IMG/VR virus record: IMGVR_UViG_3300042197_003319
Span: 1 to 64,000 of that record
DNA length: 64,000 nucleotides
DNA from: a virus
Strand: one strand, 5' to 3'
Below, one piece after another: positions 1-64,000 of this stretch (within the stretch, counting starts at the first letter, position 1; every line of letters begins with the position of its first letter). Below the pieces are notes generated by a model, which saw nothing but the letters and a program-made list of their open reading frames with translations, was not told the origin of the DNA and did no database searches. Made by a program: the position numbers and the translations under genes.

Positions 1-288
1 AGTGTTTGGGGTGGACACCCATCCCGAAAAAACAAGGCCTGTGTCTGGGCTGATCACTGGCACGACAACGGCATCTCCCGTAGAACTTCCGGCGCAGTCG
101 TAAATGACGTCTGTGGCAGACCCGTTGGCCTTTGACCCTGCGGCGCTAGCCGGGGGGAAAGACAAAGACCCGGAGTCTAAAATAATGTTCTGCGTTGGAG
201 ATGAAAGATACTGGGCAAACAAGTCCAGCATTTGCTGCGGGGTTCCGTAACATGTCTGCGGAGGTAGGGATCCTGAGATAAGGGCCAT
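1..288 (-). CDS. partial tail/structural protein, runs off the window start
   Basis: ATG at 288, immediately after the stop of the 290..1048 gene. Manually translated open frame MALISGSLPPQTCYGTPQQMLDLFAQYL... continues to base 1. Confidence 0.7.
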   Translation of the reverse strand, partial: MALISGSLPPQTCYGTPQQMLDLFAQYLSSPTQNIILDSGSLSFPPASAAGSKANGSATDVIYDCAGSSTGDAVVVPVISPDTGLVFSGWVSTPNT

Positions 289-289
289 A

Positions 290-1048
290 TCAGTATTTTA
301 TAATCCAATTGAAAAAAGCAAGAGGGGGTATGTTGGGATGCGGGTCGGCGGTTGCGCTTTGGGTTGAAAGCGTAAAGGAATAATTAAAGCCTAAGGCTCC
401 GGAACCGTTAAACTCACCGTTAGCGTAGTTGTTGCCGCCACTGCAGCGGTTACCGTTTTCGGTGCCTCCGCTAAAACCTCCGGTTACGCTGGAGACGGTA
501 TGGGTGTGCGGAATTGACGGAACCTGGCTATCGTTCAAAGTGTTAAACTCTGTCCCGCCCTTAGCCCCAAGATTAGATGCAAGATTCCCGCTTACTGAGC
601 CTGTAATTCTACCGGAAGAGACAGCTCCACCCATAGCCTCAAGCCCTTGGATTACCCTCCCACGCAAGTCAGGCAGGCCAAAAGTAGACCGGCCATCGCC
701 GGAGCCGTAATTGATTCCGATAACTGAAAACAGCCTAGAATAGACAACTCTCGAAAGATTTTGCTGCCCGAAGCAAAACAACCAGCCTGAAGGAGGGCCG
801 GATTGCTCATCCCTAGGCCAAGGCCAGATAGTGCCGGGAAGGTCAAAAGATATTTCGGCGTAGGAGGTCGCTTCAGCGGGGGACAGGGCAATGTTCGTGC
901 CTGCGTTAATTTTGGATACCCCTGGGACAGCCCCAGTAATATTTAAAGAATTTAAAGAGATGACCCGTGTTTGCCCGGCTGTAACCACTGGAAAAAACAC
1001 AGTTGTTTTGGTGGGATTGGCTACTTCTGGTAGGTATGTGATTCTCAT
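290..1048 (-). CDS. tail fibre protein with phage tail collar domain (paralogue 3)
   Basis: PSGWLFCFGQ..YSRLFSVIG..YG.GDG.STFGLPDLRGR collar motif; C-terminal HPNIPP..FNWIIK. Confidence 0.85.
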   Translation of the reverse strand: MRITYLPEVANPTKTTVFFPVVTAGQTRVISLNSLNITGAVPGVSKINAGTNIALSPAEATSYAEISFDLPGTIWPWPRDEQSGPPSGWLFCFGQQNLSRVVYSRLFSVIGINYGSGDGRSTFGLPDLRGRVIQGLEAMGGAVSSGRITGSVSGNLASNLGAKGGTEFNTLNDSQVPSIPHTHTVSSVTGGFSGGTENGNRCSGGNNYANGEFNGSGALGFNYSFTLSTQSATADPHPNIPPLAFFNWIIKY

Positions 1049-1836
1049 GTTTTTATGATGTACCTCAGTAAAAGAAAAGGCGGTAGATGAGGGTGCGACA
1101 CCGAAGAAGCCACAGCGCTTGCGTCGGAGGTTGGGCTGGAAACGGTAAGATTAAGGGTAACTGAACCTGGCCCGTTATCCGGGTGAGTTCCAATGTTCCA
1201 TTCCACGTTCCCTTGGTTGCCGCAATAACCGCTCCCGCTCCTCCCACCTGAAAATTTTTGCTCGTTAAACGTACCGCTTACAGTGTGGTTGTGGGAGCTA
1301 AGGGGGATCTGAGCGTTTGTGAGCTGATGACTTATAGTACCGGTAGTGCCGCCCAACACGTTCCGATTTGCCCCTGCCCAGGTCTGGGTCAAAACATTTG
1401 CGCTAGTTCCACCCATATTGTCTAAACCGCAAAGAGCTCTGCCGGCCGGATTTGGAAGATTAAAGGTCGAACCCGACCCACCGTATCTATAACCAAGAGC
1501 TGCGAAAAGATCAGAATAGGTGGTGGTAGACAAAGGGCTACCGTCACAAAATAGCCAACCTGATGGCGGAGTTCCGCCTTGCCCGGCATAAAGACACATC
1601 AATCCCGGACAATGAAAACTCACTGAGCCAGACACCGAGATAGGGTTTGAGGATGTCTTGATACCGCTACCGGCTGTAAGATTTTTAAAGGTACCGACAT
1701 CAAACAGTTGTTTAATTTGAAAGACGGATAGTTGCTTTGTGACGTAATTCCCCTGCTCCTGCTGGACACACGGGACCATTGTCGACAACGCAGGGGTGTC
1801 GGTATTAGTCAGGTCAGTGATCTTAAATGTGGCCAT
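1045..1836 (-). CDS. tail fibre protein with phage tail collar domain (paralogue 2)
   Basis: PSGWLFCDGS..YSDLFAALGYRYGGSGSTFNLPN; C-terminal HPHLPP..LRYIIKT. Confidence 0.85.
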   Translation of the reverse strand: MATFKITDLTNTDTPALSTMVPCVQQEQGNYVTKQLSVFQIKQLFDVGTFKNLTAGSGIKTSSNPISVSGSVSFHCPGLMCLYAGQGGTPPSGWLFCDGSPLSTTTYSDLFAALGYRYGGSGSTFNLPNPAGRALCGLDNMGGTSANVLTQTWAGANRNVLGGTTGTISHQLTNAQIPLSSHNHTVSGTFNEQKFSGGRSGSGYCGNQGNVEWNIGTHPDNGPGSVTLNLTVSSPTSDASAVASSVSHPHLPPFLLLRYIIKT

Positions 1837-1837
1837 A

Positions 1838-2668
1838 TTAGGTTTTAATTATGTAGGTTAGCACAATAAGGGGCGGCGTGTTGCTGTGAGGCTGGCTTGT
1901 TTGGGAGGAATTGCTGGTCCAGGAAGCGGCAGACGAAACAACATTACTGTTAGACATACTCACAGAACTTCCGTTTCCGGTTATGCTCCCTAAATTCCCA
2001 TAGTCACCGTAGCTACCTGGCGGGCTGCACTCCCCGTCAAACGTACAATAATTCCTTTGTCCGTAAACTGTCATGGTAGTCGTGCCAACAGGGGTGTGAG
2101 TATGAGAACGAATAGGAGCTTGGGCGGCAGTCAGGGACGTGTTTTCGGAGCCTCCGGTAGATCCGACAGTTTGATAATTCCCAGAAGCAAATTGGGCTCC
2201 GTTCAATGGACTGGCTGCCGAGGAGCTTGCCACAAAAGGAATCCTCCCACGTAAATCCGGAAGCACAAAGTTTGCAGGGTTGCCGGAAGAGCCAAATTGG
2301 TCCCCGACGACAGCGTAGAGCGCAGAATAGGTTATTTTTGAAACTTCTTCTCCGTTGCAATAGAGCCAACCAGAAGGAGGCTCTCCGTTCATTAGATAAG
2401 GAACAACGATACCTGGAAGAACAAACGAAAAGGTAAGCTCGCTTTGATTGGTGCTTACTTGAGTTTTGATCACGGAGATATTTGTACCGCCGGTAACACT
2501 GTTAGGGTTTAGGGTCCCGCCTCCGCAAAGACTTGTGAGGTTGCTTAAAAACGTCTTCCTGGTTATCCCGTTGATAACAATAGGCACAATCGAACTGTCA
2601 AGATCGTTTGGTCCGCTCGGCGTGTAAAGGCTAAGTCCGCCTGACGTTGGGCTAATTTTTACAGCCAT
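1838..2668 (-). CDS. tail fibre protein with phage tail collar domain (paralogue 1)
   Basis: PSGWLYCNG..YSALYAVVG..FVLPDLRGR; C-terminal HSNTPP..LTYIIKT. Confidence 0.85.
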   Translation of the reverse strand: MAVKISPTSGGLSLYTPSGPNDLDSSIVPIVINGITRKTFLSNLTSLCGGGTLNPNSVTGGTNISVIKTQVSTNQSELTFSFVLPGIVVPYLMNGEPPSGWLYCNGEEVSKITYSALYAVVGDQFGSSGNPANFVLPDLRGRIPFVASSSAASPLNGAQFASGNYQTVGSTGGSENTSLTAAQAPIRSHTHTPVGTTTMTVYGQRNYCTFDGECSPPGSYGDYGNLGSITGNGSSVSMSNSNVVSSAASWTSNSSQTSQPHSNTPPLIVLTYIIKT

Positions 2669-3124
2669 TTAATTAAGCTCCAAGAGCTCACCGGCCACCT
2701 GCAAGTAGCCAGAGCCTGTGTAGTTTTCGATCGCAAATATCTCGCCGTCTTCTGCCGCAAGGTAATCTTTAACGGCCGTTACGCCGACAACCAGATTGTC
2801 AAAATACCCTTGGTCGCAACCGCAAGTCAAAGCCTCGCAAGCAGGATAGATTTCTATGTAAAGCGTGAGAGTAAAACTCCCAAAGGCGTTGGTGGCTGTA
2901 AAGACGTACGGAGTTAGATCCTGCGTTTGGGTCGGTGTTCCGCTGATTAACCCTGTGTTGACATTAAGTGTGAGCCCAGGAGGTAGTGGGGGAGTTACGT
3001 TGTACGTGGCCAGTGTCGAGGTAGACAAAAACGTCAACTGAGGGCTTAAAGTCTGGATGGGGTCACCAACGACAAGTTCCAGGGTGGTAAGAGAGCTATA
3101 CGTATAGCCGATAATCTGGCTCAT
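2669..3124 (-). CDS. putative Ig-like (He_PIG) domain virion protein
   Basis: LPPGLTLNVNTGLISGTPT...TATNAFGS signature. Confidence 0.75.
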   Translation of the reverse strand: MSQIIGYTYSSLTTLELVVGDPIQTLSPQLTFLSTSTLATYNVTPPLPPGLTLNVNTGLISGTPTQTQDLTPYVFTATNAFGSFTLTLYIEIYPACEALTCGCDQGYFDNLVVGVTAVKDYLAAEDGEIFAIENYTGSGYLQVAGELLELN

Positions 3125-5775
3125 AAACAGGCTCCTCCGACAGGTTCAACAAGCTTGCTGGCGTGAAACATGATTTTGGTTAGAGAGAACTGACCTTCCC
3201 ATTCGTACCTAAATTGAAAATTGTGCCCAACCCTGGCCAAAGATCCGGTTGAGGTAACACAATCATTCCCAGGTGTCGGAAGGCGTAATTGTGAACGGTA
3301 CTGGTCTTTAAGGTTGAGCGGCTTGTAAACACCACAATCTTCAGAAGCCACCAGAACTGAAGGAGCTTCAAGAGCTACGTTTGAGATATCAGCCCCAAGA
3401 GTGACTGAGTTTGTAGCCGCATCTACAACCGCGTTAAAAAGTTTAAAGGTTACGAGGAACTCATTTGTTGACGACAAAGATAATTGAGAGACAGAAGCCC
3501 TTAAAAACTTATACGTCCCAGAAGTAAAAGTCCCATCAACTGCCGGTACCCACACCCAAAAAGCAGAGTTAATAGCAGCCTCAATAGAGGCCGCCGTTGG
3601 CGGCCAAGAAACAATCGGAGTATACCTCTCAGTCAAAGTGTCAAGATATCCACCGCTCTTGGGTTGAAGGGTTGTCGCAGCACCAGCTAGTAAGGTCCCG
3701 CTAGAGGTCAAAGTCGGAAGATGCCCTACTCTGGATGAGCTTGAGTTTTGAATACGTATACGAAAAGGTTTTTCATCTTTAAACGACAGCTTCCAGGTTG
3801 TCGCACGTTCAACGGTTTTTCCTGAAGCTCTGACAGTCTCAAACCCGGAGACCGATGTGGCTACAGCAACAGGACTTATACAAGACTCTAGTTCTGAGCA
3901 TGTGTCGAAGGTATGCCACGGGAACCAACACGGGTTTTCGTCCGGGCGAAAATACACATTAACCTTGGTGTCTCCGGACAGTTCACCGATCCACATATCC
4001 CCGCGCTCAAGCTTCTTAAGATTCCAGGGGGTATCAAAATCGTAAGCCCGCGTTTCCAGGGCAGCCTGGATTTTGCGTGCAGATTGGCCCAAGGGGTAAT
4101 CAAACAAAGCCCATGGATAGTTTTCCCAAAGCTGGTTGCTGTTGGATGCCGGATCGTAAGAAAATATGAAGCACCTGGGGAGTCGGTTCGTCACCCCGGT
4201 CAAAAGCTGAAGAGACTCGCAGCCAGTCCAAACGCCGTCAAATATGGCGGGCTGCTTTTCGCCAGATGTCCCAAGGCTGTTAAAATCCAAGACTCCGATG
4301 CCCTGAAAAGAGGTGGATCTGTATTTTAAAGATTCGGTGCCGATGTTTTCATAGTTTTCCCTTGGCGAAACGGTAAACAACAAACGGTTGTCGAAGTACA
4401 CGGCGGAAGAGGACTCCAGCAGCCCCTCAGTGTCAAAGTCCATGATCGCGTCCATTTCCGTGCTGATCGGGGTTACGTTGTACCCGTCTTGCTGGGCTCT
4501 GGCGTTACGGTAATTCCGAATGCCGTCTATGCTTCGAAAATACAGGTCGTTGTTGATTGGAATCAGGGTTCTGTCAGAAACGAGTCCTATGTTGGAAAGG
4601 GCGACACGCTGAAAAGCCGGGGTAGTCTTCCAGAGATCACGCGGCATAGAGACGTTAAATGAAGCTACGCCTTGCTCGCCAAATACAAGCAAGTCACCCT
4701 GCCCGGTTCCGGTGTCCATAACCGGCATAAAAGCCAGGCCTCTGATTTGGCCCATCTGGGCTGGGATCGAGAAAGCACCTCCTTCGGCTAGGTAAGTAGT
4801 CTCGATAAAACGCAACAAATCCGTATCGGCTCCGGCTGCCGCCTTCGTCACGTACCCGCCTACCCCACCTGCGGCAAGGCCGGTTGGAATAGAAAACTGA
4901 GTGGCGTTTGTGCCGTAAACTCTCCAAGTACCGTTGATATTTGGAGTTGCGCTGTGACCTGAAATTGAAACCACGTCACCAGAACTAAAGCCGTGGGGCA
5001 CAGTGCCCGTGCTGATTACTGCCTGGGCGCCGGCAAAAGAGGCGGCAATATTGAACTGCTCGGAAGAGCCGCCAAAAACAATATCGCCAGCGTAAAAAGA
5101 ATCTTTTGTGGGAGATGCAATAAACAACCTCCCCTGCCCGTAGGCCATGTATGTCCCGATGGGCATGGATGCCGAAAGCTGGTTATCCGCTCCTGGGTCT
5201 TGGGTGTTAGATCCTACGCCTGTCTGGAAAAGCCCATCTCCGTCCCAAACGACAGGCCTGTCGACACCGTTTTGGATAATTAAAAACTTTTCGGCCTGGC
5301 AAAAATAAACTTTTCTGGTCCCATCGATGCGAAACAGGCCATCAGCAAACACAGGCGGGTTAGGAACATAAATTGACTTATACGAAGTAAGCCCTGGGTT
5401 ATGCTTGATGTTAAGTCTGGCCACGTAGCCCTCGACGGGTCGGATACGGAACACGTACCCACCGGAGACAGCTATAATGCAGGATTTTGTTGGGTTAGAT
5501 TTGTTTACGTAGAAAAATGCCCCCTGGAAAAGATTCCCCGTTTTTTGCCCGTTCCAAACACCTGTTGCAAACAAGGCAAGAGAACCCGGATAATCGGGAT
5601 CGTCGGTTAAAAACACCTGTTGAAAGCCTGGCCTTGTTTTCGCCCTTCCACCTCGAAAAGTCACATTTATCGCAACGCGGACAGAATTAGGATCGGAGGC
5701 CATCGGAGACCTGGAAGAGTCCATTCCCCTGGTCCAATTATACTGCCCGTCATTGACAATTAAGGATTCGGCCAT
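3121..5775 (-). CDS. tail nozzle / tubular protein B-like structural protein
   Basis: 884 aa, beta-rich (YFCQAEKFLIIQNG, GRLFIA, YFDNRLLF); sits in the tail module; internal HGFSSGDVVSISG small beta domain. Confidence 0.6.
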   Translation of the reverse strand: MAESLIVNDGQYNWTRGMDSSRSPMASDPNSVRVAINVTFRGGRAKTRPGFQQVFLTDDPDYPGSLALFATGVWNGQKTGNLFQGAFFYVNKSNPTKSCIIAVSGGYVFRIRPVEGYVARLNIKHNPGLTSYKSIYVPNPPVFADGLFRIDGTRKVYFCQAEKFLIIQNGVDRPVVWDGDGLFQTGVGSNTQDPGADNQLSASMPIGTYMAYGQGRLFIASPTKDSFYAGDIVFGGSSEQFNIAASFAGAQAVISTGTVPHGFSSGDVVSISGHSATPNINGTWRVYGTNATQFSIPTGLAAGGVGGYVTKAAAGADTDLLRFIETTYLAEGGAFSIPAQMGQIRGLAFMPVMDTGTGQGDLLVFGEQGVASFNVSMPRDLWKTTPAFQRVALSNIGLVSDRTLIPINNDLYFRSIDGIRNYRNARAQQDGYNVTPISTEMDAIMDFDTEGLLESSSAVYFDNRLLFTVSPRENYENIGTESLKYRSTSFQGIGVLDFNSLGTSGEKQPAIFDGVWTGCESLQLLTGVTNRLPRCFIFSYDPASNSNQLWENYPWALFDYPLGQSARKIQAALETRAYDFDTPWNLKKLERGDMWIGELSGDTKVNVYFRPDENPCWFPWHTFDTCSELESCISPVAVATSVSGFETVRASGKTVERATTWKLSFKDEKPFRIRIQNSSSSRVGHLPTLTSSGTLLAGAATTLQPKSGGYLDTLTERYTPIVSWPPTAASIEAAINSAFWVWVPAVDGTFTSGTYKFLRASVSQLSLSSTNEFLVTFKLFNAVVDAATNSVTLGADISNVALEAPSVLVASEDCGVYKPLNLKDQYRSQLRLPTPGNDCVTSTGSLARVGHNFQFRYEWEGQFSLTKIMFHASKLVEPVGGACL

Positions 5776-5799
5776 TTGTCGTGTTTTCCGAGGTTCAGT

Positions 5800-6204
5800 C
5801 TAACCTCTTTTGCAACTCCGCAAGACGTCCCAGTTGTCTCTCCACTCGCAGTTAGGGGCAAAGTAGACAGATTGGGTACGGGGGAGTTTTTCGAAAGGGA
5901 CAACAAAAACGGCATTTAGCTTGGTGTGGTAAAACACAAACGCGTCAACCACGCCTTTACCGTATGGCTTTTTTGTGTTGGTCTGGTGAAACCCAGACCC
6001 ACGAAGGGCAAAGAATTTCAGCTTTGAACGCCGGGAGTCTTCGTACCCTGAAGTCGTCTTTACCTGGATACGTTTGAGGGTCCCCCGATAGTCCGTGATC
6101 AAATCGTACCCCTGGTCGTAAATAGGCTGACTTACCAGAAAACCCTGCTCCAAAAGAACAGAGGTCACCTTGCAGACGCCGATCGCCCCAAGAGCCTGAC
6201 TCAT
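5800..6204 (-). CDS. free-standing PD-(D/E)XK endonuclease (group I intron-associated-like family)
   Basis: G..G..V...L..QGF.VS.P..D..YDLI.D....LKRIQVKT pattern. Confidence 0.75.
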   Translation of the reverse strand: MSQALGAIGVCKVTSVLLEQGFLVSQPIYDQGYDLITDYRGTLKRIQVKTTSGYEDSRRSKLKFFALRGSGFHQTNTKKPYGKGVVDAFVFYHTKLNAVFVVPFEKLPRTQSVYFAPNCEWRDNWDVLRSCKRG

Positions 6205-6731
6205 AGCCAGTCCTTCCCAAGAACGTTGACGGCGAGACGGCGCCGACGATAAACCCCATCCCCGTCGCGGCTTCCGCCACCGTTGGTATTGCCTTCAATC
6301 GTCACAAGCCAATCCCCCTCGTTCTTTTCCACAATGCCAACGTGCGCCACCCGGCCCATCGAGTTGAACCAGACCCCGAACACATCGGCTGGTTTGAGCG
6401 GAACTCCCCTTCTCTGCCGGTCCCAACTCGGTTTAGCCACAAAGACGGGAGACCAAGCCGAGCGAGGGTAGGGGTTGAATATCGAGGCGCCGAAGGCCTT
6501 GTCCCCCACCCAGACAATGAATGCCGCGCACCATGGCGCCTTGGTGCCTTCAAGCTTTACGGATGCGAGGATCTCGTCCACCACGGCCCCGTCGTTTCGA
6601 CCCGTGGCCTCCTTGATACCGATGGATCTACGGGCCTGTTCGACGACGAGAAGCCTCTGCGCCTCAACTCCTGGGCCAGCCAGAGCGTGGGAAAGAAACG
6701 CAAGATAAAGCGCAACATAGGCTATTTGCAT
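6201..6731 (-). CDS. CHAP/NlpC-like peptidoglycan hydrolase (endolysin) with N-terminal signal peptide
   Basis: PWCAAF (Cys), AHVGIV (His), TIEGNT. Start reassigned to ATG 6731 (MQIAYVALYLAFLSHALA). Confidence 0.8.
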   Translation of the reverse strand: MQIAYVALYLAFLSHALAGPGVEAQRLLVVEQARRSIGIKEATGRNDGAVVDEILASVKLEGTKAPWCAAFIVWVGDKAFGASIFNPYPRSAWSPVFVAKPSWDRQRRGVPLKPADVFGVWFNSMGRVAHVGIVEKNEGDWLVTIEGNTNGGGSRDGDGVYRRRRLAVNVLGKDWL

Positions 6732-7063
6732 GACAAGATGGCGGCTAGAAGCAACAGCCCGAAAACCGAGACAAACACCATTAGGCGCGTCCTCGGGCAA
6801 GCCTCCTTCCAGTCGTCCTTGAGAACCCCCCGGTCGACGTAGCGGTCGAGCATCTTCCAATCCAACTGAAGAACGCTCCACGCCAAAAAAGTGCAGAAAA
6901 GAAAACGGACAGCCCCAAAGACCAAAACGTGAAGGCTACCCAAATCAACAACCCCGGCAGTTGTGTCAAACCCCTGGAGGATGGGGCCAAGCAGAAAGAA
7001 AATGATGGTAGCGACCCCTAGAGCCGCCAATCCCTGCAAATTGGAGCGCAGCCAGCGGATCAC
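6722..7063 (-). CDS. three-TM membrane protein, holin candidate
   Basis: Three hydrophobic segments; GTG start overlaps the upstream stop (GTGA); lies directly before the endolysin. Confidence 0.55.
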   Translation of the reverse strand: MIRWLRSNLQGLAALGVATIIFFLLGPILQGFDTTAGVVDLGSLHVLVFGAVRFLFCTFLAWSVLQLDWKMLDRYVDRGVLKDDWKEACPRTRLMVFVSVFGLLLLAAILSCK

Positions 7064-7458
7064 CAGGGTATCCCAATAAACTTCCTGACCAGCCAAAGAA
7101 GAGGTCCGCGAGCAGCAAATAAGACGGCCACAAGCAGGGCCCCTCGCCAGAACCAAAGTTCTTTAAGTGCTTTGCGCTGTTTGGCCTTCCAGTACTCGGC
7201 TTTAGCCAGGGCCTCGTTGCGCTCTTTGACAGCTTGCTCAAGCTGTTCGGTATTGGTCAGACACAGCTCCTTGGCGGACATAAGCTGCTTGCGAGCCTCG
7301 TCGAGATGCTTGCGGGTCACGGGATCGGCAGTCTGATAGGCCTGATCCAGGCGCGACTCGGCTACGGAAAAATCAGGGCTACCCTTGTAAGTTGTCGAAC
7401 AGCCAGAGAAAAAAAGACAGGCTACCAGTAATATGACGCCCATGGCTGATTTTGACAT
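7060..7458 (-). CDS. lipoprotein with coiled coil and C-terminal TM, spanin candidate
   Basis: Lipobox FSGC after a hydrophobic N-terminus; helical middle; C-terminal GALLVAVLFAARGPLLWLV; lysis cassette context. Confidence 0.55.
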   Translation of the reverse strand: MSKSAMGVILLVACLFFSGCSTTYKGSPDFSVAESRLDQAYQTADPVTRKHLDEARKQLMSAKELCLTNTEQLEQAVKERNEALAKAEYWKAKQRKALKELWFWRGALLVAVLFAARGPLLWLVRKFIGIPW

Positions 7459-7479
7459 ATTTCTGTCAATCAGCAAGCT

Positions 7480-7713
7480 TTATGGTTGCCCGGATACTTT
7501 TGACCAGACCCAAGACCAAACAATCGAAACACAGAACCCAATGGCTGCGGCCCAGCCGAAAGCGATATTCATATGCTTCTCGACCGAACGAAGACGTTCG
7601 TCGTGCCCGGTAAGATGCGCGTCATGCTTGCGGAGCATTTCCGCAAGACCGTCCAACTTGGCGTCAATTCCCGCCAGTCTTGCGACGATTTCGCTTACTT
7701 CCTTTCGAGGCAT
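7480..7713 (-). CDS. small coiled-coil protein with C-terminal TM (XhlA/holin-like)
   Basis: ERLRSVEK coiled coil followed by one TM helix; lysis context. Confidence 0.5.
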   Translation of the reverse strand: MPRKEVSEIVARLAGIDAKLDGLAEMLRKHDAHLTGHDERLRSVEKHMNIAFGWAAAIGFCVSIVWSWVWSKVSGQP

Positions 7714-7948
7714 TGAGTTTCTCCAGCTTGGCTATTTTCTTGTTTATCCTGTCGCGGACAGCTTCCGGGTTAAGCCGGAACCCGCAGACACGGAAAAGGT
7801 TTTCGGATACGTCAAAAAACTCCCTAAAATGCTCCGGAGAAAAAGCCCATTCAGGCTTGCGCTTTGCCTTGCAGGGGGAGACTGCCAGATTCAAGTCGGC
7901 AACAGCCTGTTCGGCTATTGCTGCGACCAGATCAAGCCATCCCCTCAT
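7664..7948 (-). CDS. hypothetical protein
   Basis: Frame MRGWLDLVAAIAEQAVADL... packed between its neighbours. Confidence 0.45.
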   Translation of the reverse strand: MRGWLDLVAAIAEQAVADLNLAVSPCKAKRKPEWAFSPEHFREFFDVSENLFRVCGFRLNPEAVRDRINKKIAKLEKLNASKGSKRNRRKTGGN

Positions 7949-8228
7949 TTGCAGACAAACCCCGCTCGACGGCGTTTTCGAAAGAAACAGCGTTCTGCTC
8001 CGGTGATTTTTGGGGAGCAGATCTGACTTCGTGGCCTTCAATCGCCTCAAGAATCATCTGTCCGTCCTTGTACTGGACACGGCAGACAGCCTCAAAGGAT
8101 TGGCCTGGTTGAACACCTTCCGGAGGGACAAAGCCGCTAGGGATTGGAAACACGACCAAGCCGGAAACTTGCTGGGTTTTTTCAGCCAGTTCAGAAGCAG
8201 GTTGTGACATCCCCTGGTTGCCTAACAT
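7932..8228 (-). CDS. hypothetical virion-module protein
   Basis: AGGAG RBS, 98 aa. Confidence 0.6.
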   Translation of the reverse strand: MLGNQGMSQPASELAEKTQQVSGLVVFPIPSGFVPPEGVQPGQSFEAVCRVQYKDGQMILEAIEGHEVRSAPQKSPEQNAVSFENAVERGLSANEGMA

Positions 8229-8244
8229 GGGTTCTCCTGAGTTA

Positions 8245-8277
8245 GGAAACCCCCGGGGGATTAACCCCGGGGGCTCC
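8245..8277 (-). terminator. GC-rich hairpin after the capsid-associated genes
   Basis: Minus-strand GC-rich stem with a TTAAT loop and a weak U tail. Confidence 0.45.
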
Positions 8278-8284
8278 GTTAAGT

Positions 8285-8503
8285 TTAGACGTTCAGGTTA
8301 CGCAACAGAGCAAGGATGGTGTTGACCTTGGTCGCAATCTGAGTCGAAGTGGCTGTGGCAGGGTCTGCAAGAGCAGCCAAGTCAGACACAGTCGCCAGAG
8401 TGCTTCCAGAGGTGCCCCACTCCGGCCCGTTGTTTAAAACGGACCGAAGCTCGGCAGCCAACACGTTATCCTGCGTCGTCGACGATTTGGAAAAGACAGC
8501 CAT
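8285..8503 (-). CDS. small capsid-associated (head fibre/decoration-like) protein
   Basis: Follows the major capsid gene; strong RBS; ATKVNTILALLR C-terminal helix. Confidence 0.55.
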   Translation of the reverse strand: MAVFSKSSTTQDNVLAAELRSVLNNGPEWGTSGSTLATVSDLAALADPATATSTQIATKVNTILALLRNLNV

Positions 8504-8522
8504 TGTAGGTCTCCTTTCCTAA

Positions 8523-9803
8523 TTAGACGATCGTGCTGCGCAGGTGCCGGATCACATAACCCATGTGCGGGAAGATCGGCTTCGCACCGTTGCTGAACAC
8601 AGCACGGAAGTAGCCGACAGTACCGTCGGGGTTAGTTTCGCGATCCAGGATGTTCCTCCAGGTGAACTCACCGCGATAGCTCTGAGCGTTGAACTCCATA
8701 CCCTGGCCAATGCTCAACGGCTTGGGGACCAAGCTGGTGAACACTTCCGGCACAAAGATGATGGTGTCTTCGTGCGTGGCGTTCAGGTAGGCCGAGTTCA
8801 GCTCATACTTGAAGCCCTGCTTGTCAACGCCGTTATTCGTGGCGCGGACAAACGGGTAAACGCGGTTCCAGGTTCCGCCGCTGTAGGTGTAGCGGGGGGC
8901 AAACGCATCCACCAGGTGATGGTAGTTGCGGTAGCTCCGCTGCACACCGAGAGGCGCGAGCAGCTCGCTGACGCGATCGCTCCAGCGGAAGTCCTGACGG
9001 ATGTCCGCGTTGGCGCGAATGAGGGAGTCGCTGGTCTCGGGCGACATGATCGCCAGGAACACAGGGGCTCCGTTGAGCCGGTCGTAGGCATTGGCCCCAG
9101 CACCGTTGCGGAGCAGGTCCATATACACACGATCCAGGATTGTCTGGGTGAGCTGGGTGTCGCTGGCCGAAGCGGCGGCAAAACCGGTCACGCGGGTGTT
9201 GTTCCCGGTGGACAGCTTGCGGACTGCGCCAGTGATAGCCGTGTCCTCGCCAGAGCCGGCAGAAGCCGTGGAAGCGAGAAGCTTGTTCTCCGACTGGTCA
9301 ACGTACTGGTCACGATAGCGCTGGATCCAAACATCAGTGGTCGATTCGGTGAGAATCTGCATGATGTTCGACAGCTGCTCTTTCCGTTTCATCGGGAAGC
9401 GCAGGTCGTTCAACGAGACGTTAGGGGATTCCAGGGCAGCGTGCTCCAGGCCGTAGCGCCGGAGGGTCTGGCCAAACTCGATCGTTCCGCCGGAGGCGGG
9501 GAAGGATTTGGCATTGTCAGAGGTAACGCCGGTGCCGTTGTAGCCAAGCGTGGTGGAGTTGTCATACCCAGCTCCGTTGGCGGTCACCGAGCTCCAAGAA
9601 ATCTTGGGGCCGGAAGCCGTGTACGGGAGTGAACGTTCGTAAACAAGAACGGAGACAGTGTCGCCCATCTCATCCGGCCAAGCATCCTGCTTGACGAGTT
9701 TGAGCCAGGGGGACGTGTCAACGGTCTTGCGATAGATGTCGTCACCGATACGGTTGCTCTCTTGAATGAGCAACTGCTCGATGTTCGTATAAGTCGTAGC
9801 CAT
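8523..9803 (-). CDS. major capsid protein
   Basis: 426 aa; strong GC3 codon bias; GAAAGGA RBS; position after portal and scaffold. Confidence 0.8.
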   Translation of the reverse strand: MATTYTNIEQLLIQESNRIGDDIYRKTVDTSPWLKLVKQDAWPDEMGDTVSVLVYERSLPYTASGPKISWSSVTANGAGYDNSTTLGYNGTGVTSDNAKSFPASGGTIEFGQTLRRYGLEHAALESPNVSLNDLRFPMKRKEQLSNIMQILTESTTDVWIQRYRDQYVDQSENKLLASTASAGSGEDTAITGAVRKLSTGNNTRVTGFAAASASDTQLTQTILDRVYMDLLRNGAGANAYDRLNGAPVFLAIMSPETSDSLIRANADIRQDFRWSDRVSELLAPLGVQRSYRNYHHLVDAFAPRYTYSGGTWNRVYPFVRATNNGVDKQGFKYELNSAYLNATHEDTIIFVPEVFTSLVPKPLSIGQGMEFNAQSYRGEFTWRNILDRETNPDGTVGYFRAVFSNGAKPIFPHMGYVIRHLRSTIV

Positions 9804-9819
9804 TGTTTTAGTGTCCTTT

Positions 9820-9975
9820 CAAAACAGAGTTAAGAAACCGTAAGCCCATACCCACAGGATATGGCGGTCTCCGTGTTTGGTTCCCCCGGCGGCATCCCGG
9901 AGCTTTTATTGCCCGCGCATTAACCAGTTTTAACTATCCGGCGGCGGCCCGGACGTACGCCCGTGTCAAACAGGT
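9820..9975 (-). ncRNA. candidate structured 5' leader RNA of the capsid gene
   Basis: Multiple nested stems and a duplicated CGGGC..TCCGG-G-NN-GCCG-CCGG element (see findings). Confidence 0.45.
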
Positions 9976-10030
9976 TTAGCTAACTTAAAAATAACCCAAC
10001 CTGATTTTTGTCAAGCACGCTGGTTTTAGT

Positions 10031-10975
10031 TTAATTTATCAAGGCTTCGATAGTAAAGCTTGCTGGCGATGTCCAGGAATTTGGCGGAATGTAATCAGGG
10101 CTGTCTAACGGATTTGTCATTGATGTGTAAATTTCGCTAAAACTACTACCTTGGTTGCTGCACTCGTAACGGTTAAATCTCCAGACATTTGCAGAAGCAA
10201 GGGTTTTCCAGGAAGGATTTGAGACAAAGGTTGTCTTTGGCGGGATAATGAGCTCGCCGTAGCTAGTTTCCGAGCCGCTAGAAGTGTTATAAACATAAGT
10301 ACCGTAGTTTTTCCTATAAGCGTAGCCGCTCAGAATTCTTAACTCCGGGGATTCAATAAAACCGCCGGAATAAACACTGCCCGCAGCCAATTCGCCAGGC
10401 CCAATCTTTTGGTAAGTTCCTCGCAAAATGTTTGACCCGGGAATATTGCCCAGTCCGGTTACTCGTATTTGGTTTGTGCTAGAGACCGGTATTGGTATTG
10501 AGATAGGAGTTCCGCTAGACCAACTGTCCAGTGGGATATAGGTCGGGTCTGTAAAAGCATTTATATCCACAATTTGGTAATATAAATAGCATAACCTCCA
10601 GTCAATCGTAAAATACACCCTATACCAAACGTTAGCCGGAAAAGGTGGGTAGAAGATACCCTGTTGATAGTAAGTCGAATCCCCACCTACATAAGAATTA
10701 GGTTGCCCAATGAAAGAGCCTTCTGAAGCATAGCGATTGTCAAAGGTAGCGCCCGGCCCAAAATTACTGGTTTGGCCATAACCACCCCCAGATTGAAAAT
10801 GGACTAGTACCTCATTGACAAGATCGGGAGTGCAGTCTAAAAGAATTCCCTGATTCTTAGTATACAAAACATTACCGTACAAAATTCGATCTGTGCTTTC
10901 AAAAAACGCAAGGTTGACTGGGTTGTACCTGGCTATCTTTAAACGATTGGACAAGACAAACGGCAAACCTTTCAT
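10031..10975 (-). CDS. hypothetical low-GC accessory virion protein
   Basis: 314 aa, Tyr/Gly/Ser-rich; AT-richer than its neighbours. Confidence 0.6.
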   Translation of the reverse strand: MKGLPFVLSNRLKIARYNPVNLAFFESTDRILYGNVLYTKNQGILLDCTPDLVNEVLVHFQSGGGYGQTSNFGPGATFDNRYASEGSFIGQPNSYVGGDSTYYQQGIFYPPFPANVWYRVYFTIDWRLCYLYYQIVDINAFTDPTYIPLDSWSSGTPISIPIPVSSTNQIRVTGLGNIPGSNILRGTYQKIGPGELAAGSVYSGGFIESPELRILSGYAYRKNYGTYVYNTSSGSETSYGELIIPPKTTFVSNPSWKTLASANVWRFNRYECSNQGSSFSEIYTSMTNPLDSPDYIPPNSWTSPASFTIEALIN

Positions 10976-11015
10976 TTGCTTGAGGTTTTATACTAAAAAT
11001 TTTTAAACAATGTCT

Positions 11016-12290
11016 TTAAGCGGTTAGTATAAAATATTTTTTACTTGGGGCAGAGCATACGACATTAAGAGAATCTGTTGGGACAAAGGTAGTCTCAAAC
11101 ACAATTGTACCACCATTTTTTACAACTAACAAATCGTCATAGGTGGCAGTGGCACCAAAGTTTATATACATATCTGTGTCTGAAATGTTCTGGAAAAAAA
11201 GATATCTACGATTCGCGCTAAAAGAGCTTAATGGTGCTGGAGCAGGCTGGCTAGTGTTTGCCACTGCAGAGGTTGTGCCCCTTACCTTCACCACACTTCC
11301 GTTATGAGCCTGCACACGAAGAGGATTAGAATTTGAAGCGGTATTCGCCAGCGAAATTGGGAAGAGGTTGCTGGTCGAAACAGCCGCACCATTGACAAAG
11401 GTATTAGACGTAGCCACTACGGGTATTGGGTAACCAGAAGGAACACCCTGTACGCTAACTACATCTGGGGAAACTGATTGCGGAGTCCCAGTCCTGCCAT
11501 AATCAATAACTGCCCCGGTCGAATCAGTAATTTGAACTTTAGCTTTAAGATTGTTAGAATCCGACTGAGATACTACGACTGCAGAAGCTCGCAATTGGCT
11601 ATCGGTTAAAGGGCCTGAGACAGAAACAGGCGATGACCGTAATTGAGTATTTGTCAGAGGTCCTGTAACTGTCACAGGATTTTGCCTAAGCTCGTAGTCT
11701 GTAAGCGGGCCTGTAACCGTTTGAACGCTTGGCAGATTAACAACAGCTACATTTCCGTAGCTTACCTGAATGCTTTCAGGCATGTTGGAAACGGAAACAA
11801 CTCCGTTTATCGTTTGGTTTTCAGGAAAATTTTGAACCGAGACATTTTGGGAATTCGGGAAGGTGACCTGTATATTCTCTAAGGCTTCAAGACTCGAGGG
11901 CGCCAATGAAACAGAAACCGGGGAATTACGAAGTTGGGTGTCTGTAAGCGGCTGATTCAGACCGGTATTTGCAGTTACAGTTCCGGTTATTTCCTGAATC
12001 GTTGGTAGATTAGAAACAGAGACAGACCCGTCCACCGTAATCGAACCGTTATTGTCGGAAACCGGAACAGGACTATTTACGGATACGCCGTTTGCAACAT
12101 CGCTTCGAAGAGATTCAATTGAACCCTGGACCGAAGCTAACGTTGTCTCTGACGCGAGCGAGGACCCGTCAATCGTAACCGGGCCAGTAATTTCGGCGGC
12201 TCCGGTTTTAGCCTCGATCTTGTTTAAAAGGCTAACAGCTTTTCGTAACGAGGTGTCCGCCCCGTCATTGATGTAGGGCGAGTCGTCCAT
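11016..12290 (-). CDS. repeat-containing accessory virion (fibre/decoration) protein
   Basis: V/S/T/P-rich with 16-aa GPLTDxQLRxxPVxVx repeats; C-terminal ANRRYLFFQN..MYINFG domain. Confidence 0.65.
   Translation of the reverse strand: MDDSPYINDGADTSLRKAVSLLNKIEAKTGAAEITGPVTIDGSSLASETTLASVQGSIESLRSDVANGVSVNSPVPVSDNNGSITVDGSVSVSNLPTIQEITGTVTANTGLNQPLTDTQLRNSPVSVSLAPSSLEALENIQVTFPNSQNVSVQNFPENQTINGVVSVSNMPESIQVSYGNVAVVNLPSVQTVTGPLTDYELRQNPVTVTGPLTNTQLRSSPVSVSGPLTDSQLRASAVVVSQSDSNNLKAKVQITDSTGAVIDYGRTGTPQSVSPDVVSVQGVPSGYPIPVVATSNTFVNGAAVSTSNLFPISLANTASNSNPLRVQAHNGSVVKVRGTTSAVANTSQPAPAPLSSFSANRRYLFFQNISDTDMYINFGATATYDDLLVVKNGGTIVFETTFVPTDSLNVVCSAPSKKYFILTA
11570..11715 (-). repeat. three tandem 48-bp / 16-aa coding repeats, with a fourth copy near 11905-11955
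   Basis: GPLTDYELRQNPVTVT GPLTNTQLRSSPVSVS GPLTDSQLRASAVVVS; QPLTDTQLRNSPVSVS. Confidence 0.8.
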
Positions 12291-12296
12291 CTAGTT

Positions 12297-13595
12297 TTAG
12301 AGACCCCGTTCCAAAGCCTCCAGAAAACTGACGTTGGGGTCGGCCTTTGCCGTCTTCGCAACGGCCTGACCGGAACCTGCGCCAGGAGTGGCCTTCCTGT
12401 ACTCGGAAAGACTGCTCTTCAGGCTGGTAAGTTCCTGGTTGGTTTTGGTGATGTAGTCCTTAAATACCTGGACAACTAGAGGAAGGGACACTGCCTGGTA
12501 GGTCAGCATTGCCCTTTGGCGATGACCAAGAGGCTCGGCGTCAAGCTTCTCGGCCTGCGTGCGGAGTTGGTCGACAGTGTTATTCCAGGCCTCGTTGCCA
12601 TCCACTTTTTTAAGAAGCGGCATATCTTCCTGAAAACTTGACCACACTTCGCTAAAAGCTTTTTTGGCCTCAGCATCGTAACTTGCGCGACTAGCCCTCT
12701 CCTGCTCCTCCTCTTGCTTGGCGATAGCTTCCAGAGCTGTCTTGCTGTTTTTTAGAAGCTCATCTTTTTTGGAATAAAGAGAAGCAAGTTCCTCGACCTT
12801 GGTGCGGACGGCCAAAGCATCCACCGGGTCCATCTCTCCGGTAAGTTCCTTAAGAAGGACCCTACGCTTAACGCCGTCCGGCTCATTTGCAGCTTCCAGA
12901 ATGGCATTTGGCTTGGCTTCATAGGCCTTCGCAATGTCCACGATAGTCTGGGTTGTTTTTTGAATCGGCTCCCCGATGGAAGACTTGTATTCGCGGGTAG
13001 CCTCAATTTTAAAAACGCGAAGCTCGCTCTCAAGCTCATCGCGTTCTTTTTGGAATTGCTCCAGCTTTTGTTGGTACTCCTTGACCTGAGTATCCGTCCC
13101 AGCGTCACCGCCCTTGTTCTCCACAGTTTCGGTGCGTGTCGCGAGCTTGGACTCAAACTCCTTAAGTTTGGACTTCGCTTCACGAAGCTCCTTGGTGAGT
13201 TTAGCAAAAGCTGTTTGAGCCGCAGGAGGCGTAGCTTCGGGCAAAGCCTCTTCCTGGGGCTTCTCTTCAGGAGCTTCTGCCTTTTCCTCTTTGGCGGGAG
13301 ACGATTCCGTTTTCTCTTGGCCAAGCGAGCTAAGGCGATCGAAAATAGAATCGGGAGTCTTTAACGAATTGTCCTGACTCTTTGCCGGTTCGGGAGTTGT
13401 CTTTTCAACAGGAGTTTCGGCCACGGGCTTTGACGGCTCAGCTGCAGGAGCTTGGGCTTTGGCCGGGGCTTCGCGGTTTAAGGGGGTGGGTGCTTCGGTC
13501 CCAAGGGCTGCGTCCAAGGCTTCAGCCAAAGACATTGAAGCGTTGAGTTTGGGGGCCGCTTCCTGAGCGGTCGGTTCTGCGGTTGCTGTGGCCAT
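12297..13595 (-). CDS. capsid scaffolding-like protein
   Basis: Acidic, Pro/Ala-rich N-terminus; long coiled coils; lies between portal and capsid genes. Confidence 0.6.
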   Translation of the reverse strand: MATATAEPTAQEAAPKLNASMSLAEALDAALGTEAPTPLNREAPAKAQAPAAEPSKPVAETPVEKTTPEPAKSQDNSLKTPDSIFDRLSSLGQEKTESSPAKEEKAEAPEEKPQEEALPEATPPAAQTAFAKLTKELREAKSKLKEFESKLATRTETVENKGGDAGTDTQVKEYQQKLEQFQKERDELESELRVFKIEATREYKSSIGEPIQKTTQTIVDIAKAYEAKPNAILEAANEPDGVKRRVLLKELTGEMDPVDALAVRTKVEELASLYSKKDELLKNSKTALEAIAKQEEEQERASRASYDAEAKKAFSEVWSSFQEDMPLLKKVDGNEAWNNTVDQLRTQAEKLDAEPLGHRQRAMLTYQAVSLPLVVQVFKDYITKTNQELTSLKSSLSEYRKATPGAGSGQAVAKTAKADPNVSFLEALERGL

Positions 13596-13601
13596 GGTAG
13601 G

Positions 13602-13889
13602 TTACTCCTCCTTCTTGGTCTCTTCCCAGGGTCCTGGTAAAGATTCGCTCGGCCTTTTGATTTCTTTTAAAGCGTCGATGTTCCGGAGGGCGTCGTAATA
13701 CCCCTCGCGTCTTGCGTTTGCCAACGCGTTGTACTGAATTGGGTCAAAACCCTGTGGGATCTTAGTCTCTGCCGGAAGGGCGGCTTCTTTCAATACTTCC
13801 AGTCCGTGTTTTAGAGAGTCGTTGGTCTCCCAAAGTTTCTTCCACTCTGCCTGCAAATCGTCGCGTTTTGCCCATTCGTTTATGTTCAT
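13602..13889 (-). CDS. small hypothetical protein following the portal
   Basis: 95 aa, helical; position typical of podoviruses. Confidence 0.6.
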   Translation of the reverse strand: MNINEWAKRDDLQAEWKKLWETNDSLKHGLEVLKEAALPAETKIPQGFDPIQYNALANARREGYYDALRNIDALKEIKRPSESLPGPWEETKKEE

Positions 13890-13920
13890 ATGGTGCTTGA
13901 CTTTATTTTGTCAAAACGTT

Positions 13921-16152
13921 TTAGGCAAGTTTATTCTTACGGATCTTCTGGGCAGTCTCGGCGTCGCGAAGGGCAAGCTTTTGTTGGGCGTCAGTGACTT
14001 TGATACGGTTATCGATCTCGGCCTGGCGAAGTTTGATCTGGTTGTCCACGTTGGCCTTTTCCATGGCGATCCTCGCCTTCGGGTCAAACTGAGGCTGATT
14101 CGCACGGGCCCTGGCCATGGCTTCTTTTTGCGCCTGGGCCTGAAGCTGTTTTCCAATATTCTCAATCGCTTCGCGCATTTGGTTAAGCACCTCTTTCGCC
14201 ACCTTAACTTCCCTCTCCCGGCTTTTGTCTGCGGCCAAGGCTTGTAGGTGGGCCATGCTGTGCGGGTACTGTAACTTGAAATAATCCGCCGCAATCTTGG
14301 GATTGACCTGGTTTTGCTGGAGAGCTTGGAGAAACCGCACTGCATCCTGCAAATGAACGTCCAGATGGACAGCATGATTTTCGCCCTCCTGGACGCTGAT
14401 GCCCCTGCCCCCCTGCATGGCGTCGTTTTCGAGTTCGGCGATCTTGGCATCCACAGGAACCCGTTCAGTCTCGCTTTTTGGCATGTAGCGGTCGACCTGG
14501 TCGTAACCGACACGTGCCGCAACACGATCACGGATCAGGTTTCTTTGGCCAACTTCGTCGAACCTGGGCATAATTTGCATAAACTCGTCAAAAGCCAAAA
14601 GCCTGGCCCCAGGACTGCCTGCGCCAACCGCCCTGACCGCTTGGACGTGGTAAACCTTTTCTACGGCCTTCCACGGAACGCCACGGGCCTCAATGCGTTT
14701 ACGGAAATCAATCGCTTCCGGCCCACCTGGCTCGTCGGAACGATACTTCACCGTGGCCAAACGCCGGAACTGTTCGTTCAGAAGTTTCTGGAACGGGATG
14801 TAGTAAAGGTTCATGGCTTGCGTCGAAAGGATGGATTGCTGGGCTAGTTGGGCCTGAACTTCCGTGGCCGTACGGGCGTCGCCTTCCGGCATAAGCTGTT
14901 TTTGATTGTACGTGCCGGTGTTGTTTTGGCGAACCAGCTCGAGGTCACGCACAATTGGGAGCACGTTGCCGGCAAGATTCGGCATGGACTTATCAATAAC
15001 ATTGATCCCGGGCGGGAGGATGCTCAAGGGCCCGTTGTAAACCAGACCCATGTTGCTGACATCCTCACCGGTAGAAGGCTGGATCATCAAGGCGGAAGAA
15101 AGCATGGCTCCGTCAACAACGGCGTTCCGCAACCGGTTAGAAAGCTGGATGAACGGAAAGAGCTTATAGCCAAGACCGCGGATACTATGCAGCAAACCGT
15201 TTGACCCAATGCCGTACGGAAAGAGAATGAAGGCTTCATTGGGGTGGGCAAAGCGGTTGGGCTTTTGGAAAAGGAAATCGTCAGAGTCACCTGCCCGAAG
15301 ACCGATATAATGCGAAATAGACTGGTCGAATTCTTTGACAAAATAATGAACGCACCGAACCACCTTGGAGCGGGCATGCGAGTACATCAGGTCATTGTTT
15401 TTAAGCTCGGCCTGAAGCTTCTCCCAATCCCGGGTGGTTGCCCGTCCGCTTTCGGTAGATAGCAAAATTGCTCTGCGAGTCTCTTCGACATTCCATCCAA
15501 GCTCGGAGGCCACCTTTTCGTTTTCAATGAACTGGTACAGCTCTCCAACCAGATATTCGCGTTCGATAACTGCTATTTCTACCTTGGTGTCACAGGCGGG
15601 TGTTCCCCGAGGAACTTTAAAATCTTTCAACCCGCAGGTGTCCCACTTCCAGCTTCGGTTGTCCTCAAAATAAACAACGCCCACTCCTTGTGCGACAAAG
15701 TGGTGGGACAGAAGCTGCTGCTTGTAGAAAAATTCGTCCCAACCAACAATAGTCCGGTGGAACTCCTCGGAGATTATGTTCTCCCACTCGGCTCTTTGGG
15801 AGGGGTCTCCCTCCGAAGTTTTTACCGTGGCCAATCGATCCACGGAGTTTACCAAATCGGAGTAGGCGGACAGAGCTGTCTCAAGAGCTGCGGAAGCTTC
15901 ACCAAAATTAAGATTGGCCCGATAGCCTTGGCCGAGTGCTTTTAGCTTCTGAGGGGAATAGGGAGGCTCCCCATCCAGCATGGCCTGAATTTTTTGACGA
16001 TCCATCGACGAAGCATCATCTGCATTTCGGATCGCAAGGTACAAGGCATGGGCGCTTTTCGCGTCCTTGATTCTTGTACGCGGCGCTTTTCCGGTCTCAG
16101 AAAGATTTTCTAATTCAATGCTAGACACGTGTCTCCCGAGTTTAACACTCAA
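13921..16152 (-). CDS. portal protein
   Basis: 743 aa after TerL; RTATEV motif; coiled-coil C-terminus. Confidence 0.85.
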   Translation of the reverse strand: MSVKLGRHVSSIELENLSETGKAPRTRIKDAKSAHALYLAIRNADDASSMDRQKIQAMLDGEPPYSPQKLKALGQGYRANLNFGEASAALETALSAYSDLVNSVDRLATVKTSEGDPSQRAEWENIISEEFHRTIVGWDEFFYKQQLLSHHFVAQGVGVVYFEDNRSWKWDTCGLKDFKVPRGTPACDTKVEIAVIEREYLVGELYQFIENEKVASELGWNVEETRRAILLSTESGRATTRDWEKLQAELKNNDLMYSHARSKVVRCVHYFVKEFDQSISHYIGLRAGDSDDFLFQKPNRFAHPNEAFILFPYGIGSNGLLHSIRGLGYKLFPFIQLSNRLRNAVVDGAMLSSALMIQPSTGEDVSNMGLVYNGPLSILPPGINVIDKSMPNLAGNVLPIVRDLELVRQNNTGTYNQKQLMPEGDARTATEVQAQLAQQSILSTQAMNLYYIPFQKLLNEQFRRLATVKYRSDEPGGPEAIDFRKRIEARGVPWKAVEKVYHVQAVRAVGAGSPGARLLAFDEFMQIMPRFDEVGQRNLIRDRVAARVGYDQVDRYMPKSETERVPVDAKIAELENDAMQGGRGISVQEGENHAVHLDVHLQDAVRFLQALQQNQVNPKIAADYFKLQYPHSMAHLQALAADKSREREVKVAKEVLNQMREAIENIGKQLQAQAQKEAMARARANQPQFDPKARIAMEKANVDNQIKLRQAEIDNRIKVTDAQQKLALRDAETAQKIRKNKLA

Positions 16153-16161
16153 CGATTTTCG

Positions 16162-17913
16162 TCAAGTGACTGGCTGGTATACGCCCAAAACCTGACGGTC
16201 CCCGTAGGAGCTGACATCCAATTTTTTGGCCTGATTCAGCCAACCGTCACCACGGCTTAAGGCCAACTTAGCTCCGGCGTAAGCCCCCAGCCTTTGGCGG
16301 CAAACGTCGAGCAAGAGGAAGGCTGCGTCCGCCAAATCTGGAGATTTACCCATTCTGGCTTTCATGTCCTTCTTCGACTCAACTACAAGTTTCCCACCGG
16401 CCATAGTGCTGTACTTCCTAGCGGTCAGCTCCCTAGCGAGGTCAGGCGTAATCCCCTTTAACTGGTATGACCTTAAAAACTCAACGCCTACGTACCACAG
16501 TTCGGTAACCCGGTTGGCGAACTTCTCATTGGCAAGCACCGGAGAAACGGCGCTGGTCGGCAGATTGGTGGGCTTCTCGCCAAACTTCACCCTAAACACC
16601 CTGGGTGACCAAAGCTCGCTGATGATGTCGCAAAAAGGATCACCGGCTCCGGTGGCGTCAACCGCAAGATGTTCGGGGCGGACCCCCTCTTTCTCGCAAA
16701 TATCCTTTACCATCCTGGCAATCTGGAAGTTTCTTGGCTCATTGGCCTTGGTCGAGTCTTCACGTAAAAGATGCATTTTTTCAAAAGCCACCGTGGCAAC
16801 ACCGTCACGGCTTTTCCCAAAACTGCCGATATACAAAACAGATCGATCTCCACCGTTGGTAAAGGCCGGGTCAAATCCCGCTACGCGAACCGGCTCTTTT
16901 TCCCAAACCGGCAGTCCCTCCCCCTCGTACCTGCGGATGTCGGCTTCGGAGTAGATGTTTTGTTCCGCGCCGATGGGCGAGGGGTACGAGCGGATAAACC
17001 TCCAATACGAAAGGCTGTTCTCGCCTTGATGCTCCCTGGCGTCCCTCAGTTGCTTGGAGGTAAGCAAAAAGGGCCACTTGTCGTCGGCGTCAAGGTTTGG
17101 GGTCCTCTCACCGTCAAGGTGAACGCAATACCCACGCTGGGTCTCCCAGCCGTCCATGTCCGCGTTAACGCTGTTCCAGGTGTTCTTTGGGGCAATGAAC
17201 TGGCCGAAAGGATCGTAAGCCGAGGCAAAGTTACCTAGGGCAATACATTGAAAGAATGGGTTGGAGTCCAGGTTGTGGATGGCCTCAAAGATCGCCGGCG
17301 AGACATCTGTGGCCTCGTCGACCAGAAGCAGAACCCGCTTGTTTTTAAGCCCGATGAGTTTCTCTGTGGCTTCTTTTTCCTTGTCCTTGGCTGACGGGAT
17401 AAGGGTAATCGAAGACCGGTCACTGCCGGCTTCATCGAGAATCAGCTTACCCATCGAATCCACAATCCGCCCTGGGAGCCCCGGGATCTGTAAATGCCGC
17501 TCACGGATCACGCCCCACATGCGTTTCCGGGCCTCACGGACCGACGTGGTAGTGACTAAGACAAGCGTGTTAAAGGGGTCGCAGAGCCAGTTGATCAATC
17601 CCCAGATGCCAATGCAGTGGGTCTTGCTTGAGGACTTCGGCCCAGAGATTCCGAGGTAGTTCCATTTACAGGCCTCCTCAAAGATCCGCTCGGCCCAAGG
17701 GTTCCATTGGAAGCCGTTTTTGTTCTTCCTAGGGTCATACGGCCACAAAAGCTCAACTACCCGTCGGAAATGCCCGTACTTCCCAAGACCCCCCACTTCC
17801 GGCCCGTAATTCTCCCGAAACCCCATCAGCTCAATCGTGACCTCGGTTGTGCCAATTGGCCAAATTCTGCCGTATTTCTCAAAGCCTTCAGCCATAACCC
17901 AATGGGAAGACAT
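16162..17913 (-). CDS. terL: terminase large subunit
   Basis: Walker A-like GPKSSSKT; Walker B LLVDEA; nuclease motifs AGFDPAF..GGD, VDATG, SPDLADA. Confidence 0.9.
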   Translation of the reverse strand: MSSHWVMAEGFEKYGRIWPIGTTEVTIELMGFRENYGPEVGGLGKYGHFRRVVELLWPYDPRKNKNGFQWNPWAERIFEEACKWNYLGISGPKSSSKTHCIGIWGLINWLCDPFNTLVLVTTTSVREARKRMWGVIRERHLQIPGLPGRIVDSMGKLILDEAGSDRSSITLIPSAKDKEKEATEKLIGLKNKRVLLLVDEATDVSPAIFEAIHNLDSNPFFQCIALGNFASAYDPFGQFIAPKNTWNSVNADMDGWETQRGYCVHLDGERTPNLDADDKWPFLLTSKQLRDAREHQGENSLSYWRFIRSYPSPIGAEQNIYSEADIRRYEGEGLPVWEKEPVRVAGFDPAFTNGGDRSVLYIGSFGKSRDGVATVAFEKMHLLREDSTKANEPRNFQIARMVKDICEKEGVRPEHLAVDATGAGDPFCDIISELWSPRVFRVKFGEKPTNLPTSAVSPVLANEKFANRVTELWYVGVEFLRSYQLKGITPDLARELTARKYSTMAGGKLVVESKKDMKARMGKSPDLADAAFLLLDVCRQRLGAYAGAKLALSRGDGWLNQAKKLDVSSYGDRQVLGVYQPVT

Positions 17914-18160
17914 TAAGATTCGTCAAGATTTCGTCAAGATTTTTTAGGCCCTTTGCACAAAACGCTGATTTCGAAGTACTTCCCAAAATTGCACATTGGG
18001 CTAACGACCCGTCCTTGTAAGTCACTAACTTCCAACTATTTCCGTTAACTCCTTCAGTTAGAGTAAATTACCTGTGCAACCTGGGAAATGCAATGTGCAA
18101 CATTAAGCAAAGATTTCTGTTGACGCGTGTCAAGATTGTCAAGATACTGTGTCAAGAAAC
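17912..18160. promoter_or_regulatory. candidate attP / divergent control region
   Basis: TTGCACA x2 and inverted TGTGCAA x2 flank TAACT-N5-AGTTA; GTCAAGA boxes at both edges. Confidence 0.45.
18120..18148 (+). promoter_or_regulatory. sigma70-type promoter for the integrase
   Basis: TTGACG-N17-GATACT, about 20 bp upstream of ATG 18168. Confidence 0.55.
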
Positions 18161-18167
18161 TAAAACC

Positions 18168-19394
18168 ATGAAACCAATCATAATTCAAAAGGGCTGGGCG
18201 AAAGTCCGGATCTACGAGTGCCCTCTTCGCCGGGGGGCTGACGAATACATGACGTACATCATTTCCTGGTACATCGGGAAAAAACGGATGCGTCGAGGCA
18301 TGGCCTCACTCGAGTTGGCCAAACGGGAAGCCAAAGCGATCGCCGAGCAACTGGCCGATGGGTCAGCGACGACGACTGAAATCACCCAGAAAGAACTTCA
18401 GTATTACCGGCAGTGCGAAAATCTTCTCAACGGAGTCCCACTCGACAGGGCCGTTAAGGCCTACGTGGAGCTAAACCCAAAAGAAGTGAAGCAGGTTAGG
18501 ATCAAGGAACTGGTCGAAGAGTTTCTTAAGCGCAACGACGCTGACCCCAACCTTTCAAAATCGCAAAAGCTGACTATCCGACACCACTTGACCAGATTTG
18601 CCGAAAGGATGAACCGTCCGATATCTGTGGTCACCCCAAAGGAAATTGACGAATACCTGGACGACCCCCAATACGCCCCAAGGACCCGGCACAATCACCG
18701 TGCGTCCATTATCGTCCTTTTCAATTACGCCAGACGCAAAGGCTATCTTATCGAAGACAAGCGGCATGCGGCCGAGAAATCCGAAGAGATCCGATTTAAG
18801 CGCCCAGACGTTGAGATCTATTCCCCCGAACAGGCCGAGGCCATGCTTCACTTGGCCGACGCCAAGCTCATTCCCTTTTTGGCCATTGGGCTCTTTTCTG
18901 GGGTCAGAAGCGCAGAGCTCTGTCGGCTCAACTGGGAAGACATTGACTGGGTTGGGGGTAACATTCGGTTGGACCGAAACATCACCAAAACCAACCAATC
19001 CCGTCTTGTCCCCCTTCTCCCCAATCTTGCCGAGTGGTTGGCCCCGTACAAAGGCAGGAAGGGGAACATCATGGTTTCGATGGGGACAAAAGAACCGACT
19101 AGGTTTGTCAGCCCGTGGCTGATCAAAACCGACAACCCAAAGCTTCCCCGTAAATGGATCGATAACGGAATGCGTCACAGTTTTGCTTCTTACTATCTTG
19201 CCTATACGCAAGACGCGGCCAGGACAGCCCTGGCCTGCGGACACTCGGTAAGCATGTTGATGGGCACTTATAAAACGGTGTCTCTCAACGGGGTGTCCAT
19301 AACCCAGGAGGTGGCCAAGCGATATTTTGAGATCCGCCCGGTGGCGGCAGAAAATATCGTCCCAATCAGGCATGCCAAATCAAAGAAAGCCTAA
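18168..19394 (+). CDS. int: tyrosine recombinase / integrase
   Basis: GVRSAEL (R), TKT (K), NGMRHSFASY, GHS..Y catalytic pattern. Likely start is MKPIIIQKG. Confidence 0.9.
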   Translation: MKPIIIQKGWAKVRIYECPLRRGADEYMTYIISWYIGKKRMRRGMASLELAKREAKAIAEQLADGSATTTEITQKELQYYRQCENLLNGVPLDRAVKAYVELNPKEVKQVRIKELVEEFLKRNDADPNLSKSQKLTIRHHLTRFAERMNRPISVVTPKEIDEYLDDPQYAPRTRHNHRASIIVLFNYARRKGYLIEDKRHAAEKSEEIRFKRPDVEIYSPEQAEAMLHLADAKLIPFLAIGLFSGVRSAELCRLNWEDIDWVGGNIRLDRNITKTNQSRLVPLLPNLAEWLAPYKGRKGNIMVSMGTKEPTRFVSPWLIKTDNPKLPRKWIDNGMRHSFASYYLAYTQDAARTALACGHSVSMLMGTYKTVSLNGVSITQEVAKRYFEIRPVAAENIVPIRHAKSKKA

Positions 19395-19545
19395 CCAGAC
19401 CACGGCGACCTTCACCATACCCAAGCATCTTTTAACTTGGGTACAGTCAGAGGCTACGAAGCGGGGGCAATCGACCTCTGAGTATATTCGGGGTTTGCTC
19501 CTTAAGCAGTGGGACAAAGCTTCCGAAACTAAAAAAGAAAAATAA
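19372..19545 (+). CDS. ribbon-helix-helix DNA-binding protein
   Basis: TATFTIPKHLLTWVQSEATKRGQSTSEYIRGLL. Confidence 0.75.
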   Translation: MPNQRKPNQTTATFTIPKHLLTWVQSEATKRGQSTSEYIRGLLLKQWDKASETKKEK

Positions 19546-19639
19546 TAGCCTAAAAGGGATAAGGTTTATTGTGGATTAGGTGGCGTATAATTGGCGCATT
19601 TGTAACGTATAAGTAGCGTATTTATAAGTATTTACGTAC

Positions 19640-19668
19640 TTGCCAATAAATGCTTAAGCTACTAAGAT
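19640..19668 (+). promoter_or_regulatory. sigma70-type promoter
   Basis: TTGCCA-N17-TAAGAT, preceded by an AT-rich tract with CGTA repeats. Confidence 0.45.
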
Positions 19669-19856
19669 TCTCCCTTGTGAAAAGGGGATTCCACGACAAT
19701 AAAGCAGAAAAAACCAACCTGCTCCTCCCCAGTAAACTAAAAATCAGGACTCTGGACCAGGCGAGGAAGGAGGGCGTATCAATGTCGCAACTCGTGCGAA
19801 AACTTTTGGAGAGCTATTTGGCGGAAGCGGCGAAAGCCGAAAAAATAAAAATGTAA
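19650..19856 (+). CDS. ribbon-helix-helix DNA-binding protein
   Basis: KTNLLLPSKLK...ARKEGVSMSQLVRKLLESYL. True start may be GTG 19677. Confidence 0.7.
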   Translation: MLKLLRFSLVKRGFHDNKAEKTNLLLPSKLKIRTLDQARKEGVSMSQLVRKLLESYLAEAAKAEKIKM

Positions 19857-19916
19857 AAAAAAAGAAGAAATTACTTGCCATGTATGCGCTGACGCTTACA
19901 CCTAGTCGCCTCTCGC

Positions 19917-20225
19917 ATGAGACTTACCCTCGAAACTAAGTCGGTTAGGATTTTTACCCAACCCAGCGGCCATTTGGCCGTGGAGCTGGAGCCCATCGGA
20001 GAAGACGGTTGGCCGAAGGATCTTCCGAGTGAAAACATCTACACAATCCCCGAGCTAACCAAACGGCTCGGAGTTTCTCGTCGCACAATCTACAGCTATT
20101 TTCGTCGGCACCATAATCCCCTCCCCCACTCGAAAGCGGGAGGCCGTCCGCGTGTGACCGAATCGGATTTAATGTCCTGGCTCTCCAGGGAAAAGACCAA
20201 AGCCAAGATCGTGAGCATCGTATGA
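19917..20225 (+). CDS. excisionase-like helix-turn-helix protein
   Basis: YTIPELTKRLGVSRRTIYSY....LPHSKAGG..RV..SDL..WL. Confidence 0.75.
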   Translation: MRLTLETKSVRIFTQPSGHLAVELEPIGEDGWPKDLPSENIYTIPELTKRLGVSRRTIYSYFRRHHNPLPHSKAGGRPRVTESDLMSWLSREKTKAKIVSIV

Positions 20226-20270
20226 TTTCAACCCAAATAAAAAAGAGGGCTGTCGCAAAGAAAGGAATGA

Positions 20271-20729
20271 ATGACACCCACCAAGGAACTGATTGCAATC
20301 GATCCGGGAAAGTCCGGAGGGATTGCATGGAAGATGGCCTACGGCGCGCGAGCCGTGGCGATGCCGGCCACGGAGCCGGACATCGCACAGAAATTAAAGG
20401 AGATCTATTATCACCTGGACAAACCTACTGTCCTAATCGAGGAGGTGGGCGGCTACATCGGGAGGCCGCAGCCGGGTTCAGCCATGTTTACTTTTGGTCG
20501 CAATTTCGGGTTCTTGTTAGGCGTTCTGACCTGCCTCTCGGCCAGGATCGTTCTGGTCCGACCTCAAAGATGGCAAAGCTTCTTAGGGCTTGGAACGAGC
20601 GACGGAAACCGAACCAAGTGGAAAAACAAGTTAAAGTCAAAGGCTCAGAACCTTTTTCCAGATCTTGACGTAACCTTGGCAATATCAGACGCTTTATTAC
20701 TTTTGGAATACGGGAGAAAGACAGAATAG
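20271..20729 (+). CDS. RuvC-like Holliday junction resolvase
   Basis: IAIDPGKSGGIA; IEEV; SAMFTFGRNFG; PQRWQ; SDALLL. Confidence 0.85.
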   Translation: MTPTKELIAIDPGKSGGIAWKMAYGARAVAMPATEPDIAQKLKEIYYHLDKPTVLIEEVGGYIGRPQPGSAMFTFGRNFGFLLGVLTCLSARIVLVRPQRWQSFLGLGTSDGNRTKWKNKLKSKAQNLFPDLDVTLAISDALLLLEYGRKTE

Positions 20730-21998
20730 ATGGAACTGTATGACTGGCAGAAGGATTCGGCTGAGGCTCTTTTGGCGAGCCTGCGGGAGCACCATGTCGC
20801 AGCGGATTGGAGCGACACCGGCACCGGGAAGACGGCTAAGGCTGTCTGGGTTGCCAAGCAGTTGGGTAAGCCAGTCGCTATCATCTGCCCAAAAGCCGTA
20901 ATCCCAGCCTGGAAAAACTGGTGCAAGGAAGCCGGAATTGAGCCGACCTTTATCCTCAACTACGAAAAGCTTCGGGCCGGCTCCACGCCATACGGAGACT
21001 TTGTTGGTGGGGCCTGGGTATGGTCACAGCCGATTGTATACGATCAACTCTTTATCTGGGACGAGGTCCACAAATGCAAAGGACCTAATTCTCTCAACGG
21101 GAAGATGTTAATCGCCTCCCGCCCTTACTACACGCTTATGTTGTCGGCTACCTTCGCCTCAAACCCCCTCGACATGAAGGCCACCGGGTATGTCCTGGGC
21201 TTGCACAAATACGCGGATTTCTGGCCATGGTGCATCAAGAACGGGGTTAAGAAAGCCCCGTGGGGGGCCATGTCGTACTTTGGGGGGAAAAAGAGCCTGG
21301 CCGTGATCCACCAGGCCATGGCCCCTAAATCGAGCCGGGTCAAGATTCGTGAGCTGGGAGACAAATTCCCCGACAATGAGGTATTCGCGGAAGCCTACGA
21401 TTGTGGGGATGTTCAAGGCCTATACGACGATCTGGAGCGCAGATTGGCCGAGTTGGAAGTTAGCAAGGCGGCTGACAAGCCCCACCCGATGACGGAAATC
21501 CTGCGGGCGAGGCAGGAATCAGAATTGTTGAGGGTCCCGATCTTGGCGGACTTGACGGATTCATTGCTCGACGAGGGGAGGTCGGTGGTTATTTTTTGCA
21601 ATTTTCGTAATTCTCTTGACGCTCTTTTGTCAGTGTTTAGTAAATCCAGCTCAATGATCTGGGGAGGGCAATCTACCGAGGAGCGCCAGGAGATGATTTC
21701 CGATTTCCAGAGCGACAAGACCAACGTGATGTTGTGCCAGGTCCAGAGCGGTGGCGTAGGTGTGTCCCTGCACGATGAGAACGGTGTTCGCCCTCGTAGT
21801 TCCCTCATCTGCCCGACCTATTCCGCCATCGACCTTAAGCAGGCTCTGGGCCGCATCCACCGGGCCGGGGCCAAGTCCAAGGCTGTGCAAAAAATAATTT
21901 TCGCCGCCGGCTCCATTGAGGAGCAGGTGATGAAGAAAGTCAGAGCGAAACTGAAGAACATCGAAACCCTTAACGACGGAGACATCGAAACGATATGA
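20730..21998 (+). CDS. SF2 (SNF2-like) helicase
   Basis: DTGTGKT, DEVH, SAT, GGVGVSL, QALGRIHR. Confidence 0.9.
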   Translation: MELYDWQKDSAEALLASLREHHVAADWSDTGTGKTAKAVWVAKQLGKPVAIICPKAVIPAWKNWCKEAGIEPTFILNYEKLRAGSTPYGDFVGGAWVWSQPIVYDQLFIWDEVHKCKGPNSLNGKMLIASRPYYTLMLSATFASNPLDMKATGYVLGLHKYADFWPWCIKNGVKKAPWGAMSYFGGKKSLAVIHQAMAPKSSRVKIRELGDKFPDNEVFAEAYDCGDVQGLYDDLERRLAELEVSKAADKPHPMTEILRARQESELLRVPILADLTDSLLDEGRSVVIFCNFRNSLDALLSVFSKSSSMIWGGQSTEERQEMISDFQSDKTNVMLCQVQSGGVGVSLHDENGVRPRSSLICPTYSAIDLKQALGRIHRAGAKSKAVQKIIFAAGSIEEQVMKKVRAKLKNIETLNDGDIETI

Positions 21999-22171
21999 AA
22001 ACCAAAACTGAAAAGTTAACGGAGCAACTCCAGTTCCTGGCCAACAGATTCTACGTTCTGGGAGTCCAGTACTTCGAGGGCATCAAGGGGCGGGATATCC
22101 CGAAGTGGGAGGATGAACTCCAGGGAGCTGTCGACGAATACGAGGATATCCGCGACGAGTGGGTTAGCTGA
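21995..22171 (+). CDS. small hypothetical protein (58 aa, not in the ORF track)
   Basis: MKTKTEKLTEQLQFLANRFY...; ATGA and TGATG overlaps with both neighbours. Confidence 0.6.
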   Translation: MKTKTEKLTEQLQFLANRFYVLGVQYFEGIKGRDIPKWEDELQGAVDEYEDIRDEWVS

Positions 22172-23277
22172 TGGGCGCACACCACGAGTTCTCCCCTTCC
22201 CAGTTGATGTACCGGGAGGCGTGTCCCGGTTGGAAGACCGAGGAGGGCGAGCAGTCTGTCCAGGCGGCGGAGGGCACGATGATGCACCAGGCCCTGGAGA
22301 CCGGGGATCTTAAGGGGCTCAATGAGGAGCAGTCCCGTTGCGTCAACATGGTTAGTGAGCTGTTTGCGGGAATGCGGGAAGAGCTTGAGACCGAAGGCCC
22401 CAAGGCTGAGGTCCACCAAGAGCTGAGACTTGGAATCATGGGGCTGACCTTTGGGACCGCCGACCTTGTCCTGGTTAACGGAACCAACGCCAAAATCGGG
22501 GACGCCAAGTTCGGGTGGAACGCCGTTGAAGATGCAGAAACCAATCTCCAGGGCTGGGCTTATGCCATCGGTGTGTACGAAAAATGGCCTTCGGTGGAGT
22601 GCGTCGAGGTTGTCTTCGCCCAGCCGAGGCTGGACACCGTAAGCAGGGCGCAGTTTTACCGGAAGACCGACCTGGAGCGCATGAGGCTTCGGGTAATGAC
22701 GGTCATCGCTAGGGCCAAGGACCACAAACCGGAAGACTTGAGGCCCAGCGAGTTCACCTGCCTTTACTGCGGGGCCAAGGCCACCTGCACGGCGCTCCAC
22801 AAGAAAGCCCTGGTCATTTCCAGCAAATTTGTCGAGCTGACTCCAGACCAGCAGCTTCTGGACATTTACAACCCGGAGCAACTGGCCACGCCAGAGTTGC
22901 GGGGGAAGGCGGAAATTCTGCGGAGAATCTTGGAGCCTTGGTGCGACAAGGTACGCAAAGAGAACTTACGGCATGTCCTTGAGACCGGAGAGGAAATTCC
23001 TGGTTTCGAGGTCAAATCGCGTGCGGGACGCCGATCTGTCACAGACCCGCAAATCACATGGGAACTGGTCAAGGACCGGCTGACTCCTGAGGAGTTTGCC
23101 GGAGTGACCGAGGTCTCAGTGGCGCAACTGCTCAAAGCCTATTCCGACAAGGCTCCGCGAGGGGCCAAGGAAAAGCTCAAGCAAGAAATCGAGGATCGGC
23201 TCACCGATGCGGGAATTCTGCAAGGGGGAGACGAAATTCGGTACCTACAACGAACAAAGGAAAAACAAAACAAATGA
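22171..23277 (+). CDS. Cas4-like / DUF2800 PD-(D/E)XK exonuclease
   Basis: H..FSPS....CPG, EGT..H, FGTAD...DAKFG, QxxxY, CLYC..K..C. Confidence 0.8.
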   Translation: MGAHHEFSPSQLMYREACPGWKTEEGEQSVQAAEGTMMHQALETGDLKGLNEEQSRCVNMVSELFAGMREELETEGPKAEVHQELRLGIMGLTFGTADLVLVNGTNAKIGDAKFGWNAVEDAETNLQGWAYAIGVYEKWPSVECVEVVFAQPRLDTVSRAQFYRKTDLERMRLRVMTVIARAKDHKPEDLRPSEFTCLYCGAKATCTALHKKALVISSKFVELTPDQQLLDIYNPEQLATPELRGKAEILRRILEPWCDKVRKENLRHVLETGEEIPGFEVKSRAGRRSVTDPQITWELVKDRLTPEEFAGVTEVSVAQLLKAYSDKAPRGAKEKLKQEIEDRLTDAGILQGGDEIRYLQRTKEKQNK

Positions 23278-24029
23278 AAACATCATTCGCCAAACCGGCG
23301 ACCAAACCCCAGCCCCGTGCCGTTGCGCCCGTAGAAGAGCCATCGGAATCCGCGGAGCTGGCCACCACCGAAACCGCCTCGACCAGCCTGGCCATCCAGG
23401 GATCGGTCGACGGCCAGATCCAGGGCGAGTTCAGCCGTCGGGACCTCACGATCCCGAAGATGAACCTCGTCAACAAGACCGGGGAACTCTCCAACCAGTT
23501 CTCTCCTGGCTCCTTCGTCTACAACCGGGAGGTTCTCCTGGGTGACGGCAAGAAGCCGGCGACCATCACGGTAACCCGGATCGCCAAGTTCTATCTCCAG
23601 GATGTCCCCTACGGCTCCGGCGAGATGCCCAAGAACTTCACCTCCATCCGTGACGTGCGGGCGGCGGGTGGAGCTCTTGCCGGCGATCAGGACGTGGAAG
23701 AGGGTACGGACACCTACTCCGAGGCCATGACCTGCATTGTGCTGGTCAAGTCTCCGGCCAAGGCCCACCCGCTCTTCCCGTTTGAGTTCGGGGGAGATCA
23801 CTACGCCATGGCTCAGTGGCTTCTCACGAAGTCAGCCTACAAGGCCACGGGTCGCAAGCTCTTCACGGACTCGCAACTCGCCCTCCGTGACGGGATCGAC
23901 ACGGCAGCCTACGAGCTGACCTCCAGTCTCCGCACCAACAGCGCGGCCAGCTGGTACGTACCCACGGTCAAGTTGGCCACACGCCACACGCCCGAGTTCA
24001 TCGAATTCGTGCGCGGCCTGGTCAAATAA
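23274..24029 (+). CDS. putative ssDNA-binding / annealing protein
   Basis: Lies between the exonuclease and polymerase; highly biased codons; aromatic beta-rich C-terminus (WYVP). Confidence 0.5.
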   Translation: MKTSFAKPATKPQPRAVAPVEEPSESAELATTETASTSLAIQGSVDGQIQGEFSRRDLTIPKMNLVNKTGELSNQFSPGSFVYNREVLLGDGKKPATITVTRIAKFYLQDVPYGSGEMPKNFTSIRDVRAAGGALAGDQDVEEGTDTYSEAMTCIVLVKSPAKAHPLFPFEFGGDHYAMAQWLLTKSAYKATGRKLFTDSQLALRDGIDTAAYELTSSLRTNSAASWYVPTVKLATRHTPEFIEFVRGLVK

Positions 24030-24030
24030 C

Positions 24031-24411
24031 ATGACGGAAGTTCCCACCCATGGTGTGCAGGGAGAACCTGCAACGGCCACCCAACCTGACAGTGCCTCCT
24101 CGGCTTTTGAAACAGGTGCGGAACTTTACTGCCCGTCCGTGACGGAAGTCGCGGACATGGCCTGGGACGTGATCCACCGGATCATGTCCAGGGGCAGCGA
24201 TAAAAGCGTGTTTGGCCAATGGTTTCACACCGACAGCCGCAGATACAACGCCGACCGATGCATCAACCACATCTGCCAGGCGATGATGCAGCTGGACGGA
24301 AACCGTCCGGCCAAGGACGCAAACGGAGAGGACGCAGTGGATCATCTGGAACGCGGGATGGTGAGAGCCGCGTTCTTGCTCTTCAAAACCAAGAAAGGAA
24401 AAGTTGAATGA
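24031..24411 (+). CDS. dATP/dGTP diphosphohydrolase-like (DUF5664-like) protein
   Basis: IMSRGSDK...W....RYNADRCINH...D.NGE...DHL....RAAFLL resembles the family pattern. Confidence 0.45.
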   Translation: MTEVPTHGVQGEPATATQPDSASSAFETGAELYCPSVTEVADMAWDVIHRIMSRGSDKSVFGQWFHTDSRRYNADRCINHICQAMMQLDGNRPAKDANGEDAVDHLERGMVRAAFLLFKTKKGKVE

Positions 24412-24716
24412 AGAACAAAAAACAAAATAACAAGAAACAGAAAGTCGGGGTCAAGGTGGACATGGACAAGGATCTGGCCAAGTACGCCCAGCGGGTAAAC
24501 CAAGACGAGCTGGGGATCATCCAGTGCTTGGGTAGCAAGGATATCGAGATGTGCGAAGTCAGCTTCCAGACGGACGACAAGACTTTCGCCAAGGTCGCGG
24601 ATATCGGAAGGGATCTGATCCAGTCCGATAAACACAAGCTTTTTGGGTACGCCATCGTCCGGGCCATCGAGGACGTGATCGCCGAGGAGAAGGGGAAAAA
24701 ATGTTCGAGGGCTTGA
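24408..24716 (+). CDS. hypothetical protein
   Basis: AAAGGA RBS; ATGA overlap. Confidence 0.6.
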   Translation: MKNKKQNNKKQKVGVKVDMDKDLAKYAQRVNQDELGIIQCLGSKDIEMCEVSFQTDDKTFAKVADIGRDLIQSDKHKLFGYAIVRAIEDVIAEEKGKKCSRA

Positions 24717-24874
24717 GAATGAGGCTTTTCGTATGGCTAGCAACCAGATGGTTCCCTCACCTCACGTTCTCCACGGACCCGACGACTGGATCCGTCGTTA
24801 CTATGATTTTTTCCTGCAAAGAGGAAACAGTCGACCGGGTCATGTCGTGGATGGTCAAGGAGGAGCTTCTGTGA
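24701..24874 (+). CDS. small hypothetical protein (57 aa, not in the ORF track)
   Basis: MFEGLRMRLFVWLATRWFP...; AAGGGG upstream; GTGA overlap downstream. Confidence 0.5.
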   Translation: MFEGLRMRLFVWLATRWFPHLTFSTDPTTGSVVTMIFSCKEETVDRVMSWMVKEELL

Positions 24875-25128
24875 GCGAGCGTGAACTTAACCGGCTACGA
24901 GACTTTTACCACGGTCTGACCGACGAGCTGGGGCGGGTGCGCCAACACGCCGAGGAGGCAAATAAGGTCTCCGAGGGCCTGATGCACCTCTGCCAGGATC
25001 ACCTGACCATCCTGGCGGATTTGGAGCAGCAGAACGCCGACCTTAGGCGGGAGAACCGAAACATCAGGGAAAAACTCAATCAACAACTTAAGGAGGACGA
25101 CAGATGCAAAACATTATTGTCGGCCTGA
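24871..25128 (+). CDS. coiled-coil hypothetical protein
   Basis: GGAGGAG RBS before GTG 24871. Confidence 0.55.
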   Translation: MSERELNRLRDFYHGLTDELGRVRQHAEEANKVSEGLMHLCQDHLTILADLEQQNADLRRENRNIREKLNQQLKEDDRCKTLLSA

Positions 25129-25331
25129 TCCTGGGATGGATCGGCCATTACACCTGGGTGTGGCTAAGGCACCGCTCGGTGTTCCACACCACCGCCTACA
25201 CGACCAGTTCCGGGAAGACATCGTACGTCTCGTACACATGGCCGAAAAAATTGAAGCTCCCGGGCAATATGTGGCCTTTCCGGAAGGCCGAGGATGTCTT
25301 CGTGGGCAAGAAGCGCGGGAGGAAAAAATGA
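25104..25331 (+). CDS. small membrane-anchored hypothetical protein
   Basis: N-terminal hydrophobic helix; GGAGG RBS. Confidence 0.5.
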   Translation: MQNIIVGLILGWIGHYTWVWLRHRSVFHTTAYTTSSGKTSYVSYTWPKKLKLPGNMWPFRKAEDVFVGKKRGRKK

Positions 25332-25443
25332 TCGAAGCCATTAAATACGTGTTTTTTGCGGCAGGAATCGTGGCCACGACGATGCTGATCGTGTCTGTCG
25401 CCTGCTTCGGGGCCTGGCTCTTTGACAAGTGGAGGAAAGAGCG

Positions 25444-25647
25444 ATGACCGGCCAACCCATCCCCACCACCGAGGATATCCGTTTGGCCCGAGTGGAGAAG
25501 TCCATCGAGACCCTGGAAGCGGAGAACTTCGGACTGAAACAAAGGATCAAGGAATTGGAAGACCAGATCCGCTACGACTTCACTCCCCTCACGGAGCCCA
25601 TCGAGGTCATCGGGTCCTGGCACAAAACGAAAGGAAACAGCCTATGA
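25444..25647 (+). CDS. hypothetical coiled-coil protein
   Basis: MTGQPIPTTEDIRLARVEK; overlap packing with neighbours. Confidence 0.5.
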   Translation: MTGQPIPTTEDIRLARVEKSIETLEAENFGLKQRIKELEDQIRYDFTPLTEPIEVIGSWHKTKGNSL

Positions 25648-25850
25648 GCGTTGATGTGAGAATCCGTGCCGTCGAGGACACGGAAAACGACAAACTTCGG
25701 TTTGAGATTCATTTGGACCGGTACGGGGCCACGGATCTGGAATTGGCGGCGGCACAGAGGATTTATCCCAAGGTCGCCAACCTGCTCGAGATCGTCACCC
25801 ACGAGGTCGAGAATCCACCGGAGGAACCCTCAAGAATCATCGTTCCCTGA
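25644..25850 (+). CDS. hypothetical protein
   Basis: MSVDVRIRAVED...; AAAGGA RBS; TGATG overlap with the polymerase gene. Confidence 0.55.
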   Translation: MSVDVRIRAVEDTENDKLRFEIHLDRYGATDLELAAAQRIYPKVANLLEIVTHEVENPPEEPSRIIVP

Positions 25851-27607
25851 TGTACGCCGTCGACTTTGAGACGACGTACTCCAGTGACGTCAACATAGAT
25901 GCGCTTGGGCAGTGGCACTATCTGCGCCACCCGTCCACCGACATCTATCTGGTGTCCATCGTCGGACCGGACGTGGAGTATGTGGGACGACCTGAACAGG
26001 CCCCATGGGACAGGATCAACGGGAAGCACTGGGTCGCGCACAACTACTCCTTCGACGGGGCGGTGATGCAGGTGCTGCGGGAGCGGGAGGTTACCAAGGC
26101 CCTTCCTAGCACCTTCACCTGCACGGCCAACCTGTCGGTCTTTATGGGGGCTCCCCGTAATTTGGGGGGTGCGTCCAAGGAGCTTTTGGGGGTGAAGGTG
26201 GACAAGGACCCCAGGGCTTTTATGAAAGGCAAGACCTGGAACGACGTTGTCGCTCTGGGCAAGGCCAAGGAGATCGAGGACTACGCCCTCAATGACTCCA
26301 AGCACTGCCTGGATCTGGCGAAAACTTTTTCGGCCAGGATGCCGGAGATAGAGCAGAGGCTATCGCGGCACACCATTGAGATGGGCTGGCGCGGGTTTTG
26401 CGTGGATTCGGACCTGGTCGACAAGGGCCTCAACGTCCTGGACTGGACAAGAATCAAGGCCAACGAAAAGCTCCCCTGGGCCAACGACGACCACACCGGA
26501 GAGGTCTTAAAGGTCAGTGAGCTGGCCAGAGCCTGCCGGGAGGCCGGCATCCCGGTGCCTCCCTCGACGTCGGAGGACGACCCGGCCTGCATTCGCTGGG
26601 AGGAGGAATTCGGGGAGAAATTCCCATGGGTCGGGGCGATGCGGGATTGGCGCAAGGCCAACATGCTGTTTACCAAGATGGAGATTCTCTGGAAACGCCG
26701 GCGTCCGGACGGGACGGTCCCATTCGGTTTAAAATATTTCGGGGCCCAGACAGGCCGGTGGTCGGGGGAATCCAAGTTCAATTTTCAAAATCTCCCCAAG
26801 GGAGAAATACATGGAGTCGACCTCAGGGCCTGCATTGTACCCAGAGCGGGGAAGAAATTCATCATCTCCGATTTGGCACAGATTGAGCCACGGGTTCTAG
26901 CGTGGCTCTGCGGGGACGAAACTCTCCTTAACGCGATACGTCATGGCTACGGAATCTACGAGGCATTTGCGGTAGCCTCCGGGATCTGGAACGGAAACAA
27001 GGGCACGCTCAAGAAGGGCGATCCGGCCAAGTACGCCTTGGCCAAAGCCCAGGTCCTGGGGCTGGGCTACGGCTGCGGGTATAAGAAGTTCGTTCTGGTG
27101 GCCAGGATGATGGCTGGTCTTGACTTAAATGAGGTAAGATCAAAGGAGATCGTCGACAACTACCGGCGCAAGAACCAAAAGGTCGTCAGTCTTTGGAACA
27201 AGCTCGAGCGGACCTTCCGGGAATCCCAGAACGAGGACTGCCACATCGAGCTGCCGTCGGGTCGGGCGCAAAAGTATTTCGGGATTTCCAGCCAGATGGG
27301 GCCCCACGGGCGTCCCGACTGGAGGGCGAGCGTCAACATGGGCGGACCCAAGTTCCCCTTCTGGGGCGGGAAGCTGTGCGAGAACCTGGTCCAGGCCACC
27401 GCCCGGGACGTGTTTGGCGAGTGCCTGCTGCGCCTGGAAGACGCCGGCCTCCAGGTCCTGGCCCACGTCCATGACGAGGTGATTTTGGAAGTCGACCCGG
27501 ACGTGACCTGCGAGGACGTCAACCGCCTGATGGCCGTGACCCCCGACTGGCTGGAGGGCTGCCCCATCGAGGCCGAGTCCCACGAGGCGGAGTGTTACAA
27601 GAAATGA
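25850..27607 (+). CDS. polA: family A DNA polymerase with 3'-5' exonuclease
   Basis: VDFET, AHN..FD, TGRWS, DLAQIEPR (motif A), KAQVLGLGYG (motif B), HVHDE (motif C). Confidence 0.95.
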   Translation: MYAVDFETTYSSDVNIDALGQWHYLRHPSTDIYLVSIVGPDVEYVGRPEQAPWDRINGKHWVAHNYSFDGAVMQVLREREVTKALPSTFTCTANLSVFMGAPRNLGGASKELLGVKVDKDPRAFMKGKTWNDVVALGKAKEIEDYALNDSKHCLDLAKTFSARMPEIEQRLSRHTIEMGWRGFCVDSDLVDKGLNVLDWTRIKANEKLPWANDDHTGEVLKVSELARACREAGIPVPPSTSEDDPACIRWEEEFGEKFPWVGAMRDWRKANMLFTKMEILWKRRRPDGTVPFGLKYFGAQTGRWSGESKFNFQNLPKGEIHGVDLRACIVPRAGKKFIISDLAQIEPRVLAWLCGDETLLNAIRHGYGIYEAFAVASGIWNGNKGTLKKGDPAKYALAKAQVLGLGYGCGYKKFVLVARMMAGLDLNEVRSKEIVDNYRRKNQKVVSLWNKLERTFRESQNEDCHIELPSGRAQKYFGISSQMGPHGRPDWRASVNMGGPKFPFWGGKLCENLVQATARDVFGECLLRLEDAGLQVLAHVHDEVILEVDPDVTCEDVNRLMAVTPDWLEGCPIEAESHEAECYKK

Positions 27608-27798
27608 AATACAAGCCCCACTTCAACCCGACTTTTGGAAGATGGAAAACCGCACCCTACGGAAGGAACCAGAATGAAAAAACCCAAATGGAGAAAATGT
27701 CTGAGATGTGGAAAGCGTTTCACCGAAGAGTCTCTGCTCTGCTCGGTCTGCGACGCCAAGCCCACAAAACCAAAAAGGCTAAGGGCCAAAAGAGGTAG
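27604..27798 (+). CDS. small basic hypothetical protein
   Basis: ATGA overlap with the polymerase stop. Confidence 0.4.
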   Translation: MKYKPHFNPTFGRWKTAPYGRNQNEKTQMEKMSEMWKAFHRRVSALLGLRRQAHKTKKAKGQKR

Positions 27799-27801
27799 AA
27801 A

Positions 27802-28065
27802 ATGAAATTCACATTCATCGGAGATTCCGTCGAACCACCCTGTGAGACCTACCATACTCGAGGTTTGTGTGCGATCCCCACCAAAACCACCCTTGAGTTC
27901 GAGGCCGAGACCCTTGACACCGTCTTGTCGCAATTCAAGCAGTTCCTCCAGGGGTGTGGCTACGTAGTCGATGGTGAGCTCGAAATCTATAGGGACGAAA
28001 CCAGCCCAGGAACCGAGATCACCGACAGGCTCCGCAAAGAAATGCATGGGGGGAAAGAAAAGTGA
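27802..28065 (+). CDS. hypothetical phage protein
   Basis: GAGG RBS; F..FLQGCGY motif. Confidence 0.6.
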   Translation: MKFTFIGDSVEPPCETYHTRGLCAIPTKTTLEFEAETLDTVLSQFKQFLQGCGYVVDGELEIYRDETSPGTEITDRLRKEMHGGKEK

Positions 28066-28334
28066 AACTCCCAAGCTGGCGGCCCCACGACGAGGTGCCG
28101 GAGACAAACCACGATCTGACCAAGCGGGTGGCAGACCTGGAGAACAGGTTTACCAACCTGTGGCTGACCGTGGGTGATTACGTCGGCCGCCTCAAGTCAC
28201 TCGAACTCCACGAGCAGTGGCGGGGGGAGTACGACATGCGGGAGATGGATCTCTACCACAAAGCCAAGATCAAGGCGTGGATGAACGAGGAAGAGACACT
28301 TTCGAAGCCCAAAAAGAAACGGAAGAAAAAATGA
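28062..28334 (+). CDS. hypothetical protein
   Basis: GTGA and ATGA overlaps. Confidence 0.55.
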   Translation: MKLPSWRPHDEVPETNHDLTKRVADLENRFTNLWLTVGDYVGRLKSLELHEQWRGEYDMREMDLYHKAKIKAWMNEEETLSKPKKKRKKK

Positions 28335-28555
28335 GTCAGTGGACTTTCCTGCCAACCGAACGCTGGGTGCAGACGCCGAAAGGTGAAGGCATCTGGCTTG
28401 CGGTCATTGACTACGGAAAGTCCGACAATCCCATCTACCTGGTTGAGCTCAACGAAGACGGCAAACACATCTGCGTCGACATGAGCGAGATCCGGGGAAC
28501 CGAAAACCAGATGTTTGGCATCAAACGGCCTGACCTGCCTGAAAGGACCATGTGA
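28331..28555 (+). CDS. hypothetical phage protein
   Basis: VQTPKGEG..LAVIDYG pattern; overlaps with neighbours. Confidence 0.6.
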   Translation: MSQWTFLPTERWVQTPKGEGIWLAVIDYGKSDNPIYLVELNEDGKHICVDMSEIRGTENQMFGIKRPDLPERTM

Positions 28556-30693
28556 AGACCACCCTATTTAGAATCCCCAACCTCCAATCCCGTAGCGCCG
28601 AACCCATTAAACCGTGGGACGTGGGTTCCCTTTCCTTCCCGACCTTCAAAGAGAAGGAGGAGTTCCGCAAGTGGTGCGCCGAGGACACCACCGACTACGT
28701 CTTTGTTTCCAGCTTCGAGGGTTTGAACCCGCACGTTCGGGTCAGCAAATCGAATGAGCCTTTCAAGATGCACGGCCTGATTGCCGATTATGACGCTCCC
28801 TTGACCGACGAGCAGCTCCTGGAAGGTCTGGCCCGCGGGTCCAAGCCTGGCTTCAAGCCCATGTACGCCCACAAGACCTTCTCCTCCGGAGCCCGTGTGG
28901 TCTGGATGTTTGAGGAGCCGGTCTATGTGCTGCCGGGAGTACTGAAAGAATTCCTCCACCTGCTGGTCAAGGAGACCAAGGCCAAGACCTTGTTCCCCAG
29001 AATGGACGAGGCCATCTACAAGCCCGACCAGTACTACGCCTGGTTTCCGGGAGCGGTGAAGTTCGCCGACCAGCCCATCCGCACCGAGGCCGTCCACAGC
29101 GTCCTGTCCGAGGCCGTAGAGAAATCCAAGAAGTACCGGGGCGAAGGGGAGATTCACATTCCCCTGGATCGGGTTTACGCGAAGGTTCAGGAGGTCTATC
29201 CGGGCCGGTGGACAGGGGCCTTCGAGGAAGGTTTGCGGGGACCGCTGTTCTGGATCGAGGATAACATCGACCGGACCGGTGCCCAGGTCACCAAGACCGG
29301 GATGATCTCCTACTCGACCCGCTCGACCAAGGGCTTCATGTCCTGGGCGGATCTGTTCGGGGCTGGCTGGGTCCAGGAATTCGTCGAGGACCGCTACGGC
29401 GGCCCACTTCAGACCTTCTGGTATGACGGCAAGTTTTATTGGAAAAAGGACCTGGAGGGAAACTGGCGCAATTCCGGAAAGGACGACACCCGCCACGATA
29501 TCGTCGGGTCCTTTGGTTTATCCTCCTGTCCGGACAGCCGTGGGGATCTTTCCGAAGCCGACGAGTCCATGCGCCGCATCCGGGAGTCGCGGATTGTAAA
29601 CGGGTCACTCCCTGCCCTCTACGACCCGCGGGACATCGTCGTCCAGAACGGGGAAAGAATGCTTAACATCTCCCGGATCAAGGTCATTCAGCCCGAGGAA
29701 GGCAGACACGAATGGGGCCAGGGCTTCCCCTGGCTGGCCAAGTTTTTCGACACCGCCATCGAGCCCCATGAATCGCTCCCCTACCTCATGGGTTGGCTGA
29801 AACATTTCTACTGCTCAGCCTTGCGGGGGAACCTCATGCCTGGGCAGGCTGTCTTCGTCGCCGGCGACGTGGGCCTGGGGAAGACATTCTTCGGCACCGA
29901 GATCGTAGCCCGGCTGATGGGGGGTGGCGCCAACGCCTCCGATTACCTCGTCCACGGGTCGACCTTTAACGCAGAACTCTTTAACTACGCCGTCTGGAAC
30001 GTGGACGACGCCAGCTCAGCTGATTCCAGCGAGGCTCATCGCCACTACAGCCGAATGATCAAGCAGGGGGTGGCCAACACAAGGCACTCCTACCACAGGA
30101 AGTTCATGGACCAGGTCACACTTGAATGGCGGGGCCGGATCATCCAGACGCTGAACGACGATCCTGAATCCGTCCAGGCTGTGCCCCATACCGACGGAAG
30201 TATTCTGGACAAGATCAGCCTCTTCAAGTTCCAGGCCCACGGCATGTTTGACAGTATCAAAAGATGTGACATTCCAGCGATGTTGGCAAAAGAATTGCCC
30301 CACTTTGCAGCCTGGTTGAGGGACTGGGAGGTTCCGGATCATGTGGTCGGCGATACTCGATACGGTGTCAAATCCTACCACCATCCTCTGCTCCTGGCCG
30401 AAAGTCGTGCCTCCTCGGCCAACCACAGCTTCATGGAGTATTTGGACGTCTTCCTGCGCCAATACAAGGCCGACCATCCAGAAGAGACGAGCTGGAAGGG
30501 GCCGGCGATCGATCTCCTACTAGCCTTCCAGAACGACGCCAAGCTGTCGGGTAGCGTGAAGATGTTTATCTCAAGCTCACGCCACCTAGGCAAAATGTTG
30601 GCGAACCTGTCAGTTATCAAGGGCAGCGGTATAAAGCGAATGCTGAAGCTAGACGGGGTTACTCAATGGAAAATTGACTTGCCGACCGATTGA
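28552..30693 (+). CDS. primase-helicase (AEP-like N-terminus, SF3/DUF5906-type P-loop NTPase)
   Basis: LIADYD and HKTFSSG primase-like motifs; GDVGLGKT; NVDD; TLND. Confidence 0.8.
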   Translation: MKTTLFRIPNLQSRSAEPIKPWDVGSLSFPTFKEKEEFRKWCAEDTTDYVFVSSFEGLNPHVRVSKSNEPFKMHGLIADYDAPLTDEQLLEGLARGSKPGFKPMYAHKTFSSGARVVWMFEEPVYVLPGVLKEFLHLLVKETKAKTLFPRMDEAIYKPDQYYAWFPGAVKFADQPIRTEAVHSVLSEAVEKSKKYRGEGEIHIPLDRVYAKVQEVYPGRWTGAFEEGLRGPLFWIEDNIDRTGAQVTKTGMISYSTRSTKGFMSWADLFGAGWVQEFVEDRYGGPLQTFWYDGKFYWKKDLEGNWRNSGKDDTRHDIVGSFGLSSCPDSRGDLSEADESMRRIRESRIVNGSLPALYDPRDIVVQNGERMLNISRIKVIQPEEGRHEWGQGFPWLAKFFDTAIEPHESLPYLMGWLKHFYCSALRGNLMPGQAVFVAGDVGLGKTFFGTEIVARLMGGGANASDYLVHGSTFNAELFNYAVWNVDDASSADSSEAHRHYSRMIKQGVANTRHSYHRKFMDQVTLEWRGRIIQTLNDDPESVQAVPHTDGSILDKISLFKFQAHGMFDSIKRCDIPAMLAKELPHFAAWLRDWEVPDHVVGDTRYGVKSYHHPLLLAESRASSANHSFMEYLDVFLRQYKADHPEETSWKGPAIDLLLAFQNDAKLSGSVKMFISSSRHLGKMLANLSVIKGSGIKRMLKLDGVTQWKIDLPTD

Positions 30694-30723
30694 CAATCTT
30701 AAACACCAACTACAATAAATCCA

Positions 30724-31113
30724 ATGGCCAACGAACCACTTGTCACGGACAGCGAAAATCAGTCTTTACGTAAAATCAACGCGGAAATCTCCGCCTTAAA
30801 CGCGGACGTTGCCGACGGAATTTCGCTTCAGGGCTTTTCTACCGTTAGTACTGTTTCAGTAGACTATGCCAATCACGCGGGTGGGACAGGTGGGTCGGCC
30901 CAGTTTTTAGAAACTCAGGCAAACAGGAAATACCTTATTTTGACGTGCACGACTGGAACGGCGTTTATTGGTTTCGGCTCAGCAGCAGTGTCTTCCACAG
31001 ACTATGCGATAAAACTACGCGATGCCGAAGTATACGAACTAAGCGGTTACGCCGGGGCTGTTCAAGTAAAACTAGACCCGGGAAGCTCAATTAGAAGCAC
31101 AAGCATTTCTTAA
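30724..31113 (+). CDS. accessory virion protein, paralogue of 11016..12290
   Basis: Shared N-terminal D...SLRK motif and C-terminal ANR[RK]YL....[YF]I.FG domain. Confidence 0.6.
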   Translation: MANEPLVTDSENQSLRKINAEISALNADVADGISLQGFSTVSTVSVDYANHAGGTGGSAQFLETQANRKYLILTCTTGTAFIGFGSAAVSSTDYAIKLRDAEVYELSGYAGAVQVKLDPGSSIRSTSIS

Positions 31114-31129
31114 TCGGCTAGCTACAAAA

Positions 31130-32053
31130 ATGCCACTAAGAAAAAGATTGCGCTCAGCCAGTCCGTATGAAATTTTTGGCAACAAGCCAAACATAAATTT
31201 ATTACATTGGTTCGACGCTTCCGATTCTTCGAGGGTTGGCGGCCAGAAAATAAGAGACAAACGCGATTCTACCTTTGCTCAAAACGCAATCGCTGGGATG
31301 CCAAACTTAACTACGTTTGGGGGAGTTCAAGATGTGTCGACAGGAGCCATTAACGGAATTCCGTGTGCAGGGTTAAACGGCACAAGCGGGGGCCATCTCG
31401 TGCTTTGCAATGCTGGGGGAACCACGTACAGTCCGGTATTCGGCGGGATCGGAGCTTCGACATCAAGTATTTGGAATACAGAAAACCAGGCGGTCTTTAT
31501 TGCCGGGGTTTTTACCAACACAAACACCGGAACGGCTGGAGCAGCCGGGACTACTTTCTTCTCTCAAAACATATCAGACGCAACTAGCGGAAGATTGTTG
31601 CACTGTTTTAGGGTTTACCCTGACACTTACGGAACTAGAGGAACTACTTTCTGGGTAAAAGGGACAGACAGGACGATTTTTGACGACACGGCAATTCCCC
31701 AAGAAGCTCCTGCGGTAATTACGTTTCTTCAAAGATCTGGGGCAACCCCAAGACAAGTGTTAAGCGCGTGCAGCAGGTACATAAACGTTGGCGTAAACCC
31801 CAACGCGTCTTATGTGGCGGCTAATGAAGCGGCAGCTAATTTTAGAATTGGAGCCAGAATCGGGGCTAACGGAAACCCAACAGCTTTAATGACTGGAGCG
31901 TTTGGGGAGTTAGTGGTCGTAACTACAACAAACATAGTCGGGACTATTTTGGAAGAGTTTGCCAATCCGGTTTCTGGGGCAGCACCGAAACTACTAAAAA
32001 ATTACTTTATCGAGAAATGGAAACTAGCCGAAGGGGCATATTTAAACTTCTAG
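31130..32053 (+). CDS. beta-sandwich (LamG/ConA-like) accessory virion protein
   Basis: LLHWFDASD...IG....GAFGELVV...YF.EKW pattern. Confidence 0.55.
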   Translation: MPLRKRLRSASPYEIFGNKPNINLLHWFDASDSSRVGGQKIRDKRDSTFAQNAIAGMPNLTTFGGVQDVSTGAINGIPCAGLNGTSGGHLVLCNAGGTTYSPVFGGIGASTSSIWNTENQAVFIAGVFTNTNTGTAGAAGTTFFSQNISDATSGRLLHCFRVYPDTYGTRGTTFWVKGTDRTIFDDTAIPQEAPAVITFLQRSGATPRQVLSACSRYINVGVNPNASYVAANEAAANFRIGARIGANGNPTALMTGAFGELVVVTTTNIVGTILEEFANPVSGAAPKLLKNYFIEKWKLAEGAYLNF

Positions 32054-32189
32054 TAAACCTTTGGCGTTGCGGCAGGATTCTTTGGATGCACTTTAGATAA
32101 AACGTTGCACTTGGACTAACTACCTACAGGCCAACAATTTAAACAATAAAAAATGGGTTAGGGCGTTGTTGGTCACGATTTCAAACCCA

Positions 32190-32362
32190 TATCCTACAAA
32201 ATATATTTATTTGGCCACAAAATATATTCCTATAACCCCCTCTTCTATATAATACACTTTAATACACTAATACACTTATAAGATAGAAGTATATAGAATA
32301 GAAGGGGTTACAAAAAGTGGGTTTGCCAGTGTATTGACGTTAGGCCCGGATTAACACACTTA
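32190..32362. repeat. AT-rich iteron-like cluster, candidate replication origin
   Basis: TAATACACT x3 (32250-32276) inside an inverted repeat; inverted copy at 32328; ACAAAATATATT x2. Confidence 0.5.
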
Positions 32363-32371
32363 TGGTTGACG

Positions 32372-32542
32372 CTACAAGTATTTAGAAAAGGCTTTTGCGG
32401 CTTTTTTGCATACCTTTCTAACCCTCCCCGATAGCTCCTTAAAGATCCCGGCTATACCCATTGAGACGAGGGTTGCAGCCAGTAGGGCCAAGACCGAACC
32501 GAAAGACGATATAGCGTCTCGTATAAGCGGATCCTGGATCAT
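32372..32542 (-). CDS. small membrane protein
   Basis: MIQDPLIRDAISSFGSVLALLAATLVSMGIAG...; ATGA overlap. Confidence 0.45.
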   Translation of the reverse strand: MIQDPLIRDAISSFGSVLALLAATLVSMGIAGIFKELSGRVRKVCKKAAKAFSKYL

Positions 32543-32688
32543 ATCTCGTCGACCTCGTCTATGCGGTCGTCGACCTTGTCGCCGTCCTGGTCGATGAAGT
32601 TTAGCGGATCCCTGGCGAAGACCTGGTGCGCATCCAGGAATTGTTCGACAATGAATTGCTCTTCCAGCTTTTTTGTGTGTTTGTCCAT
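32539..32688 (-). CDS. small acidic protein (49 aa, not in the ORF track)
   Basis: MDKHTKKLEEQFIVEQFLDAHQVFARDPLNFIDQDGDKVDDRIDEVDEI. Confidence 0.5.
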   Translation of the reverse strand: MDKHTKKLEEQFIVEQFLDAHQVFARDPLNFIDQDGDKVDDRIDEVDEI

Positions 32689-32700
32689 TCATCGAGTCTG

Positions 32701-32739
32701 AAAAAGACCCGAGAGTGTCAACCCCTCTTGGGGGTTTTT
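32701..32739. terminator. likely bidirectional intrinsic terminator
   Basis: AAAAAGACCCGAGAG..CTCTTGGGGGTTTTT. Confidence 0.55.
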
Positions 32740-32740
32740 G

Positions 32741-33115
32741 TTATTCCCCGATGGGCTGAGCAGTGATCGGGTCGACAACTTCGGGTGCTGTCTCCCCTTC
32801 CGCTACAACAGTCCCGTTGGGAAGCGGCGTAGTTTCGGGCTTGCTTGTTTCTTGCGCAGGTAATGTCTCTTGGTTTTCGGGGGCCACTATTTGGTTTATG
32901 AGAACAATGCCAGGACCTCTTAAATTGATCGTCTGAGGATTAAGCTCAATTGCCGGCAACTCTACTTTTTTTTCCACAACTGTCACCGGGGTGCCTTCTA
33001 TCAGGTTGACTGAAGTGGGTAGAATTTGAGGCTCAGGGATGATTGTGACAGAGCCGGCTTGTACCGGCATAGATTCCGCCTTTACGTTAAGGCCGGTTAT
33101 TGAGGTATCCGACAT
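32741..33115 (-). CDS. Pro/Glu/Thr-rich hypothetical protein
   Basis: AGGAG RBS; low complexity. Confidence 0.55.
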   Translation of the reverse strand: MSDTSITGLNVKAESMPVQAGSVTIIPEPQILPTSVNLIEGTPVTVVEKKVELPAIELNPQTINLRGPGIVLINQIVAPENQETLPAQETSKPETTPLPNGTVVAEGETAPEVVDPITAQPIGE

Positions 33116-33120
33116 GTCTT

Positions 33121-33267
33121 TTATCTCCTGGCGGCGGCTGCGTTATCGACCAGGTTGGGGTATTTCCTGCCGGCTTTTCTGGCCCTTTCCCTCGCCCAGG
33201 CAATGTCACGCGGAGACAATTTCTTGTCTTTCTTTGTGGGGTCGGGCTTTTTCCAAAAAGGCTTCAT
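33121..33267 (-). CDS. small basic phage protein
   Basis: MKPFWKK...AGRKYPNLVDN; TAATG overlap. Confidence 0.6.
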   Translation of the reverse strand: MKPFWKKPDPTKKDKKLSPRDIAWARERARKAGRKYPNLVDNAAAARR

Positions 33268-33524
33268 TAGCAGTTCCAGAGCACCTTTCTTGACCAGTAG
33301 TTGGCCGAAAGCTTTCCGTCCCCTCCCTTGATCCCACCGCTCCTGGCGCAATAGCTTTTCCTGCGCTTCTCGCTTTTGTGCTGACGGTAATCCTGCATGG
33401 AGCTGTCACCAAAATGGACAAGCCGCTCCTTCCCGTTCGCACAGGCCTTAACCATCATTTTCTTTCCAGGCCTTGTGCTTTTCCGTGGCTTGTTACAAGG
33501 CATGTTGGCTTTTCCGAGCGGCAT
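33267..33524 (-). CDS. small basic viral protein (DUF5754-like)
   Basis: KK..V.....LVHFGD...DY..H....RRKSY.AR......SANYWS..LW. Confidence 0.65.
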   Translation of the reverse strand: MPLGKANMPCNKPRKSTRPGKKMMVKACANGKERLVHFGDSSMQDYRQHKSEKRRKSYCARSGGIKGGDGKLSANYWSRKVLWNC

Positions 33525-33528
33525 GACT

Positions 33529-34125
33529 TCAGTTTACAACGATCTTATTTTTTTGCACTACCCCTCCCCATGAACCTTTGGGGAAAGCGTTAAACGCGAT
33601 TGAGTACCTCGGCTCGTCGTCAAGATTAAGCCTGACCCCGTGCCTGAGGTTTGACGGGAAGACCACCAACCTTCCCCGTTTGGCTGCAAGCTCCGCAGAC
33701 TCCCGGTCCTCCCCGTACAGAAAGAACAGATTCCGTTTCCATAGATTGACGTTGTCCGAAAAGTACGTTTCACCCCCCTTTCCTTCCGTCAGGTAAAATA
33801 CCCCGCTTACCAGGGAGTTGTTGTGCATGTGAAAGTGATGCTCAAAGCCCGTCTCTGTCAGGTTGGCCCAGGAAAGTATAATCTCCAACTTTGGGAACGG
33901 GTACCCAACCCTTTGGTTAACTGTCGCCAAACATTGGTCGAACCATTCGTGGAGTTCCTGGAATTCCGGTTTTGTGTGCAGGTCGGCCGCCTTGGTTATC
34001 AAATTGGCCGCCGTGTTCTCAAATTGCTCTTTTTTAACAGCTGCCAAAGCCGAGCTTGTTAGCTCATCGCTCGCCTGGAACGTAAACAGGCTAAGCCCAA
34101 GGATCTTTTGCTCCTGCATTTTCAA
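33529..34125 (-). CDS. putative 2OG-Fe(II) oxygenase (TIGR02466-like)
   Basis: SWAN, HxH (HMH), SGVFYL, FPSNLRHGV, RYSIAFN. Confidence 0.85.
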   Translation of the reverse strand: MKMQEQKILGLSLFTFQASDELTSSALAAVKKEQFENTAANLITKAADLHTKPEFQELHEWFDQCLATVNQRVGYPFPKLEIILSWANLTETGFEHHFHMHNNSLVSGVFYLTEGKGGETYFSDNVNLWKRNLFFLYGEDRESAELAAKRGRLVVFPSNLRHGVRLNLDDEPRYSIAFNAFPKGSWGGVVQKNKIVVN

Positions 34126-34159
34126 AGTTTACCTGGGTTTGATTTCTGTCCAGGGCGCG

Positions 34160-34240
34160 AAAAATTAAAAAATTTTTTTTAATCCCCTCTATTAAACGTT
34201 ATGAACCGCCAGAGGGGGGGTGGGGGGGAGGGGGGTGGTG
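34160..34240. other. A/T palindrome plus G-run tract (possible packaging/terminus signal, G-quadruplex-capable)
   Basis: ATTAAAAAATTTTTTTTAAT followed by G7-T-G7-A-G6. Confidence 0.4.
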
Positions 34241-34463
34241 CGTAGCGGTTTTGCCGAGGCTCGACCTTCGGTCGTTCGTCTCGCAAACCGAAACTCGTTT
34301 GAGGCGGCTCGCTTTGAGCCGTTCGGTCAATGCGTGGCCAACGCCAGTTCTTTTTGGTTAAAGCTCCCGCTTCCTCTCCGAGGTTGCGGGTTGCGATGTG
34401 CGGCTGGTTGTCTCGATCGAGACATCGGCTTCACACTCAACCCGTAACTATGGAGTCATAACT

Positions 34464-34907
34464 ATGAATAACAACGAAGCAACTACACTGGTGAAATCAT
34501 TCAACAACATCGATTTGGGTAAGTCGATGCGGTTGTTCAGTTCCTCTAACAAAGAGGACATCGCCAAGATCGGTGGCCAAACCCGTGCCGAAATCCGCAA
34601 GTCTTTGCGTGATTCCGGTCTCTCGGGCAACGCCCTGACCGCGGCGGTGAACGAGCGTTACTGCTCGCAGCTGGGCAAGTCCACCCTCGCTGGTAAAACC
34701 CTCGAGGCTGCTTTCGAGCAGACGGGCGCCCAGATCACCAATCAGACGGCGCGCCGGTCGAAGGGCATGCTCAAGCTCGTCACCACGCGCTCCAAGTTCG
34801 TTCCCGTAACCACGGAGGACGAGCTCGCAACCGTCGAGGCCAAGATCGCTCTGCTCAAGGCCAAGGCAGCCGAGCTCGCCGCGGAAGCCAAGACAATCGA
34901 AGCCTAA
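34464..34907 (+). CDS. hypothetical early protein
   Basis: GGAG RBS; biased codons; C-terminal coiled coil; own terminator. Confidence 0.7.
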   Translation: MNNNEATTLVKSFNNIDLGKSMRLFSSSNKEDIAKIGGQTRAEIRKSLRDSGLSGNALTAAVNERYCSQLGKSTLAGKTLEAAFEQTGAQITNQTARRSKGMLKLVTTRSKFVPVTTEDELATVEAKIALLKAKAAELAAEAKTIEA

Positions 34908-34926
34908 GCAACCTAGGCTCGACAAC

Positions 34927-34965
34927 GGAGGTCAGGGGTTTTCATCCCCCTGGCCTCCTTTTTTT
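34927..34965 (+). terminator. intrinsic terminator
   Basis: GGAGGTCAGGGG-loop-CCCCTGGCCTCC followed by T7. Confidence 0.8.
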
Positions 34966-35007
34966 GTGTAGGTTTGGGGTCTTAACCCAATGGGTTTCTC
35001 TGTAGAA

Positions 35008-35469
35008 TCAGGATTCTTGACAATTCTTGACAGGCTGCGAATCCGCAACTTGTTGTAACACCGCAATATTGACAATTCCGCCTTTCGTCCCGTTTGCCTG
35101 ATCGTTCAGGCCAAGGGCCGGACGGGCGATCTTATCAATTTTGCCCAGAGCCTCGAAGTGCTGGTCGACTTCACGGACAGTCGCCGGCGTCGCGGCCTCA
35201 AGCACGGCTAACCCTTTGTCAACCTGCGTGACTACCCTTTCCAGGTATCCACCCGCGCGATTAGCCAACGTTTGCACAGTCTTTTCCGCCTGTTTGACCT
35301 GTATGGCATCTCTCAATGCAAGGCGCTTTGTAGCCCATCCTCCGCGCCGAATTCGGGCCTCTAGAGTGCTTGGCTTGAGTTTGTAGAACGTTGCAAGGTC
35401 AACAACTCGGGTTCCTCTTAGGTAATCAGCCTCAACCAATTTCCAATCTACGCCTATGTCCTTCGGCAT
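35008..35469 (-). CDS. terminase small subunit-like HTH protein
   Basis: DW..VEADY..G.....LA..Y.....TL..RIRRGGW N-terminus; helical middle; IVNIAVL C-terminal strand. Confidence 0.65.
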   Translation of the reverse strand: MPKDIGVDWKLVEADYLRGTRVVDLATFYKLKPSTLEARIRRGGWATKRLALRDAIQVKQAEKTVQTLANRAGGYLERVVTQVDKGLAVLEAATPATVREVDQHFEALGKIDKIARPALGLNDQANGTKGGIVNIAVLQQVADSQPVKNCQES

Positions 35470-35510
35470 AGATGACTTATAACAGAAGGACAGAAAGTAG
35501 TCAATACACC

Positions 35511-35783
35511 ATGCAAACCAACCAAATCGAGGCGGTCTTGCGGGATGTTAACTATATGGCCCGGGTCAATGACCTGGTCGTTAACGCCCCTGCAAAACCC
35601 TCCCCGAACGTCCCACGAACCTTCGCTGAAGGGGTCAGCAGACTTGAGTCCAGCCCAGCTACTTCTTACTGGCTCATGGATGCTGTCCGAGACCTGGACA
35701 AACGTGACCCGGTGGATGCGTTGAACGACGCGGAAACCCTGGTCTTTCTGTTCAAGCTCAAGCTTGGCGAACCGACGACATGA
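35511..35783 (+). CDS. hypothetical early protein
   Basis: SYWL.DA......RDPVDALNDAE.L motif. Confidence 0.6.
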   Translation: MQTNQIEAVLRDVNYMARVNDLVVNAPAKPSPNVPRTFAEGVSRLESSPATSYWLMDAVRDLDKRDPVDALNDAETLVFLFKLKLGEPTT

Positions 35784-35844
35784 CGCTGGCAAGACTTCGC
35801 AGGCTGTTTAAGAAGGCAGCCCGCATGAAAGAAAGGAGGCTCGC

Positions 35845-36078
35845 ATGAGCCATGCATTGGAAGACGACATCCTTGCAACGATGGTTAGTCCCGTTGTGGT
35901 GGGGCAGATCATCGACAAGGACGACGGAACCCGGGAGATCGTGACCTGGGTTGGCAACAACGACGGTGAGATCAACGTGATCACCGAGGTTCTGGCCGGC
36001 AAGGGCCGGTACTATTCGGTCGATCACAACCACAAGCTGGTCGACGCCATTGGCCGGCCGGTCACCTGGTCCAGATAG
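35845..36078 (+). CDS. hypothetical early protein
   Basis: AAAGGAGG RBS. Confidence 0.65.
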   Translation: MSHALEDDILATMVSPVVVGQIIDKDDGTREIVTWVGNNDGEINVITEVLAGKGRYYSVDHNHKLVDAIGRPVTWSR

Positions 36079-36095
36079 CAAATAGTTCAGTCAAG

Positions 36096-36139
36096 AAAGG
36101 GGGAGATGAGGCTTAACGGCCTTGTCTCCCCCTTTTTTT
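36096..36139 (+). terminator. intrinsic terminator
   Basis: GGGGGAGAT...GTCTCCCCC followed by T7. Confidence 0.75.
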
Positions 36140-36192
36140 GTGGACGGACAACAAACCAAACAACCAACCCCGTCCCGAAAGGATAAACAACC

Positions 36193-36384
36193 ATGAATAA
36201 CAATAGCATCCGCGTATTGTACGGCCAAGACGGCGGTATGATCCGCGTCAGCAGCATCGAAACCCCCAACCACAACGAAGCCGGTGCGCCCAAGCGTTAC
36301 CGCTTCGAGCTGGAAGGCGATTCGGAGCTGTTTGAGACCTACACCCCCGGTCAACGCAACGTCGTGCTCGAGGCGGTACTCTAA
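36193..36384 (+). CDS. hypothetical early protein
   Basis: AAAGGA RBS. Confidence 0.6.
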   Translation: MNNNSIRVLYGQDGGMIRVSSIETPNHNEAGAPKRYRFELEGDSELFETYTPGQRNVVLEAVL

Positions 36385-36578
36385 TGAAGTTCATCTGGCG
36401 TACCCCCAACAAAAGCAGCTCGACCAAGCACATCACCATTCAGCGCTACATTCCCAAGGAGTGGCGCCAGACGCACACGGAGCGCGAGAACTGGCATCAG
36501 TACCGCAAGGAACAGATGGTCAGGACGCCCCAGAATGCGCCCCTGGTTGGTCTTGACAGTCTCTTGACTGTTTCTTGA
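36384..36578 (+). CDS. hypothetical early protein
   Basis: TAATG overlap. Confidence 0.5.
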   Translation: MKFIWRTPNKSSSTKHITIQRYIPKEWRQTHTERENWHQYRKEQMVRTPQNAPLVGLDSLLTVS

Positions 36579-36579
36579 C
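36551..36579 (+). repeat. three TCTTGAC boxes at 11-bp spacing
   Basis: Copies start at 36551, 36562 and 36573. Confidence 0.7.
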
Positions 36580-36685
36580 AGATATCTGTCCTGTCCCCTA
36601 GACCAGTACAGACAGGCTGGCCCCGTCGGATTCATAACTCCGGCGGGGTCAGAAGCCTGCACTGCAGGAGAAAAGGAGACACACT

Positions 36686-38689
36686 ATGTTAGCCATCTAC
36701 AGACAAAATTCCCATCGAGAATGGGTCCTGTCCACCGTGTTTGCCGACAACGTCGCGGGCATGATGTGGCGGGAGTGGTTCGAGAAGGGCGGTTATGAAA
36801 CCAAGGTCAAGACGGTCAACTCGGTCAGTGAACTGGCCGATGTTCTCTCCCCGGAGGAAGAGCTCATGTCGGAGGTCCTGTCGGATCTCCAGAAGGAGAC
36901 CGAATGAAGCTGGTTGAGAAAGACGGCGAGTATTACCTGGAGTTCACGACACGGAGGGCCTTTGTGCTTTCCGTGGCCAAGGGGCTCCTGGTGATCGCCT
37001 CGGCCTTTGCTTCGTTCTACGCGCTTTGGCTGTTGGCTGCACTGTTTGACAAATGAACCCCAAGAAATTCAAACGAGTTTGGTGGGGCTACATCAAGGCC
37101 GGGGACCGCGTGGTGTTTGACGAAAACGGCGAGGCTTACACCTTCGTCGGCAAAGACCCGCAAGACTCGGCCCACATCATCCTTGCCGACAGCCAGGGCA
37201 ACACGGGCAGTTTTCACAACTGCTTTTGCAGCCCTTACCTGCGGGGGGCGATGCTATGAACGCAACTTTAGGAGGATAAACAATGACCAAAAACACAATC
37301 AAAAAGCAACTTAGATACGAGCAGAAGATGCTTAAAAAAGCCAAAGACTTTATGCTGAAAACCGAAGGTTACGCTGGAATCGCTTGTAGCGGTTCGGCAG
37401 ACATCGGTTTTTATGAGGGTCGAATTGCCCTGCTTGAATCTCGGTTAAGGGAGGAAAGCCGGAATCGATGAGCAACATCCGTACCCCTACCCGGAAATGG
37501 CTGGAAAAGTTACCGGACGCCTACAAAGAGGCGTTCTACGACAACCTGGCCAACTTCAAAACCAACGACCTTTGGGAATGGATCATTGATCTGTTGCCTT
37601 TGCGGGATGCGGAGGATCTGCTCGCCAACCTCACCAGTCACTGGGAGGAGGACGAGATCGGAACTCCGTACCGCAAGAGCATGAAGTCCCCAAGCGTCAA
37701 AACCAGAAAGGTTAAAACATGAACATGTATGACGCCATGGTCGGAGACATCTCCGATCAGATTCAAAAGCTACGTGAAGAGATGGGGGTCACTTCCCGCC
37801 TGGAGTGGGAAGGCCTCAAGGAAATAGTCGGGAAAAAAGCCCATGACCAGATCGTGGGCAACCTTCCCCGAACGGACGAGGACACGTTGTCCTTGGACAA
37901 ATGGGCATGATCGTAATCGACAAACCACTTAACGGACCCAACGGAGTTCCATTTTTGCAGCTCCTGATGGCCGTCCAGGGTCTTAGGGCCATCAACAACG
38001 GGATGAGACTCACGCGCATGGCCACACCGGCCGTGTGCATGGAGATCATCTCCAACGTGACCGGCGTTAAGTACAAACGAACCCACAGAAACATCGCGTT
38101 GGCCGATGGCGAAGCCGTGCTTGAAGCTGTCCGCCAGCAGAAAGGAAAGTCAAAGCCAAGGTCTTGACTTGTTTATGACAAACATGGATACAACCGAAAA
38201 GCCTGACACAAAGGACATCACCGATGGTCGTGAACACCCTGACTGGGTAGCGGAACAGCGCGAAAGGTTTGAGCGCATGGACCGATACGACGAGTCCGGA
38301 TACTGGAGACACTTCCGATGAGCTACACCGTACGCGAGTGCGACTGTGGCTCAGGCAAAACGTCTGACTGGGTATACGACGGCCACGGCATCCCGCTGTG
38401 CCGGACATGCCCGACATGTCACGACAAGAAGATATCGAAATATCGGGCCGATATCTTTGAGGCATACGTGCCCGATGAACAACTAGACGAGGATTATTAA
38501 ACCATGAGCAGAGCCGACAAATGGGATGACATTGACTACACACCGGATGACACCGGCCAGGACGAGCCCATCGACACTCGTTCTTACGCTGAGATCGAAC
38601 GTTCTGACCGCAGTGATTACGCCTCGGAGATGGTCAGAAAAGGTAAATGGGACCCCATTCAAGCTGCCGAATATCGCATGGGCGCTTGA
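36686..38689 (+). other. array of tightly packed small early ORFs (36686-36907, 36904-37056, 37053-37259, 37283-37471, 37468-37722, 37719-37910, 37907-38167, ~38175-38321, 38318-38500 with CxC/CxxC, 38504-38689)
   Basis: ATGA overlaps and RBS motifs; no recognisable functions. Confidence 0.6.
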
Positions 38690-38781
38690 GTAACTGGTGA
38701 CCAGACCCCGATGGCAGGCGAGCCCCTGCCATTCGGTCTGTTCATTAGAACAGACAACCAATTAACCCAAAGGAGGATACT

Positions 38782-39105
38782 ATGTCTCATATCACCACTC
38801 CTACCCGTGAGCAGATCGACTTGTTCGGCGATGCCACGGACAGGAAAAATCAGGCGGACAAGGTGCGTAACGCCGTGTACCCGCTGTTCAAATTGAGTTA
38901 CGAGTCCGATCGGATGGCCCTTTTCCTCGGGGAAAAGTGGCAGGTCCGGGCGTATGACACTTCGAGGTCTTCGCTGGACGTGCACAAGCTGATCGAAACG
39001 CTGGCTGCCATGGGCGTGGATTCGCCCGCGCAGCTGGTGGACGGCTGCTATGCCAAGCAAACCTACCCTTCATTCCGGGCAACCCCCATTCCGGTGCTTG
39101 CCTAG
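38782..39105 (+). CDS. hypothetical early protein
   Basis: AAGGAGG RBS; directly upstream of rIIA. Confidence 0.65.
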   Translation: MSHITTPTREQIDLFGDATDRKNQADKVRNAVYPLFKLSYESDRMALFLGEKWQVRAYDTSRSSLDVHKLIETLAAMGVDSPAQLVDGCYAKQTYPSFRATPIPVLA

Positions 39106-41328
39106 ATGATTACCACTACTGACAGGCCGACGCCAACAGTCGTCGGTGCCAAGTCGGAGGTCGGTTTCACCATCGACCCCCGCAACCTTGCCCACGTTGT
39201 CAGTCTGTTGCGCGACGCTTACTCCGACCCGATCACTGCGGTGCTTCGCGAGTATTCCGTCAACGCGGCCGACGCGCACGTCGAGGCGGGTATTCCCAAC
39301 AAGCCGATCAGGGTCACCCTGCCCGGCAGGTTGGAGCCGGTGCTCAAGATCCGCGACTTCGGTCGTGGCCTTACGCCGGAACAGATCGAGAGTTTGTTCT
39401 GCTCGTATGGCGCTTCCAGCAAGCGCACCAGCAACGACTACACCGGTTGCCTTGGCATCGGCTGCAAATCGGCCTTTGCCATCACCGACTCCTTCACCGT
39501 CACCACCTTCCACGGTGGCCGGGCAAGGTCGTACAGTTGCTTTCTTGACGAGAGCGAAGTCGGCAAGGCCGTCCTGCTGAGCGACAAGCCCAGCAACGAG
39601 ACGGGCGTGCTGGTCAGTATCCCGGTCAAGAAGGACGACATCGGCACGGTTGAGAACAAGGCCATTGAGGTATACAAGTACTTCAAGATCCGGCCTGAGT
39701 TCGAAAACCTCGGCAACTCCCGCCTGCAGGAGATCACCCGACCCGCGTATCTTTACCGGACAGACGGCGTTGGTCTTCGCAACGGCAATTCCTGGCGCAA
39801 CGACGACAGCAACATTGTGATGGGCAACATTGCCTATCCGATCAAGATTGACGAGTTGGGCCACGATAAGATCCAGGAAATCCTTAACTACACCGCGTTT
39901 GACATCGAAGTCCCCATCGGTGCGGTCGACATCGCTCCGTCCCGTGAGGAACTCAAGTACAACGCCAGGACCAAGAAAGCCGTGCTCGAGGCGGTCAAGG
40001 ACGCGTTCAAGCGTATCGGCAAGAGCGCGGCCGACGACATTGCCAAAAGCAACGACCTGTTTTCGGCCATCAAGATCTTCAAGGCCTGCTTCCAGCGCCA
40101 CAAGCTGGACGGCTACCTTCGCGGTCTTGGCCACAAGCCGGTCTACAAAGGCAAGGAGCTGACGTCCTGCGACATCAAGCTCTACGACAAGGAAGAGGAA
40201 GCCAAGCAACACGGCTTTGCCGTTCGTCGCCTGGTCAAGCTCAACACTATTCGGCGTGGTAAGTCCTATCAGTTCAGTGAGACCAACACCATGGAGATCG
40301 GCCTGGATGACAAGCTGTATCACGACACCTCATCCAACCAGATGGAGTTCTACGGCAGGGTCCGGACGTTGTTGTCCGATCCCCACTTCAGGTCCGCGTA
40401 CGTGTTCAAGACACGCAACGGGGGCATGGATTATCTCCGCAACAAGCAACCCTTGTTGAACGAGATGACGTTCGATGACTTTACAGCCATCGATATCACA
40501 CCTCCGGAGAAAACGGACACAAACGTCCGTGGTCCGATCAACAACGCCAAGCACTCGATGCAGGTCTTCAAGCTCAAGCCTGACGACAAGCTCAGCGAGT
40601 GGCAAAGGCATCAGTCCGAGCATTGGCTTCCAGCCAGCATCGATCTTAAGAACGACAGCGGCGTGTATTTCGCCATTGATCGTTTCCAGATCACCACGGA
40701 ATCCAACTCGCGGGACGTCAGCGATTACGTGGAGAGGATCAAGCTTCTTCGGAGGTTCGGCTACAAAGGCGAGCTATACGGCTTCAAGCCTGCTGTGGTC
40801 GAACGGCTGAAGAAATCCAAAAGCACCAATTGGGTCCTGTTTCACGATAAATTCCGAGAGCTCTGGGAAGCCAGGGTTGCTCCTTATCGCGAAGCCATGG
40901 ACAACCACTTGAATTACCTGATGCACATCAACGATCGCAATGGCGATCGGGAAATCATTGATGTCCTTCACAAGGAAACCTTTGCCGAAGGAACCGTGGC
41001 TTCCATGTACAAAGACGCGTTGGATCGATGTGTCGCCAATCCACCAGGCGTGGATCTGGCCAAGGAAGCCAAGTTGATCGACGGCAACATGTGGTTGTTG
41101 CCCAAGCTCAAGCCGACCATTGACCTGGACGGCCTGTGCAAGCTGTTCGATGAGCGGTACCCGATGGTCATGTTTTGGTCTCTTGATGGCGGCAGCTACG
41201 AATCTGCCACCATAAAGGCCAGAAATACCCGGAACTCCAAGTTGTTGGCCGACTACTTGAAGTTGGTCGATGCCAATGACGCAGTCATTTCAACCTCAAC
41301 AACAAAAAGAAAGGATAAAGGTGAGTAA
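39106..41328 (+). CDS. rIIA: RIIA-like protein (GHKL/HSP90-like ATPase N-terminus)
   Basis: YSDPITAVLREYSVNAADAH, IRDFGRGL, YGASSKR.SND..G.LGIG.KSAFA; followed by an rIIB-like gene. Confidence 0.85.
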   Translation: MITTTDRPTPTVVGAKSEVGFTIDPRNLAHVVSLLRDAYSDPITAVLREYSVNAADAHVEAGIPNKPIRVTLPGRLEPVLKIRDFGRGLTPEQIESLFCSYGASSKRTSNDYTGCLGIGCKSAFAITDSFTVTTFHGGRARSYSCFLDESEVGKAVLLSDKPSNETGVLVSIPVKKDDIGTVENKAIEVYKYFKIRPEFENLGNSRLQEITRPAYLYRTDGVGLRNGNSWRNDDSNIVMGNIAYPIKIDELGHDKIQEILNYTAFDIEVPIGAVDIAPSREELKYNARTKKAVLEAVKDAFKRIGKSAADDIAKSNDLFSAIKIFKACFQRHKLDGYLRGLGHKPVYKGKELTSCDIKLYDKEEEAKQHGFAVRRLVKLNTIRRGKSYQFSETNTMEIGLDDKLYHDTSSNQMEFYGRVRTLLSDPHFRSAYVFKTRNGGMDYLRNKQPLLNEMTFDDFTAIDITPPEKTDTNVRGPINNAKHSMQVFKLKPDDKLSEWQRHQSEHWLPASIDLKNDSGVYFAIDRFQITTESNSRDVSDYVERIKLLRRFGYKGELYGFKPAVVERLKKSKSTNWVLFHDKFRELWEARVAPYREAMDNHLNYLMHINDRNGDREIIDVLHKETFAEGTVASMYKDALDRCVANPPGVDLAKEAKLIDGNMWLLPKLKPTIDLDGLCKLFDERYPMVMFWSLDGGSYESATIKARNTRNSKLLADYLKLVDANDAVISTSTTKRKDKGE

Positions 41329-42106
41329 CAACATAGCCTACAACATCAACCAAAACTCCCTCGTCGCCCTGATTGACGGCGAGGCGTACACAATACCGAA
41401 GTCGCATCCCAAGTTCGCGGACATCGCGGAAGCCTTGCGGAACGAGCTGACGCAGGACGAAATCCTGCCCCTCTTCCAGACGGCCAAGCAGGTCGCGGAC
41501 TACACGGAAGGGTCGATCGAGGTTCGTGGTGGCAAAGTCTTCTTTGCCGGCGAGGAAGTCGGCGGCGCTGTCGTCGACCGCATCCTCGAGTTCATGTCGG
41601 AAAAGCTGCCCCACAGGCCGCTGGTCCGATTCCTTGAGCGTCTGATGCGGAACCCGTCGTTCCGCAGCCGCGAGCAGCTCTACTCGTTCCTGGAGCACAA
41701 AAACCTGCCAATCACTCCCGACGGCAAGTTCCTGGCCTACAAGTCGGTGTCGGCGGAGTACATGGATCATCACTCGGGCAAGATCTCCAATAAGGTCGGC
41801 TCGGTGATCACCATGCCGCGTCACCGCATCTCGGACGACCCGAGCATCGGATGCCACACCGGCCTCCATGTCGGCGCGCTCGAGTACGCACGGGACTTCG
41901 GCGGAAGCGACCGCAAGGTCGTCATCTGCGAGATTGATCCCGAGCACGTGGTCAGCGTTCCGCTTGACTGCGACTGCCAGAAGATGCGCGTCTGTCAGTA
42001 CCGCGTGGTCGACAACTACAAGGGTCCGTTGGACCGGCCCATCGTCGATGATTACACCGACGACGAAGAGTCCTACGACCCGGACGAAGTAACCTCAACC
42101 TACTAA
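41321..42106 (+). CDS. rIIB: RIIB-like protein
   Basis: NPS..S..QLY.FL....LPIT.DG.FLAYK; C..GLHVG..YA; P..VVSVP.D....KMRVC.Y.V. Confidence 0.85.
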   Translation: MSNNIAYNINQNSLVALIDGEAYTIPKSHPKFADIAEALRNELTQDEILPLFQTAKQVADYTEGSIEVRGGKVFFAGEEVGGAVVDRILEFMSEKLPHRPLVRFLERLMRNPSFRSREQLYSFLEHKNLPITPDGKFLAYKSVSAEYMDHHSGKISNKVGSVITMPRHRISDDPSIGCHTGLHVGALEYARDFGGSDRKVVICEIDPEHVVSVPLDCDCQKMRVCQYRVVDNYKGPLDRPIVDDYTDDEESYDPDEVTSTY

Positions 42107-42117
42107 AGAAAGGCGAT

Positions 42118-42155
42118 TGGTCCCGGGGGTTCATTCCCCCGGGGCCGTCATTTTT
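42118..42155 (+). terminator. intrinsic terminator after rIIB
   Basis: TGGTCCCGGGGG-TTCATT-CCCCCGGGGCCG plus a T tract. Confidence 0.65.
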
Positions 42156-42341
42156 ATGCTTATCAATATCACCCACACCAAACGCATAGCTCTCGAGTAT
42201 TCGCAGAAGCTACGCAACGGAAAATTTACCCGTGTTTCCAAAGCCTTTCTTGAGGACCTGGACCGCACGGTCAAACGAGAACTAGAACACAAAATTAGAA
42301 CCCACCCCAGCAAGGGTAAAACCTTGATGGGAGGGCAATAA
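42156..42341 (+). CDS. small basic hypothetical protein
   Basis: KFTRVSKAFL...HPSKGKTL. Confidence 0.55.
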   Translation: MLINITHTKRIALEYSQKLRNGKFTRVSKAFLEDLDRTVKRELEHKIRTHPSKGKTLMGGQ

Positions 42342-42352
42342 GAAAGGAGTTT

Positions 42353-42703
42353 ATGTTACAACAGACAACCAACCCACCGCTCGAAGTTGTGTGGGAGAAG
42401 GGCATTCTTGCCAGCCGGTTTGGCGCCAAGACTGTCCAAAAGTCCAGCACCCACAGCTTCCCGCTCAACCACGCAACCGTCAGGACCTACCGTCTTCACG
42501 ACGGTCACAACGCAAGTGTCGGGATCTACTACGATCGCGAGATTAAGGATCAGGGCCGCCGTCGCTGCGTGGCCAGCCTTTATTTCAACGATAAAGGAGA
42601 AGCCAGGGTCAACTTCAATGGCAACCTTGTGTACGAGGACTTGCAGGATATGGCTCGTTGCGTCCAGCACGTCCGGGATCAACTAGGGTCGCTCAAGTCT
42701 TGA
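42353..42703 (+). CDS. hypothetical protein
   Basis: AGAAAGGAG RBS. Confidence 0.65.
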   Translation: MLQQTTNPPLEVVWEKGILASRFGAKTVQKSSTHSFPLNHATVRTYRLHDGHNASVGIYYDREIKDQGRRRCVASLYFNDKGEARVNFNGNLVYEDLQDMARCVQHVRDQLGSLKS

Positions 42704-42709
42704 CTGTTT

Positions 42710-43486
42710 ATGGTCAATACTGCTTTAGCTGATTCGTTCTTTGACACGCTTACTCCAGAGGCGGTCAAGGATCAGACGGATTACTGGGAGAAGCTGGCGC
42801 CACAATCGCTCGACGACATGTTTCGGCGCTGGCTGTTTGCCTTCACCTCCATCCACACAAGCTGGAAAGGCAACGTGTACGGGTACGAAGCCCTCAAGGA
42901 CTTTCTGCCCTGGAAGTGGAACAAACCCGAGCTGAACAAACGTCTTCGGAACTGCGGCTGTGGCATGTACCAGAACCGCACCGAATACATCTGGGACTTC
43001 AGCCGCAAGTTCTGGGACAAGCCAACGGACTACTTTCCGCAGGCCGGAGAGCCGTGGCGTGCGTACCGGGACCGGCTGGTCGAGCAGAACCGTGGCATCG
43101 GCATCGCCAAGGTCAGTTATGTCCTTGAGCTGTGTTACCCGATGACCGCGCAGGTCCTGTGCGGCGACATCCATCAATGCCGCCTGTACGGGGTCAACCG
43201 AAACCTGACCGGCAACGGTCCGGACAAACACGCATACGAAACGATGGAGTATCACTGGGTCAAACGCAGCCGCGAGAAAGGCGTCAGCGCACCCGTGGCA
43301 CGCCAGTCGTTCTGGAACAACCTTAAACAAAAAGCGAATTCCCGCTTTTGGAGCTGGGTATTCGAACCGGAGGATATGAAGAAAGAACTAGACGCAAAAG
43401 AAGCAGCCATCGCCGAAGGCGAACGGCGCGAGATCGAGGAGCCCTTGTTTGTATGGGGCGAACAAAATGAGAAAGCCAGCGCCTAA
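42710..43486 (+). CDS. HhH-GPD superfamily DNA glycosylase-like protein
   Basis: GIGIAKVSYVL HhH motif with Lys, then CGDIHQCR (Asp-x-His). Confidence 0.6.
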   Translation: MVNTALADSFFDTLTPEAVKDQTDYWEKLAPQSLDDMFRRWLFAFTSIHTSWKGNVYGYEALKDFLPWKWNKPELNKRLRNCGCGMYQNRTEYIWDFSRKFWDKPTDYFPQAGEPWRAYRDRLVEQNRGIGIAKVSYVLELCYPMTAQVLCGDIHQCRLYGVNRNLTGNGPDKHAYETMEYHWVKRSREKGVSAPVARQSFWNNLKQKANSRFWSWVFEPEDMKKELDAKEAAIAEGERREIEEPLFVWGEQNEKASA

Positions 43487-43718
43487 ACGTTGGTTTCTCC
43501 ATTACAACAAACCCGAAAGCCGAAAGGCTGGACGCAACGTCCTCACACTTCACTGGGACAAGGCCTGCCACATGGTCAATCACTTCGTCACGGTGAACGT
43601 TGATTCGGAATCACACGAAAATCAAAGACAACCCCGCTGTGTCATCCGCGGCTTTGCAAAGAGCGTGCGCTTTTTGAAAGCCGACGGTCTTGTCACGGCA
43701 GTTATTTCAGGAGTTTAA
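43467..43718 (+). CDS. hypothetical phage protein
   Basis: F.HYNKP.S......LH....C....QP..V..G. Confidence 0.6.
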   Translation: MRKPAPKRWFLHYNKPESRKAGRNVLTLHWDKACHMVNHFVTVNVDSESHENQRQPRCVIRGFAKSVRFLKADGLVTAVISGV

Positions 43719-43719
43719 C

Positions 43720-44529
43720 ATGATCCACACACCTCTCACTAACGACGAGATTCGCAGGCTTGCCCCTGCGGCCTTCGCCACCAAACCCAGCCCGAAGGTA
43801 TCCAACCGCTACGGGTTCATCAGCACAGCCGAAGTTCTCGACGGGCTTCGCAACCACGGTTGGGTGCCGGTTCGCGCTCGCCAGTCCTACACCAGGATTG
43901 CGGAGAACGTTCCGTTTACCCGGCACGAGATTGTTTTTCGCCGGCCAGACGAAAAACCGACTGTTGAGTTAGGCGATCTCCTCACCGAGACACGCCTGAT
44001 AAACAGTCACGGAACAGAATCCTGCTATCACACGGTAGGCGGTCTTTACCGTCTGGCGTGCAAAAACGGGGCCGTTGCAAGCGCAGGCTCGGAGTTCTGG
44101 GTCCGTGTTCGGCACACTATTCATTCCGTTGAAGGAGTGCTCGAAGCGGTTATGCAGGTTGGCGAGAAATTGCCACGGCTTGTGTCCACTGCTGCTGAGT
44201 GGTCCAAGATCCAGCTGACCCAAGAGCAGATCATAGCTTACGGTCAGACGGCGCTTGAGATCCGCTACGGACAAAACCAAGACAAGTGGCCGACCAAGCC
44301 TTCCTTTATCGGCAACCACGTCAACCGTCATGCCGACGCCGGCAACAACCTTTGGTCGGTATTCAACCGGGTGCAGGAGAACGTCACCCGCAACGGTTCC
44401 GTTCCCCGTCATCTGATCGGGCGGACCACACGTCGGATGAGCATTCGCTCAGTCAAGTCGATCGACTCCGACCTCAAAATCAACAGCAAGCTTTGGGAAG
44501 CAGCGTCTCAACTGGCGCTTGCAGCCTAA
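43720..44529 (+). CDS. DUF932/DUF945 family protein
   Basis: APAAFA......S.RY.FI.T; INSHG; YRLACKNG; NLWSVFNRVQEN. Confidence 0.85.
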   Translation: MIHTPLTNDEIRRLAPAAFATKPSPKVSNRYGFISTAEVLDGLRNHGWVPVRARQSYTRIAENVPFTRHEIVFRRPDEKPTVELGDLLTETRLINSHGTESCYHTVGGLYRLACKNGAVASAGSEFWVRVRHTIHSVEGVLEAVMQVGEKLPRLVSTAAEWSKIQLTQEQIIAYGQTALEIRYGQNQDKWPTKPSFIGNHVNRHADAGNNLWSVFNRVQENVTRNGSVPRHLIGRTTRRMSIRSVKSIDSDLKINSKLWEAASQLALAA

Positions 44530-44543
44530 GCAGAAAGGAAATT

Positions 44544-44732
44544 ATGTTACGAAAAGGCAGACCACGTATTCACTGGGACAAACTAACCAGGATCATCCGG
44601 CAAAGGGCAAACCTAAGCCAGATGCAGCTCGCAGCGGCTTTGAAAGTGAGCCAATCATCCATCTCCCTGTGGGAACAGGGGTTGATTGTCCCAACGCGCA
44701 AGCTCCAAAGGAAGCTTGAGGCAATTGCTTGA
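44544..44732 (+). CDS. XRE-family HTH protein
   Basis: RQRANLSQMQLAAALKVSQSSISLWEQG..P. Confidence 0.8.
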   Translation: MLRKGRPRIHWDKLTRIIRQRANLSQMQLAAALKVSQSSISLWEQGLIVPTRKLQRKLEAIA

Positions 44733-45481
44733 GCGTATATTCAGCCCACAATTTGGCGTTCGGCAACGGTAACGCCAAGTTACCGGATGGCATTTATCAC
44801 TTCAGTTTGTTATCCGGCTACACCTGCCCTGGCGCCCACAAGTGCCTTGCCAAAGTCAATCTTCAGACAGGCAAGATCATGGACGGACCCGAGGCAGACA
44901 TCCGTTGTTACTCGGCAATGATGGAGGCAATGTACCCGAACCTTCGGGAGCTTCGCCAACACAACACCAAGTTACTCTCCGGCAAAACAAAGCAGGAGAT
45001 GATCGACTTGATTGACAGGTCATTGCCCGTACACGCCAGGTTCATCCGTGTGCACATCGGCGGTGACTTCTTCAGCGAGGATTACTTCCTTGCCTGGATG
45101 GAAGTTGCCTCGAGACACCCAGGCATAACCTTCTACGCGTACACCAAGAGCCTGCCCTTCTGGGTTAAGAACATGTCCAAGGTGCCATCCAACTTCATGC
45201 TCACGGCAAGCAGGGGCGGATTGCACGATGTCTTGATCGACAGCCACGAGCTCCGCTGCGCAGAAATTGTGTTCAGCGAGTCCGAGGCCAACATCAAGGG
45301 CTTGGAGATAGACCATGACGACAGTCATGCTTACGGCAACGACCCAAAGTCGTTTGCCTTGTTAATCCACGGATCGCAGAAAGCCGGCTCTCCAGCTTCC
45401 AAAGCGTTATCCGCTTTGCGTAAGTCGGGGTGGACCGGCTACAGTAACAAGAAGAAGAAAGGAGAACTCCTTGCCGTTTAA
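44729..45481 (+). CDS. GP88-like protein (Cys-cluster, radical-SAM-related)
   Basis: GNAKL, TCPGA..C...CY, RVHIGGDFF, YAYTKS. Confidence 0.75.
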   Translation: MSVYSAHNLAFGNGNAKLPDGIYHFSLLSGYTCPGAHKCLAKVNLQTGKIMDGPEADIRCYSAMMEAMYPNLRELRQHNTKLLSGKTKQEMIDLIDRSLPVHARFIRVHIGGDFFSEDYFLAWMEVASRHPGITFYAYTKSLPFWVKNMSKVPSNFMLTASRGGLHDVLIDSHELRCAEIVFSESEANIKGLEIDHDDSHAYGNDPKSFALLIHGSQKAGSPASKALSALRKSGWTGYSNKKKKGELLAV

Positions 45482-45788
45482 TTCATCACCCGATCCTGCA
45501 GCTAACGAAGGCGGACCTAATCGCGAGCACATGCTACGCAAGTTCTCGGATGTGGGTTGGCACGTTAAAGGCAGGTTTTATTACACACCCAAGAAAGGTG
45601 TGGGTCTCTCGTACCCGGTGGAATATCAAGCCTTGATTGACCCCTGGGGAGAGACAAGACAAGAGCAGATTGTTAACTTGCAAGTCGACCTTCCTAATCA
45701 GCTGGCTGAGGAACTACTGACTCCAGTTCGCGACGCCGCCAAGCTTCACGTATGTGAAGACCTGGCTAAAGCTGAATTGTCAGGTTAA
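45471..45788 (+). CDS. hypothetical protein
   Basis: AAAGGAG RBS before TTG. Confidence 0.55.
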   Translation: MPFNSSPDPAANEGGPNREHMLRKFSDVGWHVKGRFYYTPKKGVGLSYPVEYQALIDPWGETRQEQIVNLQVDLPNQLAEELLTPVRDAAKLHVCEDLAKAELSG

Positions 45789-45814
45789 ACTAACAGTTAC
45801 GGATTGAGTGTGGC

Positions 45815-45857
45815 GCTACCCCGGAAGGTCTATCCCTTTCGGGGTAGTTTTATTTTT
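45815..45857 (+). terminator. intrinsic terminator
   Basis: GCTACCCCGGAAGG-loop-CCTTTCGGGGTAG followed by TTTTATTTTT. Confidence 0.75.
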
Positions 45858-45868
45858 AGAAAGGAAAA

Positions 45869-46144
45869 ATGAAAACAACTATCATACTAACCCTCGCCCT
45901 AAGTTCTTTGGCTCACGCCCAAGAGTTAAGGCTGTCAGCTAACCCTGACCTAATTGGTTCAACCTCAAATGATTACGGACTTTGGGGTGCGCCCGAGTTC
46001 ATCAACTCGTTTACCAACGATTATGGACCGGTCGGATCCCCTGAGTTTGTAACCGGTATCAGCAATGACTACGGGATTGGTCTTGGATTAAAACTTATCC
46101 AGCCAAGCTTCGAACTCATCCAGGTGCCGCTCGAGGTCCCTTAG
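45869..46144 (+). CDS. small secreted protein with three NDYG repeats
   Basis: Signal peptide MKTTIILTLALSSLAHA; repeats SNDYG/TNDYG/SNDYG at 17-aa spacing. Confidence 0.65.
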   Translation: MKTTIILTLALSSLAHAQELRLSANPDLIGSTSNDYGLWGAPEFINSFTNDYGPVGSPEFVTGISNDYGIGLGLKLIQPSFELIQVPLEVP

Positions 46145-46263
46145 AGTAATTAAATCCTGCGTAGCTGCCCGTGCCAGAAGAAGGATGTCGCAGATCCTGT
46201 CTGGCAACCTTCGCAGGTCTGAATCCTCCGGCAGTCCGTCCCAAAGCGGACTGTCGGGGGGTA

Positions 46264-46602
46264 TCAGGAATTCAGGTTCGCGCGTCTTTTTGCGCATGCC
46301 CCGCAGCCCTTAATGTCAGTCCCCGCAACCATGTCTATTGCCGCCGCAATCGGTTGCGCAACCATAGCCACGGCGTCCCCCAAACCAAAACCCTCACACC
46401 ATTCTTTGCCAGCCCTGTCGCAGATCTGGTCTTGAATCATTTGCCCAAGCTTTGTGGTCGGCTCAATCCCAGCGGAAGCTCTCTCCGAAACAACCTGGCC
46501 CACTAGATCCTGGTAAGAATCCCCTGTAATTGTCCGCTTTAACTCGGGGTCGTTGTATAACCACCCCCCAGGAGGAGTTCTTCCAAGTTCTTTTAACCTC
46601 AT
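46264..46602 (-). CDS. hypothetical Cys-containing protein
   Basis: PPGGW; GLGDAV; GCGACAKRR. Confidence 0.6.
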   Translation of the reverse strand: MRLKELGRTPPGGWLYNDPELKRTITGDSYQDLVGQVVSERASAGIEPTTKLGQMIQDQICDRAGKEWCEGFGLGDAVAMVAQPIAAAIDMVAGTDIKGCGACAKRRANLNS

Positions 46603-46621
46603 GTCCAGCCCATCTTGACAC

Positions 46622-46873
46622 ATGTTTGTTCAGTTTCAAGCTGGGTTTATGGCAGACGACACCTACTGGATCGACGGCGAAAGCCGCACATCCCAAAAGC
46701 TACTGCGTATTTTTCTGGCCGCTTCAATCATCGACAGCGGCGGAACCCTAAACGTTTCCCGAAAAGCCTTGGCCGAGCTTTCAGATAAATGCTTAAGCTA
46801 CCGAGGCTTTCAGATCATTGCCGCCCCGGGGGAAGACCATGACATGGACCTTTCGCTCGAATGGCACAAATAA
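46622..46873 (+). CDS. hypothetical protein
   Basis: Open frame, probably starting at MADDTY (46649). Confidence 0.4.
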   Translation: MFVQFQAGFMADDTYWIDGESRTSQKLLRIFLAASIIDSGGTLNVSRKALAELSDKCLSYRGFQIIAAPGEDHDMDLSLEWHK

Positions 46874-47003
46874 TCCTGGCCTTTAAGCTCTTGCTGATTC
46901 TTCCCGTTTTTCTTTTTAAACTTTCAATACTTTTAGCCGCTTACCCAATCGCCAGGCATTACCCCAAGCTTTTCCTTTGGCTCCAAGCCAAATGTCGTTT
47001 CTG

Positions 47004-50000
47004 TTAATCCACGTTCCTCGGCCCAAGCTCCCGCTTCAGCTGCCTTTTATCCGAAGCCTCCTGCCATAACTCGTATTTGTTTAGCACCAGAAGATCAGCG
47101 CTCTTGTTGGCTCTGCTTGTTAGGCGGGTGATCTCGTTTTGAACATCGCCAGAAGTGCGCTCAGGCAGTTCTTTAAGCCACTCCGGGTCCCTCAACGTTT
47201 CCCTAAGAACCTTCGCCCTTTCCATAACCCAATCATCCCTCTGCTCTTCGTTTAGCAGCACCCCCCTCACCCTTACTTGTCTTTCCGGCAGGGTCACCCA
47301 AGCCCTCTTCTTGGCCAGCTCAATCCAAAGAGGGTCGGGGTTATCCCGATAGCGCATAACAATATCCCCATAGTTGAAGAACGCCTGCTTGGCCCTATCC
47401 CATCCGTCCTTAGGCAGTTCTGATCCGTCGCTCAGCATGGGCTCTCCCAATACGTTGGTCATAGGGTGGTTAAAGTTGCGGAGGAAAGGGATGTTCCCGA
47501 TCCCAGCCGCCATAATGGATGAGTAATTGTCGGTCTTTTCGGGGAAGATTTTCCGGTCAGCTTCCCGCAGCAGGTTCCCAAACAGCATAGACCCACCCGT
47601 CCGCATCAGGAAGGCAACCGCTTTTTTGTCCCAGCTTCCGCTGTCCAGGTTGCCAAGGTCGGCCAGGGTTTTCACACCGCTTAAGAACGGAACGTCAACG
47701 ATGCCAAAGAGCATCGACTTTAATCCGGCCAGTGAGAACTGCATGGCCAGCTCCCCAGCCTTTGCCTGGTTGGGCTTCTCGTACTTTGAATAGTCGCGCA
47801 TGTACCCCAGCGATTTAAACAAGAGGAAGGTCGGCAGCCAGTTCGGGTTCTTGAACCACATATTCCCCACCTTGATGCTTTCCGGTTGCCATTTTCCGCT
47901 GTCGATCAAAGCCTGCCTGAACGCAGGATCCGAAGGACCCTTGCCGGAAAAGTCCAGGAACCTTTCTTTTTCGTCATCGTCTCCGTCAATTGTCCTGGCG
48001 ATAATCGCAGTCAATCCCGCCAGCATTATCCCTAAACCTGCAATCCCCCCGCCTAGTTCCATTGCCCGCATGTCGCTGGGCTTCTGCCTGGTCCCCTCTC
48101 CCCACACCTTGATCGTAGGGTTCATGCTCTTGAGTATTCCTGTCCCCATCCAGGACAGCCATGTCTGGTAAACCGAAGTCACAATCCCGTAAAAAGGCTG
48201 GACCAGTTTCGCGATCAGGTAATCGTTGGACCATCCCTCCAAGGTCTTCGCGAGGAAACCCGTGACTCCCATCGGCTTGTTGGTGTAAGCCAGCACAGAG
48301 CCCAGGAAAAACGCCTCGTCAGTCACAGCCCCGACCATTCTGTCGATGGTCTTCCTTTCAGCTTCGCTCGCCCTGTTCCAGACACGGTTCCAATAGGGGT
48401 TCGCCAATCCACGATTCCTTCTGGCCGACAGGTAAAGCTGTTGCCGGAACTCAAGTGTCCCAGGCTTGAGCCTTTCCACCCGCTCCTCAGACGCTTCCCG
48501 CTCTAGTTTCCGCACGATCTCCGGGCCTTCCAAGCCCTCCGGCAATCTCTCGTTTGTCCCGGCAATCTGTCTTGCGGTCCTGAGCATGCTGCCCAAGTCA
48601 GAAGACAACAGGCCCTGGGCATCAGGAACATCCCGGTCAGGGTAATTTTCAGCGAGCTCCCTCGAAACATCGGAAGCCGCAAGAGCTGCCGCAAGTTCGC
48701 TGTAGAAAGTTGTCGTGGCCAAATCCAGGGAGTTGTAGAGCCTCGAGATCAGAATCCCAAGACCTGTGGGGCTCACCTGGATTGCCGCTGAGTCTCCGTA
48801 TTCGGGTGACCTAATCGTTCCGGCGCCAACCTTCTTTAACCCTACCCGAACAAGCTTAAATGTTTTGTCCCAGGCGCTCTTGGATATCGGGATTTGAGGC
48901 CAGATTCCACGCTTGTTCCACCCAAACCAAAGCTCAGCAAGCTTGGCCACGCCCCTGCCGAACGAAGAGTTTGCGTTGATCCGAACACCACCCTCACCAA
49001 GAAGCTCGGGCAAGGGACGACCGGATACCCTGGTCGATAAGGTTTTTCCTGGAGCAAGGGTTTTACCTGAGCTGTCCCCGGTTGCCAGCAGGTCAATGGC
49101 TTCCACCAGGGCGTTGTTGATCGCTCTTGGGATGGCCTTCATGGCGACCCTGACAGACGACATGTTCTTGTCCCTGGCAACCCTCACCCCAAGCATAGCC
49201 CCGAGGTTCAGCGCGTTGCCGATTGGTGACAGAAGGTTGACCGTGATGGTCTTAACCCCTTGCAAAATATTCGTGTAGAACTGGCCGACAAAAGCCTCGA
49301 GAACCGTGACCCCGGAATCCTTCTTGATGGCGTCCAGGATGTCCATGGTCTTGCGGCCGGCCCTTCTGGAGTCAGGACCGTCAGGATCGTTGGCGATTTC
49401 GTTGGCTAGTTTCTCAATCGTCTTCTTGGTCTGCTCGCTCGGCATCCAGTTCTCGTCGTCGAGCTTTAGCTTCTTGGCCACATATCCGTAGATCACCTGC
49501 TCGGTAAGGTTCCCAGCCAAAGCAGCCTTCACGACGTTATGCAGGTTGTCCCGAATGGCCCTTGTCGCCCGGTTCTCGCTCTTCCCGAACACAAGTTGAA
49601 TGGATCGCTGGATCTCGGTTTGGGCGATCTTTTCCATTTCGTCCGAGATCTTGGACAGAACCCGCCCAAGCACGTCCTCCTTAACCTCGATTCCGCTGGC
49701 CTTAAGCTCGGCCACCAGGTCGGCCAGAACCTCTGCTTTCCTGGCCGTCAAAAGATACCTGCGGTTAAAGACAAACTCCTTGAAGTTGAAGCTTGGGAGG
49801 GTCATGTACGACCTGACGTCCGCCGTGGTGAACGGTTCGTCCATGGCCTGCTGCATGGCCTCGACAATCAATTGGTAAGAGCCTTCGTCCACCGAGTCTT
49901 TGAGGCTGTCGTAGATCATTTGAACCGCAGTCTGCAGGGATTCCCAGTTGTTCATGGCCTCGCGGAACCTGCGGACAGACTGAAGTTTCCTTTGCTCCTG

Positions 50001-53000
50001 GCTCATCTTGCTGCGGGTCAGCTTGAGCTGTCCGTTACCCTGGAGCTGAACCCTTTCGCGAAGGATTCTGCGGATGATCCCCACGGCGGTTTCTTTGGGG
50101 GCCTTGTTTTCCGCGTCTTTTGCGTCCAGGGCCCTTTCAAAATTCTCAAGAAACCCATCCAGGACGTTCTCGATAATCTTTCGGCTGGCTTTGTTAACGT
50201 CTTTGACTGGGCTTCCGGTTCCCGAGACCTGCTCGTCTGCCTCGTCAGACATCATAGTGGTTCCGAAACGGTTCCAGAGGTGATTGTTGATCTCGTTTGT
50301 CGTCGCTTGGGCTGACTCATCAAGCACGTCCTGGGCCTCTTCGATGTTTTCCAGAACTTCCCCTTCGGAAACACCAAGCTCTTTGGCCACTTCTTTGGCG
50401 GAGGCTGTGCCTTTCTGCAAGAGCGCAGCGGTTCCCTCGGCAACCGTGGCCGACATTTGCCGTCTTGTCTCAGCCGAATCCTCGGTCTTCTTGAGCAGTT
50501 CGACCATTTCCTTGGCCGTCTTGATCTGCTGGTCGAGCACGTCGGAAAGCGTGTTTGTGCTCATCCTCTGCCACTCCGAGGAGATGCTGGCAATTCTCTT
50601 GGCCTTTAACAAAAGCTGCGCCCAGATGGCGTTGTTCGCTGTTGATTCGATCAGCCCGCCAAGCTTGGAAACTTCTTCTTTCCCAAACACTTTCTCCAAG
50701 GCGCTGTTGATGGCCTGGTCGCCAGCCATCTTGGCTTTGGCGATGTCGTCCGCAAACAACCCGACCTGGCGGAGCCTTTCGACCTGCTTGGCGTTTGTCG
50801 CAAACCACATCCAGCCAGCCACTCCGATCCTTGAATAAGCCCCAAAAGCCCTAAGCCCTTGGGCAAGGGATGTCCCGAGGTCGGCTTGTTTTCTTGCCAG
50901 AGCAAACTGCATGGCCCGTATTTCGTTTGCCCTTTCCGGGTTTTCCTTTGCTGCTTTTTCCAACTGCTGGATAAGGATTGAGTTAAGGATAACGATGTTG
51001 TCAAAGTGCCTGGTGCTTCCGTCGCGGATGGCCTGAAGCTCTTCGTCGTTAACGCTAAGATCGGGGCTAAGGATTGCCCTGGTTGCCTGCTCTGCCCCAC
51101 CGACACGGTTGATCAGGGCCAACATTTCCTCTGCCCGCAAGGGCTGGGTCCTTACCGAGTACTTAAACTCACCCAGAGCTGTCGCGCTTCTGAGTTCGTT
51201 GCCAAGTCGTTCATCCCTGGCCAGCTGCCCGGCAAACACCTGGCGACGTTCTTTGCCTTCCCGCTTCTTAAAGTATTTCATGCCCCTGGCTTCCCGCTCT
51301 CCCTGTTCCCCACGGTATGGGCTTCCGGTTCCAGCCACATCGTCGTTGCGGATTACAAACTTAATCGTTCCGGCTTTCTCCTGTTTCTCAAGCTCACGGA
51401 CCAAAAGCCCAAATTCAGATCTCTGCCACACACGTCCGTTAAAAGGATATTTAGCGACAATCATTTGAGAGGCTACGTTTCCTCGAGCCCCTTCCCTTGA
51501 AACGTTTAGTGTCGTAAACCCAATAGCTCCTTTGTCTATCAAGTCCCAGGTAAACCTAAATTTCGGTCTGGCTCTCCTGGCTTTGGCCTCACTTCCAGTT
51601 ACCGGAGGTTCCGGATGAACCGTTTCTTTCGTGGAAAGCTTGTCCCGTTTGTTGATCTCAAAGGATGTTTTTGCGTTACGGCCAATTTCCGAGTACTCAA
51701 GCTTTTGGGAATTGGTCTTGTCCACCTTGTAAAGGTCCAGGGAATTAAGCTCGTGGTAGCCAGGTATTTTTGGGACCCCCTCAAAATAGAGCACGGTCCT
51801 GGGCTGGATGACGATCTTCGTCCCTTTTGTGACACCAGTTGCGTCCCCGTAGTCTTCGTGGGAATACATGTTCACATAGCGGTTGTTCTCATCCAAAAGG
51901 CTTTCGGGTGTTAGACTAACTTCTGTCAATACTCCGCCACGATTGGTCGAAATGCTTATGCCCGAGGTGGCAATCACATGGTCCAAGGGGGTCAACTTTA
52001 ACCTGTCGGAATGCTCAAACCGCTCAAACAAGAACCGCTCCAACTCTTCCGCCGACATTCCGTTGTTGTTGTCGATGATGGTGTAGCGGTTGTTCACCTT
52101 GTCTACAGTCACACTGACCTTGGTTTTCGCATTTCCGGCTTTGAACGCCTGCTGAATCAGCTCCGTAAGTCCGTTAACCAGGTCGTAGTCCTTGGCCTGG
52201 CCGATAGCATTCTCCACCAGGGTTTTATTTACCAACAGAGGAACCTTAACCCTGCCCGGAGCATCTTCCCCGTCATAGTAAAGCGATCCGGTTCCGGCAA
52301 CTTCTCCGTTGCGGCTTACAAGTTGAACCCCAGTCGGAGCCCTGTCCTTATACAGCATCTGCGGGTAGGTTACGTGTGAACGCTCCTTGATGATCTTAAG
52401 CGCAAGATCCATCAGGTTATTTGTCCTTGGCGATTCCGGTATCTTAATCACGTCACCTGGTTTCGGCTGGTAATCCGTCGGAAGGTTATTGTGTTTGGCC
52501 ACTTCCTCCCTGGTCAGTCCGTACTTTGTCGCAATCTCAAGCAGAGTCAGTTGTTCCGGAGCCTCGAAGAACGGAGGCACTTCCACGCTCTTGGTAGTTC
52601 CGGGAATCAGCAATTGAGAACCGACAATAACTTTACCCATCGTCAGGTTGTTTGCTTTCTTGAGGTCCTGGACGCTAACACCGTTTTTGGCCGCGATATC
52701 AGCGAGCACTTCATCTGAAGTCCGCTTGCGGCCTTCCGGCACAACATATTCAGTTGCCTCTACCGGGACATCCATTTGGGGGGACTTGCCCGCGAACAGC
52801 ATGTTTTCGGTCACGCTTCTCATGGGGCCGGTTGCGCTGATCTTTTTGCTGCGATTCACAACCGACATGCTCTTTGGCGTGTTCCGTAATAGGGCAAGCT
52901 GCTGGATTTTCTCCAAGCCCTGCTTGTTAAACTCACCCTTGCGATAGGTGACCCAACCAAACATCATCCCCACCTTGACAATGTCCTGGTCGTTTATCGA

Positions 53001-56000
53001 AGCGCCTGCCTCAAACCTTCCCGCGAGGTATGCCTCGGCTTCCCGCTTTACGACATAATCAAAACTGGAATTGGTGGCTCTACCCTGCTCAATGGCTTCC
53101 ATCAAAAGGTCGATGCGCTGTTTCCGCAGCGCTTTCCTGACTTCGATTTGCGACTGCGCGACATTGTCGGGCCTTTCCGTTTTCTCGATGTCCACCTTCT
53201 TGGTTCTGGTGGCGATGTCTTTGCCGTACCACTTGCCTTTGTAGTAAATGTCGCCCTGCTCGCCCAGTTTCTGAATCGCAATCATCACCGCTTCGTCGGC
53301 GTTCCTGGCCCGGATATAGATCTTCTTTGACCTTGAGTTGACAGCACCGATGCTTCCGGTCGAGCGGTTGATCTTTGCCGCAGCGGAAGCCATCGACATC
53401 ACCATGGCCTCGCCTCTCGGCCCACCCCGCTTGTTCGGCTTGCCGGCGATCTCTTTAAGGAGTCTTTTGGCGTTTATGTCGGCGATTTCCGGGTGAAGTT
53501 GGAACTCCCACATGGAGTTGCCCCGTTCGTCAACCATAGGCTCGGACTTAATGATCGGCGTTCCGGCTGGCTTCATCCCAATTATGGTTGCCGGCTTGAG
53601 CGACTGAGTTTCCTTTTCGCTCTTGAACTCCACCCTCCGAATCGCGGAAAGATCCGGCTCAACGGGAAGTGTGACCATCAGGGTGGGGGAATCCGTCCCC
53701 TGGTCGCGGGTGATGGTTACGGCTTTCTTGGTCGTGTAATAAGCCGAAGCCGCGTATTCAGCGTGCAGACTCGGCACATAGGAACCGTCGGTAAATATCG
53801 GGATCTTGAAATTCCCCGAAACGTTTTTGTCGGAGTTATACTTAAGGATCATCCCGACCCCACCGTAAGACACCGGCAACTGCCACTCTCCGCTTTCCGC
53901 CTTGGACCACCCTTTCTCTTTGGTTTCCTGGTAAAGGATTTCCGCAGATATCTTCTTATCCTCGACGTTTGCCAGGCCAAGATAGTTTGCCGGGAATGTC
54001 CACTCGATTGTCTTTTTGTAGACCGGGGCCCCCTGACCAAACTTCGGGACCATGCCGCGACGCTTGAGCTCCGCCACAATCGCCGGTGGCAGATTGTTAA
54101 GTTCCTGTTCTGTTACAAGGACACCTTCCTGGGAGTCATCGACTTTGATTTGGCTTACGTATTCGGTCTTCAGCATTCTGTCGAATACGTCCTGGACCTC
54201 AGCTTTTTCAGCGAGGATTTTCTGCCGTGCAGCCTGTAGTTCTGAACGTTTTTTGAAAGCCAAAGCTGCTCTTGGGTTGTTCTCTTCTCCCATCTGCAAC
54301 TCGGACAATATCTCCTGGTTAATCAAAAGAATTTTTTGATCCTGCTTTCGGATGTCTTCTTCAATATTTTTTAAGTGGACACGATATTCGTTAACCCTCT
54401 TTGGGATGCTTGGGGTTAAGACCGCGGAGCGAATCGACTTTTGGTCGATCAACTTCATGGTCATCTGCAGACGTCGTCTGGCGGCTTTGTCGAGAGGTGC
54501 CGGAGGAAGCTCCTGTTTCGCTTTTTTAGAAACCCATTTTTTAAGACCAGCGTCCCAATCGGCATCCGCACCGGTGATCTCCGGGATTGAAACGTTGGTC
54601 GTCAGCCACTGCTCGTAAGCCGCCACTGCTTTCTCGGCAAGCTCCCTGGCTTCCTTTGTCTTCTCTTGGTCGCCGATGGCGTTTAGAAACCGCAGGATTT
54701 CCTTGGTATGTTTGTTGGTTTCTACAAGTTTTTTGACGGCCTCGTCTTCGTAGGACAATATTCTTGAGTTGGTTTTTGTGACCTCGATTGCCTTTCGGAA
54801 AGGCCCAAACAGCACATTGACAACCGGGTCCTGCAGGGCTTTTGTCTGAACCATCGGCTCCGAAAGCTTTTTGATTTCCTGCATGAAGTCCCGCAATTCC
54901 TTACGGGTTTTCGCAAGCTCGATTGTTTCTTCGAGCCACTGCTCATCCTTGGCAATTGTTTCCAGAACTTTCTTGAACCGGAAATAGTTTTCCATGCCGG
55001 CAGCTTCCAGGGCGGCAAGCAACCTGTTGTATTCCCACCGCGACTTGAATCCCCTCTGTTCCAGCACTTCGTCCGTGATCTCCGGCGAATCGAATACTTC
55101 CAGGTTTGCCAGGTTGGGCCCGTACTTCTCTTGCTGGTCGGTGGTTATTTGAAAACCTTGAGCGCCCATGTACAGGCCGTGTTGAGTGGACAAATAGGCG
55201 TATTTTCCTGCGTAATCCTCCGTTAGGATTTCTTCGGCCGCGGAATCAACATCCATGCCGTCGTAAAACTCTTCGTCGTCAAGCCCGGTATTAGGGTTAT
55301 TGTAGTTCGAAGAAGCGTAATCGGTTTCTTCTTCGTAAACTTCCTCGCCAAAATAGTACACGGGTTTCTGAATAGATTGGCGATCGCGCTCAAGCGTTTT
55401 CCGAACCACCTCCCATTTTATTTCGGCAATTTGTCTACGTATCTCCTTCATCTCCAACTCGATCTGTTCGCGTGTCCTTGGCGTTCCTGTTCCCGATACC
55501 CATTCCTTGGACTCAAGGTCTTGATTTGGTTTTTGCGCTTCCTTAACCCTAAAGGTCACCGCTTCCATTGCTTTTTGGATGGGTGACACGGAAAACATAT
55601 CTTCCGCATTCCCCTGACGCGAGTTGTCGGAAAGAGCCGCTGCCAGCTCGTCCATCATCACATTAAACAAGGTGGCTGATTTCGCTGTATACTTTGTCTT
55701 TCCGTTTTCCAATTTTGTGGTCGGCCCGATTTTCTCGGACATGAAATCGACCAGGGCCCTGAACTCTGGGTTTGCATCGATCTCTGGGAACTTGTTGGTG
55801 GCTGTGCCCTTTTCGTCAAGCAGGTCCATGACGTTGGAACTTGAAGCCAGCTCTTTGATTGCCGCGTACGGGCTCATGTTTCTGGCTTTTTGGGAGAGCA
55901 TTTGATTCATCAACCTGCTGAAGAAAGCCTTGTACTGGGCGCTTTCTTTTTCCCCAAGAACTTCCGACGATGCGACACACTGGGCCATGGACAAATAGAG

Positions 56001-59000
56001 GTTTTTGGCGTTGCCCTGGTCCATCACTTCCCTGACCATTTCTGTTGCCGGGGTTGTGCTTTTGGGGGCATTCAGATGTCGGTCCATCGGCTGCAAAAAC
56101 TCACGTAGGATCATGTACTGCAGGTATTCGACCGGCTGAGAACCTGCCGCGCTGCTCAGCAAGGCGGCTCTAGAATCCCTGTCGATGACGTTTTCTTCGA
56201 CGAGTTGTTTGATAAATGTCTGAGCCCCCTCCCTAGTCAGGTTGTGGAGATCGACGGCAAGAGACCTTAGCTTTTTGCGCTTGGTCTCTGATTTGGCCAC
56301 AGCGTCATAATCCTGGTCAGCTTTTTGCAAATGGGTCAGTTCCGACCCACCTTCAGCGTTCATCACCTTAACCAGGTAATCCAGTCTTTCGGAACCCTCC
56401 TGGGTTGAGGTGTCAACCTGCTCCGTCATTACCCGATAAAGGAAATACCCTCCAGTTTCGAGGTCGGCTGGTATTTCTCCCCCCATTCTGGCCGTCATGT
56501 CTTTCGCAAGATCCAGCATTGCAGACACGTTTTCGGGAGACTTGGCAAACTGATACCCGAGAACTTGCTCCCGTGCATTGCCTCCGACCACCATCCATTC
56601 GCCTACCGCCTTATCAAAAATAAGGGTGGGAAGCCCTTGGTTGGGCGAACCGGCCCCCTCGTTTACGATCTGCTGCGGGTCAAAACCTGGGCCTTGGATT
56701 TTTAGAATCTTTTCCTTTTCTGCCGGGTCATAAGAATAATTCCTGGTATTGCGACCGGTGTATCTTGAGTTTGCCCCAAAGAATTTTTCTGAACCCATGT
56801 GGGAGGCCTGAACCTTTGACCTTTTGACCCAGGCGTAAACAAAAGGATGCCTTTGACCAGAAGCGTCTCGCACCTTTTGCTCTGGCCCAAAATCTACGAT
56901 ATCTCCTGGGTTTCTCTTTTTAAGCGTGGTGGCATGCGTAATTGTTCTTGTGACGCTGGACAAGTCCACCGGCTCTGCGGTTACAGCTGAGCCACCTTCC
57001 CTGAGCGTAACCTTCGGTCCCTCCTCCGTGGAAACAAGTTTGAGCAGGCTGGTTATTGACTCGTTGTTTTTCGGGGGTGCGTTAGGACCATATTTTTCAA
57101 GGTGGAAAAGGATGTTGTCCGTTGCGTCCAGGACAGACCCAAGGAATGGGCTGTCTTTTACGGTGATGCCCAGACGGCCAAGGATATCAAACACCGCCTG
57201 CCGCAATGCCTTGAACCACATCGCCAGGTATCCGTCTTTGGGAACCCCTTTGAGGAGCTGTCTCAGGCTTTCTTCGTCTGCCTCGGATGGGCGGATAAAG
57301 TCCTCCGTCGTGTAACCAAGTCTGGCTTTTTGCAGGACGAATCTGATGTATTCAATGGTTGCCGATTTGTCATCAAGCTCCCTGCCGTACCTTTTTCTTA
57401 GGAGCTCCAATGCTTCCGGGGATATCTCTTCAAAAGCCTTTTGGGTCAGGTAGTTCATTGTCCTGGAGTAAGCTTCCTGGGCGGTTAGTTCTCCAGACCT
57501 AATCTGCCTGTCATACAACTGAACAGCCACGGTTCTGACCACCGCGTAAGTTGCGTTGTGCGCCATCTCTTCGCTTGCTGTGCTCAGAAGATATCCTCTT
57601 CCCGCTTCGCCAACCCTGCCCCGCATGTTGAGGGAAATCCTGTCCCTGTTGTTGAGGAGGACTTCCGGCTTGATGTATACCGTGTTGAAGTCCGGTGACG
57701 AAATACTTACCCAAGCCGCCATGTCTCCCCTGTCCCCAAAGATAATTTTTACGTTCTTGAACTTCAGGTCCGAAAGGGCTTTTGCGAATTCGTCGACAAC
57801 ATCCTGCTGGTAAGGTGACAAGCTGGAAAATCTTTCGTCAACAAGCTGACCGTTTCTAAGAACAGTTGCCTGCCTTCGGACTTCGCCCTGCAGGTCTTTT
57901 GCGTAGACTTTTCCGTCGCCAGTTTCCTTCGGTATCTGGGGGCGACCATCAACATAAGTCGACCCTTGAAAAGGAAGGGTGGGTTGGTTGCTGTCGCCTT
58001 GTTGCAGAACACCCTGGGTGGCGGCAAGAACACCCTGCTTGCTTTCCCGTCTGCGGATTCTCTCAAGGTCCGTCCAAATGTCCGAGGCAACCAGTTCTTT
58101 GATAACCGGCTCCGACATGGAAGAAAGCCGGTAGCCTGCGCGCTTTAGGATCTGATCGTGCTTGTCGGCAGCCTCGTTCGGAGTCGCGATATAAACAACT
58201 CTTGGTGCTGTTCCCGTCTGGTCGTCCAACGATAGCCCGGCTCCACCCTTCATCGGGGTAACAAGAGCCACACGTTTTAGGCCTACCTGGAAGTCATTGA
58301 TGTCGGAGGTCATTTGAGCTCCGCCTTCCCCGTAAATGACAGCCGGCTGGAGTCCTTCTTTGCGGAACATGTCGTTCAGCATCTCCAGCATGGACGGGGT
58401 TTTGCCGAAGTTTATCTCCGGGAAGGAGATCTCGTTGACGAATTCCCCGAAGATAACAACCTGCTTGCCTTGCCGCAGATCCTGCATGGCCATTTCGAAA
58501 ATGTACGGAGCCTTGTTAACTTCGGCCCAGGCTTCCGTCTTGAACTTCAACACGCCCTCAAGCTCGAGCGTTTTACGCTGTTGCTCGACCGTTGGGATCA
58601 CCGAAGGGTCGCCGGTCAGCTCGGAAATTTGTCTGCGGTAATAACCCTCGATCTGTTCGATCTGAGCCTTGATTTGCGGACCGGCGTTAAGCTCAACCCT
58701 CGATGTCTGAACGTTGATCCCTTCCGGCACTCTCCGGATGTAGGCCCCAACGGTTGCAGCCGACTCAACAAGGTTGGCGATGGTCTCCTCTTTGTTCTTG
58801 GAGATTTCCAACATCGAGCGAACGGTTGTCTCTGATTTGCCGAGAATTCCCGGCAGGAAATAGAGAGCACCCGAAAGGCGGTCGGCGGGAGTTGCCGTAA
58901 GGAAAATCTTAAATGCCTTGGTCTGCCTCGCCATCTGGTTACGGATGGCGGTGGTGTTCTTGAGGTTCTGGGCTTCGTCGAACAGGATTACGTCCGCAGA

Positions 59001-62000
59001 CTCAATGTCCTTAATGGAGTTCTTGGAATAAGCATCGTACGTGTAAAAGAACACGCGGTTCTTCGGGATGTTGGCCGAGGCCAACTGGCTTTTTAGGCCG
59101 CCCGTGGAAGCGTTGATTAGCTCGTTGCTTTCCGTGATAACGATGACTTTCCCGTACGGCTCGTTGCGCGCAGCAGCTTTCATGTCTGCGATCACACGGG
59201 CAGCCGCCTGCCCCGACCTGGTCTTCCCCAGGCCTGCGTCGTCCGCCAACAGTGCCGCCTCCCGCCCAACCTTGTAGGCGTTCACAATCAGGTTGGCCGC
59301 TTCCCTTTGGTGCGGAAGCATCAGGTAACGGTTCGGGACCACGTTTGGGACAGCCGGGTTTGCGTCCGAGATAACCTTCAATGCCGGCTCTTTGATGCCA
59401 ACCCCCGGCTGCTTGGACGCAAGGATTGCCTGCATGAGCTGGATCGCTTTGTTTGCCGCCCCCTGTCTTGGGGACATATCAAGCTGGTCCTGGATTTCGG
59501 CGACCTCGACGTTGGTCAGGAAGCCCGACTCGTACAGCTCTTCCAGCAAATCCCTGGCCAGAGCCTGCGATTCCCGGTCAAAGGCGGTGAGCTGTGGCTT
59601 ACCTTTCGTTTCCGAAAGAACCCTGAATGTCTTTTGCGGACCCTGGATTATCTCGGGCAGCTGCCCGGTTTTTTGGTAAGCTTCAAGGTCTTTGTTGTAT
59701 TTTTCTTTTACAAAAGCCACCATCCCGTCGATCATTTTTGGAAGGCTCTTGGCCAGCTCTCCGGTGCTCGTCTTGTACCCCATCGAGTTAAGAACACCTG
59801 CTATCTCTGATAGCTTTGTGGTGTTCTTCGCAAACTCTTTCGGGTCTTGGTTTTTCCTTGAGGCTTCGTTAAGCGCAGCCCCGAGCAGGTACTTCTGGCC
59901 AGGGTCCTCGACCGAGGCGAAGTATGCGTTTTTGGCGTTCTTCCGAAGATCACTGCGGACATCTTCGTCACTGGCCTGAACCGTGGGGGAGGCAATCACA
60001 TCCTCAAGCGTCTCGTCTCCTGAGTCGTCTCCCAGGCTTTTCTGGAGACTTACGGCGGACTCTAACCCTATTTTCCCGCCAAGCCTCCGGCCAAGCTTCC
60101 TGGAGTAGTCTTCCACCACGGAACGGAAGATCCTGTTTTTCGAAATTCCAGGTACGTCCTGGGTCTGGAAGAGTTCGTTGGCTTCTTTGTCCGTTACACC
60201 GGAGGTCTTGTTTTTACGGACATCGTACTTGCGGCGCAGCTGTCTCCAGTAGCGCATCCGAGCCGCGTTGGCCAAACGGGTTTCGTCAACGGTGAGGTTG
60301 GGGTTATCGAGCTTGAACTTTGAGGCCTTTTCCCGGAATGCCCTTTCGGCCTCGGCAAGGTTTTGGGCCTCGTCGGGGGATTCCGGTAGTTTCTCAAGAG
60401 CAGCCAGATAGTCCGTGGACTCTTCGCTAAAAGAAATTTCGTTGCTGACCCTAGACCCCGGTTGCGAGACCTTGGGTAAACGTCTTACCGGCTCAGGCCG
60501 GTTTTGCTGCAGCCTTCCGTACCTTGCGTTCAGATCGGAAAGCGCCGTGGAGACGTTTACCGGCAGATCCACTTCTGCCTCCTCCGGAGGAGGCGTTCCT
60601 TTGGCGAGCTCCTTGGCTCTGTCGACCATCGGCCCTTTCGGCTTTTGCCACAATACCGCAATGGTGTTTTTGACCTCTCGGACAAAAGCGGCTTGGAGCT
60701 CTTCGTCGTCCGGCCATACCAGGTCGGCCTGCTTTAGGATCGGGATGATCTTGTCCGCAAATTCGGCGTAGGATAAGTCGGACGGAAATAGTTTGTCCCC
60801 GTCCTTGATTCGTCCGGCCTCAAGAAATTCCGGGCGCAGCTTGTTGAGATAGTATTCGGCGGAGTAATCCACACTCCTCTGCAGCTTGGGGTCGAGCTTG
60901 GGCGTGCCGGTACCGCTGAAACCCTTAAAGAGAAATTGTTGGGTTAGTTTGTTTTCGGGGACAAGGGTTGTGTAAGGTTTCTCATCCCCTGCCCGCTTGA
61001 AGTCCATCTCAAGTTGCGGGTCGACCGGAACCGTAGCCTGTGTGTCAGGGTCAACTTGTTTGCCGACGGGGAGTTCCTGGTCCACCGCCAAAGGTTTGTC
61101 GACAGTCGCCTGGGTGTCTGGCGTTCTAACTTTTCCGGCAGGGAGTTCCTGGTCCACCGCCAATGGCTGGTCGACAGTCGCCTTGGTGTCGACTTTGGCC
61201 GGACGTCCTGGCCTTGAGAAGTTAAGCTCGTCCGGAAGTCTCCCAGTCCCAGCGATCTCTTCCCCTTCTACTTGAGGAGTGACTGGCGCTTGACCTTGTT
61301 CAGCAGCCCCTGGCTGCACGTTTTCCCCAGGAGCGACTTCTTCTGGGGTTGTGGTTGCGGCTTCTTCTTTTTGTGTCGTTGATGGTTGCCCACTGGTTGT
61401 TCCCTCCGTTGGCATCAAAGAGCCAAGATCAAACGGCTCGTCTGTTTTTAAAATGTCCTCATCCGGCCTCTCGTATTCCGTCATCGGTTTGAGGGATTCG
61501 GCCACTTCCTGCTCAAGCCCGACTTCGGCCTGGGCCTGTGAGGTCAAAGGAGCGTTGGAAATCTCAGGTATATTCCCCGATCCTCTCCTCCTCAGCCTAA
61601 GCCCCAAGGCGTTGACGACTGCGCTGACCAAAACTCCGGAAGTTCCCCCAACCTTTGCCGACTGCAGGAGGTCTTCGGTTAACTCTTGGTTGGGGTTGTA
61701 TCCAATCTTCTCAAAGAAGTTCGAGGCCCATGTCTGGAAAGCTTCCTGGGAAAATTCTTCTGCCCCTTCCTTCGCCACCTCTTTCATGTAACCAATAAAA
61801 CCCCTTGAGAACTGACCTCCGGTGGAATCGTCCAGCTTGTCCACCCATTTGGCCATGGGGATCGCTTCGCTGGTTCCGAAAAGGGCGTTTAGCGCAGAGT
61901 ACTTCAGGGCCTGCTCGTCGCTTGCGCCCTCTGAGAGCGCTTTGGAAACAGACTGTCCCCCGGAAATTGTCGACCCGGTTATCATCGTTGTTTGGGTCCC

Positions 62001-62729
62001 AGTCAGGCCGAGTGTTCTTCCGGCAGGACCCGCAAGCAACATCCCGGAACTTTGCCCGACCGCCCCGGCAACCTGACCCGGCAAGGACTCCTGGGTTTCC
62101 TGGCTTACCGGGAAAGTACCCTCGACGTTTTGCTCGTATTTTCTGGCGAGCTGGTAACCCAGGGTTGACTCGACCGGGTAAGGTTTGCCCTGCGTGACAT
62201 AACCAAGCCCGCTGGTTAAAGCTCCGTAGGCGTCAGCAGCCCCTGAGATGTTGGAATAAAAACCCCGCATAAGAGCGTTCGGAAGTTCACCCGCCTTCCA
62301 GGATTCCGGCTCTTGCGGCTTCTCAAAGGACTGAAGTTCGAGCCTTGCGTCCTGGGGAAGGATTTCAGCGGATACCGGTTCCGTCTCCGTAATACCCTGG
62401 AGGTCTTCCTGTAACAGGTCTGCCAGGGACTTCTCTTGCTGGAGTTTGGGCTTAGGGAGAAACGGTGCGTCCAACTCGGTCGACGCCATTTCGATGGGGG
62501 ATGGCGGGTTGGAAAACATGGCGACCTGCTTGTTGTCACCGGCCACAAGGGTTTTGTTGAACTCGCCAAGCACCTGGTCGTTTTCAGACGTATCCGGCTC
62601 GGCCTTAAGAAACTCTACAAACTTTTTCTGTTCTTCCGTGAGCTCTATTTCCGGCTCCGGGTTGTCTACCTGCCCCTTATCGCCGGCCAGAAGTTCGGCC
62701 AGCGTCTTGTTCGGATCGAGAGGGTTCAC
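47004..62729 (-). CDS. giant (5241 aa) polyvalent internal virion protein: SF2 helicase, zincin-like, ParB-like, 2x LysM, degenerate GHKL, LPD38-like C-terminus
   Basis: ADDAGLGKT/DEAQ/TATP helicase; EEMAH zincin-like; ASH..R....GLP...GGNAR ParB-like; LADIAAKNGVSVQDLKKANNL and LLEIATKYGLT LysM; ELIQQA..DNNNGM GHKL; GKGP..WQPESIKVG C-terminal motif. Confidence 0.85.
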   Translation of the reverse strand: MNPLDPNKTLAELLAGDKGQVDNPEPEIELTEEQKKFVEFLKAEPDTSENDQVLGEFNKTLVAGDNKQVAMFSNPPSPIEMASTELDAPFLPKPKLQQEKSLADLLQEDLQGITETEPVSAEILPQDARLELQSFEKPQEPESWKAGELPNALMRGFYSNISGAADAYGALTSGLGYVTQGKPYPVESTLGYQLARKYEQNVEGTFPVSQETQESLPGQVAGAVGQSSGMLLAGPAGRTLGLTGTQTTMITGSTISGGQSVSKALSEGASDEQALKYSALNALFGTSEAIPMAKWVDKLDDSTGGQFSRGFIGYMKEVAKEGAEEFSQEAFQTWASNFFEKIGYNPNQELTEDLLQSAKVGGTSGVLVSAVVNALGLRLRRRGSGNIPEISNAPLTSQAQAEVGLEQEVAESLKPMTEYERPDEDILKTDEPFDLGSLMPTEGTTSGQPSTTQKEEAATTTPEEVAPGENVQPGAAEQGQAPVTPQVEGEEIAGTGRLPDELNFSRPGRPAKVDTKATVDQPLAVDQELPAGKVRTPDTQATVDKPLAVDQELPVGKQVDPDTQATVPVDPQLEMDFKRAGDEKPYTTLVPENKLTQQFLFKGFSGTGTPKLDPKLQRSVDYSAEYYLNKLRPEFLEAGRIKDGDKLFPSDLSYAEFADKIIPILKQADLVWPDDEELQAAFVREVKNTIAVLWQKPKGPMVDRAKELAKGTPPPEEAEVDLPVNVSTALSDLNARYGRLQQNRPEPVRRLPKVSQPGSRVSNEISFSEESTDYLAALEKLPESPDEAQNLAEAERAFREKASKFKLDNPNLTVDETRLANAARMRYWRQLRRKYDVRKNKTSGVTDKEANELFQTQDVPGISKNRIFRSVVEDYSRKLGRRLGGKIGLESAVSLQKSLGDDSGDETLEDVIASPTVQASDEDVRSDLRKNAKNAYFASVEDPGQKYLLGAALNEASRKNQDPKEFAKNTTKLSEIAGVLNSMGYKTSTGELAKSLPKMIDGMVAFVKEKYNKDLEAYQKTGQLPEIIQGPQKTFRVLSETKGKPQLTAFDRESQALARDLLEELYESGFLTNVEVAEIQDQLDMSPRQGAANKAIQLMQAILASKQPGVGIKEPALKVISDANPAVPNVVPNRYLMLPHQREAANLIVNAYKVGREAALLADDAGLGKTRSGQAAARVIADMKAAARNEPYGKVIVITESNELINASTGGLKSQLASANIPKNRVFFYTYDAYSKNSIKDIESADVILFDEAQNLKNTTAIRNQMARQTKAFKIFLTATPADRLSGALYFLPGILGKSETTVRSMLEISKNKEETIANLVESAATVGAYIRRVPEGINVQTSRVELNAGPQIKAQIEQIEGYYRRQISELTGDPSVIPTVEQQRKTLELEGVLKFKTEAWAEVNKAPYIFEMAMQDLRQGKQVVIFGEFVNEISFPEINFGKTPSMLEMLNDMFRKEGLQPAVIYGEGGAQMTSDINDFQVGLKRVALVTPMKGGAGLSLDDQTGTAPRVVYIATPNEAADKHDQILKRAGYRLSSMSEPVIKELVASDIWTDLERIRRRESKQGVLAATQGVLQQGDSNQPTLPFQGSTYVDGRPQIPKETGDGKVYAKDLQGEVRRQATVLRNGQLVDERFSSLSPYQQDVVDEFAKALSDLKFKNVKIIFGDRGDMAAWVSISSPDFNTVYIKPEVLLNNRDRISLNMRGRVGEAGRGYLLSTASEEMAHNATYAVVRTVAVQLYDRQIRSGELTAQEAYSRTMNYLTQKAFEEISPEALELLRKRYGRELDDKSATIEYIRFVLQKARLGYTTEDFIRPSEADEESLRQLLKGVPKDGYLAMWFKALRQAVFDILGRLGITVKDSPFLGSVLDATDNILFHLEKYGPNAPPKNNESITSLLKLVSTEEGPKVTLREGGSAVTAEPVDLSSVTRTITHATTLKKRNPGDIVDFGPEQKVRDASGQRHPFVYAWVKRSKVQASHMGSEKFFGANSRYTGRNTRNYSYDPAEKEKILKIQGPGFDPQQIVNEGAGSPNQGLPTLIFDKAVGEWMVVGGNAREQVLGYQFAKSPENVSAMLDLAKDMTARMGGEIPADLETGGYFLYRVMTEQVDTSTQEGSERLDYLVKVMNAEGGSELTHLQKADQDYDAVAKSETKRKKLRSLAVDLHNLTREGAQTFIKQLVEENVIDRDSRAALLSSAAGSQPVEYLQYMILREFLQPMDRHLNAPKSTTPATEMVREVMDQGNAKNLYLSMAQCVASSEVLGEKESAQYKAFFSRLMNQMLSQKARNMSPYAAIKELASSSNVMDLLDEKGTATNKFPEIDANPEFRALVDFMSEKIGPTTKLENGKTKYTAKSATLFNVMMDELAAALSDNSRQGNAEDMFSVSPIQKAMEAVTFRVKEAQKPNQDLESKEWVSGTGTPRTREQIELEMKEIRRQIAEIKWEVVRKTLERDRQSIQKPVYYFGEEVYEEETDYASSNYNNPNTGLDDEEFYDGMDVDSAAEEILTEDYAGKYAYLSTQHGLYMGAQGFQITTDQQEKYGPNLANLEVFDSPEITDEVLEQRGFKSRWEYNRLLAALEAAGMENYFRFKKVLETIAKDEQWLEETIELAKTRKELRDFMQEIKKLSEPMVQTKALQDPVVNVLFGPFRKAIEVTKTNSRILSYEDEAVKKLVETNKHTKEILRFLNAIGDQEKTKEARELAEKAVAAYEQWLTTNVSIPEITGADADWDAGLKKWVSKKAKQELPPAPLDKAARRRLQMTMKLIDQKSIRSAVLTPSIPKRVNEYRVHLKNIEEDIRKQDQKILLINQEILSELQMGEENNPRAALAFKKRSELQAARQKILAEKAEVQDVFDRMLKTEYVSQIKVDDSQEGVLVTEQELNNLPPAIVAELKRRGMVPKFGQGAPVYKKTIEWTFPANYLGLANVEDKKISAEILYQETKEKGWSKAESGEWQLPVSYGGVGMILKYNSDKNVSGNFKIPIFTDGSYVPSLHAEYAASAYYTTKKAVTITRDQGTDSPTLMVTLPVEPDLSAIRRVEFKSEKETQSLKPATIIGMKPAGTPIIKSEPMVDERGNSMWEFQLHPEIADINAKRLLKEIAGKPNKRGGPRGEAMVMSMASAAAKINRSTGSIGAVNSRSKKIYIRARNADEAVMIAIQKLGEQGDIYYKGKWYGKDIATRTKKVDIEKTERPDNVAQSQIEVRKALRKQRIDLLMEAIEQGRATNSSFDYVVKREAEAYLAGRFEAGASINDQDIVKVGMMFGWVTYRKGEFNKQGLEKIQQLALLRNTPKSMSVVNRSKKISATGPMRSVTENMLFAGKSPQMDVPVEATEYVVPEGRKRTSDEVLADIAAKNGVSVQDLKKANNLTMGKVIVGSQLLIPGTTKSVEVPPFFEAPEQLTLLEIATKYGLTREEVAKHNNLPTDYQPKPGDVIKIPESPRTNNLMDLALKIIKERSHVTYPQMLYKDRAPTGVQLVSRNGEVAGTGSLYYDGEDAPGRVKVPLLVNKTLVENAIGQAKDYDLVNGLTELIQQAFKAGNAKTKVSVTVDKVNNRYTIIDNNNGMSAEELERFLFERFEHSDRLKLTPLDHVIATSGISISTNRGGVLTEVSLTPESLLDENNRYVNMYSHEDYGDATGVTKGTKIVIQPRTVLYFEGVPKIPGYHELNSLDLYKVDKTNSQKLEYSEIGRNAKTSFEINKRDKLSTKETVHPEPPVTGSEAKARRARPKFRFTWDLIDKGAIGFTTLNVSREGARGNVASQMIVAKYPFNGRVWQRSEFGLLVRELEKQEKAGTIKFVIRNDDVAGTGSPYRGEQGEREARGMKYFKKREGKERRQVFAGQLARDERLGNELRSATALGEFKYSVRTQPLRAEEMLALINRVGGAEQATRAILSPDLSVNDEELQAIRDGSTRHFDNIVILNSILIQQLEKAAKENPERANEIRAMQFALARKQADLGTSLAQGLRAFGAYSRIGVAGWMWFATNAKQVERLRQVGLFADDIAKAKMAGDQAINSALEKVFGKEEVSKLGGLIESTANNAIWAQLLLKAKRIASISSEWQRMSTNTLSDVLDQQIKTAKEMVELLKKTEDSAETRRQMSATVAEGTAALLQKGTASAKEVAKELGVSEGEVLENIEEAQDVLDESAQATTNEINNHLWNRFGTTMMSDEADEQVSGTGSPVKDVNKASRKIIENVLDGFLENFERALDAKDAENKAPKETAVGIIRRILRERVQLQGNGQLKLTRSKMSQEQRKLQSVRRFREAMNNWESLQTAVQMIYDSLKDSVDEGSYQLIVEAMQQAMDEPFTTADVRSYMTLPSFNFKEFVFNRRYLLTARKAEVLADLVAELKASGIEVKEDVLGRVLSKISDEMEKIAQTEIQRSIQLVFGKSENRATRAIRDNLHNVVKAALAGNLTEQVIYGYVAKKLKLDDENWMPSEQTKKTIEKLANEIANDPDGPDSRRAGRKTMDILDAIKKDSGVTVLEAFVGQFYTNILQGVKTITVNLLSPIGNALNLGAMLGVRVARDKNMSSVRVAMKAIPRAINNALVEAIDLLATGDSSGKTLAPGKTLSTRVSGRPLPELLGEGGVRINANSSFGRGVAKLAELWFGWNKRGIWPQIPISKSAWDKTFKLVRVGLKKVGAGTIRSPEYGDSAAIQVSPTGLGILISRLYNSLDLATTTFYSELAAALAASDVSRELAENYPDRDVPDAQGLLSSDLGSMLRTARQIAGTNERLPEGLEGPEIVRKLEREASEERVERLKPGTLEFRQQLYLSARRNRGLANPYWNRVWNRASEAERKTIDRMVGAVTDEAFFLGSVLAYTNKPMGVTGFLAKTLEGWSNDYLIAKLVQPFYGIVTSVYQTWLSWMGTGILKSMNPTIKVWGEGTRQKPSDMRAMELGGGIAGLGIMLAGLTAIIARTIDGDDDEKERFLDFSGKGPSDPAFRQALIDSGKWQPESIKVGNMWFKNPNWLPTFLLFKSLGYMRDYSKYEKPNQAKAGELAMQFSLAGLKSMLFGIVDVPFLSGVKTLADLGNLDSGSWDKKAVAFLMRTGGSMLFGNLLREADRKIFPEKTDNYSSIMAAGIGNIPFLRNFNHPMTNVLGEPMLSDGSELPKDGWDRAKQAFFNYGDIVMRYRDNPDPLWIELAKKRAWVTLPERQVRVRGVLLNEEQRDDWVMERAKVLRETLRDPEWLKELPERTSGDVQNEITRLTSRANKSADLLVLNKYELWQEASDKRQLKRELGPRNVD
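61000..61195 (-). repeat. about 2.5 tandem 24-aa (72-bp) coding repeats in the giant protein
   Basis: DTKATVDQPLAVDQELPAGKVRTP / DTQATVDKPLAVDQELPVGKQVDP / DTQATV. Confidence 0.8.
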
Positions 62730-63811
62730 CGGGGTTTACCGGTGTTAATCGAAAAGTCTTTGATATTAAGCAAAGACCCGTTGTACGAGATGGCGTCAGA
62801 GTATTGCGCCTGAGTCATCTGTCTGGTGCGGACCTGAGTCTCACCCGGAAGGGTATAGTTTACCGTGTAGGTAATCTCCCCGTCTTTCGGTAGAGTCGAG
62901 CTTTCCATCATCCTCAAAGCGTCTTCGTTTGAAAAAGCTCCTCTTTGGGCTTGGTTTCTCTTCGCCACCGATTCCAGATACTGCATCTTAAACTTCTCGG
63001 CATTCGCCTGCGCGTTCTCGTAAAGCTTTTGGTTGCCGCTTTGAGCCGCTTGGGCGGCCACTTTTTGATATTCAATCCACTGGGTTTTTGCGGCGTCAAC
63101 CTGGTCGTCCAGAGCCTTAAACTCCTGGGTTAGTTTTTTGTCGCGGTTAGTCTGGCTCAACTTTGCCATCTCAACCGTCATGTCCATTTGCTTGGCCATG
63201 TATGTCGGGTTTGAGCTGAGAGATTTTTTAGCAGCATATTGAGCCGAATCCGTTAAAGCCTTTGCGTGCTCAGCACCAAGTTGAGAGATGGGAATGCCAG
63301 CCTGAAGAAGTGCCCGAGCTTCGTCTGCGTACCCACGCTGAATCGGGTCAGCCCCAAGGGTCAGGGAGTATTCGGTAAGATTATTGATGTCTTGCAGACG
63401 GTTCTTTTGCCCGGCTGACGCTGACAAATAGTTGGCTTTCTGAATCCTAAAAGCTTCACGCTGGGCGTTGTTAAACCTTCCGATTGACTCCGGGTCTACC
63501 CCTTCGATCTGTACGTCCTGGTATGTTGCTGATTTAAGCCCCTCGTAGTCTTCGTTGATTGCAGCTGTTTGAAGCTTTTCAAACTGACTCTGGGCTCCGG
63601 TGGACCCGAGAGCAGTTGCCCTTTCCAAATCCATCGTGCGTTTGGTGTTTTGGATGGCAAGGCTCCGCATTTCCTGTTCCTGCTCAAAGGCTCTTTGGCG
63701 AAGACTAAGCTCTTGCTGGGCACGACCCTCACGCATGCCCATAAGGACATCGCTAAACGCTGTTTGGATAGCGTTGCCAGCCTGAATTCCAAATGCTTCG
63801 TATCCCGCCAT
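62726..63811 (-). CDS. putative internal virion (ejection) protein
   Basis: Ala/Gln-rich coiled coil immediately upstream of the giant gene; GTGA overlap. Confidence 0.6.
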   Translation of the reverse strand: MAGYEAFGIQAGNAIQTAFSDVLMGMREGRAQQELSLRQRAFEQEQEMRSLAIQNTKRTMDLERATALGSTGAQSQFEKLQTAAINEDYEGLKSATYQDVQIEGVDPESIGRFNNAQREAFRIQKANYLSASAGQKNRLQDINNLTEYSLTLGADPIQRGYADEARALLQAGIPISQLGAEHAKALTDSAQYAAKKSLSSNPTYMAKQMDMTVEMAKLSQTNRDKKLTQEFKALDDQVDAAKTQWIEYQKVAAQAAQSGNQKLYENAQANAEKFKMQYLESVAKRNQAQRGAFSNEDALRMMESSTLPKDGEITYTVNYTLPGETQVRTRQMTQAQYSDAISYNGSLLNIKDFSINTGKPR

Positions 63812-63815
63812 AACC

Positions 63816-64000
63816 TTAACCGATTGATCTCACGTTTGTCCGGTCAAAGAGCGAAGCCATATAGTAGTCGCTAAGTCCTCCGTACCCACCACGGTTCTGG
63901 TAGGCCGCGCTTAAACCTCCGAAACCAGCAGTAGCTCCCCCAAGCCCCTGGAAAATTCCAGCCATCCCCATCCCCTTTGCGCCACCATAAGAACCCATCA
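63816..64000 (-). CDS. 3' end of a Gly-rich internal virion protein (partial)
   Basis: GMGMAGIFQGLGGATAGFGG; frame enters from the window end. Confidence 0.55.
   Translation of the reverse strand, partial: MGSYGGAKGMGMAGIFQGLGGATAGFGGLSAAYQNRGGYGGLSDYYMASLFDRTNVRSIG

Follow-up and report, generated by a model that had tools for sequence, protein, structure and literature searches.

Six copies of a short motif in one giant protein

Why does a short Gly-rich motif recur along one very large phage protein, and what, if anything, reads it? The question is raised by a 577-kDa product encoded in the window, i.e. the whole 64,000-nt stretch of DNA analysed (Table 1). The giant ORF closes a long minus-strand structural operon as its last gene and begins in overlap with the stop of the 361-aa gene that precedes it. 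Its full-length homologues range from 5034 to 5480 aa, and two IMG/VR phage contigs are syntenic with its region. A sequence-only reading had seen six copies of the pattern [VIF][AS]GTG[STR][PL] in this protein and taken them for cleavage sites, or for docking or hinge signals.

Table 1. Window coordinates of the giant ORF, its sites and modules, and of the CHAP-domain protein
Feature	Position	Strand	Basis
Giant ORF, 5241 aa	47004..62729	-	ORF call, full-length homologues, synteny
Site 1, IAGTGRL, first G aa 494	61236..61256	-	pattern scan, homologue alignment
Two 24-aa repeats, aa 516-563, in the 112-aa segment between sites 1 and 2	61041..61184	-	18/24 identical
Site 2, FSGTGTP, first G aa 606	60900..60920	-	pattern scan, homologue alignment
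SNF2/ResIII-type helicase region, aa 1137 to ~1560	58050..59321	-	Pfam ResIII 2e-7, SNF2-rel_dom 8e-6
SEEMxHN, aa 1719-1725	57555..57575	-	invariant in 8 homologues; long helix in model 2
Site 3, VSGTGTP, first G aa 2413	55479..55499	-	pattern scan, homologue alignment
Two LysM peptidoglycan-binding domains, aa ~3330-3440	52410..52742	-	Pfam LysM 9e-12, two stretches
Site 4, VAGTGSL, first G aa 3479	52281..52301	-	between LysM pair and GHKL module
GHKL-fold ATPase module, aa 3481-3799, sites 4 and 5 at its ends	51333..52289	-	Pfam, Foldseek
Site 5, VAGTGSP, first G aa 3800	51318..51338	-	right behind last strand of GHKL module
Site 6, VSGTGSP, first G aa 4170	50208..50228	-	precedes C-terminal module
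C-terminal module, aa 4173-5241	47007..50213	-	homologue search, hydropathy scan
CHAP-domain protein	6201..6731	-	Pfam CHAP 9e-5

A pattern scan returned exactly six matches, the same as those first noticed, with first-Gly codons ending at 61250, 60914, 55493, 52295, 51332 and 50222. An acidic residue lies just upstream of five of them, as had been remarked, the exception being site 2 (KGFS). Composition predicts 1.47 GTG against 7 observed, 0.23 [AS]GTG against 6 (well under one, as had been estimated) and 0.0008 full patterns against 6, and none of 2000 residue shuffles gave six for [AS]GTG or for the full pattern; the pattern was defined post hoc, after being seen, and these single-protein statistics are not decisive. 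A weight matrix trained on the sites themselves gave exactly six P0001 positions at 14.6 or more, the next scoring 6.8 and the shuffle maximum being 11.0. When all exact 3-mers were tested without bias, GTG came fourth in enrichment (uncorrected p = 8e-4). Given this rank and the post hoc pattern, it is the comparative evidence, the stronger of the two, that carries the case. A seventh GTG, at aa 4862 (WMGTGIL), belongs to a conserved hydrophobic block and has a context unlike that of the six sites.

The copies had been described as using different synonymous codons, which is only partly so: the tripeptide is encoded by GGAACCGGA at three sites and by GGAACAGGA at one, and 8 of the 12 Gly codons at the sites are GGA, a codon with 24% usage in the gene (binomial p = 0.002). 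Relatives have unrelated codons at the same sites, and conservation is therefore at the peptide level, as had been proposed.

Lineage-specific tripeptides in the homologues

Positional conservation was assessed in 10 homologues. Those at ~45-55% identity keep all six positions, with the exception of site 1, deleted in P0004; the tripeptide letters are specific to each lineage. The core reads GTG in this giant and in a relative at 79%, GAG in P0006, G/A/S-A/S/V-G in P0004/5 and G/A-A/S-S in P0007/8/10. By column, the homologues have AAG, GAG or GAS/AAS at site 1, AAG, GAG or GAS at site 2 and, after re-registering by 1-2 residues, GVG, GAG or GAS at site 6. Core position 3 is Ser at every available site of P0007, P0008, P0010 and L002 (four sequences of one lineage) and Gly in the remaining lineages, save for the register-ambiguous site 6 of P0004/5. 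Residues 2 and 3 shift together by lineage, from A/S/V to T here and from G to S in the P0007/8 lineage. Position 1 is free to be G, A or S and differs even among relatives that are 84-94% identical; in the GTG lineage the flanks have diverged around an unchanged core. When lineage labels were permuted inside each site, the observed within-lineage uniformity was reached 279 times in 200,000 for position 2, 175 times in 200,000 for position 3 and 6 times in 200,000 for both combined. Such a concerted change of letters suggests that the six sites have one shared reader.

The extended consensus has acidic residues at -7 to -3, F/Y/V/L at -2 and V/S/A/T at -1, then G-[ATS]-[GS]-[SETV]-[PVL]. A 120-aa insertion in the close relative P0003 carries an additional GTG copy, and site 1 is followed by a conserved block, DELNFxRPGRPA. 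When every ORF of three related genomes was scanned, such sites were found in the giant only; neither the full-length, 32%-identical P0011 nor 147 sequences more distantly related to the C-terminal domain displayed any enrichment. On these sequences, only a narrow clade has the motif.

Position of the sites relative to the modules

The copies had been placed between recognisable modules, and for several modules this was confirmed; the zincin and ParB domains that had been listed among them are without HMM support. The 24-aa repeats are present at the protein level (TRF run on the DNA found no repeat for this region), with one copy fewer in P0002. The helicase region, the best-conserved block of the N-terminal half, precedes site 3. 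The LysM domains also gave a PDB profile match to the LysM repeats of LytE. For the GHKL module, the Pfam HATPase_c score of 25 bits is slightly below cut-off, and Foldseek retrieved the N-domains of Hsp90, GRP94, MORC and MutL (E 2.5e-4, prob 1.0). A hydropathy scan predicts membrane helices at aa 4892-4910 and 4998-5016 of the C-terminal module. The core of this module (aa ~4800-5110) is common to hundreds of large proteins (438 at E <= 0.001); elsewhere its relatives are Met-initiated stand-alone proteins of ~750-1100 aa, several of which start near the equivalent of site 6.

That the copies lie in linkers agrees with AlphaFold for sites 3-6, all those covered by the models: each falls in coil with pLDDT < 50 between confident domains, in two models of low overall confidence (mean pLDDT 53.8 and 64.1, with 29-45% of residues below 50). 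Site 3 lies in a 21-residue coil (model residues 811-830, pLDDT < 50) and, in model 1, sites 4, 5 and 6 lie inside the pLDDT < 50 segments 134-194, 498-550 and 840-884, site 6 more precisely in coil 857-874. The chance that four of four sites land in such segments is a modest ~0.03. Sites 1 and 2 were judged by their low-complexity, indel-rich surroundings; sites 1-3 lie in the least conserved and most indel-rich stretches of the giant. Because their positions are conserved, their residues change in concert and their setting is predicted coil or low-complexity and indel-rich sequence, there is strong support for the view that the copies serve a function as peptide-level signals, placed in the linkers that separate modules.

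Search for a protease

An internal EEMAH domain had been put forward as a candidate protease. This is not supported: the segment, SEEMxHN, is invariant in all eight homologues, so that Glu always takes the place of the first zinc-binding His of HExxH. A zincin at this place gained no support from HMMs or from fold searches, for which the model of aa 1590-2440 was used; the language-model neighbours are the 'large polyvalent-protein domains' LPD23, LPD1 and LPD5, of unassigned function. The Pfam MPTase-PolyVal model had zero matches in the genome even at E <= 10, the ddrB-ParB model did not match, and Pfam, NCBIfam and PDB profile searches found no peptidase in the giant. There were no matches to prohead proteases (S78, S77 or ClpP-type) in the genome and no Pfam cysteine endoprotease among the ORFs scanned. 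The sole papain-like match was the CHAP-domain protein (true start MQIAYVALYLAFLSHALA), which has conserved Cys and His and is 75-81% identical in relatives. Because of its N-terminal signal-peptide-like segment it is probably an exported lysin, and it was judged unlikely to be the protease that cuts the giant.

What could read the sites

The best explanation, to which we give a probability of about one half, is that one endoprotease recognises all six motifs and evolves with them. A single sequence-specific reader, evolving along with the six sites, would recognise them; most likely it would be an endoprotease cutting the giant in its inter-domain linkers. In its extended form, the consensus resembles a protease site. 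The cut would fall within or next to the small-residue tripeptide, and a bond before the third residue would leave Gly or Ser at the N-terminus of every product. Cutting all six sites would yield about seven products: an acidic, Gly/Ala-rich N-terminal part (~54 kDa), a repeat peptide (12 kDa), a helicase-containing part (199 kDa), a LysM-bearing part (117 kDa), the GHKL ATPase (35 kDa), a helical part (41 kDa) and the membrane-inserting C-terminal module (118 kDa), of a kind that many other genomes encode as a protein of its own. The giant would be packaged and ejected, and the enzyme may be part of the giant itself because the sites are found there only and a conserved separate protease is not evident.

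Against the protease reading stand the empty protease searches, the narrow range of the motif and the low overall confidence of the models, and a co-evolving binding partner would give an identical comparative pattern. A serious rival is an uncut short linear docking motif, less probable in our estimate and yet a real possibility: a common partner (portal or core, scaffold, packaging chaperone or host factor) would hold, order or thread the giant at six points, the protein staying whole. Such a partner accounts for the concerted lineage change, the linker location and the restriction to one protein; binding motifs typically have such a long, weakly conserved span (here ~-7 to +7, including a run of acidic residues), the protease searches came back empty, and N4-type giants are ejected uncut (PMC5512222). 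However, the tightest constraint bears on a tripeptide of the smallest residues with a hydrophobic flank, then Pro/Val/Leu, which is more scissile-site-like than epitope-like; moreover, the sites match module borders, including that of the module standing alone elsewhere, and no candidate partner shows matching variation. Passive flexible hinges, the motif being a by-product of tolerance for small residues with no reader at all, are improbable. Predicted disorder around the sites, the freedom of position 1 and the lack of significance of GTG alone in unbiased k-mer statistics fit such hinges, but they leave unexplained the use of Thr by one lineage at its six sites and of Ser by another wherever a site is available (the 6 in 200,000 above), the conserved hydrophobic -2, small -1 and Pro/Val/Leu +4, and the invariance of the GTG core amid changing flanks.

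Other enzymes were weighed against the co-evolving endoprotease. A host small-residue protease (HtrA/DegP-like, or another periplasmic or cytoplasmic one) could cut the unfolded giant as it enters the cell, lineage differences then tracking different hosts. Elastase-like specificity would suit small-residue cores, ejection of an unfolded chain would leave the sites exposed and no conserved phage protease was found in the searches; we nevertheless consider this unlikely, as broad, conserved housekeeping specificities poorly explain a strict Thr or Ser per lineage, and a search of 185,579 species genomes found no prophage relatives. It appears very doubtful that an S8 subtilase of the phage itself cuts the sites, either as the virion assembles or within it. 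This 566-aa protein, encoded beyond the window (genome 70499-72199) between collagen-repeat fibre genes, is the product of the only clear protease gene of the genome (Pfam Peptidase_S8 6e-29); it has intact D/H/S motifs and an I9-like propeptide without signal peptide, is kept at 52-54% identity and syntenic position in contig G002 (G/A/S-x-G lineage), and has as nearest NCBIfam models, far below cut-offs, site-specific processing subtilases (mycosin, PatA-type). But its gene sits in a variable fibre module and is absent from the whole available 41.8-kb contig of the Ser-type lineage (G001), which spans the structural operon completely, terminase through giant, and whose giant keeps all six sites.

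Comparison with known systems

Polyprotein sites made of small residues occur in adenovirus ((M/I/L)XGX-G), alphavirus (nsP2, A-G-A/G) and poxvirus (A-G-X), where the enzymes are cysteine proteases. As in the giant, a hydrophobic residue lies a few positions upstream of Gly and small residues, which in those viruses surround the scissile bond; the sites fit the virus's own protease and are repeated along the precursor, a repetition that parallels the giant. The likeness to Gly-motif cleavage in large DNA viruses, earlier invoked, cannot extend to an embedded enzyme: those enzymes are cysteine proteases, whereas the giant has one Cys and P0006 none.

Polyvalent proteins of phages and conjugative elements (Iyer et al. 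2017, PMC5512222) are likewise very large late-operon polypeptides joining unrelated domains, several of them of the giant's kinds (SNF2-type helicase, GHKL, peptidoglycan-binding, LPD-like). Their processing into units by an embedded peptidase was predicted, with no site defined (PMC5512222). They differ in that their putative enzyme, a zincin MPTase, bears HExxH, whereas the only HExxH-like segment of the giant is EEMxH, and the MPTase-PolyVal and ddrB-ParB models do not match here.

By layout, the giant resembles the T7-type internal virion protein D and its cargo-bearing relatives N4 gp50 and H66 gp60 (Hardies et al. 2016, PMC4819975): a large protein ends a podovirus-like structural operon, its conserved C-terminal module occurs alone in other genomes and its N-terminal domains would function in the cytoplasm. 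A recurrent linker motif is not described in that group. Large podoviral internal proteins can go through packaging and ejection in one piece, as is reported for the N4 virion RNA polymerase (gp50; reviewed in PMC5512222), and no clear sign of processing was seen in the virion of phiRIO-1 (PMC4819975); both cases count against cutting of the giant.

In SPN3US, a giant myophage, cutting of ejection proteins at multiple sites with a consensus motif is established, at least three cuts being known in the gp53 propeptide (PMC10052503). This phage has a recognisable prohead protease, whereas the giant's genome has no match to a prohead model; its motif ends in Glu (AXE-), unlike the three small residues of the giant's core, and also occurs in capsid, portal and other head proteins, whereas that of the giant is found in one protein; and its cuts mostly remove N-terminal propeptides, whereas the giant's sites separate whole modules. 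The likeness to this prohead-protease maturation of head and ejection proteins, known from SPN3US (gp245, AXE-) and from the phiKZ and T4 relatives, is that several copies of a short consensus are carried by internal or ejected virion proteins and that one phage protease cuts them, as may be the case for the giant.

The six motif copies within the giant protein

The six [VIF][AS]GTG[STR][PL] copies of the 5241-aa giant protein (sites 1-6 in the table of features, spanning 50208-61256 of the window) were recovered at every residue and coordinate given by the sequence-only reading, in which they were proposed to be cleavage sites or docking/hinge signals. Composition predicts 0.23 occurrences of [AS]GTG and 0.0008 of the full pattern, against the six seen, and none of 2000 residue shuffles reached six, for a pattern that was defined post hoc, after being seen. 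Among all exact 3-mers, GTG ranks fourth by enrichment in the giant; when exact k-mers were tested de novo for enrichment, the motif stood out in none of the lineages. Given the post hoc pattern and the fourth rank of GTG, the giant's own sequence therefore proves little.

The argument that varied synonymous codons place conservation at the peptide level was weaker than claimed as far as this phage is concerned: four sites share GGAAC[CA]GGA, and 8 of the 12 motif-core glycines are encoded by GGA, whose usage in the gene is 24% (p = 0.002). Its conclusion stands on other grounds. The codons found at the same sites in the relatives are unrelated, hence the signal is in the peptide, and a DNA-level explanation was rejected for the same reason. 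Three sites are identical in DNA (GGAACCGGA), which is not the case in the relatives.

Coordinates of the features discussed (minus strand except for the overlap; L001 is a stretch of the same genome outside the window)
Feature	Nucleotide coordinates	Residues
Assembly overlap	1-127, recurring at genome 75111-75237	
PD-(D/E)XK endonuclease-family protein	5800-6204 (-)	
Swapped head gene, 314 aa	10031-10975 (-)	
Swapped head gene, 424 aa	11016-12290 (-)	
2OG-Fe(II) oxygenase gene	33529-34125 (-)	
Giant protein	47004-62729 (-)	1-5241
C-terminal core of the giant	47700-48330 (-)	~4800-5110
Site 1 (first Gly)		494
DELNF(S/N)(R/K)PGRPA block	61200-61235 (-)	499-510
Site 2 (first Gly)		606
Site 3 (first Gly)		2413
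Site 4 (first Gly)		3479
Site 5 (first Gly)		3800
Site 6 (first Gly)		4170
Collagen-repeat protein, 1343 aa	genome 66465-70496 (-); L001:4465-8496	
S8 subtilase	genome 70499-72199 (-); L001:8499-10199	

Concerted variation of the sites among lineages

In an alignment of the giant that included seven full-length homologues as well as two fragments, every one of the six positions is retained, the sole exception being a deletion that removes site 1 in homologue P0004. A comparable motif, the lack of which in homologues had been named as an argument against the proposal, is thus present, in the form of tripeptides specific to each lineage. In this phage, its 97-98% relatives and the 79% relative, the core is GTG wherever covered; in P0006 it is GAG five times and GTG once. 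P0004 and P0005 display, in site order, AAG, GAG, SAG, GSG, GAG/GSG and GVG, and the lineage formed by P0007, P0008, P0010 and the giant of related contig G001 displays AAS/GAS, GAS, ASS, GSS, GAS and GAS (at site 6, the automatic alignment needs a shift of one or two residues).

In one lineage all sites have Ser as third core residue, where the others have Gly, and Thr occupies the second position throughout the sites solely in this phage's lineage. When lineage labels were shuffled within sites, the observed uniformity was matched in 279 (position 2), 175 (position 3) and 6 (both positions) of 200,000 shuffles. Such a pattern is not the product of independent drift in six unrelated linkers and points to one reader: a single reader would have changed its preference, and all six sites would have followed. 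The decisive evidence is comparative and does not come from within-protein statistics.

Two naturally occurring variants agree with a 'module plus site' layout: in P0003, an extra GTG comes with a 120-aa insertion, and P0002 has one 24-aa repeat fewer (at the DNA level, TRF detected no tandem repeat corresponding to these units). With the site weight matrix, neither the 32%-identical relative P0011 nor a further 147 proteins related through the C-terminal domain showed enrichment.

Anatomy and placement of the sites

The cross-lineage consensus starts with an acidic run from -7 to -3, followed by F/Y/V/L/I at -2 and V/S/A/T at -1; the core is G/A/S, A/T/S/V, G/S, and after it come S/E/T/V and P/V/L, frequently with K-P next. 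A weight matrix, trained on these same sites, scored the six positions of the giant from 14.6 to 27.1, everything else at 6.8 or less, and shuffled sequences at 11.0 at most. Scanning every ORF of three genomes gave matches in the giants only, save two in spurious frames and two weak ones below threshold.

The location in linkers was checked on AlphaFold models of modest quality (mean pLDDT 53.8 for aa 3300-4300 and 64.1 for aa 1590-2440). Sites 3, 4, 5 and 6 were all modelled in coil or in segments with pLDDT < 50 between better-defined blocks, as anticipated, with a chance probability of ~3%. Site 3 is predicted to lie within a 21-residue coil, site 4 in the interval separating the two LysM domains from the GHKL fold, site 5 five residues past the last GHKL strand and site 6 within an 18-residue coil. 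Sites 1 and 2 are in a P/E/T/Q-rich and indel-rich stretch. Directly after site 1, the block DELNF(S/N)(R/K)PGRPA is conserved far above its surroundings in all lineages that keep the site; it could function as a peptide or form a product's new N-terminus.

The giant, its modules and its relatives

Full-length homologues of 5034-5480 aa, with identity from 98% down to 32%, establish the giant as a real gene. A ResIII/SNF2 helicase, two LysM domains and a GHKL fold are combined in this single 5241-aa phage ORF, which is therefore a polyvalent protein in the multi-domain sense of Iyer et al. 2017, i.e. unrelated enzymatic/binding domains in one polypeptide. Its language-model neighbours, to be taken as leads only, include LPD23, LPD1 and LPD5, polyvalent-protein domains of unknown function. 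A Bergerat ATP-binding fold is assigned, on the predicted structure, to the GHKL module lying between sites 4 and 5: Foldseek retrieved Hsp90, GRP94, MORC3 and MutL N-domains (E 2.5e-4 to 1e-3, prob 1.0), and Pfam HATPase_c reached 25.0 bits versus a cut-off of 26.4.

Within the giant, it is the module following site 6 that is widely distributed. Its core is common to 438 proteins in public data, all large (700-4600 aa); no Pfam family was found for these in the eight that were scanned, and the core appears to represent a widespread family of large proteins that has yet to be described. Several complete relatives with an initiating Met, ~890-960 aa long, start near the equivalent of site 6. 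Podoviral internal virion protein D homologues carry additional cytoplasm-destined domains (PMC4819975), a pattern that the stand-alone C-terminal module would fit. The giant ends the structural operon, contains LysM domains, and has a C-terminal module, with predicted membrane helices, that is common to many large proteins; from this gene order and domain content we infer that it is packaged and ejected with the DNA.

The clade is small and made of metagenomic sequences alone (ten homologous sequences, three contigs with context). Searching GenBank phages by tblastn with both halves of the giant gave no match, IMG/VR and JGI metagenome scans gave just two related contigs (G001 and G002), and 185,579 species genomes gave no relative. 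A search for shorter, split proteins over aa 2300-4300 returned just two fragments, both from short contigs.

Genome and gene order

The phage genome is complete (75,237 bp), the window being part of it. Its first 127 bases recur at the other end as an assembly overlap; it was therefore assembled as a circle, and the genome is circular or terminally redundant. The minus-strand operon runs from terminase, portal, scaffold-like protein, head-fibre-like proteins, likely capsid protein and small head/tail proteins to tail-collar fibres, two collagen-repeat fibre proteins flanking an S8 subtilase, four conserved proteins of unknown function and, as final gene, the giant. The head module itself reads portal, a 95-aa protein, the scaffold-like 432-aa protein, the head-fibre-like proteins and a 426-aa protein in capsid position. 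Integrase, helicase, exonuclease, family-A DNA polymerase and rIIA/rIIB are on the plus strand.

Several other features were observed. The genes between the scaffold-like and likely capsid genes are swapped among relatives: two here, a single one for a 1025-aa protein in G001, and two (169 and 482 aa) in G002. The encoded proteins all share ~80%-identical N-terminal 30 residues (MDDSPYINDGADTSLRKxVSLLNKIEAKT), which looks like a conserved anchor with exchangeable head-fibre or decoration domains. The 1343-aa protein contains collagen triple-helix repeats in some ten stretches (Pfam 3.6e-65) and probably forms a long fibre of the tail or head. A PD-(D/E)XK endonuclease-family protein (Pfam 1.3e-17), kept in both related contigs, is encoded beside the probable CHAP lysin within the structural operon, and a 2OG-Fe(II) oxygenase gene (Pfam 8e-18) lies in the region that separates the replication genes from the putative small terminase.

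Candidate enzymes

The 'zincin' put forward as candidate protease found no support: its signature, invariant in eight homologues, is SEEMxHN, with Glu replacing the first His of HExxH. MPTase-PolyVal (PF18818) had no match genome-wide at E <= 10, the segment itself had none in Pfam scans at E <= 5, and a word-based search found no stand-alone relative of aa 1590-1930. In the model of aa 1590-2440, strands are predicted to precede the EEMxH helix and then a helix with an invariant TAQEAY, an order compatible with a zincin fold. For this model, Foldseek returned nothing but weak rows (E > 0.04), among them M1 aminopeptidases (E 0.16-0.7) and a single ParB (prob 0.47); the VIA-align results consisted mostly of helical hairpins. 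The EEMxH domain as protease is possible but unsupported. No peptidase was detected in the giant and its segments by Pfam, PHROGs, NCBIfam or PDB profile search, and the genome had no match to the ddrB-ParB, S78, S77 and ClpP models.

Other mechanisms were considered. An embedded cysteine protease is excluded by the Cys counts: 1 in the 5241 residues of the giant and 0 in the 5178 of P0006 (2-4 in the other homologues). Cis-autoproteolysis by N-O/N-S acyl shift was discarded: no core position is Ser/Thr/Cys across all lineages, and the GAG sites have no nucleophile. Signal-peptidase-type cutting was set aside, the upstream sequence being acidic and not a hydrophobic helix. As to a prohead-protease system, PF04586, PF03420 and PF00574 matched nothing in the genome at E <= 10, and in the three genomes scanned the motif is missing from the capsid, portal and scaffold-like proteins. 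A very divergent prohead protease may be present in the head module. The CHAP protein (75-81% conserved) was also rejected: because it starts with a signal-peptide-like segment, it looks, from its sequence, like an exported lysin.

The S8 subtilase, encoded outside the window between the two collagen-repeat fibre genes, has an intact catalytic triad (Pfam 6.4e-29; VIVDG, HGTH and GTSMA in both orthologues), an I9-like propeptide and no signal peptide. It sits in a variable fibre module and is conserved in G002, a contig of the G/A/S-x-G lineage. It was not found in G001, which has the structural operon in full, as well as a giant with six sites, and carries an RCC1-like 738-aa protein and others in the subtilase position; G001 is 61% complete, so that a copy elsewhere is possible, and the co-occurrence of subtilase and motif type rests on three genomes. 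Among protease options, we rank an embedded, unrecognised enzyme first, since the sites occur in the giant only and no separate conserved protease is evident; a host enzyme comes next and the S8 subtilase last.

What may read the sites

A protease is plausible as the most economical reader, because the core is made of the smallest residues, a hydrophobic residue stands just upstream and the sites are in exposed linkers at module borders. The cleavage interpretation comes out with its observation confirmed and strengthened by the comparative data, and without support for the protease it had nominated. In its fullest form, to which we would give a probability of about 0.2, the 577-kDa giant would be a true tailed-phage polyprotein, ejected with its own non-canonical, non-cysteine protease (possibly the EEMxH domain), and six cuts would release seven effectors or conduit parts; specificity would have switched by lineage (Ala to Thr, and Gly to Ser at the next subsite), with the six sites following. 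An identical comparative pattern would be expected if the motif were a docking signal for packaging or threading, read by a co-evolving binding partner, and the N4 virion RNA polymerase and like giants are ejected uncut (PMC5512222); such docking is a serious rival, though judged rather unlikely. A passive hinge would leave the uniformity within lineages unexplained and is very improbable.

Cutting of phage-injected giant multi-domain proteins into working units was predicted earlier, with no cleavage signal defined. The present sites provide a concrete, testable candidate: six mapped positions, natural 'specificity-swap' variants in sister lineages and defined borders for the predicted products. 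If cutting does occur, tailed phages would follow RNA viruses and large DNA viruses in using polyproteins, a new sequence-specific protease would come with its matched sets of substrates, and one gene would be seen to encode the helicase, the GHKL ATPase and the membrane-conduit parts that a podovirus-like phage delivers. Should the giant stay uncut, the sites would still be a rare example of a co-evolving linear motif within a virion protein.

New here are the motif as such, its confinement to a single modular giant, the lack of any protease that can be recognised and, most importantly, the way in which the site residues switch in concert between lineages. The kind of system is a known one, represented by phage internal proteins whose maturation is directed by a motif and by polyvalent proteins whose processing has been predicted. 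Reading by a protease would agree with both the processing predicted for polyvalent phage proteins (PMC5512222) and the multi-site cutting proven for the SPN3US ejection proteins (PMC10052503).
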